From NCBI GenBank assembly GCA_905235515.1, contig CAJOLV010000005.1:6409-70408 (forward strand): a DNA stretch of 64,000 bases. The letters are read 5' to 3'. Numbering within the stretch: position 1 is the first letter of the stretch; every line of letters starts with the position of its first letter. Positions 1 through 64,000 of the stretch are shown piece after piece. The DNA is from an uncultured Bacilli bacterium (GTDB lineage Bacteria; Bacillota_I; Bacilli_A; RFN20; CAG-826). Position numbers and translations under genes: made by a program. The notes under the pieces are model-generated. The model made no database searches and was not told where the DNA came from. It saw only the letters and a list, made by a program, of their open reading frames with translations.

Positions 1-3000
1 CTTTTGATAAGATTAGTTCAACATTATTTGCATTTTCACTTATCTTATCTACTTTTGCTTCTCGTTTTAATAAATCGATTGTTCTCTTTTTAAAGAGCAT
101 CTCTACTTCATCTGGTAATTTACCAAAAATATCTCTAGTTCTAATTCTTATATTAAGCAAATCTTCCACTGATGGAGCGGTTAATATTTCTTGATATATT
201 TCTATCTTATCAGAATCATTAGCAAAGCTAGTTGGAATGTAAGCATCAATTGATAAACTAACATTAGACTCGACTGGCTGTTCTGCTTCTCCACCCATTT
301 TTTCTTGAACGGCTTCGTTAAGCAATTTGATATACATATCTAAACCAATAGAGTCAATAAAGCCAGCTTGTTCTGGGCCTAGAATATCTCCGGCACCTCT
401 AATCATAAGGTCGCGTCGAGCAATTTTATAACCTGACCCTAATTCAGTGAACTCTTGAAGGGCCTGTAATCTCTTTTTAGTCTTCTCATTCATTTCCTTA
501 AATGGAGAATAAAACAAATAGGCATAGGCAATTCTATTACTGCGACCAACACGCCCTTTGATTTGGTAAAGCTGTGACAATCCATATCGTTCACTATCTT
601 CAACAATAATCATATTTGCGTTAGGAACATCAATGCCATTTTCCACAATTGATGTACATACTAAAACATCGATCTCACCGTTATAGAACTTGCTCATAAC
701 ATCTTCAATTTCTTCTTTGAGCATTTTGCCATGAGCAACCGCTATGCGAGCATCTGGTAACATCTTTTGCAATCTATTAGCACATAAATATAAAGTAGAG
801 ATGTTATTACGCATATAAAACACTTGTCCATTACGACCCAATTCACGTTCGATTAATTCTTTCACAACTTCTTCATTGAAAGGGGCTACATAGGTTTGAA
901 CAGGCATTCTTTCTTGTGGCGCTGTATCAATCTTACTCATAGATCTAACGCCTAATAAAGATATCTGTAATGTTCTAGGAATTGGAGTAGCGCTGAGGGT
1001 TAAAACATCAATATTGGATTTCATTTCTTTTAAACGTTCCTTTTGAGCGACACCAAATCTTTGCTCCTCGTCCACCACTAAAAGTCCAAGATCTTTGAAT
1101 ACAATATCTTTTGACAATAATCTATGTGTGCCAATTGCTAAATGAATTTCTCCATTAGCTAAACCTTTTAAAAATTCTTTCTCAGTTGTTTCACTAATTA
1201 ATCGGGAAAACACTGCTATTTTTACTCCAAATTCAGAAAAACGCTTTATTGCTAATTCATAATGTTGTCTAGCGAGTAATGTCGTTGGGCATAAAACGGC
1301 TGCTTGTTTTCCAGAGTTGATTGCTTTAAATATTGCTCTAAATGCGACTTCTGTTTTACCAAAGCCAACATCGCCACAGAGCAATCTATCCATTGGAGAT
1401 TCTTTCTCCATATCCTCTTTAATTTCTTGGATTGCTTTATCTTGGTCATAGGTTAATTCATATTCGAAAGAATTTTCAAACATTTCACTAAATTCATCAT
1501 CTTTTTTAAAGGCGAATCCTTGAATTTTACTACGTTCAATATAGAGATTCATCAATCTATTTGCGAGATCATTAACTCTTTCTTTGATTTTGCGTTTTTG
1601 GTTTTCCCAATCATTAGAATGTAATCTTGATAATCTTGGTCGTATTCCTTCTTTACCAATGTATTTTCTTACTAATTGGAATTGAGTTAATGGAACATAT
1701 AAAAGTTCATCACCGTGATAGGCAATCTTTAAATAATCTCTATGTACCCCATCAACTTCTAATGTTTGTAGTTCTAGGAATTGGCCAATACCTTGGTATT
1801 CATGAACAACATAATCACCAGGGGTTAAATCTTCAAACGATTTTAAAATGGTAGCTTCTTTAAATCTATTATCAAATCTTGCTGTTTTAACTCTTTCGTT
1901 AAATAATTCACTAGCGGTTAAGAAAACTATTTTCTCATCTGGTAAATAAAAACCCGACGAGAGATTTAATGGAGAAATTCCAATGTTGCATTTATCAGGA
2001 ATATCAAATTCTTTAATAGATTGATATTTAATATTTAATTCTGATAGACCTTCTTCAATAAGATTGATTTGTTCTCTTTTTGCTAGATTAATTACGACTT
2101 TATCACCTTCATTGAGATACATTTGAATGATATTCAATGCATCACCTCTTTTACTGGCAATATATGGAACGTTCTTAACATTAAATGATAAGTCGTCACC
2201 TGAGGTAATGAATTTAGATGTTGTGATTGTGTTATAAGAGTTTTTATTTATTAATCTATTAAAGTCTTGGCATAGTTCTAAATGTGAAATGACAACACCA
2301 TTTTCATGTAATTCGCTAAGATACTCATTTGATTCATTGAGCATCATCGTATTAGCTTGTTCAATGCTATCGATGTCAACAAGCACTCTTAAAAAGTTTT
2401 GGCAATAATCTAATATCGAAAAATGTTTATCAGTAATAAGCGAGTAATATTTATATAATTCTTGGCTGCGTTGTCCTTCCATTATGTTTGTAACATCTGT
2501 TTCTGTATTATTTCTTAATGTTTCAAATAAACCCCAAGGAAGGTGCTTTTGATCTTGTTCTAGAATATTAAATATTTTATCGGCAGCCTTAAAAGTCTCT
2601 TCATCGCTTAACAATAAATCGTTTCCAGGCAAAATATCGATTTTATCAATTTCCTTCAAAGAAACTTGAGTCGCTAAATCAAAGAATCTAATTGATTCAA
2701 TTTCATTATCAAAGAATTCAATACGAACAGGATTTTCATTATTAACAGAATAAATATCTAAGATATCTCCACGATTAGCGAATTGTAATGATTGATCAAC
2801 TTTGTTAACGCGAATATATCCATTTTTTACTAATTCTTTTTTAATTGTTTCTAAATCGTATGTTTTACCTTTTCTAAATTCTAAACATTTATTAGAAAAT
2901 GTGATTGGATCAGGAAGATATCTTGTCACTGAGGCAAGGTTAGCTACAACTATTTTGGCCTTCCCCTTAATAATATTATTAAGAACATATAATCTTTGAG

Positions 3001-3280
3001 CGATCATTTCTATTGATTGCGCGAGAGTTTGAGCTCTAATTAATTCGTCTGTTGGAAATAATAAAACATTTTCAGGCCCCACTATCGAGGCAATATTTTG
3101 AGAAATCTTTTGAGCTTTATATAAATTAGAAGTTATTAATAAATATTGACCACCATCTTCTTTAAAAGATAAGGCAGTTAATAAGCTAATTCCGATGTTA
3201 TCATCAACGACAAAATGACCCTTTTTCGCTAGGAAGGAGGGTATCGTCTTATTATTTTTTAACTTAGCAAATAGGTCCAA
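1..3280 (-). CDS. mfd: Transcription-repair coupling factor Mfd (3' part of gene runs off window start); TTG start ~3278-3280 preceded by GGAGGT
   Basis: Hand translation of minus strand gives continuous ORF with helicase Walker A 'LCGDVGFGKTEVAFRA', 'VLTLSATPIPRT', 'RGRVGRS' motifs; positioned immediately downstream of pth as in Firmicutes. Not in ORF track because it runs off the edge. Confidence 0.85.
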   Translation of the reverse strand, partial: MDLFAKLKNNKTIPSFLAKKGHFVVDDNIGISLLTALSFKEDGGQYLLITSNLYKAQKISQNIASIVGPENVLLFPTDELIRAQTLAQSIEMIAQRLYVLNNIIKGKAKIVVANLASVTRYLPDPITFSNKCLEFRKGKTYDLETIKKELVKNGYIRVNKVDQSLQFANRGDILDIYSVNNENPVRIEFFDNEIESIRFFDLATQVSLKEIDKIDILPGNDLLLSDEETFKAADKIFNILEQDQKHLPWGLFETLRNNTETDVTNIMEGQRSQELYKYYSLITDKHFSILDYCQNFLRVLVDIDSIEQANTMMLNESNEYLSELHENGVVISHLELCQDFNRLINKNSYNTITTSKFITSGDDLSFNVKNVPYIASKRGDALNIIQMYLNEGDKVVINLAKREQINLIEEGLSELNIKYQSIKEFDIPDKCNIGISPLNLSSGFYLPDEKIVFLTASELFNERVKTARFDNRFKEATILKSFEDLTPGDYVVHEYQGIGQFLELQTLEVDGVHRDYLKIAYHGDELLYVPLTQFQLVRKYIGKEGIRPRLSRLHSNDWENQKRKIKERVNDLANRLMNLYIERSKIQGFAFKKDDEFSEMFENSFEYELTYDQDKAIQEIKEDMEKESPMDRLLCGDVGFGKTEVAFRAIFKAINSGKQAAVLCPTTLLARQHYELAIKRFSEFGVKIAVFSRLISETTEKEFLKGLANGEIHLAIGTHRLLSKDIVFKDLGLLVVDEEQRFGVAQKERLKEMKSNIDVLTLSATPIPRTLQISLLGVRSMSKIDTAPQERMPVQTYVAPFNEEVVKELIERELGRNGQVFYMRNNISTLYLCANRLQKMLPDARIAVAHGKMLKEEIEDVMSKFYNGEIDVLVCTSIVENGIDVPNANMIIVEDSERYGLSQLYQIKGRVGRSNRIAYAYLFYSPFKEMNEKTKKRLQALQEFTELGSGYKIARRDLMIRGAGDILGPEQAGFIDSIGLDMYIKLLNEAVQEKMGGEAEQPVESNVSLSIDAYIPTSFANDSDKIEIYQEILTAPSVEDLLNIRIRTRDIFGKLPDEVEMLFKKRTIDLLKREAKVDKISENANNVELILSK

Positions 3281-3289
3281 GGTTACCTC

Positions 3290-3841
3290 CTAGTTGAATT
3301 TGCTCATTGCCCGCTCAAAGTCGAATCTTAATGCCTCCTTTATCGCCTCAACTGCATTCTGCATAGCTTCTTCAATTAAAGGCATTTCCTCTTTTAGAGG
3401 TTTGCCTAAAACATAGTCGATTGCATCATATTGTGGTTCACCAATACCAATACGAATTCTCTTGAATTCTTCTGTACCTAATAGGTCAATAATGTTTTGC
3501 AAACCTTTTTGGCCACCAGAAGAACCTTTACTACGTAATCTAATTGTGCCTACAGGCAAAGCCATGTCATCGCAGATAACAATGATATCAGAAAGATCAA
3601 TCTTGAAATAATCCACTACTTGTCTAACAGCAGTGCCACTTAAATTCATATAAGTGGTTGGTTTAAAAAGCATCACATCTTTATCAAAGATTTTGCCTCT
3701 ACCAAGCAAACCATTAAAAACACCCTTATCAATATCGATTTTTGCCATTTCTCCTAAAAGGTCAACGGTGTCAAAACCCATATTATGACGAGTGTGTTCG
3801 TATTTTTTACCAGGATTGCCTAAACCAACGATTAAATACAT
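3290..3841 (-). CDS. pth: Peptidyl-tRNA hydrolase (likely start at internal M 'MYLIVGLGNPG', track ORF 3290..3877)
   Basis: 'LIVGLGNPGKKYEHTRHNMGF' Pth signature; ~185 aa. Confidence 0.9.
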   Translation of the reverse strand: MYLIVGLGNPGKKYEHTRHNMGFDTVDLLGEMAKIDIDKGVFNGLLGRGKIFDKDVMLFKPTTYMNLSGTAVRQVVDYFKIDLSDIIVICDDMALPVGTIRLRSKGSSGGQKGLQNIIDLLGTEEFKRIRIGIGEPQYDAIDYVLGKPLKEEMPLIEEAMQNAVEAIKEALRFDFERAMSKFN

Positions 3842-3892
3842 AGAATCTTCCTGCTCGTAAATTATATATAAAAACATGCTTTAATAAAAGCA

Positions 3893-4894
3893 TTGATTAT
3901 TCTATACTCAAAGTATATGAAAAAGTTCTTTCAGAGATTAGGGGCAGGAATAGCAATTGGTGCAGGTGGTTCAATTGCTGGGGTCTCTGGTGCTGCAATA
4001 GCGCTTGTTTTACATGTCTATCACGAAATAATTAACGCTGTTAATAATTTTCGAAAGAAATTTAGTGAATCAATTAAAATACTCATTCCTATTCTTCTAG
4101 GAATCTTTATCTCTGTTATTATCTGTGTATATGTTTTTCATTTAGCATTCCGTTATTGTATGTTCCTTTTAATCTGCATTTTTGCCGGTTTTTTAATTGG
4201 ATCTTTTCCAGGAATTAGAGATAACGTAAAAGGTGTAAAAATGCAAAAATCTCATTTCATAGCGGTTTTTTCCGGTGGAATTTTTGTTATTTCTCTTGGC
4301 GTTCTTAGTGTTATCTTCGGCGCGAGAGGTGGAGGAGTAGAACAAGCTTTCACCACTATGCCAGTTTGGTTATATTTTGTATTGATATTAGTTGGCGCAA
4401 TCTCTGCTGGAGGATTAACGGTGCCTGGCTTATCAGGTGGATTAATTCTTTTAATTCTTGGTTTTTACCGCCCACTTATGGATAATTCCGTTACTTATGT
4501 TAAAGAAGTTTTTGGAATAGGTTGTGAACAAACTTGGGGCCACTTCCTCCAATTTGTTTTGATGATTGGATCATTTGCCATTGGCTGTGTTATCGGGGTT
4601 GCTCTTGTTTCTAAATTAATGTCTAAATTATTAACAACACATCCCACAATTACTTACTATGTCATTATTGGTTTTATTCTTGGGAGTATCGTTGTTTTAT
4701 TTTTTAATTACGATGTTTTTAACTACTACAAAGTTTGGGCCGGAGAAACAATCGGAAACATTACTCCGATAATGCCTATATATGTGGAGCTTCCTATTAG
4801 TGTTGTTGTATTAGGAGTTTCTGCTTTCCTATCATATTTGCTTGTTAAACATCATAGAAAAGTTTTAGAATCTGAAGAAGAAATTAACGAATAA
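3893..4894 (+). CDS. Polytopic membrane protein, DUF368-like (two repeats each containing PG/AG-x-SG-G/A motif); putative undecaprenyl-phosphate translocase family; true start may be MKKFF at ~3917
   Basis: Hydrophobic 333 aa; internal repeat 'AGVSGAAIAL' / 'PGLSGGLILL' resembles DUF368 PGxSRSG repeats (Arg not conserved). Confidence 0.45.
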   Translation: MIILYSKYMKKFFQRLGAGIAIGAGGSIAGVSGAAIALVLHVYHEIINAVNNFRKKFSESIKILIPILLGIFISVIICVYVFHLAFRYCMFLLICIFAGFLIGSFPGIRDNVKGVKMQKSHFIAVFSGGIFVISLGVLSVIFGARGGGVEQAFTTMPVWLYFVLILVGAISAGGLTVPGLSGGLILLILGFYRPLMDNSVTYVKEVFGIGCEQTWGHFLQFVLMIGSFAIGCVIGVALVSKLMSKLLTTHPTITYYVIIGFILGSIVVLFFNYDVFNYYKVWAGETIGNITPIMPIYVELPISVVVLGVSAFLSYLLVKHHRKVLESEEEINE

Positions 4895-4906
4895 TATAAT
4901 TATTGT

Positions 4907-4935
4907 TTGACATGTTCGCATGCGAACTATTAAGA
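4907..4935 (+). promoter_or_regulatory. Sigma-70-like promoter (TTGACA ... TAAGAT/TATTAA) with perfect 14-bp palindrome GTTCGCATGCGAAC (4914-4927) in spacer: probable MarR autoregulatory operator
   Basis: TTGACA at 4907-4912; palindrome read directly; immediately upstream of MarR gene. Confidence 0.5.
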
Positions 4936-5402
4936 TTAAATATAGTTTTGGCATGGAAGATTTTAATTGTAAAAACGACATTATCTATCTAATTAGACAT
5001 CTCAGCAAATTACTTCAATTTGATTTTGAAGAGAGAGTTGCCCAAGTTGGCTTAACAGCTTCTCAAGCTAGAACACTTTTTTTCATTAATCGATGTCGCT
5101 TAGCTAATCAAGAGGTTCATCAAAAGGATATTGAAGTCCATTTCTCATTAGCGAAGTCCACTGTTAACGGATTAGTTAGTCGACTAGAAAGAAATGGATT
5201 CATCGTTAAAAAGAATTTAAAGAATTATTCAGTTCTCACAATGACCGAATCAGGAATTCAAACAATTGAAAAAATTAGACAAGGCCGAGTTGATACGGTC
5301 AATAAGTTATTCTCTTGTTATAGTCAAGAAGAGCAACAAAGAGTATTAAAAAACTTAAATAAAATGATTGATAGTTTTAAAGGGGGTATAGAGTGTGATT
5401 AA
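4920..5402 (+). CDS. MarR-family transcriptional regulator (real start probably ATG at 4953, 'MEDFNCK')
   Basis: wHTH region 'LTASQARTLFFINRCRLANQEVHQKDIEVHFSLAKSTVNGLVSRLERNGFIVKK' typical of MarR. Confidence 0.8.
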   Translation: MRTIKIKYSFGMEDFNCKNDIIYLIRHLSKLLQFDFEERVAQVGLTASQARTLFFINRCRLANQEVHQKDIEVHFSLAKSTVNGLVSRLERNGFIVKKNLKNYSVLTMTESGIQTIEKIRQGRVDTVNKLFSCYSQEEQQRVLKNLNKMIDSFKGGIECD

Positions 5403-7236
5403 AAAAATTAAATTAATTTTAAAAAGCGTTAGACAATATAAAAAATATGCTTTGATTACTCCTGTTTTTATGATTATCGAAGCGGCTTTAGAATGTATGC
5501 TTCCATTTATCATGTCAGTTTTAATTGATGACATTGGCTTAATCGCTAAATCATCCGATATTGTTTCCAAGACATTTGATAATTTCCTTTTCCCGATTTC
5601 CATTTTAGGAATCATATTAATTCTTATTGGTTTCTCTGCCCTATCACTAACCTGTGGCATTTTGGGTGGAAGATTTGCTGCTAAAGCATCAATTGGTATG
5701 GGTGCAAATTTAAGAAGCGATATGTATAAGAAAATTCAAAGTTTTAGCTTTAACAACATCGACAAATTCCAAGTTTCCAGTTTAATTACTAGAATGACCA
5801 CCGATATTAATAATGTTCAAATGGCGTTCCAATTATGCATTCGTATCGTTATTAGAGCACCTTTAATGATGATATTCTCCGGTATTATGGCATTTGTCGC
5901 TGGTGGTAAAATGGCGTGGATCTTTATCGCCTTAATTCCACTAGTGGGCTTAGGCTTGTTCTTTATCATCAAAGGCGCGATGGGAATCTTTATGAGAGTC
6001 TTCAAGCGTTATGACAAACTCAATGAATCAGTGCAAGAGAATGTTACTGGCGTGAGAGTTGTTAAATCGTTTGTGAGAGAAGACTTTGAAAAAGAAAAGT
6101 TCTCCAAAGCTTCTAACGAAATGACAAATGACTTTATCAAGGCCGAAAAGATTGTTGCCTTGAATAACCCAGTCATGAACACCACTATTCATTTAAGTAA
6201 TATTTTAGTTGTTGGTCTTGGTTCATATTTAATCTGTACAACAATTGACGGCATCACAAATGAAACTGTTGACGGCAAACAAGTTATCAACATTCATTAT
6301 GGTCAATTATCTATTGGTCAGATGTCATCATTATTAACCTATGGTATGTCTATTTTAATGTCTATTATGATGATATCTATGATTCTAGTAATGTTAGTTA
6401 TGTCATTAGAGTCCATTAGACGTATTTCTGAGGTGTTAATGGAGACTCCAACCATCACTAATCCCGATAATCCAATCGAGGAGATTTCTGATGGCTCAAT
6501 TGAATTCAAAGATGTTAATTTCAAATACTCAGAAACCGCTGAGAAAAATACCTTAGAAAACATCAATTTATCTGTAAAATCTGGACAATTTATTGGAATT
6601 TTAGGTTCTACTGGTTCTGGTAAAACTAGCTTAATTAATCTTATTTCTAGACTATATGATGTTAATGAAGGATCGGTCACTGTAGCAGGTCATGATGTGC
6701 GCGAATATGACCTAGTTCAATTAAGAGATTCTGTCTCTGTAGTGTTGCAGAAAAATGTCTTATTCTCTGGCACAATTGAATCTAACCTTCGTTGGGGTAA
6801 TAAAGAAGCCACCGAAGAACAAATGTGGGCGGCTTTAAAAATCGCTCAAGCCGATACAATAGTAAAAGAAAAAGAGGGTCAACTCCAATCAGTTGTTGAA
6901 CAAGGTGGCGCTAACTTCTCTGGTGGTCAAAAACAACGTATTTGTTTAGCAAGAGCGATCTTAAAGAATCCAAAGATTTTAATTTTAGATGACTCAACAT
7001 CTGCTGTTGACACTAAAACTGATCATTTAATTAGAAAAGGATTAAAGAATGATTTACCAGAAATGACTAAGATTGTTATTGCACAACGTATTTCATCCAT
7101 CCAAGATGCTGATCAAATTATCATTATGGATGATGGCAAGATTGATGCTATCGGTAATCATGATTATCTAATTAAAAATAATGCGATTTATCGTGAAGTT
7201 TATAATACTCAAAACGCGATTGGAGGTGACAAATAA
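5395..7236 (+). CDS. ABC transporter, fused permease/ATP-binding (type I exporter half-transporter, subunit 1)
   Basis: 6 TM N-terminus; Walker A 'GSTGSGKTS', signature 'FSGGQKQRICLARA', Walker B 'ILILDDSTSAVD'. Confidence 0.9.
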   Translation: MIKKIKLILKSVRQYKKYALITPVFMIIEAALECMLPFIMSVLIDDIGLIAKSSDIVSKTFDNFLFPISILGIILILIGFSALSLTCGILGGRFAAKASIGMGANLRSDMYKKIQSFSFNNIDKFQVSSLITRMTTDINNVQMAFQLCIRIVIRAPLMMIFSGIMAFVAGGKMAWIFIALIPLVGLGLFFIIKGAMGIFMRVFKRYDKLNESVQENVTGVRVVKSFVREDFEKEKFSKASNEMTNDFIKAEKIVALNNPVMNTTIHLSNILVVGLGSYLICTTIDGITNETVDGKQVINIHYGQLSIGQMSSLLTYGMSILMSIMMISMILVMLVMSLESIRRISEVLMETPTITNPDNPIEEISDGSIEFKDVNFKYSETAEKNTLENINLSVKSGQFIGILGSTGSGKTSLINLISRLYDVNEGSVTVAGHDVREYDLVQLRDSVSVVLQKNVLFSGTIESNLRWGNKEATEEQMWAALKIAQADTIVKEKEGQLQSVVEQGGANFSGGQKQRICLARAILKNPKILILDDSTSAVDTKTDHLIRKGLKNDLPEMTKIVIAQRISSIQDADQIIIMDDGKIDAIGNHDYLIKNNAIYREVYNTQNAIGGDK

Positions 7237-7283
7237 TGCCCCCTGTAAGAATGAGAGAACGTGGTCGTGCTAAAAAGGGCACA

Positions 7284-9233
7284 ATGAAACGTTTATTAAA
7301 GATTTTATTTAAGAAATACCCATTACAATTAGGTTTTTCTGCTTTCTGCGTTGTCTTCAACGTAATAACTAACCTTTGTAGTTCTATCTTTGCTGGATTA
7401 ATTTCTGGTGTTTTAACTCAAGGAATTATTAGCCACGGTGGAGCTTTCAATCCATTTACCTCAGAAGAATTTCATACATTGTATGAGGCTCAAGTTTTTG
7501 GCGGTAGTTTTACCATTAAAGCCAATGTCCCAATCTTGTTAATTGTTATGGGGTCGATTTATTTTGTTGGTGTCTTTGCCTCTTGGGGATGGAGCCGCAC
7601 TATGGCTATCGTTACTCAAAAATATATGAATGAGTTCCGTATCAAGATGTTCTCACACATGCAAGATTTACCAATTAAATATTTTGATACGCACCCACGT
7701 GGAGCGGTCATGTCATTATATACAAATGATATTGATACAATTAGACAATTTATTTCTCAATCACTTCCTGAATTTTTAAGATGTGGATTATCGGTCTTAT
7801 TTGCTTTCATTATGATGTTAATCAATAGTGTTTGGATGACATTAGTGGTATTACTAGGTTCCGTATTCATGATTGTGTCCACTAAAGTCATTGGCGGTAA
7901 AGCTAGTAAATACTTTATTAAACAACAAATGCAGACAGGTGTTGTAGAAGGCAATATCGAAGAATCTATTAAAGGACTTAAAGTCATTAAAGTTTTTAAC
8001 CATGAAGATGAATCTATTAAGGACTTTGATAAGATTAATGAAACCCTTAGACAAAACGCTACAACCGCAAACATGCATGGCAATATTACCGGTCCAATCA
8101 ATTCGAATATTGGTAACTTTATCTATGTTTTAACTGCGTTAATTGCTTGTTTAATCTTTACCATTGATGGATTTAAGAACTTAACAGTTGTTGCTGGCTT
8201 AGTGGAACTTGACCATTCTGCCTTCTATTCCATGATTGTTTCATTCTTAATGATGACAAGAATGTTCTCTAATAACATTAATCAATTCTCACAACAAGTA
8301 ACATTTATCGTTCTTGGTATGGCAGGTGCTTCTCGTTGCTTTGATTTATTAGATGAAAAAGCGGAAGAAGATAATGGCTATGTCTCATTAGTCCATATTA
8401 AGAAGGATGATGAAGGCAATATCATTGAAACAGATGAAAAGACTAGATTATATGCTTGGAAACATCCTCATGGTGATGGCACGACAACATATACCGAATT
8501 AAAAGGCTTTATTGTTTTAGAGAACGTTGATTTTGGATATGTCGAAGATAAATTAGTCTTACATGATATTTCTATCCACGCTAAACCAGGGCAACAAATC
8601 GCTCTCGTTGGTGCGACAGGTGCAGGTAAAACTACTATCACTAATTTAATTAACCGTTTTTATCCGCTTGCAGATGGCAAAGTGAGATACGATGGAATCA
8701 ATATCAATAAAATTAAAAAGGGTGATTTACGCCGTTCTTTAGGCATTGTTTTGCAAGATGTAAATTTATTCACAGGTACTGTTATGGAAAATATCCGTTA
8801 TGGACGTTTAGACGCTACTGATGAAGAAGTTTACGAAGCGGCAAGAATTGCTAATGCTTATGACTTTATTACACGTTTACCAGAAGGATTTAACACTATG
8901 TTAACTGGTGATGGCGCTAACTTATCTCAAGGCCAAAGACAATTAATCTCTATTGCTAGAGCGGCAGTCGCTGATGCTCCTGTGATGATTCTTGATGAAG
9001 CAACATCATCTATTGATACTCGTACTGAAAAACTAGTGCAAGATGGTATGATTCAATTAATGAAAGGCCGTACAGTCTTTGTAATCGCTCATAGATTATC
9101 CACTATTCAAAATAGTAAAGCCATTATGGTTATGAAAGATGGTCGTATTATCGAAAGAGGCGACCACCAAAGCTTAATTGAAGAAAAAGGCATGTACTAT
9201 CAACTTTACACCGGTGCATTCGAGTTAGAATAA
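7284..9233 (+). CDS. ABC transporter, fused permease/ATP-binding (half-transporter, subunit 2; track ORF starts 7236, likely start 'MKRLLKILF')
   Basis: Walker A 'GATGAGKTT', signature 'LSQGQRQLISIARA', Walker B 'MILDEATSSID'; ATGA overlap with upstream ABC gene. Confidence 0.9.
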   Translation: MKRLLKILFKKYPLQLGFSAFCVVFNVITNLCSSIFAGLISGVLTQGIISHGGAFNPFTSEEFHTLYEAQVFGGSFTIKANVPILLIVMGSIYFVGVFASWGWSRTMAIVTQKYMNEFRIKMFSHMQDLPIKYFDTHPRGAVMSLYTNDIDTIRQFISQSLPEFLRCGLSVLFAFIMMLINSVWMTLVVLLGSVFMIVSTKVIGGKASKYFIKQQMQTGVVEGNIEESIKGLKVIKVFNHEDESIKDFDKINETLRQNATTANMHGNITGPINSNIGNFIYVLTALIACLIFTIDGFKNLTVVAGLVELDHSAFYSMIVSFLMMTRMFSNNINQFSQQVTFIVLGMAGASRCFDLLDEKAEEDNGYVSLVHIKKDDEGNIIETDEKTRLYAWKHPHGDGTTTYTELKGFIVLENVDFGYVEDKLVLHDISIHAKPGQQIALVGATGAGKTTITNLINRFYPLADGKVRYDGININKIKKGDLRRSLGIVLQDVNLFTGTVMENIRYGRLDATDEEVYEAARIANAYDFITRLPEGFNTMLTGDGANLSQGQRQLISIARAAVADAPVMILDEATSSIDTRTEKLVQDGMIQLMKGRTVFVIAHRLSTIQNSKAIMVMKDGRIIERGDHQSLIEEKGMYYQLYTGAFELE

Positions 9234-9655
9234 TGAGCAAAATCATCTTTGTCTGTCACGGATCCATTTGTCGATCTCCAGCAGCAGAGATGATTTTTAA
9301 AATGCTCTGTAGTGAACACGAAGTTATATCACGTGCTTTAACATTTGAAGAGATTGGTAATGATATCTATCCACCGATGAAAAAAGAATTAGATAGGAGA
9401 GGCATTCCTTATGCAAGACATTACGCTGAATATCTAAAGCCATCAGATGTTGAATGGGCCGATTATATCTTTTATATGGATATTGAAAATCGATATATGC
9501 TTGTAAGAAGATATGGAGAATTAGATAAATTTCAACCGATATTTAGATACACAAATAGCGTTACTGAAATTGAAGATCCGTGGTATACAGGGAATTATAA
9601 AAAAGTGGTTGAACAAATCACCACTTGTATAAAAGATATCATTAAAAACATTTAG
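9233..9655 (+). CDS. Low-molecular-weight protein-tyrosine phosphatase
   Basis: P-loop 'VCHGSICRSPAAE' (C-X5-R-S) near N-terminus, 140 aa. Confidence 0.8.
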   Translation: MSKIIFVCHGSICRSPAAEMIFKMLCSEHEVISRALTFEEIGNDIYPPMKKELDRRGIPYARHYAEYLKPSDVEWADYIFYMDIENRYMLVRRYGELDKFQPIFRYTNSVTEIEDPWYTGNYKKVVEQITTCIKDIIKNI

Positions 9656-9656
9656 A

Positions 9657-10402
9657 TTATCCCAGTTCTGCTGGGTTTTTTCTTAATTTTATTAAATATA
9701 AGAATAAAACATATAATCCTACTACTAAAGTGACAATACCATTAATTAAGAAGTACCATAATGTATTAGAAACGTTATATAAGTGGGTGAAAATGTAATC
9801 ATTACAAAGGTTGAATAAGAAGTGAATACACATACAAGCAATAGGACATTGAGTGTAATAATAAACAAAGCCTAAAAGCAAACCTAATCCAAATGAATAC
9901 GCCACCACTATTAAGTCAGCAGGATTAAATGAGGAGAAGAAGTGTGTTAAGTGGAGTGGCATAGACCAAATATTGCTGCGGAAATTAATATCTTTACTAT
10001 TGGTTTGCCATTTTCCATATGACCAATTAATAGATATCTAAAAATGATTTCTTCATTGCCTACTAATAATGCGATAAATAGAACTTGTAACGGACCCGCC
10101 CAAGTAAATGTTGGAGTAGCGGGTTCTTTTAATGCCCAAGCGTAGATAAGATTACTAATTGCCACTACAGTGGTAGGAACAAATAAAGGCATTAATTTAA
10201 AATTAACCACCCTATCTCTCACAATTAAATATGCGTGGGAGCGTATATAAAAGATTAAGAATACAAGCATCACTGCCATTAAAGCGGCTTCGATAGCAAA
10301 ATAAATAATCTCATTCTTGGTGATAAGACTTGTAGGGAATGTACAAACGGCAATATATAGCAACGTTATTAACGCTATATCAATTATTCTGTTTTTGCTC
10401 AT
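9657..10402 (-). pseudogene. CPBP-family (CAAX/Abi) intramembrane metalloprotease split into two ORFs (9947..10402 and 9657..9962) by a frameshift
   Basis: ORF A has motif 1 'EEIIFR' and motif 2 'FGLCH'; ORF B has 'SFGLGLLLG...IHFLFN' (motif 3 HxxxN). Junction sequence tgCCACTCCACTtaa contains tandem CCACT; deleting one copy yields in-frame F-G-L-C-H-L-T-H-F-F. Confidence 0.7.
9661..9682 (+). terminator. Putative intrinsic terminator for the MarR-ABC-PTP operon (CCCAG-ttctg-CTGGG + T6)
   Basis: 5-bp stem then TTTTTTC read 6 nt after ptp stop; lies inside 3' end of convergent CPBP ORF. Confidence 0.4.
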
Positions 10403-11144
10403 CTGCTTTTTTCTCTACAAACACTAACTTCTTTAAGACGAAGAAGAATGGAACAATGATAATCCAGATAAAGATAGACCACACTTGGCTAGGCGAAAAG
10501 ACACCTAAGAAGTTTCCTCTATCATCTCCACGGAAGAATTCGATAATAAATCTAAAGATTGAATATGATCCTAAATAAACGATGAATGTATATTTGAATT
10601 TAAATACTAAAATAAGAACTAATAACAAACCAGTTAATAAGAATAAAAATCCACTCTCAATTAATTGAGTAGGAATAACTGGTTCTGATAAAAATGGAAA
10701 TTGCACGCCAATCCAACTATTAGTCGGTTTGCCATAACAACAACCATCTAAGAAACAACCAATTCTACCAAAGGCATGCCCGATAGTGATTGCAGGAGGC
10801 GCTACTTTAAATACTTCTGCAATTTTTAATGTTGATGATTTTCTGATAAAAACATAATAAACAAATAGGAATCCGGCAATACCGCCAAATAATCCACCAT
10901 AGAATGTTAATCCCCAATTCCATTGTCTTTCATAGATTGCTTCAAACACTAATGCGCCTATAATGCCAAAGGCAACAGCAAAGGAGGAACAAATTAATAA
11001 ATCAATGATATCTCTCTTAGAGAATTGGTTCTTTTTAAAATAAATAACAAGTAATGTAAAAGCAGCAATAATGCCAATAACAATCATTACAACGTAAGAA
11101 TCTAAAAAGCCAAATAAGCGTGGATACATGCTTATATTATACAT
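10380..11144 (-). CDS. lgt: Prolipoprotein diacylglyceryl transferase
   Basis: 'HAFGRIGCFLDGCCYGKPT' Lgt signature region, 7 TM; TATAAT 6 nt upstream of ATG (leaderless-type). Confidence 0.7.
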   Translation of the reverse strand: MYNISMYPRLFGFLDSYVVMIVIGIIAAFTLLVIYFKKNQFSKRDIIDLLICSSFAVAFGIIGALVFEAIYERQWNWGLTFYGGLFGGIAGFLFVYYVFIRKSSTLKIAEVFKVAPPAITIGHAFGRIGCFLDGCCYGKPTNSWIGVQFPFLSEPVIPTQLIESGFLFLLTGLLLVLILVFKFKYTFIVYLGSYSIFRFIIEFFRGDDRGNFLGVFSPSQVWSIFIWIIIVPFFFVLKKLVFVEKKADEQKQNN

Positions 11145-11193
11145 TCAAAAGAAGTCTTGTATAAAACAATGCTTCTTTTTGCTATCTCTAGAT

Positions 11194-11220
11194 AAATAAA
11201 AATCTCGATTACTCGAGACC
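11194..11220 (-). terminator. Intrinsic terminator after tRNA-Ile (TCTCGA-gtaa-TCGAGA + TTTTTATTT on minus strand)
   Basis: Perfect 6-bp stem plus U-run read on minus strand. Confidence 0.5.
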
Positions 11221-11305
11221 ACTAAACGTTTTCACGGGGTTAGGATTCAATCACCCTTCCCTTATATATCATCAATTCATCCTAATGATGAGATTGTCAA
11301 CTAAT

Positions 11306-11382
<77 letters not shown>

Positions 11383-11461
11383 ATATGCTGTTAAACAGCC
11401 TAATTAATATACAATAGTAATAAATAAATTGTCAAACGATATTTTATAAATATATTTCATC

Positions 11462-11492
11462 AAAAAAAGGAAGGCGATAAGTTCCTTCCTTT
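11462..11492 (-). terminator. Intrinsic terminator downstream of rpsI (AAGGAAGG ... CCTTCCTT + T7)
   Basis: 8-bp perfect stem followed by TTTTTTTG on minus strand; also hairpin + T-run on plus strand. Confidence 0.8.
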
Positions 11493-11526
11493 TCTTGTTT
11501 TGACACTTGTAATAATTCGGAAACGA

Positions 11527-11925
11527 TTAACGTTTGCTGAATTGTGGTGCTCTTCTCGCGGCTTTGAGACCGTATTTCTTTCTTTCTTTAGCTCTGGAAT
11601 CACGAGTGAGTAATCCAGCTTGTTTAAGAACGGAACGATCACAACCAGCTTCTAATAAAGCTCTAGCGATACCTAAACGGATTGCACCGGCTTGGCCTGT
11701 GAATCCACCACCTTTTACTTCAGCGCGAACATCGTATTTGCTTTCGGTTTCTGTTAACACGAGTGGTTGTCTTAAGTCCATAATTAATGTGTCATAAGGC
11801 ATATACTCTTCAACAGCTCTACCGTTAACGACGATTTTGCCGCTTCCAGAAGTCACATAAACACGGGCGATAGAAGATTTTCTTCTACCAGTGCCGTAAT
11901 ATTGGAGATCAGCTTTCTTTGCCAT
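11527..11925 (-). CDS. rpsI: 30S ribosomal protein S9
   Basis: '[16 protein letters not shown] ... [16 protein letters not shown]'. Confidence 0.95.
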
Positions 11926-11939
11926 AGTTTAGTTTCCTC

Positions 11940-12380
11940 CTAGAATTTGAGCTCAAGAACTTCTGGTTTTTGAGCTTCATGTTTGTGGTCAGGACCAGCA
12001 TAAACAAATAATTTCTTTTCAATTTGTCTGCCTAAACGGCCCTTAGGAACCATACCGTGAACTGATCTTTCGATCATTTCAGTTGGGTATTTCTCAACCA
12101 TTTCTTTTGCGGTTCTCACACGGAGACCACCAGCATAACCAGAAACATTATAATATTTCTTGTTATGGAGTTTATCGCCTGATAAGCCAACTTTCTCAGC
12201 GTTGACGATGATGACATAGTCACCACAATCGACATTTGGAGTCCATGTTGGTTTATTTTTGCCCATAAGGACAAGGGCGATGGCTGAGGCTAATCTACCT
12301 AATGGTAAGTCTGTCGCATCGATGACATACCATTTTCTTTGGATTTCGTTTGTTTTTGCAATTGTAGTTTGACGTTGCAT
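11940..12380 (-). CDS. rplM: 50S ribosomal protein L13
   Basis: L13 N-terminus '[24 protein letters not shown]'. Confidence 0.95.
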
Positions 12381-12482
12381 ATAACTTAAATCCTCCTTTT
12401 CAAACTAACTTTTGTCTTACCGGGACTGAGCTAATTTGGCTGTGCCGACTAAAATCATACTTTTTATATAAAAAGATGTCAA
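12381..12482 (-). promoter_or_regulatory. rplM-rpsI promoter (TTGACA 12477-12482, 17-nt spacer, TATGAT 12454-12459) and ~70-nt structured 5' leader (possible L13-type autoregulatory leader)
   Basis: Consensus -35/-10 with 17-nt spacing read directly on minus strand; leader 'GUCGGCACAGCCAAAUUAGCUCAGUCCCGGUAAGAC' precedes GGAGG RBS. Confidence 0.6.
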
Positions 12483-12522
12483 CTGCTTTTGAAATTATTT
12501 TCAAACTAATATTTTTGGAGTT

Positions 12523-13686
12523 TTGATTTTAAGCCATTATAATAGTGTTGTTATGGTCATCGGGGTCATTGGTTCTGGCTTTGCCGGGTTAACATTTGCA
12601 ATCAAGAGGAAAATGATTCATCCAAAAGATGAAATTTTAGTTTTTGAACACCTTGATAAAGCTATGAAAAAGACTCTTTCCACAGGAAATGGAAAATGCA
12701 ATATCGGTAACACAATTGATATTTCTGACCAGGCAAATTCTAGAATCGCAAAATCAATACTTTCTCAATACAATTTTGAAAAGCAAAAAGAATTTTTAAA
12801 TTCTTTGAATATCAAAACTAAGTTGTTTGGAGAGTTGGAATATCCAATCACTGAAAGCGCGGTTACAGTGAGAAATATGTATCTTAAAGCCGCTTTAAAA
12901 TATGGGGTTAAGATTCTATTAGAAACCAATATTTTAGATTATGAATTGAGGGGTAATAATATTGTTTTGACCACTAATAATGGGGAATATGTTTTAGATA
13001 AATTAGTGTTCGCGACAGGTGGTATTTCTTCACCTAAATTAGGTAGTGATGGTTCAATTCTGCCTATTCTCAATAAACGCGGTTATAAACTGAAAGATTT
13101 TTCTCCTGCTCTTTGTCCAATTTACACAAAAGAGAAGACGAAGCCACTTGATGGCACTCGTGTTAAAGCAAATGTCACCTTATTAAGTGGGAAAGAAACT
13201 CTATTAGAGGAAAACGGAGAAGTGTTATTTAAAGAACACGGATTGTCTGGAATTGTTATCTTTAATGTATCTCGTATTATCTCAAAGAATATAAATAGAC
13301 CTTATAAGATAAATATTGATTTAGTTCCAGATATAGCGAAAGAAGAATTAAGAGATTTCTTAAAACATGATAATGAATCTACATTATTAGAATCATATTT
13401 ACACCCAAATATTGCTAAGTTTATTGATGGATTGAATGTCAAAGGCGAAGCTTTAATTAACTTATTAAAATCATTTAGTTTCACTTTTGATAAATTATAT
13501 GGCTTTGATGTCGCTCACATCAGTGTCGGCGGAATCCGTTTTGAAGAATTAACTGATTCTTTAGAATCAAAAACAGAAAAAGGAGTCCACTTCTTAGGAG
13601 AACTCCTTGATTATGATGGTCCTTGTGGAGGGCATAACATCATGTGGGCAATTGCGTCCGCACTCTATCTATCTACTTCTTTTTAA
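12523..13686 (+). CDS. NAD(P)/FAD-dependent oxidoreductase, HI0933/YhiN (BaiN-like) flavoprotein family; likely start ATG 12553
   Basis: Rossmann 'VIGVIGSGFAGLTFA' and family motif 'TGNGKCNIGN'. Confidence 0.7.
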   Translation: MILSHYNSVVMVIGVIGSGFAGLTFAIKRKMIHPKDEILVFEHLDKAMKKTLSTGNGKCNIGNTIDISDQANSRIAKSILSQYNFEKQKEFLNSLNIKTKLFGELEYPITESAVTVRNMYLKAALKYGVKILLETNILDYELRGNNIVLTTNNGEYVLDKLVFATGGISSPKLGSDGSILPILNKRGYKLKDFSPALCPIYTKEKTKPLDGTRVKANVTLLSGKETLLEENGEVLFKEHGLSGIVIFNVSRIISKNINRPYKINIDLVPDIAKEELRDFLKHDNESTLLESYLHPNIAKFIDGLNVKGEALINLLKSFSFTFDKLYGFDVAHISVGGIRFEELTDSLESKTEKGVHFLGELLDYDGPCGGHNIMWAIASALYLSTSF

Positions 13687-13843
13687 ACCTAATATCTATA
13701 GTACAATCCAAACCATCCGCTAGTCTCTCTAATGTAGAAAGCGTAATGTTTTTTAATCCATCTTCGATTTTTGAAATGTCGCCTTGATTAATTCCGGTTT
13801 TCTTTGCAAAATCTGTCTGACGTAGATTTTTTGCTTCACGCAT
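13673..13843 (-). CDS. Small XRE-family helix-turn-helix protein (track ORF extends to 13981; HTH core starts near MREAKNL)
   Basis: 'LRQTDFAKKTGINQGDISKIEDGLKNITLSTLERLADGLDCTIDI' classic Cro/C1 HTH; no obvious SD. Confidence 0.55.
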   Translation of the reverse strand: MREAKNLRQTDFAKKTGINQGDISKIEDGLKNITLSTLERLADGLDCTIDIRFKKK

Positions 13844-14115
13844 TTCTGTAATTTGCAAACCAACATTGTAATGCAAGGGCAGTTTTGCTTTTCCACTGTA
13901 CCTTGTGTAAATGTATGGTGGATTATGATTATTAATGTAAATACAAATGGCTATCCCATAAAAAGTATTTATTGTAGACATAGCCTCTTCCTTTCATTAT
14001 GTGGTTTATCCCATAATTCAAGGAAACAAAAACCCTTAGTGTATACCTAGTTCTTCTTTAAATTAATAAATATTCACTATGTATATATTTAACTAAGGGC
14101 TAATTAATAAGCTAA

Positions 14116-14820
14116 TTATTGTACGTTGTGATATACGTTTTGGACGTCTTCTAATTCATCCAACATATCACATAATTCTTCAAATTTTCTTTTATCTTCT
14201 GGGTCATCCAAACTGATTGGTTCATTTGGTAAGAATGTGATTTCTGCGACATCGAATTCACTGATGCCCATATCTGCTAATGCAGCTCTTGCGGCAGCGA
14301 ACGCTGTTGGTTCTACTAAGACTTCGATTTTGTCTTCGTCTTGGTTAACTTCACGAACGTCAATATCACCTAAGATTAATGTTTCTTCAACTTCGTCTCT
14401 ATTGTTGCCTGTAAATACAAACATACCAGCTTCGGTGAAATTATATGCTGTGCTACCTAAGTGGCCACCTTTTTTAGTGACGGCAGTACGAACGGCAATA
14501 AACGCACGATTTGAATTATCTGTTAATGTGTCGATGATGAAGAGGGACCCGCCAGGACCAAAAGCCTCATATCTACCAGCAGTATATGCTTCTGCACTAC
14601 CACCTTTAGCTTTTTGGATGGCTCTATCGATAACATCCTTTGTAACATGTTGGCTCTTCCATTTTTCAATAGCAGAACGTAACGCTAAATTCATTTCTGG
14701 ATCTGGTTCACCAGATTTTGCTGCCATATAAATTTCTTTTGAAGCTCTCATAAAAAGTGCGCTTCTTGCGGCAGCTGTTGCAGCCATTGCTTTGGCTCTT
14801 ACTTCATGTGCTCTTCCCAT
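14116..14820 (-). CDS. YebC/PmpR-family DNA-binding transcriptional regulator
   Basis: 'KSGEPDPEMNLALRSAIEKWKSQHVTKDVIDRAIQKAKG' matches YebC N-domain pattern; 234 aa. Confidence 0.8.
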   Translation of the reverse strand: MGRAHEVRAKAMAATAAARSALFMRASKEIYMAAKSGEPDPEMNLALRSAIEKWKSQHVTKDVIDRAIQKAKGGSAEAYTAGRYEAFGPGGSLFIIDTLTDNSNRAFIAVRTAVTKKGGHLGSTAYNFTEAGMFVFTGNNRDEVEETLILGDIDVREVNQDEDKIEVLVEPTAFAAARAALADMGISEFDVAEITFLPNEPISLDDPEDKRKFEELCDMLDELEDVQNVYHNVQ

Positions 14821-14875
14821 AAATTGTCCTCTTTCAACTCAAAAATATTAGCATAATTATTTTTGAATGAAAACA

Positions 14876-15625
14876 CTATTTGTAGTTCACTTTAATCAAA
14901 CAAAGCCCTTGTGGTTGAGCTTTATATGATACGATTGAACGTATTTTTGACTCTTTTAATTTGTCGTCAATGAATGATATGTTCTCTTTTTTTGTCGCTA
15001 CTGCAACAGCGGTTCCAACCATATATCTAATCTGATATCTCATGAATCCATTACCGGTGAAATTTACAGTAATTTCTTCATTTTCACCATCAAAACCCAC
15101 TTTAATTTCATAAATTTCACGAATAAATCCATCTTTGTCTTCTTCTTTTGATGTGAAGTTTTGATAATTATGTTTGCCTATAAATTTCTTAATAGCTTGT
15201 TCAAACAAAGACCTATCAAAATCATTTGTTTTAAGTAGCCAACACACATCATATCTAAATGGTTGTTTAGCATTTAATGAAATGCGATATTGATATTCTT
15301 TACTTGTAGCAGAATATCTTGAATGGAATTCTTCATCTTTTAAATATTCTAAGGAGTTGAGTTTGATATCAATTGGTAAAACACAATTAATACGATACAT
15401 CAATTCATCAGCGGTATATTTACTTTCATTAATATCAAAATGGAATGTTTGCCCGCTGGCGTGTACACCTGCATCCGTACGACCAGAACCATAAATATTA
15501 ATTTCCGTATTTAAAATTTTACCAATTGCTTTTTCAAGTTCGGCTTGAATACTATTTTGGCCAATTTGTTTTTCCCAACCGTAATAATTTGTGCCCTTAT
15601 AGGCCACTACACAAAATACTCTCAT
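14876..15625 (-). CDS. truA: tRNA pseudouridine(38-40) synthase
   Basis: 'YKGTNYYGWEKQ ... GSGRTDAGVHASGQ' catalytic Asp motif. Confidence 0.9.
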   Translation of the reverse strand: MRVFCVVAYKGTNYYGWEKQIGQNSIQAELEKAIGKILNTEINIYGSGRTDAGVHASGQTFHFDINESKYTADELMYRINCVLPIDIKLNSLEYLKDEEFHSRYSATSKEYQYRISLNAKQPFRYDVCWLLKTNDFDRSLFEQAIKKFIGKHNYQNFTSKEEDKDGFIREIYEIKVGFDGENEEITVNFTGNGFMRYQIRYMVGTAVAVATKKENISFIDDKLKESKIRSIVSYKAQPQGLCLIKVNYK

Positions 15626-15626
15626 A

Positions 15627-16541
15627 TTAGAAACCTAAATCTACATTAAATAGTAATTGAAATAAATTAATACCTGTTTCTGATTTTTTATCAAAAACAA
15701 ATAAAATAATAATTCCTGCAAATAAAGCACCAACAAAGAGGAAAGCTAACAAATCTCTCCAACCAAAACGCAACACTCTATATCTAGTTCTCTTGGCTCT
15801 TGGATCATATCCTCTTACTTCCATGGCGTTAGATAATTCTTCACTTCTATCAATCGCAGAAACAAATAAAGGAATAATTAAAGAAATAACGGCTTTAAAT
15901 CTTTTGCTTAGTCTACCATGATTAAAATCAACGCCTCTGGAGGCTTGAGCTTTCATAATTCTTTCTGATTCTTCTAATAATGTTGGAATAAATCTTAAGG
16001 CAATCGATAAAGTCATTGCCACTGGATGAACTGGGAATCTAACCACCTTTAAAGGAGTCATATACCATTCAAAACCATATGTTAAATCCATTGGTTTAGT
16101 GGTTGATGTTAAAACCATCATCACCGCCATCATTAAGATTAATCTTAAAATAATATAACCAGCTTGATATATGGCTTGCCAATAAACATCAAAACCGATA
16201 TTAAAAGCAACTGGTCCAGAATAAGTGTTATTAGGAATGAATATATAAATTGCAAACATGAATATGATTAACAGCCAAAGGCCTTTAAGACTGCTTAATA
16301 AATCCAAAAAACTAACCCTGGAAATAATCATGAGAGTAATAATTAACACAAGATATAAGCCAGACATCAACATCGTTGTAGACCACACTTTGTATTGGAA
16401 AAAGATACCCACTACTAACAAGATGACAAGTAGAATTTTATTTCTCGCATCTAACTTATGAGTAAAAGTGTTATATGGAGAGTAACGGCCAAATGTTATA
16501 TTAGTCATTTTTTCCCTCCATAAATTGTTTGACAAAGTCAT
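15627..16541 (-). CDS. ecfT: Energy-coupling factor transporter transmembrane component EcfT
   Basis: Polytopic 304 aa following two ECF ATPases, upstream of truA (conserved synteny). Confidence 0.85.
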   Translation of the reverse strand: MTLSNNLWREKMTNITFGRYSPYNTFTHKLDARNKILLVILLVVGIFFQYKVWSTTMLMSGLYLVLIITLMIISRVSFLDLLSSLKGLWLLIIFMFAIYIFIPNNTYSGPVAFNIGFDVYWQAIYQAGYIILRLILMMAVMMVLTSTTKPMDLTYGFEWYMTPLKVVRFPVHPVAMTLSIALRFIPTLLEESERIMKAQASRGVDFNHGRLSKRFKAVISLIIPLFVSAIDRSEELSNAMEVRGYDPRAKRTRYRVLRFGWRDLLAFLFVGALFAGIIILFVFDKKSETGINLFQLLFNVDLGF

Positions 16542-17352
16542 CTATATTACGAATATTTTGAATATCTAAAGATAAACCTTTGTCTTTAAGTTTTTTAGAT
16601 ATCTCATATAAAACAGGGATTTCAATGGAAAGTTTTTCAGTATCTTGCGCAAATAGTTCATATGGATTGCCTTCAAATGCCAATTTGCCTTTATTTAGCA
16701 CAAAGACTTTTTGACAATATTTCAAAACGAGATCCATGTCATGTGTTACTAAAATAATGGTCTTTCCATTTTTGTGCATTTGTGCAACAAGAGACATAAT
16801 CTCATTAACACCTCGTGGATCTAATCCCGCGGTAGGTTCATCTAAGACTAAAATATCAGGCTCAATAGCTAATATACCCGCTATTGCGACTCTTCTTTTT
16901 TCTCCACCACTTAATTCAAATGGTGAGCGCTTAAAATATGACTCATCTAATCCGACAGAAAGCAAAGCTTTATGAGCCTTATTTAAAGCTTCTTCGCCTT
17001 TAATGCCAAAGTTTTTAACGCCAAACGCGACATCTTCTTCTACTGTTTCTTCAAACAATTGATATTCAGGAAATTGAAAGACTATTCCTAAATGTTTTCT
17101 TAACTCCTTAATATGTTTATTTTTCTTTTTCTTAGGAGTGATGAGAAATTCATCAACTTCAACTTGTCCTGCTGATGGAATTAATAAAGCATTTAAGTTC
17201 TGAATAAGGGTGGATTTTCCAGAACCTGTTTCTCCCACAAAAGCAACAAAAGAGTTTTCTTCAATGGTTAAAGAAACTCCATCTAATGCTTTAGTTGAAT
17301 TAGGAGATTTTGGATTATATGTATAAAAGAGGTCAGTTACTTTAATTGCCAT
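16501..17352 (-). CDS. ecfA2: ECF transporter ATPase EcfA2
   Basis: Walker A 'GETGSGKST', 'LSGGEKRRVAIAG', 'LVLDEPTAGLD'. Confidence 0.9.
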   Translation of the reverse strand: MAIKVTDLFYTYNPKSPNSTKALDGVSLTIEENSFVAFVGETGSGKSTLIQNLNALLIPSAGQVEVDEFLITPKKKKNKHIKELRKHLGIVFQFPEYQLFEETVEEDVAFGVKNFGIKGEEALNKAHKALLSVGLDESYFKRSPFELSGGEKRRVAIAGILAIEPDILVLDEPTAGLDPRGVNEIMSLVAQMHKNGKTIILVTHDMDLVLKYCQKVFVLNKGKLAFEGNPYELFAQDTEKLSIEIPVLYEISKKLKDKGLSLDIQNIRNIDDFVKQFMEGKND

Positions 17353-18158
17353 AACGCCTCCACTAGTTGATCAACATTATCAACGCTTGGAATATCAATT
17401 CCTTGCTTTTTAAATTTATCTTGAAGAGTCAAAATGAAAGGCATTTCAATTCCCACTTGACTCATTAATTTTTTATCTTTCAAAACTTCTTTTGGATTAC
17501 CAAGAGTAGCAATCCTCCCTTCGCTCATCACAATTACAGTATCACTTTCATAAGCTTCTTCAATGTCGTGAGTAATAGAAATAACCGTCAAATTCGGGTT
17601 ATTTTGTTTCATTTTTAATATTAATTCCCTAACATCTCTTTTTCCTTTAGGGTCTAACATTGAGGTTGATTCATCAAAAATAATAATCTCCGGATTTAAT
17701 GCTAGAGCGCCCGCTATTGCTACTCTTTGTTTTTGTCCACCAGAGAGCATTGACGGTTCTTTTTTTAAATAATCAATCATCCCCACTTCATTAGCGTATT
17801 CATTGATAATGGCTTGCATATGGTTATGTGGGACACATTTATTTTCTAGGCCAAAGGCAATGTCATCCTCCACAGTTGCACCAATGAATTGATTGTCTGG
17901 ATTTTGAAAAACCAAGGCCATTTTTTGACGAATTTCATTAACGCTGTTTTTAGTTAATAGTTTGCCATTGATAAAAATTTCACCTTTTTTTGGTGTTAAT
18001 AAACCAATCAAAAGTTTAACTAATGTTGATTTCCCACAACCATTATGTCCAACAATTGAAACAAAACTACCTTTATCAATTTTAAAATTGATATCTTTGA
18101 TAGTTTCGACATCTTGAGTGTAAGAGAATGAAAGATTTTTAACTTCGATAACCGACAT
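17337..18158 (-). CDS. ecfA1: ECF transporter ATPase EcfA1
   Basis: Walker A 'GHNGCGKST', 'LSGGQKQRVAIAG', 'IIFDESTSMLD'. Confidence 0.9.
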   Translation of the reverse strand: MSVIEVKNLSFSYTQDVETIKDINFKIDKGSFVSIVGHNGCGKSTLVKLLIGLLTPKKGEIFINGKLLTKNSVNEIRQKMALVFQNPDNQFIGATVEDDIAFGLENKCVPHNHMQAIINEYANEVGMIDYLKKEPSMLSGGQKQRVAIAGALALNPEIIIFDESTSMLDPKGKRDVRELILKMKQNNPNLTVISITHDIEEAYESDTVIVMSEGRIATLGNPKEVLKDKKLMSQVGIEMPFILTLQDKFKKQGIDIPSVDNVDQLVEALWQLK

Positions 18159-18179
18159 ACCCGTTTATTATATCAAAAC

Positions 18180-18779
18180 TTAATTCGATTTTATAATCAT
18201 ATTAAGTTTGGTTAATGCTTTACGCCTAATTCTGAACAATTTGCTTCTTTCCCATTGGATAATTTCACCAATTTCAATAGGCTTATATTCCATAAACGTC
18301 AATTGCAAAAACTTAATTTCTTCTTTAGTGAACTTATCAATATATTTATTGATTAATTCAATCAGTTCATCACTTATTGGACTATATTCAGGCTCACTGA
18401 CAATTTCAGCATCTTGCATTTTGTATCTTTGATTATCACGAAAATCTTCTGTGCCACACGCTAATTGAAGATCTTTATTTTTAGCGTAATAATTTTTGAA
18501 TTTTGTGATAGATATAGACCACCAATAACTAACGAATTTAGTTATACCAGCGGAATATTTTTCAATTGCCAGCATAAGTGATTCTGTCGAAATACTAATC
18601 AAGTCATCTAAATATAAATGGGGGATATGGTAATCTTTCATAAAAGAATAACTGATTGAGTAAAACAAACCATTAAACCTATTAAACAATTCGGTAAACG
18701 CTTTCATATTGCCTTTTTGAATGATAAATACCAAATCCTCATCTGTATATAGACGCCACGGATTATCGTCTTTTTTCAA
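18180..18779 (-). CDS. Alternative sigma-70-family factor, SigH-like (TTG start with GGAGGA RBS)
   Basis: C-terminal region-4 HTH 'ERSKLFRIRRKALTKL'; located directly after cysS-rlmB as sigH is in Bacillus (cysS-mrnC-rlmB-yacP-sigH). Confidence 0.55.
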   Translation of the reverse strand: MKKDDNPWRLYTDEDLVFIIQKGNMKAFTELFNRFNGLFYSISYSFMKDYHIPHLYLDDLISISTESLMLAIEKYSAGITKFVSYWWSISITKFKNYYAKNKDLQLACGTEDFRDNQRYKMQDAEIVSEPEYSPISDELIELINKYIDKFTKEEIKFLQLTFMEYKPIEIGEIIQWERSKLFRIRRKALTKLNMIIKSN

Positions 18780-18834
18780 ACAAAAAATCCTCCTTTCTTT
18801 AAGATTGGAGGAATAAAACTTTAAATTAATAAAT

Positions 18835-19554
18835 TTAATTTTTGATTCTCGATAGCAGCACTCCGGTAGCTACTGAAGCATTTAATGAGTTAACTTTTCC
18901 ATACATCGGGATCTTGACGACATAATCGGAGTTCTTCAAAACTAAACTAGATACTCCACTCCCCTCGTTGCCAATAACTAACACCGTTGGGAAATCGTAT
19001 TTTAAATCCTGATAATTGGTTTCAGCATCGCCGGAACTTGCGACTATCCAGAAACCCGCGTCTTTCAAAGCCTTAATTGCATTGTTTAAGTTAGCAACAG
19101 AGATGACAGGAACGTAATTAATTGCGCCTGCAGATGTTTTTGCAACTGTGGCGTTAAGAGGAACTTGATTGTGTTTAGCAATAACAACACCTACTACGCC
19201 AAAGATATCACAACATCTAAGAATTGCTCCAAAGTTATGTGGATCATTAATTCCATCTAACATAACAATAATTGGATTTTTTTCTTTTTTGCTTTTGAAG
19301 ATAATTTCTTCCAAAGAATGTGTTTGATACGGCTTAATAATCGCTGCTATTCCTTGATGAACACCTTGGCACATTTGATTTAATTCATTATTACTGACAA
19401 TCTTTGTTTGAAGGGAGGATAAACGAATGAGATTAAGTATCTCACTATCACGGAATCCCTCAACCAAAAATAGTGAGATAACACTATTGTGTTTGATTGC
19501 TTCTTTGACAGGATTCCTCCCAAAAATTAAATTATCTTTCTGTATGTTTTTCAT
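18835..19554 (-). CDS. rlmB: 23S rRNA (guanosine-2'-O)-methyltransferase RlmB (SpoU/TrmH family)
   Basis: 'LDGINDPHNFGAILRCCDIFGV', 'VIGNEGSGVS', 'VKIPMYGKVNSLNASVA'. Confidence 0.85.
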   Translation of the reverse strand: MKNIQKDNLIFGRNPVKEAIKHNSVISLFLVEGFRDSEILNLIRLSSLQTKIVSNNELNQMCQGVHQGIAAIIKPYQTHSLEEIIFKSKKEKNPIIVMLDGINDPHNFGAILRCCDIFGVVGVVIAKHNQVPLNATVAKTSAGAINYVPVISVANLNNAIKALKDAGFWIVASSGDAETNYQDLKYDFPTVLVIGNEGSGVSSLVLKNSDYVVKIPMYGKVNSLNASVATGVLLSRIKN

Positions 19555-20888
19555 AATATTCTTAATTCAATGAGTTTGTTTCTGAGAATGTCTGATTGTT
19601 CAAAATTTTTCTCTTTCTTAAATGTCAAATATTGTTGATATAAATCTAATTCTTCAGGACTTAAAATACGGCGTTCAATATCTAATCCTAAGACATAGAA
19701 CATATCTTTTAGAGTAGCGGAAATATTACCAAGTTTTTCAAAATCAACTTCTTTACTTCTAATCAATTGGTTAGCCTCTTTCACTAAGGCATACAATTCC
19801 ATTAAAGCATTAGCGGTATTTAAGTCATCCGCTAAAGAGAGAATAAATTTATCGATAAATAATGGTTTAAATGAATCTAATTTATAGCCATTTGCTTGAA
19901 GCATAAGATTTATTTGCTTATAAGCAAAGGTCATTTTATTCACTTCTTGTTTAGCAGCTTCAATAGTGTCTTCTGTATAGTTAACAGGTTGACGATAATG
20001 AGTGTTTAAAATCACTAATCTTGTTACTGCTCCACCATATTGAGCAATCATGTCTTTAGCGTAGACAACATTACCTAAAGATTTAGACATCTTAGTGTCA
20101 CCAAAATTAACAAAAGCATTATGCATCCAATAGTTAGCTATCTTATTACCGTGCATAGCTTCTGCTTGCGCAATTTCATTTTCATGATGAGGGAATTTTA
20201 AATCATATCCACCACCATGAATATCGATGAAATGTTCTGGGAATATAGTGTCAATCATCACACAGCATTCAGTGTGCCATCCCGGACGGCCCCTACCCCA
20301 TGGAGATTCCCAATTAATTCCAACATCGGTTTTCTTCCAAAGAGCAAAATCTAATGGGCTTTCTTTCGCGGAGTTTTCTTCAATTCTTGCTCCAGCAATT
20401 AAGTCTTCAACTTTGATACCACTTAACGCGCCATAATCTTTGATTTTGCTTACTCTAAAATAAACATCACCATCTCTGACATAAGCAGCACCAAGTTCCA
20501 CTAACTTTTTGATGTATTTGATAATTGATTGAATGTATTCAGTTACCTTAGGAGTAATAGTAGGAATTTGACTACCAATAGCTTTTGTTGTGGTCTTAAA
20601 TTGATCAATATAAAATTCTGTTAATTCTTTTTCAGTTTTACCTTCGTTAATCGCGGCCTTAATGATTTTATCATCAACATCAGTAAAATTACTTACATAT
20701 GTCACATCGTATCCAACATAGGTAAGGAATCTTCTCAGAATATCAAAAACAACAACTGGTCTCATGTTGCCAATATGTGGGTAGTTATACACCGTTGGAC
20801 CACACACATACATGCTCACTTTACCATCGTGCAAAGGCTTAAATGTTTCAACTGTATTAGTTAAAGAATTATAGAATTTAATATCCAT
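19551..20888 (-). CDS. cysS: Cysteine--tRNA ligase (probable ATG start 'MDIKFYN' with GGAG RBS; track TTG start at 20900)
   Basis: HIGH 'PHIGN', 'KMSKSLGN', class I aaRS. Confidence 0.95.
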   Translation of the reverse strand: MDIKFYNSLTNTVETFKPLHDGKVSMYVCGPTVYNYPHIGNMRPVVVFDILRRFLTYVGYDVTYVSNFTDVDDKIIKAAINEGKTEKELTEFYIDQFKTTTKAIGSQIPTITPKVTEYIQSIIKYIKKLVELGAAYVRDGDVYFRVSKIKDYGALSGIKVEDLIAGARIEENSAKESPLDFALWKKTDVGINWESPWGRGRPGWHTECCVMIDTIFPEHFIDIHGGGYDLKFPHHENEIAQAEAMHGNKIANYWMHNAFVNFGDTKMSKSLGNVVYAKDMIAQYGGAVTRLVILNTHYRQPVNYTEDTIEAAKQEVNKMTFAYKQINLMLQANGYKLDSFKPLFIDKFILSLADDLNTANALMELYALVKEANQLIRSKEVDFEKLGNISATLKDMFYVLGLDIERRILSPEELDLYQQYLTFKKEKNFEQSDILRNKLIELRIL

Positions 20889-20918
20889 GATTTTCTCCAA
20901 ATTCTAGGAAAAGAGGCG

Positions 20919-20953
20919 AGTTTTGCTAGAAAATTCGCCTCTTCTCACATTTT
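20919..20953 (-). terminator. Hairpin (AAGAGGCGA ... TCGCCTCTT) with T-tract between hydA stop and cysS start; probable terminator of hydrogenase operon
   Basis: 9-bp perfect inverted repeat followed by TTTTCC on minus strand. Confidence 0.5.
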
Positions 20954-20961
20954 TGATTTAA

Positions 20962-22716
20962 TTATTTATCAGGGAATTTTTCACGATCTGCGACATAACT
21001 TGTATGTAATAATTCTTCAGCTTTTTCGCTTAATGGATGGCCTAGGAATTCGTCGTATAATCTTTGAATATCCTTGTTGTTATGAGATTGACGAATAACT
21101 TGTCTTTCGTCTTCGCTATAGAGAACAGCAGCTCTCTTTTGGCGATATGTTTCGAGGATGTCATCATCTTCATTTGGCAATAATGTTGGATGGACATATG
21201 GTTGACCACCGCCATTGATACAGCCACCTGGACAGCACATAATTTCAATGAAGACATAAGGTGATTTGCCAGCTTTAACTTCGTCTAATAATGGTTTTGC
21301 ATTTTTCATACCAGAGGCCACTGCGACTTTCACACCGAGTTCTTTAATCTCTGCTTCTTTAACGCCTTGTAAACCACGAACTTCCTCAAAGTTAATCTTA
21401 GCGTATTCTTTACCTGTGAGTTTCCAATAAGCTGTTCTTAAAGCGGCTTCCATAACACCACCAGTAACACCAAAGATGACACCAGCGCCAGAGTATTCAC
21501 CTAATAAGTCTTGGTCATATTCTTCTTCTGGAAGTTTTTGCCAATTGATACCAGCACGTTTAATCATTTTAGCTAATTCACGTGTTGTTAAAACGGCATC
21601 AACATCATTAGGCATTTGTTTTCTAGCGCGTTCATATTTCTTAGCAGTGCATGGCATGATGGAGACATTGAAGATATCCTTTGGATCGATACCATGTTTT
21701 TCTGCGAAGTATGTTTTTGTAATCGCACCTTGCATCATATGTGGGGATTTACATGTAGAAATGTTTGGAATAATTTCTGGATAGAAGTATTCCATGTAGT
21801 TAATCCAACCTGGTGAGCAAGATGTAATTTGTGGTAAGACACCTTTATGTTGAATTCTTTCTAATAATTCAAAGGCTTCTTCCATAATGGTTAAATCAGC
21901 ACCGAAGTTTGTATCAAAGACTCGATAGAATCCTAAACGGTGTAAAGCTGCAACCATCTTACCGGTACCACAGGTACCAATCTTTTCACCGAATTCTTCC
22001 GCGATAGCAGCTCTCACTGCAGGAGCGGTTTGAACGATAACATATTTACCAGCTTTGAATGCTTCATCGACTTTGTCGATTTCGCTATGTTCCATTAATG
22101 CACCTGTTGGACAAACATTAACGCATTGACCACATTGCAAACATGGGGAATTAGCAAAACTTCTGTTTTGAACCGGGGAAACAATTGTTTTAAAACCACG
22201 ATTTTCAAAACCCAAGATGGCAATACCTTGTGCTTCTTTACAGCGTTCAATACAACGCCCACAGAGGATACATTTTGCGGTATTTCTGATAATACCAGGA
22301 GCAACTTCATCTAAAGTCTTTTCGGTCATTTCACCAACGAATTTTTGGTCACGAGCACCGACCATTTCAGCGACGTGTAAGAGTTCACAATGACCATTTT
22401 TTGGACATTGTAAACAGTTCTTTTCGTGGTTGGAGAGGATTAATTCAACAGATGCTCTACGAGCAGCAGTTGCTTTTGGAGAAGAAATGGAGATTTCCAT
22501 CCCTTCATTAACTGGATACACACAGGAAGCGCATAATCCACGCGCACCTTTAATTTCAACTAAGCAAACACGGCAAGATGCTTGTGAACATTTACCATGA
22601 TTAAAAGCGCATAAAGAAGGAATTTCATATCCGCATTTGCGGCAGGCTTCTAAAACGGTTAATGAATTATCAACTTGATATTCATGACCTTCGATTTTGA
22701 TATTAATTAACGCCAT
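20962..22716 (-). CDS. hydA: [FeFe]-hydrogenase catalytic subunit (HydA/HndD-type, M3 architecture with N-terminal 2Fe-2S + 4Fe-4S domains and C-terminal small-subunit-like tail)
   Basis: H-cluster motifs L1 'TSCSPGW' (variant), L2 'MPCTAKKYE', L3 'EIMCCPGGCINGGGQP'; ferredoxin CxxCxxC...CP motifs; N-terminal 'CRVC' 2Fe-2S. Confidence 0.9.
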   Translation of the reverse strand: MALINIKIEGHEYQVDNSLTVLEACRKCGYEIPSLCAFNHGKCSQASCRVCLVEIKGARGLCASCVYPVNEGMEISISSPKATAARRASVELILSNHEKNCLQCPKNGHCELLHVAEMVGARDQKFVGEMTEKTLDEVAPGIIRNTAKCILCGRCIERCKEAQGIAILGFENRGFKTIVSPVQNRSFANSPCLQCGQCVNVCPTGALMEHSEIDKVDEAFKAGKYVIVQTAPAVRAAIAEEFGEKIGTCGTGKMVAALHRLGFYRVFDTNFGADLTIMEEAFELLERIQHKGVLPQITSCSPGWINYMEYFYPEIIPNISTCKSPHMMQGAITKTYFAEKHGIDPKDIFNVSIMPCTAKKYERARKQMPNDVDAVLTTRELAKMIKRAGINWQKLPEEEYDQDLLGEYSGAGVIFGVTGGVMEAALRTAYWKLTGKEYAKINFEEVRGLQGVKEAEIKELGVKVAVASGMKNAKPLLDEVKAGKSPYVFIEIMCCPGGCINGGGQPYVHPTLLPNEDDDILETYRQKRAAVLYSEDERQVIRQSHNNKDIQRLYDEFLGHPLSEKAEELLHTSYVADREKFPDK

Positions 22717-22728
22717 GATTATTTCCTC

Positions 22729-24618
22729 CTATCTCTTAATGATGGCACCGAAGCGGCAACCACTCATACATGCACCACACTTGACACATTTCGCTGGGTC
22801 GATGTGATGGACAAATTTACCAGGTAATTTAGCTGGCTGATCAGTTGTACCAATGGCGTTAACTGGACAGTTACGAGCACATAAGGTACATCCCATACAT
22901 TTTTCTGGAACAATGTAATATTCCATCATGTTTTTACAAACATGAGCAGGGCATTTGTGGTCAACAACGTGTGCCTTGTATTCTTCTGGGAAAGCCTTCA
23001 TTGTTGATAAGATTGGGTTGGTAGCGGTTTGACCTAAAGCACAGAGAGAGTTATTTCTAATAACATCACTTAATTCCTCTAATTCATCGAGGTCTTCAGG
23101 TGTACCTTTGCCATCACAAATCTTGGTTAAGATGTCTAAACATCTCTTGGTGCCAATACGACATGGAGAACATTTACCACAAGATTCATCACAGATGAAT
23201 GTCATGTAGAATTTTGCGACGTCAACCATACAGTTATCTTCGTCCATAACGATTGCACCACCAGAACCCATCATACTTCCAGCAGCAACTAAGCTACCAA
23301 AGTCGATTGGTGTATCTAGGTCTTTTTCGGTTAAGCAACCACCGGATGGGCCACCAGTTTGAATGGCTTTGAATTTCTTACCACCAGGGATGCCACCACC
23401 GACATCATAAATTAATTGTCTTAACGTTGTGCCCATTGGAACTTCAACAAGACCAACATTATTAATCTTACCACCAAGAGCAAACACTTTTGTGCCACGT
23501 GTATCGGCTGTACCGATAGCAGCGAATTTTTCCCAACCTTCTCTTAAGATATATGGAACGCAAGCTAATGTCTCAACGTTGTTGACAACTGATGGGCAGC
23601 CCCATAAACCTTTTACTGCTGGGAACGGAGGACGTGGACGTGGCATACCACGTTTTCCTTCAATACTATTAATTAATGCTGTTTCCTCACCACATACGAA
23701 TGCGCCAGCGCCTAATCTAATATGGCAGCGGAATGAGAAGTCTGTACCTAAGATGTGATCACCTAAGATACCTAATTCTTCTAAGTCTTTAATAGCTTTG
23801 GCTAATCTTTGAACGGCGATTGGATATTCAGCACGAACATAGAAGTAACCATTTTGGGCGCCGATTGCGTAACCAGCAATCATCATGCCTTCAATAACCG
23901 CGCATGGGTTACCTTCAATGATAGATCTGTCCATGAATGCACCTGGGTCACCTTCGTCACCATTACAAATCATATATTTTGGACCATCTGTCTTTGGAAC
24001 AAAGGACCATTTTCTACCGGTTGGGAAGCCTGCACCACCACGACCACGTAAGCCTGATTTTAAAACTTCATCAATGACTTCTTCTCTGGTCATAGATAAG
24101 GCTCTTCTTAAACCTTGGAAAGCACCTAAGCCAATGGCTTCGTTGACATCTTCTGGGTTAATTTCACCATTACCGTGTAAAGCGATATCTCTTCTTTGCA
24201 ATTTGTAGAAGTTAATATCGTGTTGTTTTTGCACTTTTTGTTTTGTTTGTGGATCGACAAATAGTAAGCGTTCGACAATCTCGCCACCTAAAATGTCTTT
24301 TTCCATGATTTCTTCAACATCTTTCACCTTAACTTTTGTGTATAAAGTTTCTTCTGGGAAGATTTTGACGAACGGGCCTTGGGAACAGAAACCAAAGCAA
24401 CCGACGATATTGCAAGTAACTTTTTCTTCTAAGCCTTTTTCTTTAATTAATTCATTGAAACGTTCAATGATACCTTGTGAATCGCTGGCCAAACATCCAG
24501 TACCACCACAGACAACGATTGCTCTATGTCCTGGTTCACAATGAAATTTCTTTTGTAAACATGCGCCGCAATGTTCAATGCGCTCTTGTAATTCTTTTTC
24601 GTTAGTGATCTTTGCCAT
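22729..24618 (-). CDS. hydB: NADH-binding flavoprotein subunit of hydrogenase (NuoF-like HydB/HndC) with N-terminal thioredoxin-like 2Fe-2S and C-terminal 2x[4Fe-4S] domains
   Basis: 'GRGGAGFPTGRKW' NADH site, 'GAGAFVCGEETALINSIEG' FMN site, 'CGKCSPCR' N3 cluster, C-term 'CMGCTLCARNCP...CVKCGACMSGC'. Confidence 0.9.
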   Translation of the reverse strand: MAKITNEKELQERIEHCGACLQKKFHCEPGHRAIVVCGGTGCLASDSQGIIERFNELIKEKGLEEKVTCNIVGCFGFCSQGPFVKIFPEETLYTKVKVKDVEEIMEKDILGGEIVERLLFVDPQTKQKVQKQHDINFYKLQRRDIALHGNGEINPEDVNEAIGLGAFQGLRRALSMTREEVIDEVLKSGLRGRGGAGFPTGRKWSFVPKTDGPKYMICNGDEGDPGAFMDRSIIEGNPCAVIEGMMIAGYAIGAQNGYFYVRAEYPIAVQRLAKAIKDLEELGILGDHILGTDFSFRCHIRLGAGAFVCGEETALINSIEGKRGMPRPRPPFPAVKGLWGCPSVVNNVETLACVPYILREGWEKFAAIGTADTRGTKVFALGGKINNVGLVEVPMGTTLRQLIYDVGGGIPGGKKFKAIQTGGPSGGCLTEKDLDTPIDFGSLVAAGSMMGSGGAIVMDEDNCMVDVAKFYMTFICDESCGKCSPCRIGTKRCLDILTKICDGKGTPEDLDELEELSDVIRNNSLCALGQTATNPILSTMKAFPEEYKAHVVDHKCPAHVCKNMMEYYIVPEKCMGCTLCARNCPVNAIGTTDQPAKLPGKFVHHIDPAKCVKCGACMSGCRFGAIIKR

Positions 24619-24623
24619 AACAA

Positions 24624-25106
24624 TTAAGCCTCCAAAGCGCGATAATCCGCGACAATTTTCTTCACGTCGTCAACTTTAACTTGTGGATAAACCTTACCAT
24701 TAATACTAACGGCTGGTGCACACGCACAAGCACCGATGCAACGGAGAACATCGATTGTAAACAAACCATCAGCAGTTGTCTCACCGGCTCCCACACCGAG
24801 GATTTCTGAGAATTTGTCTAAAACCAAATTACTACCTTTAACGTAACAGGCAGTACCTAAGCAAACGCCAATGACATATTTTCCTTTTGGTGTCATTGAG
24901 AAGAATGAATAGAAAGTGACAACACCGTAAATATCACTGAGTGGCACTCCAGTGAGTTCACTAACTAACTCTTGGACTTCTAAAGGAATGTATCCGTATT
25001 CCTTTTGGATGTCCTCAAGAATCATCATGGTAGATGTTGGTTCATCTTTGTAGCGTTCACAGATTTCTGTAATAAGTTTTACAGCATGAGCTTGCAATTT
25101 AGCCAT
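24624..25106 (-). CDS. hydC: NuoE-like thioredoxin-fold [2Fe-2S] subunit of hydrogenase (HydC/HndA)
   Basis: 'CLGTACYVKGS...CIGACACAPAVSING' 2Fe-2S pattern. Confidence 0.9.
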   Translation of the reverse strand: MAKLQAHAVKLITEICERYKDEPTSTMMILEDIQKEYGYIPLEVQELVSELTGVPLSDIYGVVTFYSFFSMTPKGKYVIGVCLGTACYVKGSNLVLDKFSEILGVGAGETTADGLFTIDVLRCIGACACAPAVSINGKVYPQVKVDDVKKIVADYRALEA

Positions 25107-25285
25107 AATAACCTCCGAGTATATTACTATTAAGTAAATGCATATCTATCTTAAAACACTAACACGCGTACTCGCAATAAAAATTTACATATATGTATAC
25201 AAGTATGTGAAATAAATAATTAACGCGCACACCGATTGCGTGATGCATAGAAATTAGATAGGATATTTATGATAGAGGTAAGCGT

Positions 25286-26320
25286 ATGAAAATAGCGTTT
25301 TTTGATAGTAAGAATTATGATATAGAATCATTTGAACCATATGTAAAAGACAGAAATATTGAGGTTAAATATTTTGAACCAAAACTGAGTATCGATACAG
25401 TTAGTTTAGCCGCTGGATTTGATGGTGTTTGTGTGTTTGTAAATGACACAATTGATAAGCCAGTTATTGATAAATTGACTGAGTTTGGAATCAAAGCAAT
25501 ATTCTTACGTTGTGCGGGATTTAATAATGTAGATCTCGAGTATTCTTTTGGAAAATTGCATGTTTATCATGTTCCAGCTTATTCTCCATACGCAGTGGCA
25601 GAACACGCAATGGCGTTATATCTCACAAGTAATCGTCGTATCCATAAAGCCTACAATAGAGTCAGAGAATATAACTTCTCATTGGCAGGATTATCTGGTA
25701 ATGATTTGTATGGTAAAACTGTTGGTGTTATAGGCACTGGTAAAATTGGTCGTATTTTCATCAATATTTGTCGTGGATTTGGTATGCACGTTATCGCTTA
25801 TGATTTATTTCCAATCCCAAATAGTGATATCGAATATGTTTCATTAGAAGAATTGTTTAAGAGATCAGACATCATATCTTTGCATTGTCCTCTCACTCCT
25901 GATACTACTCATATTATTAATAATGATTCTATTAAATTAATGAAAAAAGGTGTCGCTATTATTAATACATCTAGAGGTGGATTAATCGACTCAAAAGATT
26001 TATTACAAGGTATTAAGGACAGAATTATTGGAACAGTTTGCTTAGATGTATATGAAGAAGAAAGCGATATATTTTTTGAAGATAAATCTGGTCACATTAT
26101 GAATGATGATACGTTATTACAACTTATCGCGATGCCTAATGTTATCATCACTTCTCACCAGGCATTCTTAACAAAAGAAGCATTAAATAATATTGCAGAC
26201 ACAACAACAAATAACATTTTGGAATTTTTTAATGAATCAACCGCTAACGAGAATGAAGTTTGCTATCATTGTGGTAATCAAGCCAATTGTGCTAAAAAAA
26301 GAAAGGAAAAATGTTTTTAA
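25286..26320 (+). CDS. D-isomer-specific 2-hydroxyacid dehydrogenase (D-lactate dehydrogenase-like) with unusual Cys-rich C-terminal tail
   Basis: NAD site 'GVIGTGKIGRIF', catalytic region 'SLHCPLTPDTTHIIN...NTSRGGLID...SHQAFLT'; tail 'CYHCGNQANCAKKRKEKCF'. Confidence 0.85.
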   Translation: MKIAFFDSKNYDIESFEPYVKDRNIEVKYFEPKLSIDTVSLAAGFDGVCVFVNDTIDKPVIDKLTEFGIKAIFLRCAGFNNVDLEYSFGKLHVYHVPAYSPYAVAEHAMALYLTSNRRIHKAYNRVREYNFSLAGLSGNDLYGKTVGVIGTGKIGRIFINICRGFGMHVIAYDLFPIPNSDIEYVSLEELFKRSDIISLHCPLTPDTTHIINNDSIKLMKKGVAIINTSRGGLIDSKDLLQGIKDRIIGTVCLDVYEEESDIFFEDKSGHIMNDDTLLQLIAMPNVIITSHQAFLTKEALNNIADTTTNNILEFFNESTANENEVCYHCGNQANCAKKRKEKCF

Positions 26321-26417
26321 TAATTTTATTAATTATTTATCCTTCAATATATTTATAATTAATCAAATATTCTATTAAATTTAAAACTTTTTATAAAATA
26401 AACATTCCAATTGCCAA

Positions 26418-26446
26418 CTTATTTTTGTGGGCTTTTTTCTTTCTTC
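26418..26446 (+). terminator. Weak candidate terminator downstream of ldhD-like gene (GCCAAC...GTGGGC, 1 mismatch, + TTTTTTCTTTC)
   Basis: Imperfect 6-bp stem and T-run. Confidence 0.3.
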
Positions 26447-26639
26447 TACCCTTCAAACAAATTATCAAGAAAAAAGTGCATTTAGACACTGTCCAAATTT
26501 AATGATTTTTCTACTTTTTTTCTCACGCGATTTTATATAAGATAGAGACACTCGCTTTTATAAAGGGAAATAAAGGGGAGAACACAAAAACGTCGTGTGA
26601 TGTTTTTCTATCACTAAAAAATAAGGGAGTGAGCTTTTT

Positions 26640-29009
26640 ATGCTAAGTATCAAAAAAAGAAACGGTAGTGTCCAAGACTTCAACATTACCAAAATCCAAA
26701 ACGCGATTGAAAAGGCGTTCATCGCAGAACACAAATTCTACAATAAAGATATCATTGAAATGTTAGCGTTACGTGTCGTAGCGGATTTTAATGATAAAGT
26801 TCGTAACAGTTTAATATCAGTCGAAGATATCCAAGACTCAGTGGAAATCGTTTTAGTCCAATCTGGTTTCGTGGATGTTGCTAGATCATACATGATTTAT
26901 CGTAAACAACATCAAAACTTAAGAGAACTTTCTGGTACTGAATTAGATTATAAAAAAGTCGTTGATAACTATTTAGGTGTCAGTGACTGGAGAGTTAAAG
27001 AAAACTCTACAGTTACCTATTCTGTTGGCGGTTTAATCCTTTCCAATTCTGGCGCTGTTACAGCAAACTATTGGTTAAGTGAAGTTTACGATAAAGAAAT
27101 CGGTGATGCCCATAGAAACGCTGATATTCATATCCATGACTTATCCATGTTAACTGGCTACTGTGCTGGTTGGTCATTAAAACAATTAATTCAAGAAGGT
27201 TTAGGCGGTGTCGTTGGTAAGATTACATCTTCTCCAGCTAGCCACTTATCCACTTTATGTAACCAAATGGTTAACTTCTTAGGCATTATGCAAAATGAAT
27301 GGGCCGGCGCTCAAGCATTCTCTTCATTCGATACCTATTTAGCCCCATTTGTTAAAGCTGATAATTTAACATATAAAGAAGTCAAACAATGCATTCAATC
27401 CTTCATCTATGGTGTTAACACTCCATCAAGATGGGGAACTCAAGCTCCATTTACAAATATTACCTTAGACTGGGTTGTTCCAAATGACTTAGCCGAACTC
27501 AACTGTATCGTTGGTGGCAAAGAAATGCCATTCAAATACAAAGATTGTGCGGAAGAAATGGCAATGGTTAACAAAGCCTTTATCGAAATTATGATTGAAG
27601 GTGACGCTAATGGCCGTGGTTTCCAATACCCAATCCCAACATATTCCATCACCAAAACATTCGACTGGTCTGAAACAGAAAATAATAAATTATTATTTGA
27701 AATGACCGCCAAATATGGAACACCTTACTTCTCTAACTACATCAATTCCGATATGGAACCAAGCGATGTTAGAAGTATGTGCTGCCGTTTAAGATTAGAC
27801 TTACGTGAATTAAGAAAGAAATCTGGTGGTTTCTTCGGTTCAGGTGAATCTACTGGTTCTATCGGTGTTGTTACAATCAATATGCCAAGACTTGCTTACT
27901 TAGCAATGGACGAAGCTGATTTCTATGATCGCTTAGATAGAATTATGGACTTATCCGCTCGTTCCTTACACATTAAGAGGGAAACAGTTACTAAATATCT
28001 AGAAGCTGGTTTATATCCATATACAAAACGTTATTTAGGTACATTCAATAACCACTTCTCCACTATCGGTTTAGTCGGTATGAACGAAGCATGCTTAAAT
28101 GCTAAGTGGTTAAGATGTGATTTAACCAATCCTAAAGCCATTGAATTCACCAAAGCCGTTCTCAATCATATGAGAGAAAGACTTTCTGATTATCAAGAAT
28201 TATATGGTGACTTATATAACTTAGAAGCTACCCCAGCAGAATCCACTGCTTATCGTTTAGCAAAACACGATAAGAAATTATATCCAGAAATTATCACTGC
28301 TGGCGAAGCAGGTGGTACGCCATATTACACTAACTCTTCTCACTTACCAGTTGGCTATACAGAAGATGTTTTCAAAGCTCTTGATATTCAAGATCAATTA
28401 CAAACTCTCTATACATCTGGTACTGTTTTCCATACATTCTTAGGTCAAAAACTTCCAACTTGGAAATCTTGTATGAACTTAGTGAGAAAGATTGCGGAAA
28501 ACTACCACATTCCTTACTACACAATGTCTCCAACATACTCTGTTTGTAAAGAACATGGTTATTTAAAAGGCGAACAATTCATTTGCCCACACTGCGGTCA
28601 AAGAACAGAAGTCTATTCCCGTATTACTGGTTACTATAGACCAATTCAAAACTGGAATGATGGCAAGACCGAAGAATATAAGCAAAGATTAGAATACGTT
28701 CCAGCGAACTCTCATTTAACTCATGGTATTGATCGTGATGATGAACACGCAACAGAACAATCTCAACCTAAGGTTGATGAAACATTATTATTTGCCACTA
28801 AAACATGTCCAAACTGTAAGATGGCAAAAATGTTATTAGAAAAAGCTGGTGTCTGCTTCAGAACCATTTATGCAGAAGATGATGCTGATTTAGCTAAACG
28901 TTTCAAAGTCGTTAAAGCTCCAACATTAATCGTTCCAGGAAAAGAAACTTATAGCGTTTATGAAAACGCTTCTAACATCAAAGGTTTCGTAGAAAGTTTA
29001 AAGAACTAA
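26640..29009 (+). CDS. nrdD: Anaerobic ribonucleoside-triphosphate reductase (class III, NrdD) with N-terminal ATP-cone and a fused C-terminal glutaredoxin/NrdH-like redoxin domain
   Basis: ATP-cone 'IKKRNGSVQDFNITKI'; Zn ribbon 'CKEHGYLKGEQFICPHCG'; glycyl-radical motif 'SRITGYYRP'; then ~35-aa linker and 'TKTCPNCKMAK...KAPTLIV' thioredoxin-fold CxxC domain. Confidence 0.9.
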   Translation: MLSIKKRNGSVQDFNITKIQNAIEKAFIAEHKFYNKDIIEMLALRVVADFNDKVRNSLISVEDIQDSVEIVLVQSGFVDVARSYMIYRKQHQNLRELSGTELDYKKVVDNYLGVSDWRVKENSTVTYSVGGLILSNSGAVTANYWLSEVYDKEIGDAHRNADIHIHDLSMLTGYCAGWSLKQLIQEGLGGVVGKITSSPASHLSTLCNQMVNFLGIMQNEWAGAQAFSSFDTYLAPFVKADNLTYKEVKQCIQSFIYGVNTPSRWGTQAPFTNITLDWVVPNDLAELNCIVGGKEMPFKYKDCAEEMAMVNKAFIEIMIEGDANGRGFQYPIPTYSITKTFDWSETENNKLLFEMTAKYGTPYFSNYINSDMEPSDVRSMCCRLRLDLRELRKKSGGFFGSGESTGSIGVVTINMPRLAYLAMDEADFYDRLDRIMDLSARSLHIKRETVTKYLEAGLYPYTKRYLGTFNNHFSTIGLVGMNEACLNAKWLRCDLTNPKAIEFTKAVLNHMRERLSDYQELYGDLYNLEATPAESTAYRLAKHDKKLYPEIITAGEAGGTPYYTNSSHLPVGYTEDVFKALDIQDQLQTLYTSGTVFHTFLGQKLPTWKSCMNLVRKIAENYHIPYYTMSPTYSVCKEHGYLKGEQFICPHCGQRTEVYSRITGYYRPIQNWNDGKTEEYKQRLEYVPANSHLTHGIDRDDEHATEQSQPKVDETLLFATKTCPNCKMAKMLLEKAGVCFRTIYAEDDADLAKRFKVVKAPTLIVPGKETYSVYENASNIKGFVESLKN

Positions 29010-29012
29010 TTT

Positions 29013-29921
29013 ATGTTTGATGTTATTGTTGTCGGTGGCGGTCCTGCAGGAATGGGCGTCGCTCTCAACTTGCTTAGAGCAGGTCGAGACGTCCTCATTT
29101 TGGAATGCAACGCCTTCGGTGGACAAATGGCAACTTCTCCAAGACTAGAAAATATTCCAGGTACCATTTCTATTTCTGGATTAGAATTCTCTGATAAATT
29201 ATTTGAACAAATTACTGAATTAGGTGCGCAGTTTGAATTAGAAACTGTGACTGAAATTCAAAAAAAAGACGGCAGTTTTGTCGTAAAAACTGACTGGAAT
29301 AGCTATGAATGCCATGCGGTTGTCTTAGCTAATGGTTGTTCTCATAGAAAGATGGGATTGCCAAAAGAAGACGAACTAGTCGGACATGGTATCTCCTATT
29401 GCGCAGTTTGTGATGGAGCCTTTTATGTCGGTCATGAAGCTTGCATCATTGGTGACGCCAATACAGCGTTACAATATGCATTAATGCTCGGTAATTATTG
29501 TCCAAAAGTTCATATCTTTGCTTTATTCAATCGTTTATTTGCGGATCAAATCTTAATTGATAGAGTGAAAAACGATGCAAAATATGACGTGACCTATAAT
29601 GTCTCTCTTCAAGAGTTCATTGGTGAAGATGAATTAAAAGGACTAAGATTTAAAAACACTCAAACCGAAGAAGAATTCACAATTAAAACAAATAATGTCT
29701 TCATCGCAATTGGTCAAATCCCACACAACGAACCATTTAAAGATTTAATTGAATTAGATAAAGGATTTGTTGTCACTAATGAATTAATGGAAACTAATGT
29801 TCCAGGCATATTCGCAGTTGGTGACACTCGTAAAAAAAGCGTTCGCCAAGTTATTACCGCATTAGGTGATGCTAGCGTTGCCGCTGTGATGATTGATCGA
29901 TACTTAAGAAATCTTGAATAA
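29013..29921 (+). CDS. Thioredoxin-reductase-like flavoprotein (FAD + CAVC redox-active disulfide) with degenerate NAD(P)H-binding motifs; candidate ferredoxin-dependent (FFTR-like) thioredoxin reductase
   Basis: 'VIVVGGGPAGMG' FAD site, 'YCAVCDGA' active site; second GxGxxA is 'IIGDANTA' and HRRDxxR replaced by 'ALFNRLFAD'. Confidence 0.7.
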   Translation: MFDVIVVGGGPAGMGVALNLLRAGRDVLILECNAFGGQMATSPRLENIPGTISISGLEFSDKLFEQITELGAQFELETVTEIQKKDGSFVVKTDWNSYECHAVVLANGCSHRKMGLPKEDELVGHGISYCAVCDGAFYVGHEACIIGDANTALQYALMLGNYCPKVHIFALFNRLFADQILIDRVKNDAKYDVTYNVSLQEFIGEDELKGLRFKNTQTEEEFTIKTNNVFIAIGQIPHNEPFKDLIELDKGFVVTNELMETNVPGIFAVGDTRKKSVRQVITALGDASVAAVMIDRYLRNLE

Positions 29922-29926
29922 GATAA

Positions 29927-29956
29927 GCCATCCTCAGTGATGGTTTTCTTTTTTTA
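29927..29956 (+). terminator. Bidirectional terminator between trxB-like and nrdG (CCATC-ctcagt-GATGG + T-tract)
   Basis: 5-bp stem followed by TTTTCTTTTTTT. Confidence 0.4.
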
Positions 29957-29970
29957 GTGCATTATATATT

Positions 29971-30657
29971 TTAATATCCTCTTAATTCGATTTTAGAAAT
30001 ATATTTATTTAACACTTTTATAAATTCTTTAGCGGTTTCTTCTTTAACTTCATGAAGACCTTTTTGAATGCAGCCGTCTCTTTCCACAAACTTCTGTAGA
30101 TAAAGCACTTTTGCGCCTTTGATTAAGCTTGCTAATTCTTCCATATCTTCTACTTTATGGAACTCATCCACTAATGTGGTTCTAAATTCATAGTCAACGC
30201 CAGAATTCATAATGAGCTCAATACTCTTTTTGATATTATTCATGTTTACTTGTTTTGTGCCGGTAGTTAAAGCATATTTTTCTTCCGAATTTTTAATATC
30301 CATAGCGATGTAATCTAGAAGATTAGAATCAATTAAATCTTTGACAACATCAGGATTAGTTCCATTAGTGTCTAATTTAACCAAGAATCCTAATTCTTTT
30401 ACTTTTTGGATGTGTTTTTTAAGATTTGGTTCTAATGTTGGTTCCCCACCAGTGAACACCACTGCGTCTAACAATCCTTTTCTAGATTTAAGATAATCTA
30501 ATGACGCATCAAATAAGATTTCATCTTCTGCTTGTAAAACTGTTAAACCATTATGGCAGAACGGGCATCTGAAATTACATGTCTTATAAAATAGGACACA
30601 ACTAATCTTATCTTCATAGTCCAATAAGGACATTTTGTCTAGTCCAACCAAGCTCAT
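29971..30657 (-). CDS. nrdG: Anaerobic ribonucleotide reductase activating protein (radical SAM)
   Basis: 'CNFRCPFCHN' CxxxCxxC cluster motif, 228 aa. Confidence 0.9.
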   Translation of the reverse strand: MSLVGLDKMSLLDYEDKISCVLFYKTCNFRCPFCHNGLTVLQAEDEILFDASLDYLKSRKGLLDAVVFTGGEPTLEPNLKKHIQKVKELGFLVKLDTNGTNPDVVKDLIDSNLLDYIAMDIKNSEEKYALTTGTKQVNMNNIKKSIELIMNSGVDYEFRTTLVDEFHKVEDMEELASLIKGAKVLYLQKFVERDGCIQKGLHEVKEETAKEFIKVLNKYISKIELRGY

Positions 30658-30728
30658 AAACCTATTATATATTATTTATAATAATATTTTATAGTCTTTT
30701 AATCATTCTTTTGTTAGAATGATTTTAT

Positions 30729-31199
30729 ATGAAAGCATCAAATATTTCTTGGGATGAATATTTCATGGGTATTGCCTTACTTTCCTCTTTGAGAAGTAAA
30801 GATCCGAATACCAAAGTTGGAGCTTGTATCGTTGATGATGACAACAAGGTGGTTTCAATTGGCTATAACGGTATGCCTGCAGGTTTGGATGAGGATCAAT
30901 TATCCTGGAACAGAGGCGAAGGTTTAGACAGCAAATATTTATATGTTTGTCACGCTGAATTTAACGCTATCTTAAATACCCGTAACGGCGCATCCCTCCG
31001 TGGCTGTAGATTATATGTCACCTTATTCCCTTGCAATGAATGTGCAAAAGCCGTTATTCAAACAGGCATCAAAGAAGTTGTCTATTTAGATAACAAATAT
31101 CAAGATACCACTGGTGTTCAAGCATCATTAAAGATGTTAAAACTCGCTGGTATCAAAATCAGAAAGTACGAAGAAGACGTACCAGAAATCAATTATTAA
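30729..31199 (+). CDS. dCMP deaminase (ComEB-type cytidine/deoxycytidylate deaminase)
   Basis: Zn motifs 'CHAEFNAI' and 'PCNECAKAV'. Confidence 0.85.
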   Translation: MKASNISWDEYFMGIALLSSLRSKDPNTKVGACIVDDDNKVVSIGYNGMPAGLDEDQLSWNRGEGLDSKYLYVCHAEFNAILNTRNGASLRGCRLYVTLFPCNECAKAVIQTGIKEVVYLDNKYQDTTGVQASLKMLKLAGIKIRKYEEDVPEINY

Positions 31200-31200
31200 A

Positions 31201-31992
31201 ATGACTATTAAAGAATACGTAAAAGTCAAAAAAGCAGAGATAAGAGAATATGTTTTATCTATGCCAAGAAAACCAAAACTAGTAATTGTTCAAATCAATG
31301 AAGATGAAGCTAGTTATGCTTATATCCGTGGCAAATTAAAAGATGCTGCTGATTTAGGTATTGAAGCAGAATTAATTAAACTACCTTTAGAAACTTCCCA
31401 AGAAGAATTATTAAAAAAAATTGATGATCTAAATCACGATTCATCAGTTGATGGCTTTATCGTTCAAATGCCTTTGCCAAAACAAATTAATGAGGAGACA
31501 GTTAAATTAGCTATTGCTCCAAATAAAGATGTCGATGGTTTCCATCCGTTAAGCAAGTTAGATCCGTGCACTCCTAGAGGCATTATGAACTATCTAAATT
31601 CTAAAAATATAAAAATTCAAGGGAAAAATGCAGTGGTTATTGGCCGTTCTAACATTGTTGGTAAGCCAATGGCGAAATTATTATTAGCGGCGAACGCTAA
31701 TGTAACAGTGCTTCATTCTAAAACAAGTTTTGAAGATATGAGAAACTATATTGCTAATGCAGATATCATTGTTATTGCGATTGGAAAAGCTGGATTCTTA
31801 GACAAAAAATTCACTTATAAACCAGATGCAGTTCTTGTTGATGTTGGTATTAATCGATTAGAAGATGGCTTACACGGTGACGCAATTGCTAACCTTCCAG
31901 TTGGATTACAAACTCCAGTCCCAGGTGGTGTTGGATTACTCACTAGATTAGCGTTATATGAAAATCTTTTAACAATTGTTAATGGAAAATAG
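31201..31992 (+). CDS. folD: Bifunctional methylenetetrahydrofolate dehydrogenase/cyclohydrolase
   Basis: 'GFIVQMPLP', 'DVDGFHP', 'GRSNIVGKPMA', 'PGGVGLLT'. Confidence 0.9.
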   Translation: MTIKEYVKVKKAEIREYVLSMPRKPKLVIVQINEDEASYAYIRGKLKDAADLGIEAELIKLPLETSQEELLKKIDDLNHDSSVDGFIVQMPLPKQINEETVKLAIAPNKDVDGFHPLSKLDPCTPRGIMNYLNSKNIKIQGKNAVVIGRSNIVGKPMAKLLLAANANVTVLHSKTSFEDMRNYIANADIIVIAIGKAGFLDKKFTYKPDAVLVDVGINRLEDGLHGDAIANLPVGLQTPVPGGVGLLTRLALYENLLTIVNGK

Positions 31993-32016
31993 AAGATCTC
32001 TGGGTCTTCTTTTTTG
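31991..32016 (+). terminator. Intrinsic terminator after folD (AGAAGA-tctctggg-TCTTCT + TTTTTG)
   Basis: 6-bp stem + T-run. Confidence 0.5.
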
Positions 32017-32088
32017 TTTTTAAAATTGTATAGTAATTTGCTTTACAATAACTATATATTTGCTATACATATATCGAGAGGTATTGTT

Positions 32089-32266
32089 ATGTCTACAAAT
32101 CTAGTTAGTTTAAGTTTTAGAATCGATTCTAAGCTCAAACAAGATGCCGAAAAATTGTTTGAAAGTTTAGGTTTAACAGACTACTGCTTTTAATATCTTT
32201 TTAAGACAGTCAGTTAGAGAAAGGGAAATTCCATTCGATATCACCACAAATACTCCTAACGCCTAA
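32089..32266 (+). pseudogene. DinJ/RelB-family antitoxin remnant, frameshifted and C-terminally truncated; no toxin gene follows
   Basis: ATG at 32089 with GAGAGGT RBS; frame 1 'MSTNLVSLSFRIDSKLKQDAEKLFESLGLTDYCF*' matches DinJ N-terminus; +1 frame continues 'TTAFNIFLRQSVREREIPFDIT...'; single extra g (acaGact) separates frames. Confidence 0.55.
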
Positions 32267-32327
32267 AAGGCGGTTTTCTTTAAAAAATGATATTTTTTTC
32301 AAAAAAGAGGTATAATACTTACTATAT

Positions 32328-32888
32328 ATGGACATTCAAGAAAAATTATTAAAAGGTAATCAAGCATTTATCGATGGAGCAGACAAAGGATTAGTAAAAA
32401 AACTAGTCGAAGGTCAAAAGCCCTATGCTTTAATAGTGACTTGCTCTGACTCAAGAGTTATTCCAGAAAAGATTTTCTCCTGCAATCTAGGAGAAATACT
32501 TGTCATTAGAACCGCTGGTAATGTGATTAATGAAGGTGAATTAGCCTCAATTGAATACGGCATCGAACATTTATGCATTCAATATGTTCTAATCTTAGGC
32601 CATACCCATTGTGGTGCGATTCGCGCTGCGCTACGTAATGATAAAGGTAGATTTATCTCTTGCATCACCAAAAACATTTCTCAAAATATAGTTGGTGAAA
32701 AAGATGAGGTTCAAGCAGCTAGATTAAATGCAATTAATCAAGGATTATATTTGAAAAGAAAATTTCCAGATTATTTTGGTGAAATCAAATCAGGTATCTA
32801 TGATATTGAAAATGGCCAAGTCAGTATCTTGGACGATCAATTAGATGCAAAAGATCAATTTATAAATATTGGATTTAACGAAATCTAA
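32328..32888 (+). CDS. Beta-class carbonic anhydrase
   Basis: 'CSDSRV' and 'HTHCGA' zinc-ligand motifs. Confidence 0.85.
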   Translation: MDIQEKLLKGNQAFIDGADKGLVKKLVEGQKPYALIVTCSDSRVIPEKIFSCNLGEILVIRTAGNVINEGELASIEYGIEHLCIQYVLILGHTHCGAIRAALRNDKGRFISCITKNISQNIVGEKDEVQAARLNAINQGLYLKRKFPDYFGEIKSGIYDIENGQVSILDDQLDAKDQFINIGFNEI

Positions 32889-32892
32889 AGAA

Positions 32893-32920
32893 AAACGGTT
32901 CAAATGAACCGCTTTCTTTT
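32893..32920. terminator. Bidirectional terminator between carbonic anhydrase and ribokinase (CGGTTC-aaat-GAACCG flanked by A- and T-tracts)
   Basis: 6-bp stem with flanking AAAAA / TTTCTTTT. Confidence 0.6.
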
Positions 32921-33785
32921 ATTTATAAGCTTTAATTTCTTCTTCCGTTGGGATAGAAGGTTGTGCTCCTTTACGTGTACACGCAATAGAGGCTGCTAGA
33001 GAGCCATAACACGCTGCTTCGATTAAATTATCATTTTTACTATATTTAGCGAGCAACGCGCCTAAAAATGTATCTCCCGCCGCAGTTGTGTCAATTGCTT
33101 TGACTTTAATACATGGGAATGGGCAATTCATTGACTTATCAATATATTTAAAGCCTTGGCTACCTAAAGTAACTATAAGAGTAGGTATTAATTTCTTTAA
33201 TTGTTCTTCTCCTCCTAATAATTCACATTCACCTTCGTTAGGCACTAAGACATCAACATATTTTAAATATGGAATAATATCTTTATTAGCAGGAGCAGGA
33301 TTTAAGAATGTCATTAATTTCTTTTCTTTAGCTTTTCTTAAAGCATAGCCCACTACTTCAATTGGGTTTTCTAATTGAGCTAAGAAAATATCACCTTTAT
33401 CTGCGCGATTGAGGAAATTATCAACATCCATGTTGGTCACTTTGTGGTTTGCACCTGTATCAAGGATAATACGGTTATCTCCTTCACAAACAATAATCAT
33501 CGCTGTGCCTGTTGGAGTGTCTTCTAACACTTTAACGTGAGAGGTATTAATTCCTTCTTTATTTAAAGATTCTAATGCTTCTTTACCAAATAAATCATTA
33601 CCCACTGCTCCTAAAAATTTTACTTGGCCACCATTTCTTGCTGCAGCGACAGCTTGATTAGCACCTTTACCGCCTCTTGCAGTGAAAAAACCGCTACCAG
33701 TTAATGTTTCACCTTTATTAGGAATATAAGGGGTGTTAATAACTAAATCAGTGTTAATTGAACCTAAAATATAAATCTTTTTCAT
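32919..33785 (-). CDS. rbsK: Ribokinase (PfkB family); probable start MKKIYILGS (track start 33809)
   Basis: 'GGKGANQAVAAARNG', 'DTTAAGDTFLGAL'. Confidence 0.85.
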   Translation of the reverse strand: MKKIYILGSINTDLVINTPYIPNKGETLTGSGFFTARGGKGANQAVAAARNGGQVKFLGAVGNDLFGKEALESLNKEGINTSHVKVLEDTPTGTAMIIVCEGDNRIILDTGANHKVTNMDVDNFLNRADKGDIFLAQLENPIEVVGYALRKAKEKKLMTFLNPAPANKDIIPYLKYVDVLVPNEGECELLGGEEQLKKLIPTLIVTLGSQGFKYIDKSMNCPFPCIKVKAIDTTAAGDTFLGALLAKYSKNDNLIEAACYGSLAASIACTRKGAQPSIPTEEEIKAYK

Positions 33786-33844
33786 ATTAGTCATCTCCAG
33801 AAAAATCATCTATTAGAATTGTTCCAACGAAATATCAAAACCTT

Positions 33845-33994
33845 TCATCTCTTTCTTTGCCACTCAAAATCTTTTAGAGTGCTTTTTAATATTACAACTT
33901 CACCATGTTTGGTAACATAGATATCGTCAGTTTGAGAAAGATTTAAATAATAACCTTGTTTTCTTATAAAATCAGTAATCATAATTGTTTTCAT
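33845..33994 (-). CDS. Small ORF (49 aa) resembling N-terminal half of Phd/YefM-family antitoxin; truncated, not in ORF track (<60 aa)
   Basis: GGAGG RBS 9 nt upstream; 'MKTIMITDFIRKQGYYLNLSQTDDIYVTKHGEVVILKS' resembles Phd/YefM N-terminal pattern (ExxVIITRxGKPVAVLIS). Confidence 0.35.
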   Translation of the reverse strand: MKTIMITDFIRKQGYYLNLSQTDDIYVTKHGEVVILKSTLKDFEWQRKR

Positions 33995-34075
33995 TATTAA
34001 AACCTCCTCGTGTTAAAAATATAATACAAAAAAGGAATAGATTTCTCCATTCCTTAATTGATATTAGTGACTAGA

Positions 34076-34477
34076 TTATTCAACCCAAGTAACAACACTG
34101 ATAGGAGCGTTATCACCTTTACGGTTACCTAATTTTAATCTTCTGGTGTAGCCACCATTACGGGATTTGAATTTAGGACCTAATTCATTGAATAAGACAT
34201 CTAAGGCTTTAACGCCTTGTTCATTTTCAATGTTTCTGACAAATCTAGCAGCTTGTCTTTTCGCATTCATGACATCTTCTTTTTTGGTTAATGTCACTAA
34301 ACGGTCAGCTTCTTTAACAACGTCACGAGCAGTGGCTTCTGTGACTTTGACAGTGCCGTGAAGAATTAAATCTGTCACAACATTACGAAGCATATTTTCA
34401 TATTTGCTCTTTGTGTAAGCGGCCTTAAATCTAACGCCTGTCTTACCATGAACATTTTTTCTACCTTGTGCTGGCAT
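34076..34477 (-). CDS. rplQ: 50S ribosomal protein L17 (with ~17-aa N-terminal extension)
   Basis: 'AYTKSKYENMLRNVVTDLILHGTVKVTEATA' L17 core; GGAGG RBS at annotated start. Confidence 0.9.
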   Translation of the reverse strand: MPAQGRKNVHGKTGVRFKAAYTKSKYENMLRNVVTDLILHGTVKVTEATARDVVKEADRLVTLTKKEDVMNAKRQAARFVRNIENEQGVKALDVLFNELGPKFKSRNGGYTRRLKLGNRKGDNAPISVVTWVE

Positions 34478-34491
34478 ATTTAATCCTCCTA

Positions 34492-35460
34492 TTATTCAAA
34501 GTCTTTAAAGGCTAAGTTATAACTGATAAGTTTTTCTTTAATTTCTTTTAAGGATTTCTTACCAAGGTTCTTGACCTTCATCATATCTTCCTCAGTCTTT
34601 TCTGTTAATTCAAGAACAGTTTGGATACCCGCTCTCTTGAGACAGTTATAAGAACGAACAGAGAGATCGAGTTCTTCGATTGGGAAGTTTTCGTATTTGT
34701 TTTCTTCGACTGGAGCGACATCCTTTTCGATATTAATATCGCGTGTAATATCCGCAACGCCTAAGAATTTTTCAAAGTGTTTAATTAATAAGTTAGCACT
34801 TTCAGCAAGAGCCACTTGTGGGGTGATGGAACCATCAGTCCAAACTTCAACTGTTAATTTATCGAAGTGTGAATCGTGACCAACACGGGTGTTATCGACT
34901 GTGTAGTTAGCTTTTCTCACTGGAGAATAGTTACTATCAGTAGCGATTGTACCTAATTGGAGGTTTGGATGGAGAACTTTATTTTGTTCGCCAGTGACAT
35001 AACCTCTACCATTACGAGCGTGGAGAACCATGTGTAAGCTACCACGATCTGTTAAATGGGCAAGAACTAATTCTGGGTTGACGACTTCTACGCCTGTTGG
35101 GCAAATAATGTCACCAGCGGTAATAACGGCAGGACCTTGAGCTTTGATTTCAAGTCTCTTATTGCCATCATCTTCTTCGTCAATACGGAGAATTAAATCT
35201 TTTAAGTTGAGAATGATGGTTGTGACGTCTTCTTCCACACCTTCTAAAGCGGTGAATTCGTGACGTGCACCTTCAACTTCAACAGCGTAAACGGATGCGC
35301 CTGGTAAGGATGAGAGTAAAACTCTACGTAAAGCATTACCTAAGGTTAATCCGAATCCTCTTTCGAGTGGTTCGATAACGAAGCGACCATAATTTTCATT
35401 ACCATCATAGTCTGCTTGGGTGATTTCAAATCTTTCAAATGGATTAGCAATTTTCATCAT
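34492..35460 (-). CDS. rpoA: DNA-directed RNA polymerase subunit alpha
   Basis: 322 aa, 'ERGFGLTLGNALRRVLLSSLPG'. Confidence 0.95.
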   Translation of the reverse strand: MMKIANPFERFEITQADYDGNENYGRFVIEPLERGFGLTLGNALRRVLLSSLPGASVYAVEVEGARHEFTALEGVEEDVTTIILNLKDLILRIDEEDDGNKRLEIKAQGPAVITAGDIICPTGVEVVNPELVLAHLTDRGSLHMVLHARNGRGYVTGEQNKVLHPNLQLGTIATDSNYSPVRKANYTVDNTRVGHDSHFDKLTVEVWTDGSITPQVALAESANLLIKHFEKFLGVADITRDINIEKDVAPVEENKYENFPIEELDLSVRSYNCLKRAGIQTVLELTEKTEEDMMKVKNLGKKSLKEIKEKLISYNLAFKDFE

Positions 35461-35472
35461 TCTTACCTCCTA

Positions 35473-35862
35473 TTAGCCTCTTGGGCGTTTTGGTGGACGG
35501 CAACCGTTATGTGGGATTGGTGTGCTATCAACGATAGATAACACTTGTAAGCCAGCGACGGCTAAGCTACGGATTGCGCCTTCTCTACCTGGGCCTGGGC
35601 CTTTGACATCGACATCGACTTGACGAATACCTTGTTCATAGGCAGCTTTGGCAGCGGCTTCAGCAGCTTGCATAGCGGCGAATGGTGTACTTTTCTTTGC
35701 GCCTTTAAAGCCCATCGCACCAGCGGAGGACCATGTTAAGGCGTTACCTTGTTCATCACAAATTGTGACGATTGTGTTATTGAAAGTTGAGTGAATGTGG
35801 GCGACGCCTTTCGTAAATGAGCGTTTAATTTTCTTTTTACGAGCATTAGTTTTTTGTGCCAT
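35473..35862 (-). CDS. rpsK: 30S ribosomal protein S11
   Basis: Sequence and operon position. Confidence 0.95.
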
Positions 35863-35883
35863 AACTATTTACTACTCCTTTCA

Positions 35884-36261
35884 TTAACCTTGTGGCGCCA
35901 TCTTCTTATTCGCAATGGTCTTACGTGGACCTTTACGTGTTCTGGCGTTGGTTTTACTTCTTTGACCACGGACTGGTAAACCTCTTCTATGACGTGTGCC
36001 ACGGTAGCAGCCGATTTCGGTTAAACGTTTGATATTTAACGCGACTTCACGTCTGAGATCACCTTCGGTCTTATATTTACCGATTTCATTTCTAATTGCA
36101 CCGAGTTGATCATCGGTTAAATCTTTAACTCTGATTGTGCCGTCGACTTTTGCGCCTTCGCAAATAAGTTCAGCGGTATGTCTTCCGATACCATAAATAT
36201 AGGTAAGGGAAATTTTGACTGGTTTGTCATTAGGAATATCTACACCTACTAAACGTGCCAT
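35884..36261 (-). CDS. rpsM: 30S ribosomal protein S13
   Basis: '[13 protein letters not shown]'. Confidence 0.95.
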
Positions 36262-36276
36262 ATTCTAATATCCTCC

Positions 36277-36390
36277 TTAACCTTGTCTCTGCTTATGCTT
36301 TGGATTTTCACAAATGACCATAACTTTGCCATTTCTCTTAATCACTTTGCATTTTGGGCAGATTGGTTTGACTGAAGGTCTGACTTTCAT
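36277..36390 (-). CDS. rpmJ: 50S ribosomal protein L36 (37 aa; below ORF-track cutoff)
   Basis: Hand translation '[37 protein letters not shown]' with AGGAGG RBS. Confidence 0.9.
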
Positions 36391-36414
36391 AATTTCTTTC
36401 CTCCTAGTTTGATT

Positions 36415-36633
36415 CTACTTGAATCTAAATGTTATGCGGCCCCGTGTTAAATCATAAGGCGAGATTTCTACTGTAACTTTATCACCTGGGAGAATGCGTA
36501 TGTAATTCATACGGATTTTTCCAGAAACGGTGGCCAAGATTACAACGCCGTTCTCTAGCTTAACCTTGAACATGGTGTTCGGTAAGCATTCTGTAACGAC
36601 CGCCTGTACTTCGATCATATCTTGTTTAGACAT
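36415..36633 (-). CDS. infA: Translation initiation factor IF-1 (start MSKQDMIEV; track ORF longer)
   Basis: '[45 protein letters not shown]'. Confidence 0.9.
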
Positions 36634-37399
36634 ATAGTTTCTTTTCCTCTTCTGTGAGAGTAATAATTTCTCTTCCGTTTTCGGTAATGACGATGGTGTT
36701 TTCATAGTGACAAGTTAGTTTCCCATCTCTACTTTTAACAGTCCATCCGTCACCGAGGATACGTGTATCTTTTCTTCCTTCAAGAACCATTGGCTCAATG
36801 GCTAATGTCATTCCTTTTTGAAGAAGTGGTCCACTACCTTCTTTACCAAAATTAGGAATTGATGGATCTTCATGCATGCTTTTACCAATACCGTGACCGG
36901 TAAAGTCTCTAGCGACATTATATCCGTTACTCTCGACTGTTTTTTGGATTGCGCTTTGAATATCGCCTAAGTGATTGCCTGGTTTGGCTTGAGCAATTCC
37001 GTTAAAGAATGCTTGTTTAGTTACTTCCATCAATCTTTGAGCGCGTTCACTAATGATGCCTATCGCGAATGTACGTGTCGCATCAGCGCAATAGCCTTGA
37101 TAATTCGCCACGACATCAAGGGAGACGATATCTCCTTCTCTTAAAATAATCTTATGAGAAGGAATACCATGAATTAATGTGTCATTAACACTAACGCAGG
37201 TCATCGCTGGATAATCATAATATCCTTTGCACGGACCAGTGCAACCCATTGAGGTAATCACTTCTTCCGCTTTAGCGTTGATCTGATAAGTAGAAACACC
37301 TGGTTTCATCAATTTGCCACATTCTTCAAAGACTTTAGCAACGACTTCGCCGGCCTTCTTCATTAATTCGATTTCCCTTGTTGACTTGACGATAATCAT
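36626..37399 (-). CDS. map: Methionine aminopeptidase type I
   Basis: 257 aa, metal ligands pattern '[12 protein letters not shown]...HGIG'. Confidence 0.9.
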
Positions 37400-37401
37400 A
37401 A

Positions 37402-38052
37402 TTATTTGTTTAAAAATTTAGAAACTTGATCGAAGAGTTCTTCTTTACCCACTAAGGAATTAAAGGATTCTAGCAAGCCTTCTTTGGCGTAGAAATCTAA
37501 TAATGGCTTAGTGTCTTGAACATAGTGTTCTAAGCGGACTTTTAACGCTTCTTCATTATCATCCGCTCTTTGATAGAGTGGTCCACCACAGATATCACAG
37601 ACACCTTCAACCTTTGGTTTTAAGGTGATGACATGATATGGGGCGCCACAAGTTTTGCAAACTCTTCTGCCACTGATGCGGCGAATGAGTTCAGCATTGT
37701 CACAATCTAAGTTCACAACAACTTCAATTGGACGATTTATTTCTTTTGATAATTCTCTTAACGCTTCCGCTTGTGGAAGGGTTCTTGGAAAACCATCAAG
37801 TAAGAAACCTTTCGCGCAATCACCTTGACTAAGGCGTTCTTTGACTAAGCCAATTGTGACTTCATCTGGAACTAAATCACCTTTATCAATATATGATTTT
37901 GCTAATGTGCCAAGAGGTGTACCTGCTTTAATGGCGTCTCTAAACATATCACCTGTTGAGATATGAACGAGATTTAAAGCGGACATTAATTGCTTGGCAA
38001 GAGTGCCTTTTCCCGCTCCGGGAGGACCCATTAAGATAATGTTTTTCTTCAC
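37402..38052 (-). CDS. adk: Adenylate kinase (zinc-lid type)
   Basis: 'GPPGAGKGT' P-loop; 'CKTCGAPYH...CDICGG' lid. Confidence 0.95.
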   Translation of the reverse strand: MKKNIILMGPPGAGKGTLAKQLMSALNLVHISTGDMFRDAIKAGTPLGTLAKSYIDKGDLVPDEVTIGLVKERLSQGDCAKGFLLDGFPRTLPQAEALRELSKEINRPIEVVVNLDCDNAELIRRISGRRVCKTCGAPYHVITLKPKVEGVCDICGGPLYQRADDNEEALKVRLEHYVQDTKPLLDFYAKEGLLESFNSLVGKEELFDQVSKFLNK

Positions 38053-39404
38053 TAGTCTCTTCCTCCTGCTGCGACGACTTCGTCGAATGATTTACCAGCT
38101 AATAAGCCATCGATTTGGGTGTTAAGCTCGAGAGCGACACCAACAACGATGATTAAGCCAGTTCCACCGAGTGCTAAACTTGGATAATCTTTGAAGACTG
38201 TCAAGGTGAGGACACTTGGTAATGCGGCAATGATAGCTAAGGCCATCGCACCGATGAATGTCACGCGGTTAAGAACTTTACGAACATATCTTTCGGTTTC
38301 AATACCTGGTCTCACACCAGGAATATAAGAGCCGTTTTTCTGGAAGTTTTCCGCTAATTGTTCAGGATTGATTTGTAAATTAGCATAGAAGAAGGTGAAC
38401 ATAATGGTTAAGGCGAGATAGATAATCAAGCCCCAAGGCATACTCCAACTTCCCATGTTGGTCATCTTACTACTAGAGAAGACATTGAGCCATTCAGCGT
38501 TAGTGTCACTGCCTAAGAAACCGACAATGATACTTGGAGCAGTCATAATTGAGCTAGCAAAGATGACTGGGATAACGCCTGCGGAGTTAATCTTAATTGG
38601 TAAGAAACTCGCTTTGGCCATTGATTGAGTTTGTCCTCCACCCTTTCCTGAATGTTGTACTGGAATCTTTCTCTTTGATAATTCAACGAATGTAACAAAG
38701 GAGATGATGAGTAAGAAGGAGAGGATGTAAAGAAGGAATGAGAAGACGCCTTTAATAAGTTGGGCATCTCCTGGGTTAGCACCGATAATCCATCTTTGGA
38801 AAGCAGTGCTAATTTGATTTGGTAAGGAGCAGACGATACCCGCAAAAATAATCATGGAAATACCGTTACCGATACCTTTAACAGAGATTTGGTCACCTAA
38901 CCACATCACTGTCATTGAGCCAGCAAGCATGACCACGACGACATAGACATATGTAAGCCATGGAGTGCTACCAGCGGAGAAGCTGACTAAGTCACTTGTC
39001 TCCATTGTTTTAATGATGCCATAAGCTTGGACAGCACCTAACATAAGAGTTAAGTAACGAGTCGCTAATTCCATCTTTTTACGACCATATTGGCCTTGAC
39101 GTTTTAATTCAGATAAGGCTGGTAAGACATCGGTCGCTAATAATTGAACGATAATCTGCGCAGTAATATATGGGGAAACGCCTAATGCGAAGATGGAGAA
39201 TGTTTGTAATGTTCCACCGCCTAAGATGTTCATTAATGCCAATGCGTTATTACTTTCTAAGTAAGTAGATAAGTTTTCACTTTCTAATGTCGCACCTGGA
39301 ACAGTAATCTGACATCCAATACGGAAGATGAATAGGATCAAGATCGTAAACATAATACGATTCATGATCTCTTTGTTTTTAAGAATTGATCCTAATTTCT
39401 TCAT
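38052..39404 (-). CDS. secY: Protein translocase subunit SecY
   Basis: 450 aa, 10 TM, operon position. Confidence 0.95.
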   Translation of the reverse strand: MKKLGSILKNKEIMNRIMFTILILFIFRIGCQITVPGATLESENLSTYLESNNALALMNILGGGTLQTFSIFALGVSPYITAQIIVQLLATDVLPALSELKRQGQYGRKKMELATRYLTLMLGAVQAYGIIKTMETSDLVSFSAGSTPWLTYVYVVVVMLAGSMTVMWLGDQISVKGIGNGISMIIFAGIVCSLPNQISTAFQRWIIGANPGDAQLIKGVFSFLLYILSFLLIISFVTFVELSKRKIPVQHSGKGGGQTQSMAKASFLPIKINSAGVIPVIFASSIMTAPSIIVGFLGSDTNAEWLNVFSSSKMTNMGSWSMPWGLIIYLALTIMFTFFYANLQINPEQLAENFQKNGSYIPGVRPGIETERYVRKVLNRVTFIGAMALAIIAALPSVLTLTVFKDYPSLALGGTGLIIVVGVALELNTQIDGLLAGKSFDEVVAAGGRD

Positions 39405-39406
39405 AA

Positions 39407-39847
39407 TTAGATCACCTCAATTTTGCCACCAGCTTCATTAATAGCTTGTTCGGCTGATTTGGAGAATTTATTAGCTTGGACAGTTAAGGCTTTGCTTAAT
39501 TTGCCATTACCTAATACTTTAATTCCATCATATTCCTTACGGACTAAACCGGATTCAATTAATAAAGTTGGAGTGACCAATGTACCGGCTTCAAATCTTT
39601 CAAGCGCGGAAACATTAATGACTGCATAATTGACATGATTAACATTCTTAAAACCACGTTTTGGTAATGCTCTGAATAATGGTAATTGACCACCTTCGAA
39701 GCCTAAACGGACACCACCGCCTGATCTAGCATTTTGACCTTTGTGGCCTTTGCCAGCGGTTTTGCCGTTACCACTACCTTCACCACGGCCTTTACGCCAA
39801 TTGGCTTGACGGCTGCCAGCGGTTGGTTGAAGTTCATGCAATTTCAT
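39407..39847 (-). CDS. rplO: 50S ribosomal protein L15
   Basis: Gly/Lys-rich N-term, operon position. Confidence 0.95.
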
Positions 39848-39887
39848 AAATGCACCTCCTTAATTCAATTTTTGCTATAAGCAATAA

Positions 39888-40511
39888 TTATTCTTTACTA
39901 CGAAGAGTTTTAATCTCTTTATAGTTCTTAAGGCTTTCTAAACCTTGGTTGACAGCGCGGACAATGTTGATTGGGGCGCGGCTACCATAAACTTTGGAGC
40001 AAACGTTTTGCACGCCTGCTAATTCTAAGACCGCACGAACTGGGCCACCGGCGATAATTCCGGTACCTTCAGGTGCTGGTTTTAATAAGACGGAGCAAGC
40101 TCCATATTTACCGACGACTTCGTGAGAAATGGTATTACCTTTAACAAGATGAATCTTGAAGAGGTTTTTCTTCGCGGCTTCGGTAGCTTTTTTAATAGCA
40201 TCTGGGACTTCAGCGGCTTTGCCGAGAGCAAATCCGTATCTACCTTTATGATCACCAATGACCATTAAGGCGGTGAATTTCATACGACGTCCACCTTTAA
40301 CGGTTTTACTAACTCTGTTAATAAAGACGACTCTTTCCTCAAATTCTTTTGGTTCATCACGACGGACATCTTTACGATCTCTTCTTGGGCCACCTTTACG
40401 GTCACCACGTGGACGACGATCTTGTGGACGTCTTTCGCCTTCTTTAGGAGCTTCGACTGGAGCTGGTTGTTCCGCAACTGGTGCTTCTTGAACTAATTTT
40501 TCTTCTTCCAT
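39888..40511 (-). CDS. rpsE: 30S ribosomal protein S5 with ~45-aa charged low-complexity N-terminal extension
   Basis: Core '[29 protein letters not shown]'; N-term '[49 protein letters not shown]'. Confidence 0.9.
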
Positions 40512-40525
40512 TTGTTACTCCTCCA

Positions 40526-40882
40526 TTAGAATTCTAAGCCAGCTTCACGAGCGGCTTCTGCTAATGCTTTGATTCGACCGTGATAAACATAACCACTTCT
40601 ATCAAAGACGATTTTCTTTAAACCTTTGGCGAGTGCTTTTTCAGCGATGTCTTTGCCAACTTTACCAGCAGCTTCAATATTGGAGCCATTTTCAAGTTTT
40701 AAGGACATAGAGGAGGAAGACACTAAAGTGCAACCTTTCACATCGTCAATAAGTTGTGCTTCGATGTTTTTGTTTGAACGGTAGACACATAATCTTGGTG
40801 CTTCCGCGGTGCCAGAGATTTTGGCTCTAACACGGGCATGTCTACGAACACGTGAGACATTTTTGGATTCTTTTTTGACCAT
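40526..40882 (-). CDS. rplR: 50S ribosomal protein L18
   Basis: operon position, 118 aa. Confidence 0.95.
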
Positions 40883-40901
40883 AATTATCTATCTCCTTTC
40901 A

Positions 40902-41459
40902 TTATTTTGCAGCACGTTTGCCTTCTTTTGTGGCAACGTACTCACCTTGATAACGGATACCCTTACCAAGATATGGTTCTGGACGTCTGACGTCTCTAAT
41001 TAAAGCCGCGGTTTGTCCAACTTTTTGTTTGTCAATACCTTCGACTTGGACTAAGACGATACCAGTATTACCTTTGACTTCAGGAACAGAGATTTTCACG
41101 CCTGCTTCTGGAGTGATGACAATTGTGTGGGAGTAACCAGCGAATAATTCCACTGATTCACCTTTCATAACTGCTTTATAACCGATACCTCTCATCTCTA
41201 AGATTTTCTTATAGCCTTCGGTGACACCGACGACTGCGTTATGGAAGTTAGCACGAGTGGTACCATGGTTTTGTTTGGTTTGTTTTTCTTCGTTTTGGCG
41301 AGTGAAGGTCACAACCGCGCCATCGACATGAACATCGATACCTTTGTTGATTAAGACTTCTAATGAGCCTTTTGGACCTTTAACAGTCGCTTTTTGACCG
41401 TTTAATTCAACGGTGACTCCAGCTGGGAGATCAATATGTTTATTACCAATTCTTGACAT
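40902..41459 (-). CDS. rplF: 50S ribosomal protein L6
   Basis: 'MSRIGNK' start, 185 aa. Confidence 0.95.
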   Translation of the reverse strand: MSRIGNKHIDLPAGVTVELNGQKATVKGPKGSLEVLINKGIDVHVDGAVVTFTRQNEEKQTKQNHGTTRANFHNAVVGVTEGYKKILEMRGIGYKAVMKGESVELFAGYSHTIVITPEAGVKISVPEVKGNTGIVLVQVEGIDKQKVGQTAALIRDVRRPEPYLGKGIRYQGEYVATKEGKRAAK

Positions 41460-41470
41460 AAACTATCCTC

Positions 41471-41863
41471 CTACCAGATATAAGCGATAACTTCGCCACC
41501 GATACCTAAGGTTCTTGCTTTTGCATCGGTCATCACACCTTGAGAGGTGGAAATAATAGCGATACCTAAGCCTTTAAGAACTTTTGGTAATTTTTCACAA
41601 CCGACATTAACGCGCAAGCCTGGTTTAGAGATTTTCTTACAACCAGAGATAACACGTGTGCCATCTGCTGCGTATTTTAATGTGATTGTTAATTCTTTTT
41701 TGACTTCGCCTTTGACTTTATAGTCAACGATGAAGCCTTCGTCTTTTAAGATTCTGGCGATTTCCACTTTCATCTTGGAACTTGGTATCTTCACAGATTC
41801 ATATCTTAATTGGTTTGCGTTTCTAATGCGGGTAAGCATATCCGCGATTGGATCAGTCATCAT
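41471..41863 (-). CDS. rpsH: 30S ribosomal protein S8
   Basis: '[13 protein letters not shown]'. Confidence 0.95.
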
Positions 41864-41884
41864 AAATAATCGATATCCTCCTTA

Positions 41885-42070
41885 TTACCAAGATGATTTC
41901 TTCATGCCTGGGATTTCACCCTTGTACGCTAATTCACGTAAGCAGATACGGCATAAATGGAATTTTGAATAGACAGAGTGAGGACGTCCACAACGTTCAC
42001 ATCTTGTATATTCACGAACTTTAAATTTTTGTGGTCTACTTTGTTTGACTTTAATACTAGTTTTGGCCAT
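41885..42070 (-). CDS. rpsN: 30S ribosomal protein S14 type Z (zinc-binding)
   Basis: 61 aa with CxxC...CxxC. Confidence 0.95.
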
Positions 42071-42084
42071 TGTGAGCTCCTTTC

Positions 42085-42798
42085 TTATCTATGGAATGGC
42101 ATACCTAATAATTCTAATAATGTGTATGCTTCTTCGTCTTTTTTAGCGGTTGTGACAATAACGATGTCCATACCGCGAACCTTTGCAACCTTATCGTAAT
42201 CGATTTCTGGGAAGATTAATTGTTCTTTAATACCTAAGGTGTAGTTGCCACGGCCATCAAAGGCGTTTCTGCTAACACCACGGAAGTCACGAACACGTGG
42301 GAGAGCGATGGAGACTAACTTATCGTAGAAGTCCCACATACGTAAGCCACGTAATGTAACTTTACAACCAATTTCCTGACCTTCACGAACTTTAAAGGTA
42401 GCGATGGATTTCTTAGCCTTTGTAATGATTGGCTTTTGGCCAGTGATTTGGGCTAATTCAGCAACAGATTCTTCTAATCTCTTGCTATCTTGAGTGGCAT
42501 CACCAACACCGATGTTGATGACGATTTTATTTAAGGCAGGGATTTGCATAACGGAAGAATAATTATATTTTTCCATTAAAGCTTTTCTCACTTCGTTTTC
42601 ATATTTAACTTGTAAACGGTTAACGATAGTGGCTTTTTTGTTACCTGCACCAGACTTTTTGGCTGGTTTCTTTTCAGCTTTTGGGGCTTCAGCCTTAGCT
42701 GGAGTTGGTTTTTCAACTGGTTTTTCTTCTGCTTTTGGAGCTTCTTCTTTTTTAGGAGCGGCTTTCTTTGCAGGTGTTTTTTTGACTTCTTCTGCCAT
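42085..42798 (-). CDS. rplE: 50S ribosomal protein L5 with ~58-aa Ala/Lys/Pro/Glu-rich N-terminal extension (start MAEEVKK with AGGAGG RBS; track ORF begins further upstream)
   Basis: Core '[43 protein letters not shown]'. Confidence 0.9.
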
Positions 42799-42811
42799 GT
42801 TGATTACCTCC

Positions 42812-43117
42812 TTATAACACTGTGCCGCTCTTTTTCGCAAAGCGGACTTTTTTACCCTTAACTTCTTTATGACCAATTCTAGTTGGTTTTTTAGTTTTTG
42901 GGTCTTCAATCATAACGTTAGAGGCATCAATTGGAGCGTAAACTTCAACGATGGAACCTTCTGGGTTAGCTTGAGTTGGTTTTTGGTGTTTTTTGCGGAC
43001 GTTAATACCTTCGACGACAACACGATTTTGTTCAGGAATGACTTTTTGAATTGTGCCACTCTTACCTTTATCACGGCCGGCGATAACAATAACTTTGTCA
43101 CCTTTTCTAAGATCCAT
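42812..43117 (-). CDS. rplX: 50S ribosomal protein L24
   Basis: '[15 protein letters not shown]' KOW motif. Confidence 0.95.
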
Positions 43118-43132
43118 AGTTATCTATCCTCC

Positions 43133-43510
43133 TTATAACACTTCTGGGGCGAGGGAAACAATTTTCATGAATCCTTCTTGACCCTTATCACGTAATTCTC
43201 TGGCCACAGGACCAAATACACGTGTACCTACAGGCGCGTTATCATCATTAATAATAACAACGGCGTTGTCATCAAACTTGATGGTTGAACCATCTGGACG
43301 ATTGATGGCTTTCTTTGTACGAACGATGACACATCTGACAACGTCACCTTTCTTGACTTTACCATTTGGGATGGCATCCTTCACTGCACATAAGACGATA
43401 TCGCCGATAGAGGCGCTTTTCTTGAAGGAACCACCATAGAGGGTGAAAGCGCGAACGGAACGTGCACCACTGTTATCAGCGACAACAAGATTCGTTTCCT
43501 TTTGGATCAT
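43133..43510 (-). CDS. rplN: 50S ribosomal protein L14
   Basis: '[17 protein letters not shown]'. Confidence 0.95.
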
Positions 43511-43878
43511 TACTTGCTTTCCTCCTCTTCTGCCTTTTCTTCTTCTGCAAGGCCAGCTTCCGCTAATTCAGCAGCTTCTTCAGCTTTTAATTCGGCTTCA
43601 GCTTCTTTGACAGAGAGTTCGGCTTTCTTATCAATGCTCACTAATCTGAATCTCTTTGTAGCGGAGAGTTTGCGGGTTTCCATAATGGTCACTGTATCGC
43701 CAACTTTTGCTTCATTGTTTTCATCATGAGCGTAGAATTTTTTGCCATATTTGACACGTTTTCCATATTTTGGGTGTCTTCTATGTGTTTCAATGAGGAC
43801 GACAATTGTCTTATCGTTTTTATCAGAAACAACAACACCTTGAACAGTTCTTCTGGCTGCTACTTTTCTTTCTTCCAT
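43510..43878 (-). CDS. rpsQ: 30S ribosomal protein S17 with ~40-aa acidic Ala/Glu-rich C-terminal extension
   Basis: Core '[19 protein letters not shown]'; tail '[32 protein letters not shown]'. Confidence 0.9.
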
Positions 43879-43892
43879 GACAACTGACCTCC

Positions 43893-44093
43893 TTATTTGC
43901 TTTCTTCTAACTCGCGTTCTCTAAGAACTAAGTTAACTCTTGCGATGTCTTTTCTCACAGCGATGACATCTTCGCCTCTTTCGAGGGCTCCAACAGCTTT
44001 CTTTCTGCGGAGTTCGAATAATTGTTCTTTAAGTGAGTATAATTTTTCTTTTAATTCGACTGTGGATAATTCACGGACTTCATTAATTTTCAT
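43893..44093 (-). CDS. rpmC: 50S ribosomal protein L29
   Basis: 66 aa, operon position. Confidence 0.95.
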
Positions 44094-44098
44094 ATCGA

Positions 44099-44512
44099 TT
44101 ATTCCTCACCTTTCTTAACAACTTTACATTTGATTGGAAGCTTATAAGCCGCTAAGCGAAGGGCTTCACGTGCATCTTCTTCAGAGATACCTCTGACTTC
44201 GAACATGATCGCGCCTTTACGGACGACTGCCACCCAATCTTCTGGGGAACCTTTACCAGAACCCATACGAACTTCGGCTGGTTTCTTGGTTTTGGCTAAG
44301 TGTGGGAAGATTCTAATAATGACCTTGCCACCTTTTTTGGTGTATCTGGAGATAACAACACGAGCCGCTTCAATTTGGCGGGTGGTAATCCACGCACCTT
44401 CAAGGGCTTCTAAACCAAATTCACCGAACGCAACGGTGTTACCACCTTTGCAATGTCCTTCATATTTAATAATATGTGGACGTCTGTATTTAACTCTCTT
44501 TGGTTGTAACAT
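44099..44512 (-). CDS. rplP: 50S ribosomal protein L16
   Basis: '[11 protein letters not shown]'. Confidence 0.95.
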
Positions 44513-44514
44513 GA

Positions 44515-45195
44515 TTATTCTCCTTTCTCTTCAGAAGATTTCTTTTGAAGTTCAGGACGAATTTCACCACGACAGATCCAAACTTTGACACCTAAGCGGC
44601 CATATTGAGTGGCTGCTTCTGTTTTGGCGTAGTCAATATCACTACGGAGGGTATGAAGAGGAATGATACCTTCTTTATAGCCTTCACTACGAGCGATATC
44701 CGCACCGCCTAAACGACCAGAGACGACAGTTCTGATACCTTTAGCACCAGCTTTACGAACTCTTTGGATGGCTTTCTTTTGGACGCTTCTGAAACTGGCT
44801 CTTTCTTCTAATTGTTTGGCAATTGATTCTGCAACGATTGTTGCGTCGAGGTCAGGATTCTTCACTTCTTGAACGTCGATTCTGACATCGGAGCCCTTCA
44901 AAATCTTACTTAAATCTTCTTTAATATTATTGATATTTTTTCCATCTTGACCGATGACAACGCCTGGTCTAGCAACGTGGATTGAGATAATCACTTTGTG
45001 ACCGTTTTCAGCTTTGATTCTTTCGATGACAACATGGGATAACATCGCTTCTTTGAGGTTCTTTTCGAGATATTTACGAACTTTGATATCTTCGTTGAGG
45101 AAGACATGGAATTCTTTATCATCAGCAAACCAACGAGAATTCCAATCCTTGTTGATGCCAACACGCATTCCAACTGGACTTACTTTTTGACCCAT
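44515..45195 (-). CDS. rpsC: 30S ribosomal protein S3
   Basis: '[24 protein letters not shown]'. Confidence 0.95.
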
Positions 45196-45208
45196 TAAAA
45201 CTTCCTCC

Positions 45209-45742
45209 TTATCTCATTTTGACAATCACAGTAATGTGACTTGCTCTTTTCACTAAACCACTAGCAGAACCTTTTGCTCTTGGTAAGTATCTTTTCATTC
45301 TTAAGCCATCATTTGCGTAAATGGTTGCAATATATAATTTATCTTCATCCATTCCGAAGTTGTTGGTGGCATTGGCTGCTGCTGATTTGATGAGCTTGCT
45401 CACTGGGACAGCGGCGGCTTTGTTAATGTTTGCTAAGATGCCTAACGCTTCTTTCACATCTTTGCCCCTCACTAAATCGATAACTAATCTAATTTTACGT
45501 GGAGTGACTCTGACATTCTTAGCAATCGCTCTAGCTTCTGTTGGCATTGGCTTTTTAGGAGCTTCTGGTTTCTTTTCAACTTTCTTAGCTGGAGCTTTTT
45601 TGGCTGGTTTCTTTTCAGCCTTAGGAGCTTCTTCAACTGGAGCTTCTGTAGGGGCTACTTCTTCGACTGGTGCTTCTTTTTTAGGAGCAACTTTCTTAGG
45701 AGCGGCTTTCTTTGCAGGTGCTTTTTTGACTTCTTCTGCCAT
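45209..45742 (-). CDS. rplV: 50S ribosomal protein L22 with ~65-aa Ala/Lys/Pro-rich N-terminal extension
   Basis: Core 'ARAIAKNVRVTPRKIRLVIDLVRGKDVKEAL'; N-term '[25 protein letters not shown]...'. Confidence 0.9.
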   Translation of the reverse strand: MAEEVKKAPAKKAAPKKVAPKKEAPVEEVAPTEAPVEEAPKAEKKPAKKAPAKKVEKKPEAPKKPMPTEARAIAKNVRVTPRKIRLVIDLVRGKDVKEALGILANINKAAAVPVSKLIKSAAANATNNFGMDEDKLYIATIYANDGLRMKRYLPRAKGSASGLVKRASHITVIVKMR

Positions 45743-45757
45743 GTTGATTACCTCCTA

Positions 45758-46051
45758 TTATTTACTGGCGTTCGCTGCTTTATCTTCAGCAGTGTGGCCT
45801 GTATGTCCTGTGAATTTTCTGGTTGGAGAGAATTCACCTAATTTGTGTCCGACCATATCTTCTGTCACATAGACTGTGATATGTTCTTTACCATTGTAGA
45901 CCGCGAAGGTGTGGCCAACGAATGATGGATAAATGGTTGAACGACGTGACCAAGTCTTAATGACTTCTTTTTTGTTTGCCGCGTTTAATGCGTCGACTTT
46001 CTTTTGTAAAGATTCATCGATGAATGCGCCTTTTTTCAAACTTCTAGACAT
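45758..46051 (-). CDS. rpsS: 30S ribosomal protein S19
   Basis: '[15 protein letters not shown]'. Confidence 0.95.
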
Positions 46052-46073
46052 AATTCATTTTCCTCCTTTGCGA

Positions 46074-46907
46074 TTATTTGCCGTTGCGTCTACGGACGAT
46101 TAATTTATTTGACGCTTTCTTTTGGTTACGGGTCTTGACACCTAATGCACGTTTGCCCCATGGGGTACGTGGTGCGTCACGACCGACAGGACATTTACCT
46201 TCACCACCACCATGTGGGTGATCGACTGGGTTCATAACAGAACCACGAACTGTTGGTCTTGTACCTAACCATCTTGTTTTACCGGCCTTACCATCATTGA
46301 TAAGGTTCCAGTCTTCATTGCCGACAAAGCCGACTGTCGCGCGGCAATTGCCGAGAATCTTTCTCACTTCACCAGAAGCGAGTCTGACCATGACGTATTT
46401 GCCTTCGGCACCGAGAACTTGAGCAGCTGTACCAGCAGCGCGGCATAATTGGCCACCTCTACCTGGTTCTAACTCAACGTTATGAATGAAGGTACCTTCA
46501 GGAATGCTCTTTAAGCACATTGCGTTGCCTGGTAAAACATCCACTGCAACGCCGGAAATAACTTGATATCCGACTTTGACATCTTTTGGTGCGAGAATGT
46601 ATCTCTTTTCGCCATCTAAGTAACTGACTAAACAAATGTTTGCGTTACGATTTGGATCATACTCGATAGTTTTCACGACCGCTGGGATGCCATCTTTATT
46701 ACGTTTGAAGTCAATAACACGATATTTGCGTTTATGACCTCCACCAATGTGGCGGCAGGTGATTTTACCTTGGTTATTTCTGCCACCAGTTTTGGATAAA
46801 CTGACTAATAAGCTTTTCTCAGGAGTATTGGTAGTGATTTCACTGAATGTCGAGTTGGTCATGTTTCTACGAGATGGGCTCGTAGGTTTGTAAGTTCTAA
46901 TTGACAT
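46074..46907 (-). CDS. rplB: 50S ribosomal protein L2
   Basis: 277 aa, 'GGGHKRKYR'. Confidence 0.95.
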
Positions 46908-46945
46908 TACTTGTTCCTCCTATAGTTGAATAGTTCGAACTTTAA

Positions 46946-47293
46946 CTATTCTTTGAATAGGTCAATTGCTTCGCCTTCTGCGATAGTAACAACTGCCTTC
47001 TTATAACCGGAGATCTTACCTTGGTAACGGGTGCCTCTGGTTGTTAATTTGGTCTTAACATTAGCAATCTTCACATCGATAACTTTGACTTGGAAGATTC
47101 TTTCAAACGCTAATTTGACTTCAGTCTTGTTGGCGTCTGGTAAGACTTTTAATGTTACTTTGTTTTCGTTTTGCATTAATGACATGGATTTTTCAGTAAT
47201 GACTGGTTTAACGATAACTTCGTAATCTCTAACTGTTGCTTTTGAGAAGCTTGGAGCTTTTGCTTTAGCTTCGACTGTTTTCTTGGCTGCCAT
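46946..47293 (-). CDS. rplW: 50S ribosomal protein L23 (short Ala/Lys-rich N-terminal extension)
   Basis: 'YEVIVKPVITEKSM'. Confidence 0.95.
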   Translation of the reverse strand: MAAKKTVEAKAKAPSFSKATVRDYEVIVKPVITEKSMSLMQNENKVTLKVLPDANKTEVKLAFERIFQVKVIDVKIANVKTKLTTRGTRYQGKISGYKKAVVTIAEGEAIDLFKE

Positions 47294-47294
47294 A

Positions 47295-47930
47295 TTACTT
47301 CAATGCCTCCTCAACTGCTTTAATTGCTTCAACGCTGATGACTAAGGCATCTGCATTTAACATATCGAGAACGCTTAAGTTGTCTTTAGTGACAACTCTG
47401 GCATAGCCAACGTTTCTGCAGCTACCAACTAAGTTTTCATCTAATTCGTTGACGACGACTAAGGTCTTCTTGTTGGCTTGTAATGCATCGAGCATTGCCA
47501 CGAAGTTCTTTGTCTTCTTTTCTTCGAATTTGATTTCATCAACAACGACTAATCCTGCTTTGGCTTTTAAGCTTAATGCAGATTTAACCGCGAGAGCATG
47601 TTCTTTCTTATTTTGGGAAATCTTGTAGTTTTGATTTCCAACTGGTCCGAAGACCGTTCCACCACCGACCCACACTGGTGAACGTGTTGTACCAGCACGA
47701 GCGCGGCCTGTGCCTTTTTGACGGAATGGCTTTTTGCCACCGCCACTCACTTCGTGACGAACCTTTGTTTTGGCTGTCGCTTGGCGAGAATTGCTTTGCT
47801 CAACTTGAACAGCGTCGAACATTGCTTGGTTATGTGGTTCAATTCCGAACACGGAGGCGCTTAAGGCTAACTTAGAGACTTCTTCGCCTTTCATGTTGAG
47901 AACTTTCACGTTAATTTTCTTTTCTGCCAT
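47295..47930 (-). CDS. rplD: 50S ribosomal protein L4
   Basis: 211 aa, operon position. Confidence 0.95.
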   Translation of the reverse strand: MAEKKINVKVLNMKGEEVSKLALSASVFGIEPHNQAMFDAVQVEQSNSRQATAKTKVRHEVSGGGKKPFRQKGTGRARAGTTRSPVWVGGGTVFGPVGNQNYKISQNKKEHALAVKSALSLKAKAGLVVVDEIKFEEKKTKNFVAMLDALQANKKTLVVVNELDENLVGSCRNVGYARVVTKDNLSVLDMLNADALVISVEAIKAVEEALK

Positions 47931-47953
47931 AACATTTGTTCTCCTTTCTGTTC

Positions 47954-48682
47954 TTATTCAGCGGCTTCAGTTGCTGGAGCTTCGACTGGAGCTTCTTCAA
48001 CGACTGGAGCTGGAGTGCGATCCACTAAGCCTTTGATGACTTCTGGATGTTTCACTTCTTTAACAGCGCTTCTGATTGTAACGATGGATTTCTTTGCACC
48101 TGGGAGACCACCTTTAATTAAGATGTAACCCTTTTCTGCATTGACATCGATAACCATAACGTTGTGAATGGTAACTGATTCATTGCCCCAATGACCGGAC
48201 ATGTGTTTGCCTGGCATGACGCCGTGGTTGTAACGACCATTGTTAGCGAATGTACCTTGACCTCTATGGTAACCTGAACCATGACCTTTAGGACCAATGT
48301 GTTGATTCCATCTCTTGATAACGCCACTGTAACCATGACCTTTACCGGTACCGATAACATCAACGACGTCACCTTTCTTGAACATATCAACTGTGATTAA
48401 GTCACCTAATTTGTAGTTGGCCATTTCATCACCGCGTAATTCTTTAGAAACTTGGTGTGGAACTGTGCCGGCTTTCTTAGCAATACCTAATTCTGGTTTG
48501 TTAGCGCGGCTTTCTTTCTTTTCTTCATAACCAACTTGGACTGCCACATAACCGTCTTTTTCAACTGTCTTAACTTGTGTGACAACATTTGGTAAGACTT
48601 CAACGACGGTAACTGGATACATGGTTCCATCTTCAGCGAAGACTTCTGTCATGCCCATTTTACGACCTAAAATTGCTTTCAT
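47954..48682 (-). CDS. rplC: 50S ribosomal protein L3 (with ~25-aa Pro/Ala/Glu-rich C-terminal tail)
   Basis: 'MKAILGRKMGMTEVF'; tail 'TPAPVVEEAPVEAPATEAAE'. Confidence 0.95.
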   Translation of the reverse strand: MKAILGRKMGMTEVFAEDGTMYPVTVVEVLPNVVTQVKTVEKDGYVAVQVGYEEKKESRANKPELGIAKKAGTVPHQVSKELRGDEMANYKLGDLITVDMFKKGDVVDVIGTGKGHGYSGVIKRWNQHIGPKGHGSGYHRGQGTFANNGRYNHGVMPGKHMSGHWGNESVTIHNVMVIDVNAEKGYILIKGGLPGAKKSIVTIRSAVKEVKHPEVIKGLVDRTPAPVVEEAPVEAPATEAAE

Positions 48683-48696
48683 TTCGTCTTACCTCC

Positions 48697-49008
48697 TTAT
48701 AGTTTGATTGTGATATCGACACCAGCTGGGAGATCTAAATTCTTTAATGAATCCATTGTCTCTTTCTTAGGATTGTTGATATCGATGATACGTTTGTGTG
48801 TTCTGATTTCGAATTGTTCACGAGAATCCTTATATTTGTGAACAGCTCTTAAAATCGTATAAACTTGTTTTTCCGTTGGTAGCGGAATAGGACCCACAAC
48901 AGTAGCCCCAGTTTTCTTCGCTGCAGCAACAATCTTTTCTGCGGCAACATCTAAGTTGACGTGATCATATGCTTGTAAGCGAACTCTGATTTTTGTTGCT
49001 TTTGCCAT
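48697..49008 (-). CDS. rpsJ: 30S ribosomal protein S10
   Basis: '[14 protein letters not shown]'. Confidence 0.95.
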
Positions 49009-49174
49009 GAATTGAATTTCCTCCTATCACTTTCAGGCTTTGACCTATTTCTCACTTCTTGCGAATTCCCTGATGACACCTTCATGACAACGCTTGTGGG
49101 TGTATCAGCAACCTCGCACATCAACGCGAGCGGTCAACGTTCAAATCATACCCCTCTACGCATATACGTGTCAA
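49009..49174 (-). promoter_or_regulatory. S10-operon promoter (TTGACA 49169-49174, 18-nt spacer, TATGAT 49145-49150) and ~130-nt GC-enriched structured leader
   Basis: Hexamers read on minus strand; leader contains CTCGC...GCGAG and CTGATACACC...GGTGTCATCAG stems. Confidence 0.5.
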
Positions 49175-49441
49175 CAATTATTTAAATAAATTTATAAAGA
49201 GGAAAAAATCTCACCCACAAATGAGAAAAAATAATTCAGTATTTTTGGCTAAAAAATGGGCAAAAAGCTAATCAAAATTGGGCAAAAAAACCGTATTTTT
49301 TCGCTTTATTTTTGCATTTTAGACCTATAATTCTTCACCCATTCCAAAAGAGCGTTTGTTTTATTTTTCCCGATGAAATGGAAATTATTATATCTGTAAT
49401 AATGAATCTATTAGTCAAATAGTGTTAAAAACGGATTTCAA

Positions 49442-50104
49442 TTATTTAATTTCCGTTTTCTTTTTGCTCAGATAATTGTTATAAGAATATTCACAACCAC
49501 AATATTCTTGAAAATACATTTCGTGCTCTCTCACTATTTGTAGAGATTTTTCATAGCCATTGTTTTTCTTAAAATCAGCAGGAAGCCATTTAGTCTTTTT
49601 GTGTTGTTCTTCCAGTTCATATCCAATCTTATTTAACATTTGAGAATTCTTATAGCGAGAAATACTCATAACAGTACCAAAATAATCAAAGCCATGTTCT
49701 TCAGCGTAGTCATATCCAAACGTTAATCTTTTGCGGTAACACTTAAAACATCTTTCGCCACCTTCAGGGATATCTTTAAGCGGCTCTAAATCTTTCATGT
49801 AGTTTAAGTTATCATAAGGAACTTCTAAAACCTTAATATCAGGATCAACTTCAGATAAGAATCTTTTCAACTCTTCTTTTCTGCGCTTATATTCAGCTTC
49901 AGGATAAATATTAGAGTTGTTATAAATAATGGTGATATCAAAATAATCTTTTAGTTCTTCGTGTGGAATAGTAAAGCACGGACCACAGCAAGCGTGCAAA
50001 AGTAATTTTGGTTTATTTCCGCTATTTTTCAGATTTTCAAGCAACTTTTGTAGTTCTTTTTGATAATTTATCTTATTTTCCATAAATGAACATTGAGTCT
50101 CCAA
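49442..50104 (-). CDS. queH: Epoxyqueuosine reductase QueH (DUF208)
   Basis: '[12 protein letters not shown]' and downstream 'CFKCYRKRL' Cys motifs. Confidence 0.8.
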
Positions 50105-51103
50105 AAGAGAAAAACCTATACTTTTCTTCCACTGCGTGTTTATAGATTTCCAAAGTGAATTCTCTATCCATAAAAGCTGACACCAGCATAATCAAAGTAG
50201 ATTTTGGCAAATGGAAGTTTGTAATAAGTGCATCCACTACTTTATATTGATAGCCTGGTTCAATAAATATGTTTGTTTCTTCTTTTGTAGGTTTAAAGAA
50301 ACCATACTTAGAATAGTTAGCTTCTAATGTTCTAACTGAGGTAGTTCCGATAGCAATTATTCTTTGTTTATTAGCTTTTGCTTTATTTAATTTATCAGCA
50401 GATTCTTTTGTTATTTCATATAGTTCAGAATGCATTATGTGATCTTTTGTGTCTTGCACTTTGACAGGTCTAAATGTGCCTAAACCAATATGTAAAGTAA
50501 CATCAATTATTTCCACTCCCATTGTTTTAATCTTTTCAAATAATTCTTGTGTAAAGTGGAAACCCGCTGTTGGAGCAGCGGCGCTCCCCTCATATTTAGC
50601 GTAAACAGTTTGATATCTATCATTTGTGCATAATTGTTTAGCAATATAAGGTGGTAAAGGCATTTTACCTAATTGGTCTAATACCTCTAAAAAGATTCCT
50701 TGATAATGCATTTTAACAATACGGATACCTTCATCTTTTTCTTCTAGTACTTCCGCGATTAGTTTTCCATCACCAAAGTCCACTCGAGCCCCTACTTTTA
50801 AAGATTTGGCCGGTCTAGTTAAGCATTCCCAATTATCACCTTCCAATTGTTTTAAAAGTAATAGTTCGCAATGCGCTCCAGTCTTTTCTTTAACGCCTAG
50901 TAATCTAGCAGGAATAACTTTTGTATTATTTCTTACTAATACATCACCTGGTTTTAAATATTCAACTATGTTGAAAAAGTTCCTATCTTCATAGGTTTTA
51001 TTACCATAATTGATTGCTAAAAGACGAGAATGGTCTCTTTTATCACATGGTTTTTGAGCGATTAGCTCTTCTGGTAGATAGAAGTCAAATAAATTTATAT
51101 CCA

Positions 51104-51104
<1 letters not shown>
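50073..51104 (-). CDS. queA: S-adenosylmethionine:tRNA ribosyltransferase-isomerase
   Basis: '[14 protein letters not shown]...RDHSRLL', 343 aa. Confidence 0.9.
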
Positions 51105-53125
<2,021 letters not shown>

Positions 53126-53128
53126 AGT

Positions 53129-53713
53129 TTATAAATAATATTTCACGACTGTTAACGCCATTTGTTTATTAATAGTGGCTTCATTTTCTGGCACTCTATT
53201 TTTATCAACCGGAAGTCCTTTTCTTAATAGATATTTGGCAAAATCTTTTGTGTAGTACCAAAGTCTCATTGGAGCCTTTTCAAAATATGATTTTTCATCA
53301 AATACCCCGCAAATAGGGCCTAAATAGTATAATTTTCCATTTATTAGCTTCCACAATTCAGGATCATAATTGATAGAAAGTTTATTCTTTTTACTAAACC
53401 AATTAGCTTTAAAAATATTGATAAAATATTCATCAGATAAATCTTGTTTCATCAAGTCTTCAAGGACTGTTGAACCTTCAATATATTCACTAGCGACTAT
53501 AAGAAGATTTTTATCGTATGCATAAATCTTTGGATGAGAAATACCAGTTGCGTTAAGTTTCCACTCTGTATTCACATATTGTTCGAAGCCTTTTTTATTG
53601 TTTTCAAAATCTTTTAAGAAAAATGTTTTGCCATTACGGATTACTCGATAAGATCTTTCTCCAATCTTTTCTTCGACTTCGAATATTTTCCTTTTAATTT
53701 CAAAAAATTCCAT
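53129..53713 (-). CDS. Hypothetical protein with degenerate protein-kinase-like fold
   Basis: 'IGERSYRV...FFLKDF' (Gly-loop/Lys-like) and 'NYDPELWKLINGKLYYLGP' (HxD...DFG-like but H->N, DFG->LGP). Confidence 0.3.
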   Translation of the reverse strand: MEFFEIKRKIFEVEEKIGERSYRVIRNGKTFFLKDFENNKKGFEQYVNTEWKLNATGISHPKIYAYDKNLLIVASEYIEGSTVLEDLMKQDLSDEYFINIFKANWFSKKNKLSINYDPELWKLINGKLYYLGPICGVFDEKSYFEKAPMRLWYYTKDFAKYLLRKGLPVDKNRVPENEATINKQMALTVVKYYL

Positions 53714-53775
53714 AGCGATAATTATTATATCAATTATTTCTTTTAAAGAAATGTTTTATAAAATAAAATATGTGT

Positions 53776-54555
53776 ATGCGATTAGAATATAACTATCACA
53801 CTCATACAGTTAGATGCGGCCATGCATCAGGCACTGAAGAAGAATATATCATTAACGCCATCAAAGCTGGTTACAAAGAACTAGGCTTTTCTGACCACAT
53901 GATGATTAGAGGCTATTCTCAACCTCATATGAGAGGTGATTTTGATACTCTAAAAGATTATGTTGATGTTTTAAGACAATTAAAAGAAAAATACAAAGAT
54001 CAAATTAATATTCATATTGGTTTGGAATGCGAATATTTTCCACAAATCAAAGATTACTATAAAGAATTAGTAGACGAATTAGGAATTAAATACTTAATTA
54101 TTGGCCAACATTGCTTTATGAATGAGGAAGGTAAAATTTGTTGGGCATTTGGACTAAGTAATCTTGAAGAATGTTTGGAAAAATATACCACTCTTCTTAT
54201 AGAAGGAATGTCTACTGGATTATTTAAATATGTCTGTCATCCTGACTTGTTCTTTGTAAGAGCTAAATGTAACAATCCACTTATTGAAAAATATTCCAAA
54301 ATGATATGCGAAGCGAGTATAAAATATGATATTCCTTTAGAAATCAACTTATGTGGTGCAAGAAGAAAAATAGATTATGATGATTATTCATATCCATCAC
54401 CAATATTTTGGAAGATTGCTAGTAAATATCATGTGAAAGTAGTCATTGGTGTTGACGCTCATAATCCATTAGAAATGATTTATTCTAAAAAAGAATACGC
54501 CTTTGATATTATCAGAAGATATAATTTGAATTACATGGAGGATTATCACCTATGA
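53776..54555 (+). CDS. PHP-family phosphoesterase (HisJ/HisK histidinol-phosphatase-like)
   Basis: 'YHTHTVRCGHA', 'GFSDHMM', 'GLECEY', 'CHPD', 'GVDAHN' metal-ligand motifs. Confidence 0.8.
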   Translation: MRLEYNYHTHTVRCGHASGTEEEYIINAIKAGYKELGFSDHMMIRGYSQPHMRGDFDTLKDYVDVLRQLKEKYKDQINIHIGLECEYFPQIKDYYKELVDELGIKYLIIGQHCFMNEEGKICWAFGLSNLEECLEKYTTLLIEGMSTGLFKYVCHPDLFFVRAKCNNPLIEKYSKMICEASIKYDIPLEINLCGARRKIDYDDYSYPSPIFWKIASKYHVKVVIGVDAHNPLEMIYSKKEYAFDIIRRYNLNYMEDYHL

Positions 54556-55097
54556 AAAAGACAGTAAACAAAGATCGAATTACTTCCCTTATCACATTTC
54601 TTATTGGCGGAGCAGTTTTAATATTATTATCAAATAGCTTTGATGATTTAAGATCTCTATTAGCTTTGACATTTGGTCTACTAGCAGCTTTGACATTTAT
54701 CGGCACCATTTTAGATCCACATTGTGAAAAAGAAACTCGTATAGCATTACATATTTTAAGTGGTGCCTCGTTACTCTTTTGCATTTTTGGAATGATGATT
54801 CATGAAGATGTCCTCTCATTAGATACATATTGTTTAATCTTTGGTATATATGGAATTGTTAAAGGTGTTGTTAAGACATACGAGGCAATTAATATCTTCA
54901 GAGAAAAGAACAAAATGGCATTTCTCTTCCTTATCGATTCATTATTTGAAATTGTCATTGGTATATTAATGGTTATTGAATTATCAGCTTCATTAAGAAC
55001 ACATATGATTCTTATTGGCGGCGACGCTATTTATGAAGGCATAATTAAATTTATCAACGAAATATTAGAAGAGAAAAAAGGTTTGGTTGATGAATAG
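54552..55097 (+). CDS. Small polytopic membrane protein (4-5 TM), function unknown; start overlaps PHP stop (ATGA)
   Basis: Hydrophobic segments; translationally coupled in 3-gene operon. Confidence 0.5.
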   Translation: MKKTVNKDRITSLITFLIGGAVLILLSNSFDDLRSLLALTFGLLAALTFIGTILDPHCEKETRIALHILSGASLLFCIFGMMIHEDVLSLDTYCLIFGIYGIVKGVVKTYEAINIFREKNKMAFLFLIDSLFEIVIGILMVIELSASLRTHMILIGGDAIYEGIIKFINEILEEKKGLVDE

Positions 55098-56010
55098 AAA
55101 AATCATATTAGATTGTGACCCTGGTCATGATGATGCTTTTGCTATACTTTTAGCGGGCCAAAAAAGATACTTTGACTTACTTTTAATCACTACTGAATCT
55201 GGTAACCAAACTGTTGAAAAAACCACACAAAACGCCATTAATTTAGTGGAATTTCTGAAAATTGATGTTCCTATTACTATGGGCGAAAATCATCCATTAG
55301 TAAGAGATAAAATACTTTGTCCTGAGATTCATGGTGAGTCTGGTTTAGATGGTTTTGAATTTCCAAAATATAGCCGTAAATGTGACTCCACTAATGGAGT
55401 CCAAGCTATGATTGAAACACTCCTAACTAATGATAAAGTAACAGTGGTTACAACCGGTGCGATGACCAATCTTGCATTAGCAATTAAGAATTGTCCTGAT
55501 ATCCTAAATCATATTGAAGAAATCATCTTTATGGGTGGATCCACCAGTGACGGCAACATTACCCCGGCTGCGGAATTTAATATCCTTTGCGACCCCGATG
55601 CTTCTAATATTGTTTTATCTTGTGGTCGTCCAATTAGAATGATTGGTTTAAATATTACTCGTAGAGTTCTAGTGACTAAAGATGTTATTTCCAGAATATC
55701 GGAGATCAATAACAAAGCAAGCAAGATGTTTGTTGATTTAATGACAGTGTTTAACGCTAACCAAGCTAAAACATTTGGTCTATTGGAAGGTGGCCCATTA
55801 CATGATCCAGTCACCATTGCGTCAATGATTGATGATAATTTAATTACTTGGAAAGAAATGAATGTCTCGGTGGAATTATCTAAAGGACCTTTATACGCAA
55901 AAACATATTGCAAAAATAAAAAGTCACACAATTGCTATGTGGCTGTAGATATAGATGTTAATAGATTTTGGGATATAATCGAAGAAGGAGTTAGATATTA
56001 TTTTGAATAA
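55087..56010 (+). CDS. Inosine-uridine-preferring nucleoside hydrolase family protein
   Basis: N-terminal 'ILDCDPGHDDAFAILLA' (DxDxxxDD) motif. Confidence 0.85.
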   Translation: MMNRKIILDCDPGHDDAFAILLAGQKRYFDLLLITTESGNQTVEKTTQNAINLVEFLKIDVPITMGENHPLVRDKILCPEIHGESGLDGFEFPKYSRKCDSTNGVQAMIETLLTNDKVTVVTTGAMTNLALAIKNCPDILNHIEEIIFMGGSTSDGNITPAAEFNILCDPDASNIVLSCGRPIRMIGLNITRRVLVTKDVISRISEINNKASKMFVDLMTVFNANQAKTFGLLEGGPLHDPVTIASMIDDNLITWKEMNVSVELSKGPLYAKTYCKNKKSHNCYVAVDIDVNRFWDIIEEGVRYYFE

Positions 56011-56994
56011 TCACCCAATATCCATACCTCTTTCCGTTAGCTCTCTTAATTACTTTTTCGTTTTCTAAAGTAGCTAAGAGACTTTTTATTGTTCTTAAAG
56101 AAACGCCAACTTTCTTAGCGATATCTTCACTCTTAATACTTGGGTTATTTTTGATTAATTCCACTACTCTGTTTTTTCTATTATCTCTTGTGTTGTCTGA
56201 TTCAGATTCTTCAATAGTGTGAATATGCAAATCTCTATTACGTAATTCATTGTGTTCGTTAAGTATTAAATTTCTAAGAAATCTAATTAAATAAATTCGA
56301 TCAGCTTGAATCCCTTTAACAAAGTTATTGTAATTGGCTCTGACAAGTGAGTTTCTGAAATACCAGGAGTTTTTAGCAAATGAGTCATTAGTGACATTAA
56401 AACCTAAACTTCTTAAATACTTAATAGTAAATACTGCTGTTGTTCTAGTGTTTCCTTCTTCAAAGGCATGAATTTGCCATAAGTTAGAAATGAATACGGA
56501 AAGATGTTCGATTATTTCATCAATAGTTAATCGTTGATATCTAAATTGTCTTTCCAAATCAAAATCATATTGGAGTGTCATTTCTAATTCTCTAAAGTCA
56601 CCATAAATAACGGAAGCACCATCTAAAACCCATTCTTTTTTAGAAAAATTATATGTTCTCAATTTTCCAGCGTTTTCTAAAATACCTTCAAATAATGTTT
56701 TGTGTATCGTTACCAATTGTCCAACTGTAAATGTAAATGAATCCTCTGATAATAATTTAGCGATTCTAATAGAAACCTTATCAGCTTCTTCACTCCTAAT
56801 TTCAGCATTAGGTTTTTGTTTGTAGTATGATTCTATGATTTCATTCAATTCATCAATGCTAATTTCACCTCTGATGTATCTTTCTGATTCATTTACAAAA
56901 TATGTAGAATTCTTTAATCCATCTACATCTTGAAGACCCATACCAGTGCTAATTACATATTTATTAGTATATTTGTTTTTCATGCTTATATTAT
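55991..56994 (-). CDS. Fic/Doc-family protein with C-terminal winged-HTH domain (probable start MKNKYTNKY; track TTG start at 57025)
   Basis: Fic motif region 'IHAFEEGNTRTTA' (HxFx[DE]GN-T-RxxA, degenerate); C-term 'VELIKNNPSIKSEDIAKKVGVSLRTIKSLLATLENEKVIKRANG'. Confidence 0.75.
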
Positions 56995-57000
56995 AATATA

Positions 57001-57065
57001 AAAGCTCCCAAAGTGCAATTCCCAAAGTGCAAATTTAACAAAATTGCACTTTGGAATTATTCAAA
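57001..57065 (-). promoter_or_regulatory. Fic promoter TTGCAC(57024-29)-N17-TATAAT(57001-06)-N6-ATG (leaderless-type) embedded in three copies of CCAAAGTGCAA(A)T (57018-30, 57032-45 direct; 57054-65 inverted) forming an 11-bp hairpin
   Basis: Read directly; the hairpin may also terminate oppF. Confidence 0.55.
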
Positions 57066-57092
57066 AAAACCACGATTTCTCGTGGAATTTTG

Positions 57093-58316
57093 TTATTTGG
57101 TTTTAAGCACTTCTTTATACTTTTCAAGTTCTTCACTATTAGCGAGAACGAAGTGACCCGGAACAATCTCAGTAAGTTTTGGACCCTCTTTAGAGTAATC
57201 GTGTTCGTTACTAGGAACATAGACGAACCTCTTTCTTTCCTTTTCGCTTAATGGATCCGGCTTTGGAATCGCGGATAATAACGCTCTAGTATATGGGTGC
57301 AATGGATGAGCGAATAATTCATCACTACTTGCTAATTCAACGATATTACCAAAATACATAACCGCAATTCTATCACAGAAGTATTTAACAACTGATAAGT
57401 CGTGAGCGATAAACATAATAGTTAATCCCATTTCATCTTTTAAATTTTTTAAAAGGTTGATAATTTGGGCCCTAATTGACACGTCTAAAGCAGAAATAGG
57501 TTCGTCACAGATGAGGAAGTCTGGATTCATAATTAACGCTCTAGCGATGCCAATACGTTGTCTTTGACCACCAGAGAATTCATGTGGATATCTAGATGCA
57601 TATTCTGGAAGTAATCCAACTTTAATCAAGACATCTTTGACTTTTTGAGAATTCTCAAACTTATTATATTGACCTTGGATATGTAGGCCTTCTTGAATGA
57701 TATCTTCAACAGTCATACGTGGATCTAAGGAGTCAACAGGATCTTGGAAGATCATTTGCATCTTAGACATTAATTTCTTATCAACGTGAGCGTTGTCATA
57801 ATTATGTTGAGCAATCTTTTCTTTTTGCTCTGCAACTACTCTATCGACTTCAGCTTGAATCTCGGCGATTTGCGCATTGTATTGATCTTGAATCTTTTTA
57901 GTTTGTTCAGAGACAAATTGTTCATCACCTTGTTCGGAGCGGAACTCTCTGATTTTAGATTCCATCTCAATTTTCAATTCTTGAATCTTTTTCTTGGCCT
58001 TGAGTTTCTTCCATTTAATTTCTTTTTCATTCCATCTACTACCCGCAACAATACGATAGCCTTTGAAATAAACAGAACCAGAAGTAGCTTTATAAAGTCT
58101 AATCATGGTTCTACCAGTTGTGGTTTTACCACATCCTGATTCACCAACAACACCAAAGCATTCACCTTTTTTGATGTCAAAACTTACATCATGAACAGCT
58201 TTTGTCACAAAAGCATTCTTGCCATGACCAAACTTAAAGAATTGTTTTAAGTGTCTAACAGATACTTCGATATTTTGATCGACTAATTCAGGAAGATATG
58301 TAACAGTTCTTGCCAT
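57093..58316 (-). CDS. oppF: Oligopeptide ABC transporter ATP-binding protein OppF-type with ~90-aa coiled-coil insertion
   Basis: Walker A 'GESGCGKTT', signature 'FSGGQRQRIGIARA', 'ICDEPISALD', C-term oligopeptide-ABC tail; insertion between Walker A and Q-loop. Confidence 0.85.
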   Translation of the reverse strand: MARTVTYLPELVDQNIEVSVRHLKQFFKFGHGKNAFVTKAVHDVSFDIKKGECFGVVGESGCGKTTTGRTMIRLYKATSGSVYFKGYRIVAGSRWNEKEIKWKKLKAKKKIQELKIEMESKIREFRSEQGDEQFVSEQTKKIQDQYNAQIAEIQAEVDRVVAEQKEKIAQHNYDNAHVDKKLMSKMQMIFQDPVDSLDPRMTVEDIIQEGLHIQGQYNKFENSQKVKDVLIKVGLLPEYASRYPHEFSGGQRQRIGIARALIMNPDFLICDEPISALDVSIRAQIINLLKNLKDEMGLTIMFIAHDLSVVKYFCDRIAVMYFGNIVELASSDELFAHPLHPYTRALLSAIPKPDPLSEKERKRFVYVPSNEHDYSKEGPKLTEIVPGHFVLANSEELEKYKEVLKTK

Positions 58317-58317
58317 A

Positions 58318-60033
58318 TTACTTTTTACCTCCCTTCATCTTTGCTGCATGGGCAGCTTTAGCGGTTTCAATACGTGTCTTAACAATAGCAGGCATTTCAA
58401 CCTTAGGAGCACGTGGGTCTAATAACCATGTCGCCGCATAATGAGTATCACTCACTTTAAATAGAGGTGGCTCTTTCTTAAAATCAATCTTCATTGCGTA
58501 TTTACTACGTAACGCGAAGGCATCACCTTCTGGTGGATAAATCATATTTGGTGGAGTGCCTGGAATCGCATCTAATCTTTCTTTACTATCCACATCTGGG
58601 ATAGAAGATAATAACGCCCAAGTATATGGATGTTTTGGATCATAGAAGATTTCTTGTTCTGTACCATATTCAACAATCTTACCAGCATACATAACAGCGA
58701 CTCTATCCGCCATATTAGCGACAACGCCTAAATCATGGGTAATAAAGATACAGGAAATATGTCTTTCAGCTTTTAATCTGTTAATTAACTCTAAGATTTG
58801 AGCTTGAATTGTCACGTCTAACGCTGTGGTTGGTTCGTCACAAATAAGGACATCTGGATCCGCTGTTAAAGCAATCGCAATAACAATACGTTGTCTCATC
58901 CCACCAGAGAATTCAAATGGATATTGTTTGAATCTAGTCTCTGGATGTGGAATACCAACTTCTTCCATAATCTTTAAAGCTCTAGCTCTTGCTTCAGACT
59001 TAGTGATTCTAACTTTAGCTTGATAATTCTTCTTAGCCTCTATTGGATTAACACCATTAGCTAATTCATCTTGGTATTCTTTTTTGAACTGCTCTTTAGC
59101 TTTTTTAACTTCCACTTTTGCTACTTTATCTTTAGCGAGATAAATAGCTTTAGCTTCTGCAATTTGTGGTTTATATTGAGCTTTTAATTCTGCTTTATTA
59201 GCGGTGTGTTCCACTTTTGCTGTGGCAATTTTTTCATCAAATTCTTCGGAAATACTGCGCAATTTGGCTTTATTTTCCTCGTTTTTGATTTTTGCCTCTG
59301 CTAAAATTTGTGCTTTTTCTTCATTGAATTTAGCCTTGGCTTCAGCGAGTGCCTCTGCTCTTTGATGTTTGATTTCTTCTAATTCGCTAGCGTCATTTTC
59401 TTTGCCCGCTGCCATAGAATCAAATTTGTGTTTAATAGTGACTTTTTCTAATCCATAGTCTTGTTCTAAAGCATAGATACGACCATCAGATTCGTTCTTG
59501 GCAACATTTTTAATTCTCTCGAGTTCTTTCTTCTTTTCACTCTTTAAGAATTTAACTGCTTCTTTACCTTTATTGAGTTCACTATTTAAAGCAGTGATTG
59601 CGTTTTTATAAGCGACAAACTCTTTCGCGACAATTTCATCTCTCATCTTTTTGAGGTGGTTACCATTAAGTAACATCGCTTCAGTAATTTGTTTACCAAT
59701 TCTCATGATTGGATTTAATGATGATAATGGGTCTTGGAAAATCATTCCAATCTTATGACCTCTAATACGATGGAATTCATCTTCAGATACTTTGGTTAAA
59801 TCTTCACCTTCATACATAATTGAACCGGAAACGATACGACCGTTCGCAGCTAAAATACCCATAATAGTTTTACTGGTGACTGATTTACCAGAACCAGATT
59901 CACCAACGATACATAATGTTTCGCCTTTGTATAAATCAAAGGAAACACCTCTAACGGCTTGGACATAACCATGGTCTGTGGAGAAGTTCACTCTTAAATC
60001 CTTAACGGATAAAACAATTTCTTTATTTTCCAT
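58318..60033 (-). CDS. oppD: Oligopeptide ABC transporter ATP-binding protein OppD-type with ~250-aa Lys/Ala/Glu-rich coiled-coil insertion
   Basis: Walker A 'GESGSGKSV', 'FSGGMRQRIVIAIAL', 'LICDEPTTALD'; long insertion 'KAEALAEAKAKFNEEKAQILAEAKIK...'. Confidence 0.85.
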   Translation of the reverse strand: MENKEIVLSVKDLRVNFSTDHGYVQAVRGVSFDLYKGETLCIVGESGSGKSVTSKTIMGILAANGRIVSGSIMYEGEDLTKVSEDEFHRIRGHKIGMIFQDPLSSLNPIMRIGKQITEAMLLNGNHLKKMRDEIVAKEFVAYKNAITALNSELNKGKEAVKFLKSEKKKELERIKNVAKNESDGRIYALEQDYGLEKVTIKHKFDSMAAGKENDASELEEIKHQRAEALAEAKAKFNEEKAQILAEAKIKNEENKAKLRSISEEFDEKIATAKVEHTANKAELKAQYKPQIAEAKAIYLAKDKVAKVEVKKAKEQFKKEYQDELANGVNPIEAKKNYQAKVRITKSEARARALKIMEEVGIPHPETRFKQYPFEFSGGMRQRIVIAIALTADPDVLICDEPTTALDVTIQAQILELINRLKAERHISCIFITHDLGVVANMADRVAVMYAGKIVEYGTEQEIFYDPKHPYTWALLSSIPDVDSKERLDAIPGTPPNMIYPPEGDAFALRSKYAMKIDFKKEPPLFKVSDTHYAATWLLDPRAPKVEMPAIVKTRIETAKAAHAAKMKGGKK

Positions 60034-62174
60034 TATTCTTCTTCTCCTTTCAAACTTGGGTTAATCGCATCTCTTAATCCGTTTCCAAATAAGTTAAAAG
60101 AAATCATGATTAAGGCGATAACAATCGCTGGGAATATTAATAAATAGGAACTAGTTAATAATTCCGCTTGGTTATCAGATAAGATAACACCTAATGAAGA
60201 CATACCTTTTAAGCCTAAACCTAAATAGGAAATGGTCGCTTCAGAGAAGATAACACTAGGAATCATTAAGACCGCACCTGTAATAATTGTGCCTAAAGCA
60301 TTGGGAAGAATGTGTTTAACAATCAAACGGGCATCAGATGCGCCTAATGTACGAGACGCTAAGACATATTCTCTTCCTCTAAATCTATAGAACTGTGTTC
60401 TTGTTCTAGCGGCAGTGCCAATCCATCCGGTTAAGCATAACGCTAAAGCGAACGTCCAGAAATTACTGCCCATATGAATAATGATTAATGTCATGACGAC
60501 AATCCATGGGACACCAGCGAGAATATCGGTGAATCTTTCCATTAATAAGTCAACCGTACCACCAAAGTAACCACAAATTGAGCCCCATAATAGACCAAAT
60601 AAGAAACAAACGATAAATGTTAAGACACCAAGTAATAATGATGTTCTTAAGCCTTCAAAGACGTATTTGAACATATCTCTACCAGATTTATCTGTACCCA
60701 TTAAGTATCTTGGCATTCTGTCATAGCCTAAGAACTTATAGTAAGAGACTGTTACTTTTACAGATAGTCTACCTGTTTCCTCATCATAATCGTAAAAATC
60801 ACTAACTTGAATTTCTTTTGTAACTGGGCACTTTTCTGGATTGAGAATTGTGCATTTAAAGTTTGTTTGATCTAAATAGAAGCCGCCGATAGATTCGTCA
60901 ATCATCAATGTTGGAATGCCATTATTCTTAAATGATAACCAGCCTTTTTCTTCATAATCCAATAATGAGAAGATAGAAAAGCCTTCCACTTCCCTTTCAC
61001 CAAAGGCTGCTTCATATGTGTCATATGTGAAGGAGCAGAAATAAGCTTTAGACATAAAGATACGTTTGACACCGGTAGATGACCAATATTCATAACCATT
61101 ATCTGATGTTTTTGTCATTAAACTAGTTGGATCAGTAAATGACATAGCATCAAAAGCGTTTTTAGTTTCTTCGTCTAAGGAAGAACTTTCAAAAACAACA
61201 CTCTTGAGTAATGAACATGTGTTATGTCCTAATCCTTCAGAGACCATACGAACTGAGAAATAAGCATTTTCAAAGTTAGTTAAACCTGTTTCATCATTAA
61301 TGATTTTTGCAATATCAACTTTTGGTTCCGCTAATGAGGCGATTGCACTACCAATGTTATGTGTTTTGCTATAATCCACCAGTAATAAGTCTTTTTGAAC
61401 TGGCATTGATACATCATCAACAATTTCAGTAACTGTGTAATGGAAATAAAGCGCAGAGTCACCTAAGACATAGTTTTCTGGGATAGACACATTATCTTTA
61501 TTTTCATTGGCTTCTAATTTTTCAACATCATAAGTATCAAAAACTGATAAATATAAATCGTTATCAATAGTCAAATTAGTGAAACGTTTGGATGCGAAAT
61601 CAACAACAGTGTCTTTTTCAGCGTTGTTATAGTAACCGAATTGAATATAACCATCTTTACCAAAACTGGTGAGGTTATTAGTGTATTCTTCATCTGTAAA
61701 GACTTTTTTACTAATCGCACTATGTTGTGGGAAGTTTTGTTTTGATGGCCACCAATATTGTTGTTTTTCTTCTTCAGTGTTGGCGTCTGGTTTAGCGGAA
61801 ACATCGACAGCGATATTTTCATAAGTCACTGTGCCGTCCCACCAGCCAGTGCCAGCGTTAAATAATTTTGGTGATAAATATGTTTCAGCTGGGTGAGGCT
61901 TCTTGGTGTCACTACGATCAACTAACGGGACAATAAATGACATCACCAACAAAGCGCCTAAAATATATGTCGCGACAACTGAAGACTTGTTCTTTCTAAA
62001 TCTCTTTAAGGAGTCTTTTAAGAACGTCGTTGGTTTGGTTTGGAATTTTTGTTCATGAACTGTTGAATCAACTTGTGTTAATGTGAAGTCATCATCAGTG
62101 ATTTTCACTTCTTTAACGACTTCTTCAGTATTTGGGGTTTCTTCAATAAGTTCGAATTCTTTATCTTCTAACAT
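60033..62174 (-). CDS. oppC: Oligopeptide ABC transporter permease OppC-type with very large (~450 aa) extracytoplasmic domain (probable start MLEDKEF)
   Basis: C-terminal 250 aa typical BPD-transport permease; N-terminal TM then long soluble domain. Confidence 0.8.
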   Translation of the reverse strand: MLEDKEFELIEETPNTEEVVKEVKITDDDFTLTQVDSTVHEQKFQTKPTTFLKDSLKRFRKNKSSVVATYILGALLVMSFIVPLVDRSDTKKPHPAETYLSPKLFNAGTGWWDGTVTYENIAVDVSAKPDANTEEEKQQYWWPSKQNFPQHSAISKKVFTDEEYTNNLTSFGKDGYIQFGYYNNAEKDTVVDFASKRFTNLTIDNDLYLSVFDTYDVEKLEANENKDNVSIPENYVLGDSALYFHYTVTEIVDDVSMPVQKDLLLVDYSKTHNIGSAIASLAEPKVDIAKIINDETGLTNFENAYFSVRMVSEGLGHNTCSLLKSVVFESSSLDEETKNAFDAMSFTDPTSLMTKTSDNGYEYWSSTGVKRIFMSKAYFCSFTYDTYEAAFGEREVEGFSIFSLLDYEEKGWLSFKNNGIPTLMIDESIGGFYLDQTNFKCTILNPEKCPVTKEIQVSDFYDYDEETGRLSVKVTVSYYKFLGYDRMPRYLMGTDKSGRDMFKYVFEGLRTSLLLGVLTFIVCFLFGLLWGSICGYFGGTVDLLMERFTDILAGVPWIVVMTLIIIHMGSNFWTFALALCLTGWIGTAARTRTQFYRFRGREYVLASRTLGASDARLIVKHILPNALGTIITGAVLMIPSVIFSEATISYLGLGLKGMSSLGVILSDNQAELLTSSYLLIFPAIVIALIMISFNLFGNGLRDAINPSLKGEEE

Positions 62175-62175
62175 A

Positions 62176-63219
62176 TTACTTCTTTTCCCCCATTCTGATT
62201 CTTGGATCAATGAAACCATATGATAAGTCTAAGATGATACCAGCGAGTAATCCCACTGTGGTAAAAACCGCCATATCGACCATTAAGACGTTATAGTCTG
62301 GATTGTTTTGATTTAAGGCTTGGATATATAAATTACCAATACCTGGAATGCCATATAGTGATTCTAGAATCATTGAACCACCGAAAATACCAATAAATTC
62401 TGCAAGAATTGATGGTAAGATTGGCACGAATGCATTTCTTAAAGCGTGACGAACAATGGCTTGGTTTTTCGTTAAACCTTTTGTTCTTGCTAATAAGAGA
62501 TATTCACTAGACATAACTTCGCAAAGTTCTGCTCTCACGAATCTTGTATAACCACAAATGGAACCAAATGATAAGGACATAACTGGAATAATAAACGCTA
62601 ACACTTTAGTCTTTGTGGATTGATCTGGAGCTGGCCAAATAGTTGGAAGCCATCCAGCTTTAAACGCTAATAAGTAAATTAAGAATGAAATAACAACGAA
62701 GGAAGGAATAGAGATAAAGACCATGACTAATGTGGAAATAAGGTGGTCAATCCAAGTATTTTTCTTTAAGCCCGCTAAAATACCTAAACCAATACCTAAT
62801 GGAACAGATAAAATAACGGAAACAATATTGATGTACATTGAAGCTGGTAAACGTTGACCGATAATTCTAATCGCAGAAGCGTTTGGTTCAATAACTGTGG
62901 ATCTGCCCCAGTCCCATCTAGTCACAATGTTTCCTAACCATGAAAAATATTGGTCGATAATTGGTTTAGTGTAAAAGTTATGCTCAACACCATCAAAAAT
63001 AAACGATTCTAACGGTGCTCCTAATTCAACACTAACTTCCGGTAAATCAATACAATATCCTAAATTAACTTGGTCAATATAGAAGGCATATCTCACGTTT
63101 TCATCAGGTGAGAAAACACCTCTAGGTGGTAATGATTTAACTAGGAAAAATGTCAATGTTAAAATGATAAACGCTGTTACAAAAGCCAATAGAACCCTTT
63201 TAACAGAATACTTTAGCAT
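62176..63219 (-). CDS. oppB: Oligopeptide ABC transporter permease OppB-type (probable start MLKYSVKRVL with GGGAGAAAGGAA RBS; track ORF to 63339)
   Basis: BPD-transport permease motifs, enlarged periplasmic loop. Confidence 0.8.
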   Translation of the reverse strand: MLKYSVKRVLLAFVTAFIILTLTFFLVKSLPPRGVFSPDENVRYAFYIDQVNLGYCIDLPEVSVELGAPLESFIFDGVEHNFYTKPIIDQYFSWLGNIVTRWDWGRSTVIEPNASAIRIIGQRLPASMYINIVSVILSVPLGIGLGILAGLKKNTWIDHLISTLVMVFISIPSFVVISFLIYLLAFKAGWLPTIWPAPDQSTKTKVLAFIIPVMSLSFGSICGYTRFVRAELCEVMSSEYLLLARTKGLTKNQAIVRHALRNAFVPILPSILAEFIGIFGGSMILESLYGIPGIGNLYIQALNQNNPDYNVLMVDMAVFTTVGLLAGIILDLSYGFIDPRIRMGEKK

Positions 63220-63481
63220 TTCCTTTCTCCCTTCTCGTTTTATTCTAAAACGTCTATAAACTATAACATAATAGGAACCATTCAGCAAGAATGGTTTTCC
63301 TATATAGGTGTGCTCACACATTTTTATACACTTCACCATCTTTAAATGGTGAAAGTTATTTTCAAACCCTAATTAATGTCAAAATCAAAATATTTATGGG
63401 GCTTTTGCCAGTGATATTGCTCTTTTTTCACAAAAAAGGCTAAGGCAGTAACCTTAACCTTTTTAGTATTTAGATTATCAA

Positions 63482-64000
63482 TTAAATAGCGAATAAATAA
63501 TCAACTAAAGTATAGTCTTTTCTGTTTGGAACGATGATTTGAGATTTTTGTTCATCGAGTCTTTCGTAGTTATAAACGATGTGATAAATCTCTTCGTAAT
63601 CATCTTCACCAATTGTGTAAGTTATGACGATATCAATGTCGATATTTTTGACTTTGTTATCTTCAATGGTGAATCTCATTGTTTGAGTTGTCGGGGTGAG
63701 TGTTCCAAATGGAATACCGTATCTAGTTTCAGTGTCTTGATCAGCTGTATCAGTTGGCCAACTCGCACTTGATGTGAACATCATGCAATTGGCGCCGGCA
63801 GAGCCAACAAGACCTTCTTCTTCACTAGCCGCCATATTGGCAACTGAAGTTAATGGAACGTATCTGAATGTGTTTGTAAATACTTCGCTACCACTTGTGA
63901 ATAAGTTATCTAAGATTTCAAACATTGGTTTGTATCTTTCACCTTCCATATAGGATTGTGTGGCAACTGGGTAGTAGTTTTTCACATCACCTGTAGTGTG
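63482..64000 (-). CDS. C-terminal part of a larger ORF continuing beyond window end; hypothetical, possibly Opp-associated substrate-binding lipoprotein
   Basis: Reading frame stays open through position 64000; position upstream of oppBCDF. Confidence 0.3.
   Translation of the reverse strand, partial: HTTGDVKNYYPVATQSYMEGERYKPMFEILDNLFTSGSEVFTNTFRYVPLTSVANMAASEEEGLVGSAGANCMMFTSSASWPTDTADQDTETRYGIPFGTLTPTTQTMRFTIEDNKVKNIDIDIVITYTIGEDDYEEIYHIVYNYERLDEQKSQIIVPNRKDYTLVDYLFAI

Follow-up and report, generated by a model that had tools for sequence, protein, structure and literature searches.

What supplies the electrons when the catalytic subunit of a class III ribonucleotide reductase (RNR), NrdD, ends in a redoxin domain and is followed at once by a gene for a thioredoxin reductase-like (TrxB-like) flavoprotein? 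An earlier note on the window, the whole stretch of 64,000 nucleotides analysed here, had proposed that tail and flavoprotein form a self-contained thiol relay for the enzyme. We consider it likely that the three-gene module, made up of the NrdD-redoxin fusion, the reductase and the NrdG activase, gives this class III RNR its own thiol-based electron supply.

The fusion is built on a class III catalytic subunit. The ORF scores 1124 bits with NF006126 (cutoff 548) and 513 bits with TIGR02487 (cutoff 326), both NCBIfam models, and has the glycyl-radical motif, the finger-loop cysteines, the betaA cysteine, the zinc site and an adjoining gene for the NrdG activase (Table 1). The ORF list, Pfam, NCBIfam and the sequence bear out the 789-aa class III NrdD with ATP-cone and SRITGYY motif that had been described, and the positions of its neighbours are likewise upheld, with the TrxB-like gene 4 nt past nrdD and nrdG convergent to it. 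The zinc ribbon had been given as CxxC...CxxC but reads CxxH...CxxC (C636/H639/C649/C652). At the junction the nrdD stop TAA is followed by a 3-nt gap, TTT, and the ATG of the reductase. An assembly or frameshift artefact was ruled out, the fusion being one continuous ORF in 80/80 independent genome loci and in all 120 of the 120 closest database proteins.

Table 1. Positions in the window of the genes, domains and motifs of the nrdD-grx locus.
Feature	Position	Strand	Description and basis
nrdD-grx fusion gene	26640..29009	+	789 aa; class III RNR catalytic subunit + C-terminal redoxin domain; ORF list, Pfam, NCBIfam
ATP-cone, residues 3-92	26646..26915	+	PF03477, 73.5 bits
NRDD catalytic barrel + glycyl-radical domain, residues 121-686	27000..28697	+	PF13597, 630.7 bits vs cutoff 26.2 (Pfam), full model length
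betaA cysteine C175 = T. maritima C125	27162..27164	+	alignment to 4coi; GYCAG invariant 70/70
Finger-loop M380-C381-C382-R383	27777..27788	+	double-cysteine MCCR type; motif classes per PMC9669993
Active-site Glu529 = T. maritima E495	28224..28226	+	alignment to 4coi; E in NLEATPA invariant 70/70
Zinc site C636-x2-H639...C649-x2-C652	28545..28595	+	direct sequence reading
Glycyl-radical motif SRITG664YY, residues 660-666	28617..28637	+	direct sequence reading
Flexible linker, residues 687-714	28698..28781	+	28 aa; pLDDT 50-60
Glutaredoxin-fold redoxin domain, residues 715-789	28782..29006	+	75 aa; C723-P-N-C726, cis-Pro A760-P-T; PF00462, AF2, Foldseek
TrxB-like flavoprotein, class A	29013..29921	+	302 aa; FAD motif + CAVC preserved; degenerate NAD(P)H motifs
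Reductase redox-active disulfide C130-A-V-C133	29400..29411	+	motif survey
GDANTA where GGGDSA dinucleotide-binding motif expected	29451..29468	+	alignment to 7aaw
FALFNRLFA where (V)HRRDxxRA expected	29517..29543	+	alignment to 7aaw; xLFDxFFxD kept across class A loci
Terminator-like hairpin between convergent trxB-like and nrdG	29925..29946	.	readable on both strands
nrdG activase	29971..30657	-	228 aa, radical SAM; TIGR02495, 208.4 bits vs cutoff 131

The proposal had been made to depend on the tail modelling as a thioredoxin fold, and what we obtained is a confident Grx-fold model with an intact CxxC. The structure predicted by AF2 runs beta-alpha-beta-alpha-beta-beta-alpha at a pLDDT of 90-95, and a Foldseek search with the tail returned 37 PDB matches at E<=1e-3, every one of them from the thioredoxin/glutaredoxin superfamily. 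Across loci, CPNC is found in at least 74 of 80 tails and AP[TS] in all 80. As to family, the suggested search for a glutaredoxin/NrdH assignment had this outcome: Pfam places residues 717-767 in Glutaredoxin (PF00462; 28.3 bits, gathering cutoff 22.9), and no NrdH-family model of NCBIfam matches the tail at E<=0.01. The GSH-type Grx equivalogs TIGR02181 and NF007923 and YruB TIGR02196 score 22-25 bits against cutoffs of 88-129, and the motifs CPYC, CVQC and WSGFRP are absent from the tail. We therefore rejected both a classical GSH-type glutaredoxin and an NrdH as its identity. Its closest solved relatives are Grx-fold redoxins, namely the C-terminal unit of PDO, MjTrx and NrdH, which we take to be reduced by thioredoxin reductases and not by glutathione. 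Stand-alone homologues of the tail, 75 aa long, are present on viral contigs.

To the survey of homologues that had been suggested, the genomes give a clear reply. In all 80 of the 80 best genome matches NrdD ends in the redoxin; nrdG adjoins, and the TrxB-like gene lies immediately downstream on the same strand in 70 of these loci. The reductase is dispensable as a neighbour, since it is absent within 6 kb in 5/80 loci, and absent also from 12 viral contigs that have the fusion. No other conserved neighbourhood gene, ferredoxin and flavodoxin included, was found in the loci compared. The redoxin domain occurs in at least 596 species-representative genomes and its homologues form 989 clusters at 90 % identity; the equivalent of the linker (window residues 687-709) varies from 14 to 34 aa across homologues with an identity of only 19 %. 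NrdD and the reductase are co-inherited (Mantel r=0.60, reached by 0/999 permutations). An unfused relative of the MCCR+Glu type is encoded in an nrdD-nrdG-thioredoxin operon, which lends support of the Rosetta-stone type, and other distant MCCR NrdDs bear different C-terminal redoxin tails. NrdD-redoxin, reductase and activase are thus a conserved module and not an accidental arrangement, one that is widespread in gut Firmicutes and so far uncharacterised.

Because a Grx fold with CxxC, a double-Cys/Glu signature and a conserved, co-inherited module come together, a self-contained thiol relay is our best reading of the locus. NrdG would install the glycyl radical at G664, and a thiyl radical on C381 or C382 of the finger loop would initiate nucleotide reduction. 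C175 and the other finger-loop cysteine would donate two reducing equivalents, with E529 as proton donor, and turnover would leave a disulfide in the active site, as it does in the N. bacilliformis enzyme that depends on thioredoxin. The C723-P-N-C726 domain, held on a tether of about 28 residues behind the glycyl-radical domain, would re-reduce this disulfide by dithiol exchange, in cis or across the dimer, and would itself be re-reduced by the co-transcribed TrxB-like flavoprotein through its FAD and C130-A-V-C133. The direction of electron flow and the pairing of the cysteines are what we infer. The relay as first proposed gains from the fold, the signature and the module and has to be qualified on several points, two of which are taken up next: the MCCR finger loop leaves room for formate, and the loss of NADPH motifs in the reductase is lineage-specific.

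The second point concerns the donor to the flavin. The TrxB-like protein has the GGGPAG FAD motif and the CAVC of low-Mr thioredoxin reductases and scores 292.9 bits with TIGR01292, under the cutoff of 343.45. Where GxGxxA and HRRxxxR are expected it has GDANTA and ALFNRLF, so that H, R, R, R of the latter become A, L, F, F; being without NAD(P)H motifs, it agrees with the FFTR type. This loss defines class A (39/71 reductases), whose consensus is GD[AG]N[TS]A with xLFDxFFxD. The columns of the replacement motif in the 39 sequences have a conservation of 0.69-0.77, compared to 0.65 overall. Class C (11 sequences) has a canonical HRRD and class B (18 sequences) has QNLPYLT. The description of the TrxB as NADPH-motif-less therefore holds for the window but not for the module at large, the loss being confined to the class A lineage.

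Given that the NAD(P)H-binding residues are lost, the class A flavin is probably reduced by another donor, by analogy most plausibly reduced ferredoxin or flavodoxin, and sister lineages would run the module with ordinary NAD(P)H-type reductases. Ferredoxin is here an analogy and not evidence, because the reductase is far nearer to the NADPH TrxR 7aaw (220.7 bits) than to the FFTR 6gna (107.7 bits), with 120.9 bits for DTR; judged by bit scores only, neither the window reductase nor classes B and C group with characterised FFTRs.

Alternatively, the relay may work as proposed with a class A reductase that takes NADH or NADPH via a non-canonical site, as an ordinary TrxR with a diverged motif. 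We hold this to be possible but on the unlikely side. It would fit a nearest match that is a bona fide NADPH thioredoxin reductase, the GGGxxA retained in sister classes B and C, the HRRD of class C, the GDGNTA of some class A members, which formally fits GxGxxA, and the lack of a dedicated ferredoxin gene nearby. Class B, moreover, has its QNLPYLT in common with 7jyp, a reductase of solved structure, and for a related Thermotogae enzyme a preference for NADH is reported by way of a citation in PMC5627308. The residues themselves tell against this reading: Leu, Phe and Phe stand in place of all three arginines that bind the NADPH phosphates, the second beta strand does not end in the acidic residue typical of NADH sites, the glycine-rich loop contains an Asp, and the absence of both GxGxxA and HRRxxxR is the criterion for calling non-NADPH TrxBs (PMC10880999).

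The first point concerns NrdD itself. C175, M-C381-C382-R and Glu529 are invariant in 70/70 fused proteins, and the window residues align with C125, SCCR and E495 of T. maritima NrdD (4coi). A double-Cys finger loop together with the Glu is the signature of thioredoxin-type class III RNRs (PMC4493059, PMC9669993), NrdD2 sensu Wei 2014. The Met-free finger loop of 'thioredoxin-only' enzymes (Burnim 2022) is not what we found, Met380 being invariant in 70/70, and in E. coli NrdD the finger-loop Met participates in formate-dependent chemistry (PMC9669993). The window NrdD, as read from its sequence, sits in an ambiguous MCCR+Glu group; MCCR enzymes, according to Burnim et al., could in principle take either reductant (PMC9669993). 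The Cys/Met pattern, put forward as separating the two classes, thus shows the double Cys and Glu of the thioredoxin type with the Met of formate chemistry also retained. Since this formate-linked Met380 is kept (MCCR, not SCCR), the enzyme may still use formate.

One could accordingly picture formate as the catalytic reductant, with redoxin and reductase reserved for maintenance or activation, a division of labour that we think improbable. The cysteines of the zinc site and of the active site would in that case be kept reduced after oxidative episodes, enabling NrdG to install the glycyl radical, and this too seems to us a slim prospect. Thioredoxin has reportedly such a role for E. coli NrdD. 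What weighs against it is that the second finger-loop Cys and Glu529 are kept without exception, whereas formate-type MGCR enzymes lack both (PMC9669993), that a reductase encoded in the operon and inherited together with NrdD would be costly if repair were needed only now and then, and that the unfused relative pairs nrdDG with a thioredoxin gene. In its favour are the invariant Met380, the description of MCCR enzymes as potentially formate-competent (PMC9669993), the position of the tail directly behind the zinc-site/glycyl-radical domain and the hosts, anaerobes of gut and rumen that may be exposed to O2 for short spells. That the tail serves the cell at large as a redoxin, fused by chance and acting mainly on other proteins, is most improbable, for despite its generic fold and its stand-alone viral homologues the 80 best genome matches are NrdD-fused without exception, and tether and co-inheritance with NrdD speak for a dedicated role.

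We thus return to the tethered thiol relay, a module which, on the sequence features described, probably feeds electrons to dNTP synthesis without formate. It is conceivable, if doubtful, that the class A reductase arose independently as a non-pyridine-nucleotide TrxR whose single client is the NrdD-tethered redoxin, and that dNTP synthesis is in this way wired to ferredoxin or flavodoxin; a donor of this kind we can only infer. If true, uncultured Firmicutes of gut and rumen, as a large group, would draw the electrons for their dNTPs from the low-potential ferredoxin/flavodoxin pool and not from NADPH or formate. The tethered redoxin would then be the first tractable system for seeing how, in a glycyl-radical RNR, a protein disulfide reductant gains access to an active site that lies buried.

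Each part of the module has a likeness among known systems. The reductase resembles the FFTR/DTR type in its low-Mr TrxR fold, FAD and CxxC and in lacking GxGxxA/HRRxxxR, and differs in having no C-terminal extension and a far higher score to NADPH TrxR; because of that score, and because canonical members occur in the same NrdD-associated clade, its motif loss looks independent of FFTR/DTR. NrdD3 of M. barkeri is said to have as partners a ferredoxin:disulfide reductase and an NrdH-like redoxin encoded in its operon. That system, too, would join a class III RNR to a dedicated, co-encoded redoxin and reductase, which can draw on ferredoxin, not NADPH; unlike the window it has no Glu, a separate redoxin and an Fe-S FTR-type reductase instead of a TrxR-family flavoprotein. 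With the class Ib NrdH/NrdEF/TrxR system the module would share, judging from its features, an RNR-dedicated Grx-fold redoxin reduced by a thioredoxin reductase, although NrdH is a separate protein for a class I enzyme, has CVQC and WSGFRP, and its model misses the tail.

For fusion as such there is a precedent in Grx::ATP-cone::NrdB of Facklamia ignava, where the fused redoxin serves as a functional RNR reductant (Rozman Grinberg et al. 2018, PMC6187632, who also report other Grx fusions to RNR components); that enzyme belongs to class I, its Grx is of the GSH-dependent GrxC type and sits N-terminally on the radical-generating subunit, and it has no reductase of its own. Table S1 of the same paper lists one Grx:NrdD fusion, a lone RefSeq entry of subclass NrdDd from Lachnospiraceae bacterium TWA4, without context or characterisation, so the remark that the fusion had not been described as a defined system is right in that none is characterised, but one had been listed in 2018. 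In their accounts of Wei et al. 2014, PMC4493059 and PMC9669993 describe the NrdD2 enzymes of N. bacilliformis and T. maritima as working with Trx, TrxR and NADPH. The window differs from them in a redoxin fused at the C-terminus, an operon-encoded reductase without NADPH motifs and a finger loop that keeps the Met (MCCR versus SCCR), and its NrdD core is distant from that of T. maritima (139.6 bits). It shares with NrdD2 the double-cysteine finger loop, the betaA Cys and the active-site Glu, and in both an active-site disulfide would be re-reduced by a thioredoxin-fold protein that is itself reduced by a TrxR-type flavoprotein.

The nrdD-grx gene encodes a class III ribonucleotide reductase (RNR) with a redoxin domain, or tail, at its C-terminus; with the genes for a TrxB-like flavoprotein and the activase NrdG it forms what we call the module. 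ORF calling reproduced exactly the positions of these three genes in the earlier note, with 3 nt between the nrdD stop codon and the ATG of the TrxB-like gene. Pfam places an ATP-cone at NrdD residues 3-92, a full-length NRDD domain at 121-686 and a Glutaredoxin domain at 717-767 (28.3 bits; gathering score 22.9). The core matches the NCBIfam ribonucleoside-triphosphate reductase equivalog NF006126 (1124 bits versus 548) and NrdG matches TIGR02495. The glycyl-radical motif reads SRITG664YY, and the zinc site, previously described as CxxC...CxxC, is slightly different, being C636-x2-H639...C649-x2-C652.

Coordinates of the module and of neighbouring genes in the window
Feature	Position	Strand	Remark
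HydA-like	20962..22716	-	HydABC-type [FeFe]-hydrogenase cluster
NuoF-like	22729..24618	-	HydABC-type [FeFe]-hydrogenase cluster
NuoE-like	24624..25106	-	HydABC-type [FeFe]-hydrogenase cluster
NrdD, 789 aa	26640..29009	+	ORF call
TrxB-like protein, 302 aa	29013..29921	+	ORF call
NrdG, 228 aa	29971..30657	-	ORF call
dCMP deaminase	30729..31199	+	directly beyond nrdG
FolD	31201..31992	+	after dCMP deaminase

The tail had been proposed to be a thioredoxin fold, and structure prediction agrees. Modelled with AlphaFold2, the C-terminal 139 residues of the window NrdD show a low-confidence linker at about 682-712 (pLDDT 50-60) followed by a domain of beta-alpha-beta-alpha-beta-beta-alpha order (pLDDT 90-95). 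Foldseek returned 37 PDB matches to the tail at E<=1e-3, all from the thioredoxin or glutaredoxin superfamily. The current annotation of the fusion is merely "ribonucleoside triphosphate reductase", which hides the redoxin.

The fusion is widespread. A query consisting of NrdD residues 651-789 matched 989 protein clusters; of the 120 listed, nearly all combine NRDD with a Glutaredoxin or Thioredoxin Pfam domain. The closest 120 full-length homologues are, without exception, fusions of about 789 aa. When one genome for each GTDB species was scanned with a redoxin-domain profile, at least 596 loci were confirmed, and in all of the best 80 the redoxin forms the C-terminus of the NrdD ORF; the same architecture in 80 of 80 loci leads us to reject the fusion as an artefact. 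Among the matches listed, the carriers are mostly metagenome-assembled genomes from gut and rumen labelled Bacilli, Erysipelotrichaceae, Clostridia, Oscillospiraceae or Lachnospiraceae, with [Eubacterium] hominis as one cultured species. Within the fused clade, identity to the window protein is about 79 % in the NrdD core, 51 % in the redoxin domain and 19 % in the linker, which varies from 14 to 34 residues; such a pattern is expected of two folded domains on a flexible tether. The redoxin motifs CPNC and AP[TS], the latter containing the cis-Pro, are essentially invariant. One further representative, P0141 (950 aa, "Thioredoxin" domain), is duplicated internally over about 155 residues across the finger loop, which is probably an assembly artefact in an otherwise identical architecture.

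When 1.84 billion representatives were searched exhaustively, the whole fused clade fell into a single 50 %-identity cluster (P0241). Relatives without the fusion, at about 50 % identity (P0260, P0264, P0269 and P0294), end 23-34 residues past the glycyl motif. Other C-terminal redoxin tails are found on more distant NrdDs (45-54 % identity) that share the finger-loop and glutamate signature described below, namely P0289, P0297 and P0389 (CPKC or CPRC) and P0369 (CPRC); these tails match Thioredoxin_2/3 or Glutaredoxin weakly. In locus L083 a fused gene of the distant type is followed by nrdG, without the reductase. These distant proteins may be independent fusion events, and their differing tails imply that redoxin capture at the NrdD C-terminus is either repeated or old. 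The exhaustive search also returned many NrdD representatives of 900-1900 aa in which the match to the query is split into 2-4 stretches, as would fit inteins inserted in NrdD.

Viral sequences carry the fusion as well. Twelve IMG/VR contigs labelled viral (L090-L101), some of 100-200 kb, encode the same NrdD-Grx protein, and in none of the 12 is a TrxB-like gene adjacent to it. In three others (L102-L104) a 75-aa homologue of this redoxin is encoded on its own. The unfused relative P0264 lies amid many small ORFs without Pfam matches (L084-L086), a context that looks like phage.

Three types of class III enzyme, NrdD1-3, were reportedly defined by Wei et al. in 2014 (PNAS) and 2015 (Biochemistry). 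Alignment of the window enzyme to the T. maritima structure 4coi equates C175 with C125 (betaA), the S-M-C381-C382-R stretch with the SCCR motif and E529 with E495. The segments GYC175AG and RSMCCRL and the glutamate of NLEATPA are invariant in 70 of 70 full-length fused proteins. The earlier note had named a formate-dependent active-site signature among the findings that would speak against its thiol relay, and on this point the outcome is mixed: the active site is not of the formate-only kind (MGCR without the Glu, as in P. copri), and neither is it the Met-less "thioredoxin-only" form. PMC4493059 defines the thioredoxin-type NrdD2 by a third cysteine plus the active-site glutamate, and PMC9669993 describes, for N. 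bacilliformis NrdD, a disulfide between a finger-loop cysteine and the betaA cysteine that thioredoxin reduces. The upstream Met is retained by 83 % of double-cysteine enzymes (PMC9669993). Judged by its residues, the window enzyme is a member of this ambiguous majority with finger loop M380-C381-C382-R383 and Glu529 (MCCR+Glu).

The reductase gene travels with the fusion. It lies directly 3' of nrdD-grx on the same strand in 70 of the 80 loci and 1-3 kb away in four more, one of these being [Eubacterium] hominis, where the gene lies on the opposite strand and is of another type (392 aa). No TrxB-like gene is found within 6 kb in five loci, and one locus is at a contig end. Pairwise identities of NrdD core and reductase are correlated across loci (Mantel r=0.60, reached by 0 of 999 permutations; r=0.64-0.87 within reductase classes), showing that the two genes are inherited together. 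The nrdG gene takes one of two places: convergent and downstream, which is the window arrangement, or immediately upstream. All-against-all clustering of the ORFs of the 80 loci recovered NrdD, TrxB-like and NrdG as the conserved ones, plus spurious overlapping ORFs, and no conserved electron donor gene, ferredoxin and flavodoxin included.

Between the nrdD-trxB-like unit of the window and the convergent nrdG lies a terminator-like hairpin (29925-29946). NrdR boxes number 13 against 16 expected by chance, with none in the upstream region 26321-26639; Rfam shows no riboswitch ahead of nrdD, its sole match in the window being a tRNA. Elsewhere in the 64-kb window we found no second TrxB, thioredoxin or small ferredoxin. 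A three-gene, ferredoxin/NADH-linked hydrogenase cluster (20962-25106, minus strand) lies 1.5 kb upstream of nrdD, and is not conserved beside the module across the 80 loci. With dCMP deaminase and FolD, the RNR module makes up a deoxynucleotide/thymidylate-related neighbourhood. Further along, GC rises to 0.40-0.43 and AT skew is strongly negative at 34000-48000; since L17 ribosomal protein and RpoA start there, on the minus strand from about 34.1 kb, the segment probably represents the operon region of ribosomal proteins and rpoA rather than foreign DNA.

What type of redoxin is the tail? Its scores against the NCBIfam equivalogs Grx3, YruB-type and mycoredoxin are 22-25 bits, with cutoffs of 88-129, and no NrdH model was listed among its NCBIfam matches. 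The solved structures closest to the redoxin profile are the C-terminal units of Pyrococcus "glutaredoxin-like" protein disulfide oxidoreductases (PDO; 1j08 and 1a8l, E~1e-10), the PDO of Aquifex, the Grx-fold thioredoxin of M. jannaschii (1fo5) and NrdH (1r7h). These redoxins are generally reduced by thioredoxin reductases and not by glutathione, which fits the TrxB-like gene adjoining nrdD-grx.

In the window reductase both GGGPAG, which is the FAD motif, and the redox-active pair in C130-A-V-C133 are intact; the protein aligns to the NADPH thioredoxin reductase 7aaw with 220.7 bits. In this alignment GGGDSA becomes GDANTA and V-H-R-R-D-T-L-R-A becomes F-A-L-F-N-R-L-F-A, so that the three arginines holding the NADPH phosphates are Leu, Phe and Phe; the TIGR01292 score (292.9) is under the cutoff of 343.45. 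The description of this reductase as lacking NADPH motifs thus holds for the window and does not extend to the module as a whole, given that one of three classes keeps the canonical HRRD. The remaining 3 of the 71 reductases are two truncated genes and one variant motif.

Module reductases classed by NAD(P)H motifs
Class	Reductases	Motifs	nrdG placement	Taxa
A (window type)	39/71	GD[AG]N[TS]A + xLFDxFFxD	mostly convergent downstream	mostly Bacilli-type
B	18/71	GGGNxA + QNLPYLTGE	upstream	Clostridia-type
C	11/71	GGGxxA + canonical HRRDxFRxE	upstream	Clostridia-type

The best PDB match of class B (L078 6238-7149) is 7jyp, which carries an identical QNLPYLT and which we take to be a Thermotogae (Thermosipho) thioredoxin reductase. 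A T. maritima reductase prefers NADH, according to a citation within PMC5627308. The shared motif suggests that class B and 7jyp form a recognisable thioredoxin reductase subfamily that is not NADPH-specific. Classes A-C score 220-255 bits against ordinary thioredoxin reductases, compared with 108-126 for the clostridial TrxR-like flavoenzymes (FFTR) and 121-139 for the cyanobacterial group (DTR), and membership in FFTR is rejected on these scores. The simplest reading of the motifs is that a canonical reductase would have been recruited to the module and its pyridine-nucleotide site then remodelled twice.

The best-supported model is a dedicated thiol relay feeding NrdD. Electrons would pass from a donor to the FAD and CAVC of the TrxB-like reductase, then to the tethered CPNC of the tail, and from there to the C175/finger-loop disulfide and the nucleotide, with E529 as putative proton donor and G664 forming the radical chain with C381 or C382. 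Two observations support the relay independently: the unfused MCCR+Glu relative P0294, in an archaeal context (L088/L089; neighbours RNA polymerase Rpb5 and Rpb2), has an nrdD-nrdG-thioredoxin (PF00085) operon, and a Grx fused to NrdB is a functional RNR reductant (PMC6187632). The main alternative is that formate stays the reductant and the redoxin merely maintains reduced cysteines for activation. The invariant finger-loop Met keeps this possibility alive; however, the second finger-loop cysteine and the glutamate are equally invariant, and the cost of a co-inherited reductase also argues for the relay. A second, partial alternative is that class A reductases still use NAD(P)H via a non-canonical site. 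The class A replacement motif has a column conservation of 0.69-0.77 compared to 0.65 for the whole protein, which speaks for a new function under constraint and against decay. By analogy with FFTR (PMC10880999), ferredoxin or flavodoxin would be a candidate class A donor.

Taken together, the comparison of genomes provides strong evidence that MCCR+Glu enzymes are thiol-driven in vivo, because a widespread clade fuses a redoxin to them and keeps a co-inherited reductase adjacent. As a self-contained three-protein system, the fusion module makes the MCCR+Glu reductant question directly testable. Its natural reductase series (canonical HRRD, QNLPYLT variant and motif-less variant) could reveal how thioredoxin reductases alter or lose pyridine-nucleotide dependence. 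The carriers are Firmicutes of gut and rumen, abundant and for the most part uncultured, and so they probably obtain their DNA precursors mainly through the module.

One Grx:NrdD fusion appears in a 2018 supplementary Table S1 (PMC6187632). The literature searched, primary NrdD1-3 papers aside, gave no other account of an NrdD-redoxin fusion, though an earlier mention is possible, and a 2022 survey of RNR insertions and extensions makes no mention of a class III redoxin extension. As far as we searched, the extent of the spread, the strict link with MCCR+Glu enzymes, the conserved nrdD-grx/trxB-like/nrdG module and the reductase variant series appear to be new. Thioredoxin-dependent class III RNRs and Grx fusions to RNR subunits are already known, and M. 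barkeri NrdD3 has a dedicated reductant system encoded in its operon. Next to these systems the fusion is unsurprising in principle, and it offers a clean handle on how most double-cysteine class III RNRs are reduced.

Follow-up and report, generated by a model that had tools for sequence, protein, structure and literature searches.

A thioredoxin reductase homologue with a remodelled NADPH site, paired with a redoxin-fused class III ribonucleotide reductase in an uncultured Bacilli bacterium

The window (the whole 64-kb stretch of DNA analysed here) carries an open reading frame whose product is, by sequence, a low-molecular-weight thioredoxin reductase homologue, and which lies directly behind nrdD, the gene of a class III ribonucleotide reductase (RNR) that bears its own redoxin domain. 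Because a rebuilt NADPH pocket is found here in an operon with a redoxin-fused NrdD, the reductase most likely serves DNA-precursor synthesis and most likely feeds it from an electron source other than NADPH. The complete explanation, a dedicated reductase of the NrdD-fused redoxin with a remodelled NADPH pocket and a low-potential carrier as likely donor, has in our judgement about an even chance of being right.

The reductase and its donor site

29013..29921, plus strand: trxB-like flavoprotein disulfide reductase, 302 aa, ATG start
29034..29051, plus strand: GGGPAG, FAD-binding (residues 8-13), invariant family-wide
29400..29411, plus strand: CAVC, redox-active (residues 130-133), opposite the CAVC of 7AAW and 4GCM
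29451..29468, plus strand: GDANTA in place of the pyrophosphate-binding GGGxSA (residues 147-152)
29520..29546, plus strand: ALFNRLFAD in place of HRRDxxRAx, the 2'-phosphate site (residues 170-178)

The protein matches Pfam Pyr_redox_2 (PF07992, 1.7e-39, residues 2-286) and carries the second FAD motif (GD) near its C-terminus as GIFAVGD (residues 265-271). In the HMMER alignment to the B. cereus thioredoxin reductase 7AAW (E 2.5e-64), IGDANTA stands opposite IGGGDSA and IFALFNRLFA opposite IVHRRDTLRA, and neither motif of the NADPH reductases (NTRs), GxGxxA or HRRxxxR, is present at the aligned positions (GDANTA, ALFNRLF). The substitutions change G-G-G into G147-D148-A149, H, R and R into A170, L171 and F172, and the last R into F176. 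This alignment bears out the original prediction that the GGGPAG and CAVC motifs are intact while both NADPH motifs are replaced, and the motif positions had not been mis-assigned.

We call class A the proteins with the GD/LF..F type of donor site, including the window protein, and surveyed the motifs in its 120 closest homologues (66-100% identity). Every one of the 120 reads [IVL][IV]GD[AG]N[TS]A at the pyrophosphate site and LF[DN]xL/F-F/Y-xD at the 2'-phosphate site, while CAVC is retained in almost all of them; the replacement motifs reach the 50%-identity cluster representatives P0121-P0126 and P0231. The dN/dS of the gene against four orthologues is 0.09-0.19. Since the motifs are kept in 120/120 homologues at a dN/dS of about 0.1, the change at the donor site is a conserved alternative and not decay. 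Only D148, Y155, L171, F176 and D178 are class-A-specific (conserved to 85% or more in class A and rare in canonical enzymes), and all of them fall within the NADPH site; position 148 is Asp throughout class A and Gly in every other class. Core class A forms a weakly supported group (bootstrap 19/100) in a neighbour-joining tree computed after masking the motif columns, the Bacillus NTR clade itself reaching only 50/100. The curated cut-off of NCBIfam TIGR01292, the thioredoxin-disulfide reductase equivalog, is 343.45 bits; the protein reaches 292.9 and other class-A members 278 and 310, as compared with 408.6 for a Bacillus NTR (L052) and 346.2 for an NrdD-linked canonical enzyme (L012). There is also an annotation problem, in that some pipelines call these proteins 'thioredoxin reductase (NADPH)' and others 'FAD-dependent oxidoreductase'.

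The changes G148D, E155Y, R171L, R172F and R176F would make the NADPH pocket acidic and aromatic, and a pocket remodelled in this manner would be expected to have lost the use of NADPH, so that NADPH is probably not the donor. An alternative that we consider rather unlikely, if worth weighing, is that the protein has kept its use of pyridine nucleotides and reduces the NrdD tail with NADH, or with relaxed specificity, its altered pocket binding NADH without the 2'-phosphate arginines. Part of the glycine-rich motif survives (GxGxxA has become GxAxxA, with the Rossmann beta-alpha-beta, the first Gly and the final Ala kept) and some class-A relatives read GDGN[ST]A with both glycines, so that a dinucleotide could still bind, and the Phe and Leu that replace Arg could pack against the adenine. 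The thioredoxin reductase of T. acidophilum, which is devoid of HRRxxxR, was first called pyridine-nucleotide independent and later found to use NADH (PMC6262447), and that of T. maritima prefers NADH (PMC5627308). Against this reading, an invariant acid, Asp148, occupies the turn that binds the pyrophosphate and would presumably repel that group, and 112 of the 120 homologues have Ala in place of the second fingerprint Gly. Moreover, NADH-specific enzymes usually bear an acidic residue at the end of beta-2, whereas the positions there are A/T-L-F.

The NrdD partner and the recurrence of the gene pair

26640..29009, plus strand: nrdD, class III ribonucleotide reductase, 789 aa (ATP-cone, NRDD core, fused C-terminal redoxin domain)
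27777..27788, plus strand: MCCR finger loop of NrdD, a double cysteine with Met (residues 380-383), opposite SCCR of T. maritima NrdD 4COI
28218..28241, plus strand: NLEATPAE of NrdD (residues 527-534), containing the active-site Glu that characterises thiol-dependent (NrdD2-type) enzymes
28752..29006, plus strand: C-terminal redoxin tail of NrdD (about residues 705-789)
29925..29946, plus strand: terminator-like hairpin with T-run, between the convergent trxB-like and nrdG genes
29971..30657, minus strand: nrdG, radical-SAM activase of NrdD (NCBIfam TIGR02495 NrdG2, 208.4 bits, cut-off 131)

The ATG of the trxB-like gene starts 3 nt past the nrdD stop on the same strand, and the terminator-like hairpin is located only after the trxB-like gene, not after nrdD; the two genes form a predicted two-gene operon with translational coupling. 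Scanned with Rfam, the window gave one tRNA (11309-11382) as its only match and no regulatory RNA in the vicinity of the operon. The NrdD product matches the Pfam families ATP-cone (2.1e-20), NRDD (3.1e-189) and Glutaredoxin (2e-06, residues 717-767) and scores 1124 bits on NCBIfam NF006126 (cut-off 548). Its finger loop was classified according to PMC9669993. NLEATPAE stands opposite NIEQVPAE of the T. maritima enzyme, and the formate-dependent NrdD of P. copri reads SILATPAE there; the beta-A Cys lies in YCAGW (residues 174-178) and the glycyl-radical motif is RITGY (residues 661-665). From finger loop, Glu, beta-A Cys and glycyl-radical motif, the enzyme is predicted to be a thiol-dependent RNR of the NrdD2 type, the double-Cys loop and the Glu being associated with thiol-dependent reduction (PMC9669993, PMC4493059). 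A finger-loop Met could also permit the use of formate (PMC9669993) and, because the MCCR loop retains this Met, the redoxin route to NrdD may not be the sole one. The tail carries a CPNC active site (residues 723-726, nt 28806-28817) and a cis-Pro-type KAPTL, and gives weak matches to glutaredoxin, NrdH and small thioredoxin structures (best 3IC4, E 0.0012).

Taking as the module any nrdD whose product ends in a CPxC redoxin domain and whose next gene, on the same strand, is TrxR-like, we found the pairing again in 51 other Firmicutes loci, and the link to dNTP synthesis that had been proposed is in this respect much stronger than was argued. The reductases of the module come in three donor-site versions, namely canonical GGGxSA with HRRD (9 loci), GGGNSA with QNLxxxT (the QNL type, 29 loci) and the GD/LF..F version of the window. 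An NrdD with a CPNC or CPKC tail lies directly upstream in 13/13 core class-A loci with readable upstream sequence (window, L001, L003, L005-L010, L046, L085, L093, L095). All linked loci have CPNC or CPKC in the NrdD tail and keep the Glu motif, and since the RSMCCRLRL finger loop, the Glu motif and the tail CxxC are identical in type across the reductase versions, the acceptor side is constant and the donor side alone varies. For phage relatives, NrdD linkage was sought within 8 kb and not found.

One may ask whether the protein is instead the general thioredoxin reductase of the cell, or one of several, its adjacency to nrdD reflecting mere conservation of gene order. The thioredoxin-docking positions are broadly retained (G-H/K-G and A-F-Y, as compared with GR/KG and FF in NTRs; PMC9025218) and no other trxB or trx gene was seen within the window. 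We nevertheless consider this improbable, given that the gaps between nrdD and reductase measure -1 to +4 nt in most close relatives, that this tight coupling extends from Bacilli MAGs to Oscillospirales and Negativicutes and that, in the sampled loci, 51 of the 57 reductases devoid of HRRxxxR are NrdD-linked as against 0 of the Bacillus-type housekeeping NTRs.

Relation to NADPH-independent reductases and the gene neighbourhood

Clostridial flavin thioredoxin reductases that depend on ferredoxin (FFTRs) are described without both NADPH-binding motifs (PMC10880999, PMC5627308), and the original prediction was right that the window protein shows the same losses. FFTRs and the cyanobacterial DTRs, likewise without NADPH motifs, use ferredoxin (PMC10880999, PMC8154056). 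The window protein further shares with clostridial FFTR the low-molecular-weight thioredoxin reductase fold, FAD and CxxC, a pairing with a specific redoxin and an anaerobic Firmicutes host; clostridial FFTR genes, in contrast, pair with a free trxA (PMC10880999), whereas the acceptor here would be a domain fused to NrdD. Membership of the FFTR family, which had also been suggested, finds no such agreement. The protein scores 140-221 bits against NTRs (7AAW 220.7, 4GCM 202.4) and only 107.7, 103.1 and 97.8 bits against the FFTR structures 6GNA, 6GND and 6GNC, with 121 bits for cyanobacterial DTR and 81.4 bits for DvTRi (5NII). It keeps the length of NTRs, with FFTR, to judge by the alignment ranges, some 19 residues shorter across this span, and the top 50 Foldseek matches are all NTRs, with FFTR absent among them; the query was an AlphaFold2 model from a shallow 13-sequence alignment (mean pLDDT 70.4), used for the fold search only. 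The alignment to the families confirms the loss of motifs and places the protein closest to NTR, not to FFTR or DTR.

True descent from the clostridial FFTRs, that is, an ancestor in common with the FFTRs of C. pasteurianum and C. acetobutylicum, would account for the same two missing motifs in an anaerobic Firmicute, but we hold it very improbable in view of these scores, lengths and fold matches, and of the nearest relatives outside class A, which are NrdD-linked reductases with canonical or QNL motifs (41-45% identity). Because the scores lie far closer to the NADPH reductases, the protein may work like an FFTR and yet is not a member of the clostridial FFTR clade. As FFTR candidates we also considered the motif-less representatives P0164 and P0145, which proved closest to NTRs and not FFTR, and were rejected. 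A plasmid search for clostridial FFTR yielded none, the Gloeothece match being a 553-aa protein.

Two other NADPH-independent systems offer partial likenesses. The window protein shares the thioredoxin reductase fold with the cyanobacterial DTR/FFTR (G. violaceus, 5J60, 6XTF), which is NADPH-independent and reduced by ferredoxin. In cyanobacterial DTR a Trp of the C-terminal tail stacks on the FAD of the other subunit (PMC8154056); a DTR-type tail or C-terminal Trp is absent from the window protein, whose last residue, 302 (in ...AAVMIDRYLRNLE), coincides with the C-terminal end of the NTRs and whose sole Trp is in TDWNSY. The TRi of Desulfovibrio vulgaris (5NII) is a TrxR-like flavoenzyme with remodelled pyrophosphate and 2'-phosphate motifs, carrying TQ/NGK in place of HRRD, and is not reduced by NAD(P)H (PMC5627308). 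The TQ/NGK motif does not occur at that position in the window protein, where ALFN is found, and DvTRi, unlike the window reductase, is not NrdD-linked.

22729-24618, minus strand: NuoF-like ORF
24624-25106, minus strand: NuoE-like ORF

A trimeric hydrogenase had been noticed in the same neighbourhood, correctly so, as next to these two genes the ORF 20962-22716 (minus strand) scores 799.5 bits on the model of group A6 NADH-dependent [FeFe] hydrogenases (cut-off 765). The argument for ferredoxin that was drawn from it fails: HydABC lies upstream in the window and in L001, but in its place L003 has NfnAB-like genes and a NAD kinase, L085 an ArsC-like gene and a NAD kinase, and L093 unrelated genes. 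We accordingly rejected the hydrogenase as a functional partner, its adjacency not being conserved in orthologous loci. Signatures of ferredoxin, flavodoxin and thioredoxin were looked for in every window ORF of 40 aa or more and matched the hydrogenase subunits only, and no conserved ferredoxin or flavodoxin gene was seen in the orthologous loci. A basic shift was sought from net charge and pI in classes A, B and C against unlinked NTRs and was not found in class A (net charge -10.8 vs -8.8 for unlinked NTRs); since class A shows no shift to positive charge, electrostatics gives ferredoxin docking no support.

Loss of the canonical donor site and the want of a conserved donor gene nearby would also suit a partner without catalytic turnover, or with a regulatory role (for example redox sensing, or acting as a scaffold for NrdD), whose electron-input site is gone, which we find scarcely credible with the FAD motifs and CxxC invariant, strongly purifying selection on the gene, and replacement residues that are themselves invariant, this last point arguing that the pocket has a selected new function.

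Proposed electron path and meaning for anaerobic Firmicutes

We propose that the product is a homodimer-type FAD disulfide reductase of the low-molecular-weight thioredoxin reductase fold, dedicated to the redoxin domain at the C-terminus of the NrdD encoded directly upstream. Electrons would pass from the donor to FAD, to Cys130/Cys133, to the CPNC of the NrdD tail, to the NrdD2-type active-site cysteines and finally to the ribonucleotide. The likeliest donor would be a low-potential protein carrier, ferredoxin or flavodoxin in reduced form, that hands its electrons to the flavin in the manner of FFTR and DTR enzymes, and the reductase would then be a functional analogue of FFTR that arose within the NrdD-linked NTR-like reductases.

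To our knowledge, the in vivo re-reduction of thiol-dependent class III RNRs is known for only two systems, NADPH/TrxR/Trx in Neisseria and ferredoxin/Fe-S FDR/NrdH in Methanosarcina. For the NrdD2 of N. bacilliformis/T. maritima, NADPH supplies the electrons by way of thioredoxin reductase and thioredoxin (Wei et al. 2014, reported in PMC9669993 and PMC4493059). As far as those reports describe it, this system resembles the window in the double-Cys loop, the Glu and, under our proposal, the supply by a redoxin and a TrxR-type flavoenzyme; the window differs in that NrdD carries its redoxin as a fused domain and shares its operon with the reductase, which is without NADPH motifs. The finger loops also differ, MCCR with its Met as against SCCR in NrdD2 of that type. 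M. barkeri NrdD3 works with an NrdH-like redoxin and a ferredoxin:disulfide reductase, according to the title of Wei et al. 2015 (PMC6262447 ref. 32). To the extent that this title goes, a class III RNR is fed there, and by our proposal in the window too, from a redoxin and an NAD(P)H-independent disulfide reductase of its own, with ferredoxin as the ultimate donor (likely but not certain for the window), but the M. barkeri reductase is Fe-S FTR-like and not a flavoprotein, the host is archaeal, the redoxin is unfused and the finger loop has neither Glu nor Met. Fusions of Grx with RNR subunits comprise the Grx-ATP-cone-NrdB of F. ignava and one grx::nrdD listed for Lachnospiraceae bacterium TWA4, for which no partner reductase is given (PMC6187632). 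Like the F. ignava protein, the window has a redoxin domain fused to an RNR subunit, for which we propose the role of reductant; the F. ignava Grx, however, is GSH-dependent and N-terminal on NrdB, whereas the window tail has CPNC, a thioredoxin-like cis-Pro and its own TrxR-like gene.

At the scale of the phylum, it is tempting to hypothesize, though only tentatively, that Firmicutes possess a self-contained class III RNR module whose donor site has undergone two or more switches, away from NADPH (HRRD type) and towards the QNL and the GD/LF..F types, the last being an independent lineage of flavin disulfide reductases that need no pyridine nucleotide and are fed by ferredoxin or flavodoxin. 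The module is widespread in gut and rumen Firmicutes, with a redoxin hard-wired to NrdD and a private reductase supplied. Its reductase variants, differing only at the donor site, offer a ready comparative set for donor choice in TrxR-fold enzymes, which bears as well on whether ferredoxin/flavodoxin or NADPH drives DNA-precursor synthesis in strict anaerobes. If this hypothesis is true, both the activation of RNR (by NrdG) and its turnover would run on low-potential carriers in these uncultured gut Bacilli and Clostridia, whose dNTP synthesis would no longer be tied to NADPH.

A reductase-like gene joined to nrdD

Features around the trxB-like gene (window numbering)
20962-25106, minus strand: trimeric [FeFe] hydrogenase, HydABC-type
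26640-29009, plus strand: nrdD, 789 aa, with ATP-cone, NRDD core and C-terminal glutaredoxin-like domain
29013-29921, plus strand: trxB-like gene, ATG start, 302 aa (FAD motif GGGPAG at residues 8-13, redox-active CAVC at 130-133, C-terminal FAD motif GIFAVGD at 265-271)
29925-29946: terminator-like hairpin just past the trxB-like stop, facing the convergent nrdG
29971-30657, convergent to the trxB-like gene: nrdG
within 30729-31992, plus strand, after nrdG: a 156-aa dCMP deaminase, then an ORF of 263 aa that we take from its sequence to be FolD-like

The product of the trxB-like gene (the window protein) matches Pfam Pyr_redox_2 over residues 2-286 (1.7e-39), and its top solved relatives are the NADPH thioredoxin reductases (NTRs) of B. 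cereus (7AAW, 2.5e-64) and S. aureus (4GCM, 9.4e-59). The original prediction held that GGGPAG and CAVC are intact while the second dinucleotide motif and HRRDxxR are replaced, and both points stand: HMMER alignments set IGDANTA opposite IGGGDSA and IFALFNRLFA opposite IVHRRDTLRA, so the mis-assignment of motif positions that it had named as a possible error is ruled out. By its motifs the window protein is an intact FAD/CxxC disulfide reductase with a rebuilt NADPH pocket. On the NCBIfam equivalog for thioredoxin-disulfide reductase (TIGR01292) it scores 292.9 bits, below the cut-off of 343.45, and two further enzymes of its class A score 278 and 310; a Bacillus housekeeping enzyme reaches 408.6 and an NrdD-linked enzyme with canonical motifs 346.2. 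Every family member seen comes from an uncultured organism; NCBI annotates such proteins as "FAD-dependent oxidoreductase" and IMG as "thioredoxin reductase (NADPH)".

Only three bases separate the nrdD stop (29007-29009) from the trxB-like ATG, and this gap, together with the sole terminator-like hairpin lying after the trxB-like gene, argues for one bicistronic unit. The NrdD tail carries a CPNC active site (residues 723-726) and, after it, a thioredoxin-like KAPTL. The NrdD finger loop reads RSMCCRLRL. In the alignment, NLEATPAE stands where T. maritima NrdD has NIEQVPAE and the formate-dependent P. copri NrdD has SILATPAE. Thiol-dependent class III ribonucleotide reductases (RNRs) are associated with this Glu and with two cysteines in the finger loop; with a Met before those cysteines, this NrdD may use formate as well (PMC9669993, PMC4493059). 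By gap, hairpin and motifs, the trxB-like gene is coupled in an operon to an NrdD whose redoxin is fused and whose active site is of the thiol type. With dCMP deaminase and the FolD-like ORF after nrdG, the region amounts to a small gene cluster for deoxynucleotide and one-carbon metabolism.

A conserved module and its three donor sites

The family alignment was scanned against one genome per GTDB species, giving 80 loci, to which contig look-ups added more; loci were probed by tblastn with the core and the redoxin tail of the window's NrdD and with its NrdG, and motifs were then extracted. NrdD lies directly upstream of the TrxR-like gene, on the same strand, in 51 loci besides the window; in each of them it shares the window's finger loop and Glu motif, and its tail has CPNC or CPKC. 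The hosts are Bacilli MAGs, Oscillospiraceae, Acutalibacteraceae, Ruminococcus, Christensenellaceae, Phascolarctobacterium and one Bacteroidales-labelled bin.

Donor-site classes of the linked reductases
Class A (the window's): G-D-[AG]-N-[TS]-A with [TA]LF[DN]xxFxD, 13 linked loci
Class B: GGGN[ST]A with (V/I)QNLxxxTGE, 29 linked loci
Class C (canonical): GGGxSA with HRRDxFRGE, 9 linked loci

NrdD linkage was found in every core class-A locus with a readable upstream region, and the scan never showed it for housekeeping NTRs of the Bacillus type. Across the linked loci the acceptor side is constant (redoxin tail, reductase CxxC, docking residues G-H/K-G and A-F-Y), and the donor side is the part that varies; as judged from these motifs, the module of redoxin-tailed NrdD and TrxR-like gene is conserved and its donor site variable.

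Class B, larger than class A, has its QNL motif where HRRDxxR would stand and lacks an acidic residue at the position that usually specifies NADH; its gene sits at about 5001-5900 in most of its loci (L011, L013, L015-L018, L020-L022, L024, L026-L028, L030, L032, L034, L036, L037, L040, L041, L048, L049, L053, L055, L057, L069, L074, L077, L084). The Bacteroidales-labelled locus (L007, CAVJMG010000001.1) has a class-A module on a 527-kb contig, its NrdD 79% identical to the window's; either the module was transferred horizontally or the bin carries the wrong taxonomic label.

Selection on the class-A site and its relation to known reductases

The 120 closest homologues from a search over about 5.8 billion proteins are 66-100% identical, all 120 with [IVL][IV]GD[AG]N[TS]A and the LF[DN]x[LF][FYHA]xD segment, and 116 with CAVC; the same signature recurs at the 50%-identity cluster level (representatives P0121-P0126, P0137, P0139, P0231 and others). 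The dN/dS of the window gene against four orthologues is 0.09-0.19, the closest having a dS of 0.74. This conservation and the dN/dS values argue that the gene is functional and that the replacement residues are themselves under selection, which points to a selected alternative donor site rather than decay. When 16 core class-A members were compared over the whole protein with 37 HRRxxxR-retaining enzymes (positions at least 85% conserved, rare in the others), only five class-A-specific positions emerged, D148 (others Gly), Y155 (Glu/Asp), L171 (Arg), F176 (Arg) and D178 (Glu/Gln); all fall within the former NADPH-binding site, and none outside it.

The original prediction of an enzyme of the FFTR type (a flavin thioredoxin reductase dependent on ferredoxin) does not fit the scores of the window protein, which are 107.7, 103.1 and 97.8 bits against clostridial FFTR (6GNA, 6GND, 6GNC) versus 140-221 against NADPH TrxRs of various structures; cyanobacterial DTR (5J60) gives 120.9, DvTRi (5NII) 81.4 and DDOR (5JRI) 55.7. 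The FFTR alignment pairs query residues 2-292 with chain residues 7-278, so FFTR is about 19 residues shorter over this span, whereas the window protein has NTR length; bit scores and length set the two apart. Unlike cyanobacterial DTR, defined by a C-terminal Trp tail (PMC8154056), and TRi, defined by a TQ/NGK motif (PMC5627308), the window protein has neither. NTRs fill all of the top 50 Foldseek places for its AlphaFold2 model, of which only the fold is trusted given a pLDDT of 70.4. The closest relatives outside class A are the NrdD-linked classes B and C (41-45% identity), Bacillus NTRs standing at 37-40%. Core class A groups in a neighbour-joining tree with motif columns masked, at a bootstrap of 19/100 that does not establish its monophyly.

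Divergent GD-type proteins (GDGNTA with TLFDKFFCE) occur at L088/L089 (5001-5915, P0140) and the IMG/VR loci L096-L106, on viral contigs of 94-148 kb, beside an exonuclease V/Dda-like helicase, a ClpP-like head protease and PhoH; neither NrdD nor NrdG was found within 8 kb. The phage proteins belong to PHROG phrog_6397, annotated "ribonucleotide reductase large subunit", a name that Bacillus phage G gp344 (NC_023719.1, 253642-254496) also bears in RefSeq. It is the TrxR fold that is matched, so this name seems to have been transferred wrongly, or some members to be fusions.

Neighbourhood, electron path and donor

The trimeric hydrogenase with NuoF- and NuoE-like subunits that the original prediction had noticed is there: its catalytic subunit scores 799.5 bits (cut-off 765) on the NCBIfam group A6 "NADH-dependent" model, and its NuoF-like subunit has a 2Fe-2S thioredoxin-like domain at the N-terminus and 4Fe-4S motifs at the C-terminus. 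The argument from this neighbour to ferredoxin is nevertheless unsupported, since synteny is kept only in L001 (68% identity), its place being taken by an NfnAB-like pair and NAD kinase in L003, an ArsC-like gene and NAD kinase in L085 and unrelated genes in L093, and since no ferredoxin, flavodoxin or thioredoxin ORF was found in the 64-kb window. The hydrogenase lies 1.5 kb away on the opposite strand, with a D-2-hydroxyacid dehydrogenase gene in between. The NAD kinase is divergently upstream of nrdD in both L003 and L085 (1378-2160), and in L003 it shares the region 284-3211 (minus strand) with the pair, a DHODB_Fe-S_bind protein and a GltD-like protein; that genes handling NADP and ferredoxin turn up again beside the module may be chance. 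Farther along, 34000-48000 has a GC of 0.40-0.43 (about 0.33 elsewhere), a strongly negative AT skew and densely packed short minus-strand ORFs, which would fit a ribosomal-protein operon.

With high confidence, we propose that the reductase would reduce the CPNC tail of NrdD, which in turn would reduce the NrdD active-site cysteines. We hold with moderate confidence that the donor would be other than NADPH, because the His and all three arginines for the 2'-phosphate have been lost and the pyrophosphate turn holds an invariant Asp. Caution comes from the glycine motif, only partly lost in class A, and from the T. acidophilum TrxR, which is without HRRxxxR yet uses NADH (PMC6262447). A further caution is that class A has gained no positive charge. 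With lower confidence, and by analogy with FFTR and DTR, it is tempting to suppose that reduced ferredoxin or flavodoxin may act at the flavin; NrdG activation of class III RNR requires a reduced carrier of this type anyway.

TrxR-fold enzymes independent of pyridine nucleotides (FFTR, DTR, TRi, DFTR) are already known, as are thiol-dependent class III RNRs and, in Methanosarcina, a route supplied by ferredoxin. There is one listing of a grx::nrdD fusion, for Lachnospiraceae bacterium TWA4, which went no further than the listing (PMC6187632). No description of the module, its three donor-site classes or the GD/LF..F class was found in the literature searched, though subscription papers may mention them.

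Follow-up and report, generated by a model that had tools for sequence, protein, structure and literature searches.

Gene conversion between the tufA and tufB genes of Salmonella, as well as concerted evolution of bacterial paralogues, have been described previously (PMC5485169; PMC6053082). The tuf genes are full-length paralogues with approximately 99% identity, and the tracts exchanged between them span hundreds of bases. The locus described here resembles them in that the copying appears to have been non-reciprocal and confined to one chromosome, with an unchanged donor and with segments that are closer to each other than to their orthologues, synonymous sites included, but the two genes involved, rplV and rplE, encode ribosomal proteins (uL22 and uL5) that have unrelated folds and share only a low-complexity tail. 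It also differs from tuf in the short tract (35–61 nt) with very short flanks, in the inclusion of the ribosome binding site, in the probable deletion of a domain, and in the sporadic nature of the homogenization. Ectopic gene conversion is a known process; here it concerns non-paralogous ribosomal genes and proceeds via their low-complexity tails.

The tails themselves can be compared with other lineage-specific extensions of ribosomal proteins, where a canonical core is likewise combined with low-complexity or extra segments in one lineage. For instance, uL22 carries C-terminal extensions in Mycoplasma pneumoniae (7ood, 159 aa) and mycobacteria (5v7q, 197 aa), chloroplast uL22 and uL5 have N-terminal ones, and the NCBIfam entry PRK12279 is named 'L22/unknown domain fusion'. 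In the solved bacterial structures that we found, the core begins within ~20 residues of the N-terminus in uL22 and ~11 residues in uL5; unlike these, the tails of the present locus are both N-terminal, 58–68 aa long, mutually homologous, and apparently exchanged between genes. Tails rich in Lys, Ala, and Pro are also known from histone H1 and, among the nucleoid proteins of bacteria, from HupB of mycobacteria, for example. The tails of uL22 and uL5 share repetitive PAKK/AAPKK-like motifs, predicted disorder and a net positive charge with them, but are polyampholytes with ~16% Glu and are located on ribosomal proteins. The likeness to H1 or HU-like basic tails proposed in the first-pass annotation is one of composition only (about one in six residues is Glu, net charge +8).

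The window analyzed here is a 64-kb stretch of DNA (64,000 nt) from an uncultured Bacilli bacterium, and the coordinates of its relevant features are collected in Table 1. Comparison of the window with itself confirmed that the two near-identical 61-nt segments noticed in the first-pass annotation at the starts of rplE and rplV agree at 60 of 61 positions. Their extent was also described correctly (ribosome binding site, start codon, and about 16 codons), as each copy contains the Shine-Dalgarno (SD) sequence, the spacer, the ATG, codons 2–15, and positions one and two of codon 16, whose last position differs between the copies (AAA vs. AAG). The single mismatch (A at 42777 in rplE, G at 45721 in rplV, coding minus strand) turns codon 8 into Thr in rplE and Ala in rplV. 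The copies lie 2.9 kb apart within the S10/spc ribosomal operon, rplE being downstream, and base 42812 both opens the rplE SD and closes the stop codon of rplX. Only these two copies were found in the window when up to 3 mismatches were allowed, and 0 of 100 dinucleotide shuffles gave any match (0 expected by chance).

Table 1 Features of the rplE and rplV region, in positions of the window
Feature	Coordinates	Strand	Remark
rplE, uL5, 237 aa	42085..42798	minus	PF00281, PF00673, NF000585
uL5 tail, ~residues 1-58	42625-42798	minus	canonical L5 core next
Second, older tail-homology block, rplE	42656..42690	minus	32/35 identical to rplV block
Repeat copy at rplE (putative recipient)	42752..42812	minus	orthologous rplE differ at this position
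Minimal conversion tract in rplE (putative), spacer TCAAC to codon 10, ~35 nt	42769..42803	minus	nucleotide comparison
rplV, uL22, 177 aa	45209..45742	minus	PF00237, TIGR01044
uL22 tail, ~residues 1-68	45539-45742	minus	disordered (predicted); canonical L22 core next
Second, older tail-homology block, rplV	45597..45631	minus	32/35 identical to rplE block
Repeat copy at rplV (putative donor)	45696..45756	minus	rplV 5' end kept in L081, L097/L098
SD AGGAGG	42812-42807 (rplE) / 45756-45751 (rplV)	minus	in 61-nt repeat
8-nt SD-ATG spacer TAATCAAC	42806-42799 (rplE) / 45750-45743 (rplV)	minus	identical in both copies
ATG	42798-42796 (rplE) / 45742-45740 (rplV)	minus	

The identity extends to positions that leave the protein unchanged: all synonymous sites of codons 2–15 are the same in both copies, an identical codon choice with P ~1e-5 to 1e-4 even when the same encoded peptide is granted, and the 8/8 identity of the spacer was seen in 0 of 5256 cross-genome comparisons of rplV with rplE. 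Selection could in principle have kept the same optimal initiation region and N-terminal peptide independently in the two genes, either by convergence or by conservation. Throughout the clade, MAEE-KK-type N-termini are indeed frequent on the two proteins, conservation in L22 is higher over the first ~7 residues than in the mid-tail, and the rplE of one relative (L096) differs from rplV over these 16 residues by 5 synonymous changes only, which suggests that the peptide, or the A-rich early codons, may be under some constraint. A constraint on the peptide, however, fails to explain the identical synonymous sites or the spacer. At the RNA level, an Rfam search of positions 34000–50000 for r-protein leaders and structured RNAs yielded, at E ≤ 1, a snoRNA-like chance hit and nothing of relevance, and when the two 101-nt start regions were folded, no significant or shared structure emerged (z-scores of -1.95 and -0.89). 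In addition, the rplE genes of relatives with 90–97% identity have another spacer, synonymous differences, or a DUF2188 domain, and this comparison of orthologues largely refutes selection, which we consider very unlikely as the cause.

Both genes were assigned by profile matches and gene order. For uL22, PF00237 scored 117.9 bits (cut-off 28) over residues 72–175 and all of the profile (positions 1–104 of 104), TIGR01044 scored 118.6 bits (cut-off 73.65), and the gene lies between rpsS and rpsC on the minus strand, in the S19 - L22 - S3 order of the S10 operon. For uL5, PF00281 (92.8 bits) and PF00673 (137.7 bits) were both above their cut-offs, NF000585 reached 297.9 bits (cut-off 186) with a match from residue 61, residue 59 aligned to residue 1 of Staphylococcus aureus uL5, and the gene lies between rplX and rpsN in the order L24 - L5 - S14. 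According to Pfam and NCBIfam, the conserved core starts at residue ~69–72 of uL22 and ~59–61 of uL5. The K/A/P/E-rich extensions that had been proposed for both proteins are supported, their length being corrected from 55–65 aa to ~58 aa (L5) and ~68 aa (L22); the length given for L22 (177 aa) was right, while that of L5 is 237 aa and not 238 aa.

We regard the tails as genuine coding sequence, since the stretch from the preceding stop to the conserved core offers L5 no second start codon, a strong SD is found 8 nt upstream of both ATGs, the frame is kept in ~70 genomes, and core-adjacent motifs are invariant (e.g., EAPKKPMPT, which lies beside the core in the L22 tail, at the protein level in 34 homologues). 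In uL5, the segment beside the core is GNKKA. Lys, Ala, Pro, and Glu account for 81–85% of the tail residues (K19 A15 P13 E11 in uL22, K17 A13 P8 E9 in uL5), with 9–11 Glu per tail and a net charge of +8 in each, and a scan of all ORFs in the window found 30-residue segments rich in these four residues in L22 and L5 only. Residues 1–56 of uL22 were modeled by AlphaFold2 with pLDDT < 50 and no secondary structure. On the surface of the 50S subunit, the tails may act as flexible polyampholyte linkers or arms exposed to solvent. When the 68-aa tail of L22 was used by itself as the query of an exhaustive phmmer search of 1.84 billion representatives, 0 matches were returned at E ≤ 0.001, as the low-complexity correction removes everything.

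The similarity between the two genes is not limited to the 61 nt, as the whole uL22 and uL5 tails can be aligned, with indels, and a second block encoding 12 residues is found in the orthologues of both rplV and rplE as well. The comparison with relatives suggested in the first-pass annotation revealed tails on both proteins in ~70 of 80 related uncultured Bacilli genomes, and because of this distribution we regard the tails as old and clade-wide, and only the 61-nt identity as recent. If the tail had been duplicated long ago without any later exchange, the 61 nt would be the best-preserved remnant, which would agree with the homology of the whole tails and with the 91% identity of the second block. 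An old duplication nevertheless predicts that rplV is equally distant from its own and from foreign rplE, and over the first 48 nt the rplV of the window is 96% identical to the rplE of the window vs. ≤ 73% to the rplE of any other genome; the 5' ends of orthologous rplE also differ, which makes this explanation hardly credible.

The relatives also indicate which of the two genes was copied. The operon of L081 is 97% identical to the window over 4.7 kb, and L097/L098 are ~95% identical. The rplV 5' end of the window is the same as in L081 and differs by one spacer base from L097/L098, and a scan of metagenomes for the 44-nt coding cassette recovered rplV genes only. The orthologous rplE genes have either a spacer of the AAAGTAG.. 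type together with synonymous differences (L085, L086, L093, and L096) or a DUF2188 domain at their start (L081, L094, L095, L099, and L100), and the two copies within the window are closer to each other than the rplE 5' end is to the rplE of its 90–97% identical relatives. Because the rplV 5' end is kept in relatives and orthologous rplE genes differ, these comparisons support rplV as the donor and rplE as the recipient. The donor rplV is unchanged relative to its orthologues, as expected for a non-reciprocal exchange.

In order to delimit the copied part, the rplV and rplE of the window were compared with the rplE of L081, L085, L096, L099, and L100, which yielded the minimal tract of Table 1. 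This tract is bounded by AGGAGGTAA on the left (9 nt of identity) and AAGAAAGCCGCTCCTAA on the right (17 nt), two stretches that can be assigned to neither side because they are common to the donor, the recipient, and the rplE allele of L081. Colinearity between the window and L081 is lost just past the rplE ATG and regained at AAGAAAGCCGCTCCTAAAAAAGAAGAAGC, with 1 mismatch in the next ~51 nt.

Taken together, we consider it probable that a recent ectopic gene conversion, non-reciprocal and directed from rplV to rplE, left the 61-nt identity as its footprint; the gene conversion suggested earlier is thereby supported by the relatives, and its direction and tract can be added. The substrate would have been the old, mutually homologous low-complexity segment that opens both genes and encodes the disordered K/A/P/E tail, as it is this shared segment that makes an exchange possible. 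The translation-initiation region of rplV and its first ~10–16 codons would have been copied over the matching part of rplE, between the two short stretches common to both genes. The change from GCA to ACA in codon 8 of rplE may be a substitution that followed the event, or it may have come with the donor allele. Classical RecA-mediated conversion would have had a very short left homology arm here (9 nt), and either RecA-dependent conversion or template switching might have served as the molecular route.

The converted rplE allele could also have been made in another strain and have arrived by homologous replacement. The relatives are mosaic, with identities of 90–96% that vary gene by gene, and their ranking changes accordingly, which points to inter-strain recombination; moreover, the identity to L081 is 97% upstream of rplE and ~94–96% in the L5 core. 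Against this, the copy matches the rplV of its own genome at 60 of 61 positions, spacer included, and a source strain with the same rplV 5' end would be needed, which is possible (L081 has it) but adds a step, and we therefore consider an imported allele unlikely.

Similar homogenization of the two genes recurs in the clade. Among the 73 genomes with tails on both proteins, identity between rplV and rplE over the first 48 nt was ≥ 75% in 11 genomes (1.75 expected) and ≥ 85% in 3 genomes (0.10 expected; permutation p < 1e-4). In L011, ~64 nt are shared with 3 mismatches, and comparison with its relative L016 again indicated rplV as the donor; in L050, 33 nt are shared exactly. The sequences shared between rplV and rplE differ by lineage. 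Sustained concerted evolution of both tails across the clade was considered and rejected, as the median identity within genomes (52%) equals the cross-genome median and only 11 of 73 genomes are elevated. The homogenization is best described as sporadic, since most genomes of the clade are without it.

An assembly or polishing artefact, with the reads of one gene start misplaced onto the other, is conceivable for a metagenome assembly judged from assembled contigs alone. Usual reads and k-mers are however longer than the 61-nt repeat, the two copies lie in intact reading frames with unique colinear flanks and differ by one base, and unrelated assemblies (L011, L050) show analogous events that involve other sequences. 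Over 10.5 kb, both copies included, the window is also 100% identical to an 82.7-kb ENA contig from ERZ28573638 / SAMEA5961693, although this second identical contig (L091) may come from the same sample. Overall, we consider an artefact extremely unlikely.

In some strains of the clade, uL5 is fused to DUF2188 or to two YegP/DUF1508 domains. The L5 of the window aligned over 98% of its length with a DUF2188-type protein (P0128) and over 78–80% only with plain-type ones (P0122-P0127), and an EE-KKAP(A/V)KKAAPKK segment inside the linkers of DUF2188-type proteins is homologous to the rplV 5' end. Because the remaining L5 tail of the window is most like that of alleles with DUF2188 before the tail, it is somewhat more likely than not that the conversion event also removed this domain from uL5. 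The loss step and its timing rest on few sequences, L081 being the only one of the close-relative contigs that has both genes, and since the relatives are mosaic, loss rather than gain of DUF2188 is suggested but not proven. No stand-alone copy of DUF2188 or YegP was found in the window by tblastn. A literature search on N-terminal extensions of bacterial uL22/uL5, disordered lysine-rich extensions of ribosomal proteins, DUF2188 in connection with ribosomes, and YegP/DUF1508 returned nothing describing these tails or fusions, and no solved ribosome structure represents the tail arms or the DUF2188/YegP fusions.

These results suggest that essential genes that are otherwise unrelated can recombine through low-complexity coding tails, and that such exchange can swap ribosome binding sites and N-termini, and probably add or remove whole domains, in the most conserved operon of the genome. 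They also indicate that, in a large group of uncultured gut/rumen Bacilli, uL22 and uL5 bear long, disordered arms at their N-termini, and DUF2188 and YegP, domains of unknown function, gain a testable link to the ribosome. A more speculative reading, rather unlikely in our view, is that the tails form an exchangeable disordered 'tail cassette' shuffled by recurrent short-tract conversion, which on uL5 would also tether DUF2188, or a pair of YegP/DUF1508 domains, flexibly to the central protuberance, giving strain-level ribosome heterogeneity, and that the shared 16-residue N-terminal peptide is a motif for a common partner (a modification enzyme, an assembly factor, or rRNA).

For annotation and phylogenomics, simple orthology should not be assumed for the rplE and rplV 5' ends of this clade. 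A 274-aa ORF with a TTG start (42085-42909) was rejected as the L5 gene on account of its overlap with rplX and its lack of an SD, and the plus-strand ORFs over the tails (42629-42817 and 45321-45872) were set aside as antisense by-products of the low-complexity sequence.

The S10/spc ribosomal operon runs on the minus strand of the window in the order S10-L3-L4-L23-L2-S19-L22-S3-L16-L29-S17-L14-L24-L5-S14-S8-L6-L18-S5-L15-SecY-Adk, and carries two copies of a 61-nt segment, at the starts of rplV (uL22) and rplE (uL5). The copies are identical at 60 of 61 positions, read AGGAGGTAATCAACATGGCAGAAGAAGTCAAAAAA(A/G)CACCTGCAAAGAAAGCCGCTCCTAA, and each runs from a consensus Shine-Dalgarno (SD) sequence through an 8-nt spacer, the ATG and codons 2-15 to the second base of codon 16. 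The sole mismatch is base 1 of codon 8 (ACA, Thr in rplE; GCA, Ala in rplV), and the identity stops at base 3 of codon 16 (AAA vs AAG). With up to three mismatches permitted, the segment occurred exactly twice in the 64-kb window and in none of 100 dinucleotide-preserving shuffles, which bears out the duplication with one differing base reported by the first-pass annotation.

Of the lengths annotated initially, 177 aa stands for L22, and the L5 ORF encodes 237 rather than 238 aa. In PDB sequence searches, residue 1 of S. aureus uL5 fell at residue 59 of L5, and residue 2 of uL22 from Thermus and S. aureus at residue 69 of L22, so both proteins do carry N-terminal extensions, of ~58 (L5) and ~68 (L22) residues in place of the 55-65 aa first proposed. 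Their K/A/P/E-rich character is also confirmed (K+A+P+E = 81-85%), with a net charge of +8 on each.

Coordinates of the features discussed (handles beginning with L are related loci, contigs or genomes, those beginning with P related proteins)
Feature	Location	Strand	Remarks
61-nt segment at rplE	42812-42752	minus	
61-nt segment at rplV	45756-45696	minus	
rplV, uL22, 177 aa	45209-45742	minus	PF00237 on residues 72-175; TIGR01044, 118.6 bits
rplE, uL5, 237 aa	42085-42798	minus	PF00281, PF00673, NF000585; matches from residue 61
DUF2188-type rplE	L081:4714-5541; L094:923-1954; L099:514-1581; L100:579-1625; L028		Proteins P0128-P0137 and others
YegP-type rplE	L020, L021, L024		Extension 179-183 aa; proteins P0221, P0233
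rpsE, uS5, 207 aa	39888-40511	minus	~55-residue N-terminal extension, P/E-rich then R/D-rich
rpsQ, uS17	43510-43878	minus	Acidic Ala/Glu-rich C-terminal tail, ~40 aa
rplW, uL23	46946-47293	minus	~20 additional N-terminal residues
rplC, uL3	47954-48682	minus	C-terminal PAPVVEEAPVEAPATEAAE tail
Antisense ORF, 62 aa	42629-42817	plus	Over tail-coding DNA
Antisense ORF, 183 aa	45321-45872	plus	Over tail-coding DNA
161-nt direct repeat	57431-57591 and 58764-58924		71% identity; in two adjacent genes

Judged from the reading frames and their conservation, both tails are translated. From the L5 ATG at 42798 to the conserved core there is no further ATG, GTG or TTG, and the single alternative start upstream, TTG 42909, sits within rplX. 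The L22 segment directly before the core, E60-T68 (EAPKKPMPT), is invariant at the protein level in 34 homologues, a conservation that a start at Met66 would leave without explanation. In an AlphaFold2 run based on a 34-sequence alignment, L22 residues 1-56 had pLDDT < 50 and no secondary structure, while most of the core reached 88-94. From the composition, the predicted disorder, the near-core conservation and the role of the tails as linkers to DUF2188 or YegP in sister alleles, we infer that they are flexible, solvent-exposed polyampholyte arms, whose conserved segments adjoining the core probably contact rRNA. The two tails would not be neighbours: uL5 sits at the central protuberance, and uL22 has its globular part near the tunnel exit, on the solvent side. 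No further ORF with such a tail was found among those scanned in the window, and a tail-only search against 1.84 billion representatives returned nothing, owing to the tail composition. The antisense ORFs across the tails are low-complexity by-products and might be mistaken for genes.

A scan of one genome per species gave 80 loci, all from uncultured rumen, horse, human and chicken gut MAGs labelled Bacilli, Erysipelotrichaceae or Bacillales. L22 had a K/A/P/E/T/V-rich N-terminal extension of 18-105 residues in 76/80 loci, and L5 one of 16-183 residues in ~70/80; the L5 tail was absent in four genomes (L062, L063, L065 and L070), three of which also lacked the L22 tail. Close homologues in a large protein collection followed a matching pattern. 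Conservation of the L22 tail is high in the first ~7 and last ~12 residues, with a variable middle and many indels. The two tails of the window are homologous end to end, with indels, and share a second block (32/35 nt identical) that is old, since orthologues of both genes have it too. This distribution indicates that the tails are an old, clade-wide feature. Very long plain low-complexity uL5 tails (118-168 aa) without a globular domain were seen in L043, which has repeated (K)KE(V/A)APK units, and in L046, L047 and L075.

In many close relatives uL5 carries an N-terminal DUF2188 domain (PF09954, E ~4e-8 to 8e-8; proteins of 325-355 aa), separated from the K/A/P/E linker by an acidic stretch, EEENDALTDEDEGP, and in others two DUF1508/YegP domains (PF07411, two stretches, E 1e-27 to 1e-29), joined to the core by a similar linker. 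At least three alternative modules therefore exist at the uL5 N-terminus in the clade; no stand-alone DUF2188 or YegP gene lies within the window.

The operon on the ENA contig L081 shares 97.0% identity with the window across 4.7 kb, and its rplV 5' end is exactly identical. In a collection-wide scan the 44-nt coding cassette matched only the JGI metagenome contigs L097 and L098 (~95% identical), at rplV in both, with one spacer difference. The orthologous rplE of relatives differ from the window at the 61-nt position: plain-tail alleles (L085, L086, L093, L096; L5 core 90-95% identical) carry AAAGTAG(A/T)(A/C) as spacer and differ at synonymous sites, and those of L081, L094, L095, L099 and L100 have DUF2188, then the acidic stretch and the K/A/P/E linker. 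The rplE of L096 encodes exactly the 16 residues of the rplV start but with five synonymous changes, an example of ordinary divergence at this position. For an identical peptide, the probability of all codons coinciding is ~1e-5 to 1e-4, and 5256 rplV/rplE pairs compared across genomes included no 8/8 identical spacer. A shared initiation region or peptide kept by selection does not account for this pattern, as the synonymous and spacer identity is missing from close relatives. No RNA family or notable RNA structure is present. The comparison indicates that the 61-nt sequence is a stable feature of rplV and an exception at rplE, which points to its transfer from rplV into rplE around or after the divergence from L081-like strains; the recent gene conversion suggested at first reading thus gains a direction, with rplV as donor.

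Colinear homology between the window and L081 breaks 9 nt into rplE (ATGGCAGAA) and restarts at AAGAAAGCCGCTCCTAAAAAAGAAGAAGC, with one difference in the next ~51 nt. To the left of AAGAAAGCCGCTCCTAAAAAAGAAGAAGC the window rplE matches its own rplV and not L081 rplE (GAAGAA GTC AAAAAA ACA CCT GCA vs GAAGAA --- AAGAAA GCT CCT GTT in L081). These breakpoints give a minimal tract of 42803-42769, flanked by sequences common to donor and recipient (AGGAGGTAA left, AAGAAAGCCGCTCCTAA right). Every DUF2188-type allele has an internal segment, EE-KKAP(A/V)KKAAPKK, with homology to the start of rplV, and the right-hand homology comes from this segment. Because alignment with DUF2188-type proteins covers 98% of the window L5 (P0128, 91% identity) and alignment with plain-type ones only 78-80%, a DUF2188-type recipient is slightly favoured, in which case ~350 nt (spacer, DUF2188 and acidic linker) would have been swapped for the short rplV start. 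Alternatively, the recipient had a plain tail and DUF2188 was gained or transferred in the lineage of L081, for which the mosaic identities among relatives leave room. The window uL5 probably lacks the DUF2188 module as a consequence of the copying.

Similar copying recurs. Among 73 genomes with both tails, the window included, median identity over the first 48 coding nt of rplV and rplE was 0.52 both within and between genomes, so there is no general concerted evolution. The upper tail was nevertheless enriched (permutation p < 1e-4): within-genome identity reached ≥ 0.75 in 11/73 genomes vs 1.75 expected, ≥ 0.80 in 5/73 vs 0.36, and ≥ 0.85 in 3/73 vs 0.10, and the excess persisted without the window. 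This within-genome vs cross-genome comparison contradicts an old duplication without later exchange. The sequences common to both genes are lineage-specific: L011 shares ~64 nt with three mismatches, encoding MAEE(T/A)KKPAAKKTTSTAAKKPA, L050 shares 33 nt exactly, and L033, L017 and L018 reach 79-81%. The rplV start of L011 recurs in its relative L016, whose rplE start is different, so rplV was likely the donor there too. Analogous events in other assemblies also make an assembly artefact unlikely, as do the shortness of the repeat, colinear unique flanks, intact frames, the base at which the copies differ, and a second contig identical over 10.5 kb, which may be from the same sample.

These comparisons establish the identity, polarity and recurrence of the copying. 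The transfer would have been non-reciprocal, either as a copy from one sister chromosome to the other or through template switching at replication; if the direct repeats crossed over reciprocally, nine essential genes would be lost. With its 9 nt, the left arm is short for RecA-dependent exchange, which makes resolution through microhomology plausible on that side. Import of an already converted rplE allele from a sister strain is improbable. As uL5 now has the SD, spacer and first 16 codons of uL22, initiation of the two proteins may be equalised.

Bacterial gene conversion is well known from true paralogues, for example tufA/tufB, and from other long-lived paralogue pairs (PMC5485169, PMC6053082). 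In contrast, rplV and rplE encode proteins of unrelated fold that exchange via a common low-complexity tail, and their conversion takes in the ribosome-binding site and is tied to modular turnover of the uL5 N-terminus. Known lineage-specific extensions of ribosomal proteins include C-terminal ones on uL22 of M. pneumoniae and mycobacteria, N-terminal ones in chloroplasts, and NCBIfam PRK12279; in the bacterial structures retrieved, the core begins within ~20 (uL22) and ~11 (uL5) residues of the N-terminus. The literature searched held no description of the tails or of DUF2188/YegP-uL5 fusions.

Other proteins of the operon are also extended. The uS5 extension differs in flavour from the uL22 and uL5 tails, and S5 ranges from 131 to 295 aa across the 80 loci; clade ranges are likewise wide for S17 (87-181 aa), L3 (218-309 aa) and L23 (107-260 aa). 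Elsewhere in the window, the genes bearing the 161-nt repeat both match ABC_tran and oligo_HPY (OppD/OppF-type ATPases), and the repeat reflects the usual paralogy of such genes in an operon for an oligopeptide transporter; the neighbouring OppC-like permease is unusually long (728 aa). The ribosomal operon region (34000-49000) has a G+C content of 40-43% vs 31-36% in the flanks, and its plus strand shows a strongly negative AT skew, which fits highly expressed minus-strand genes.
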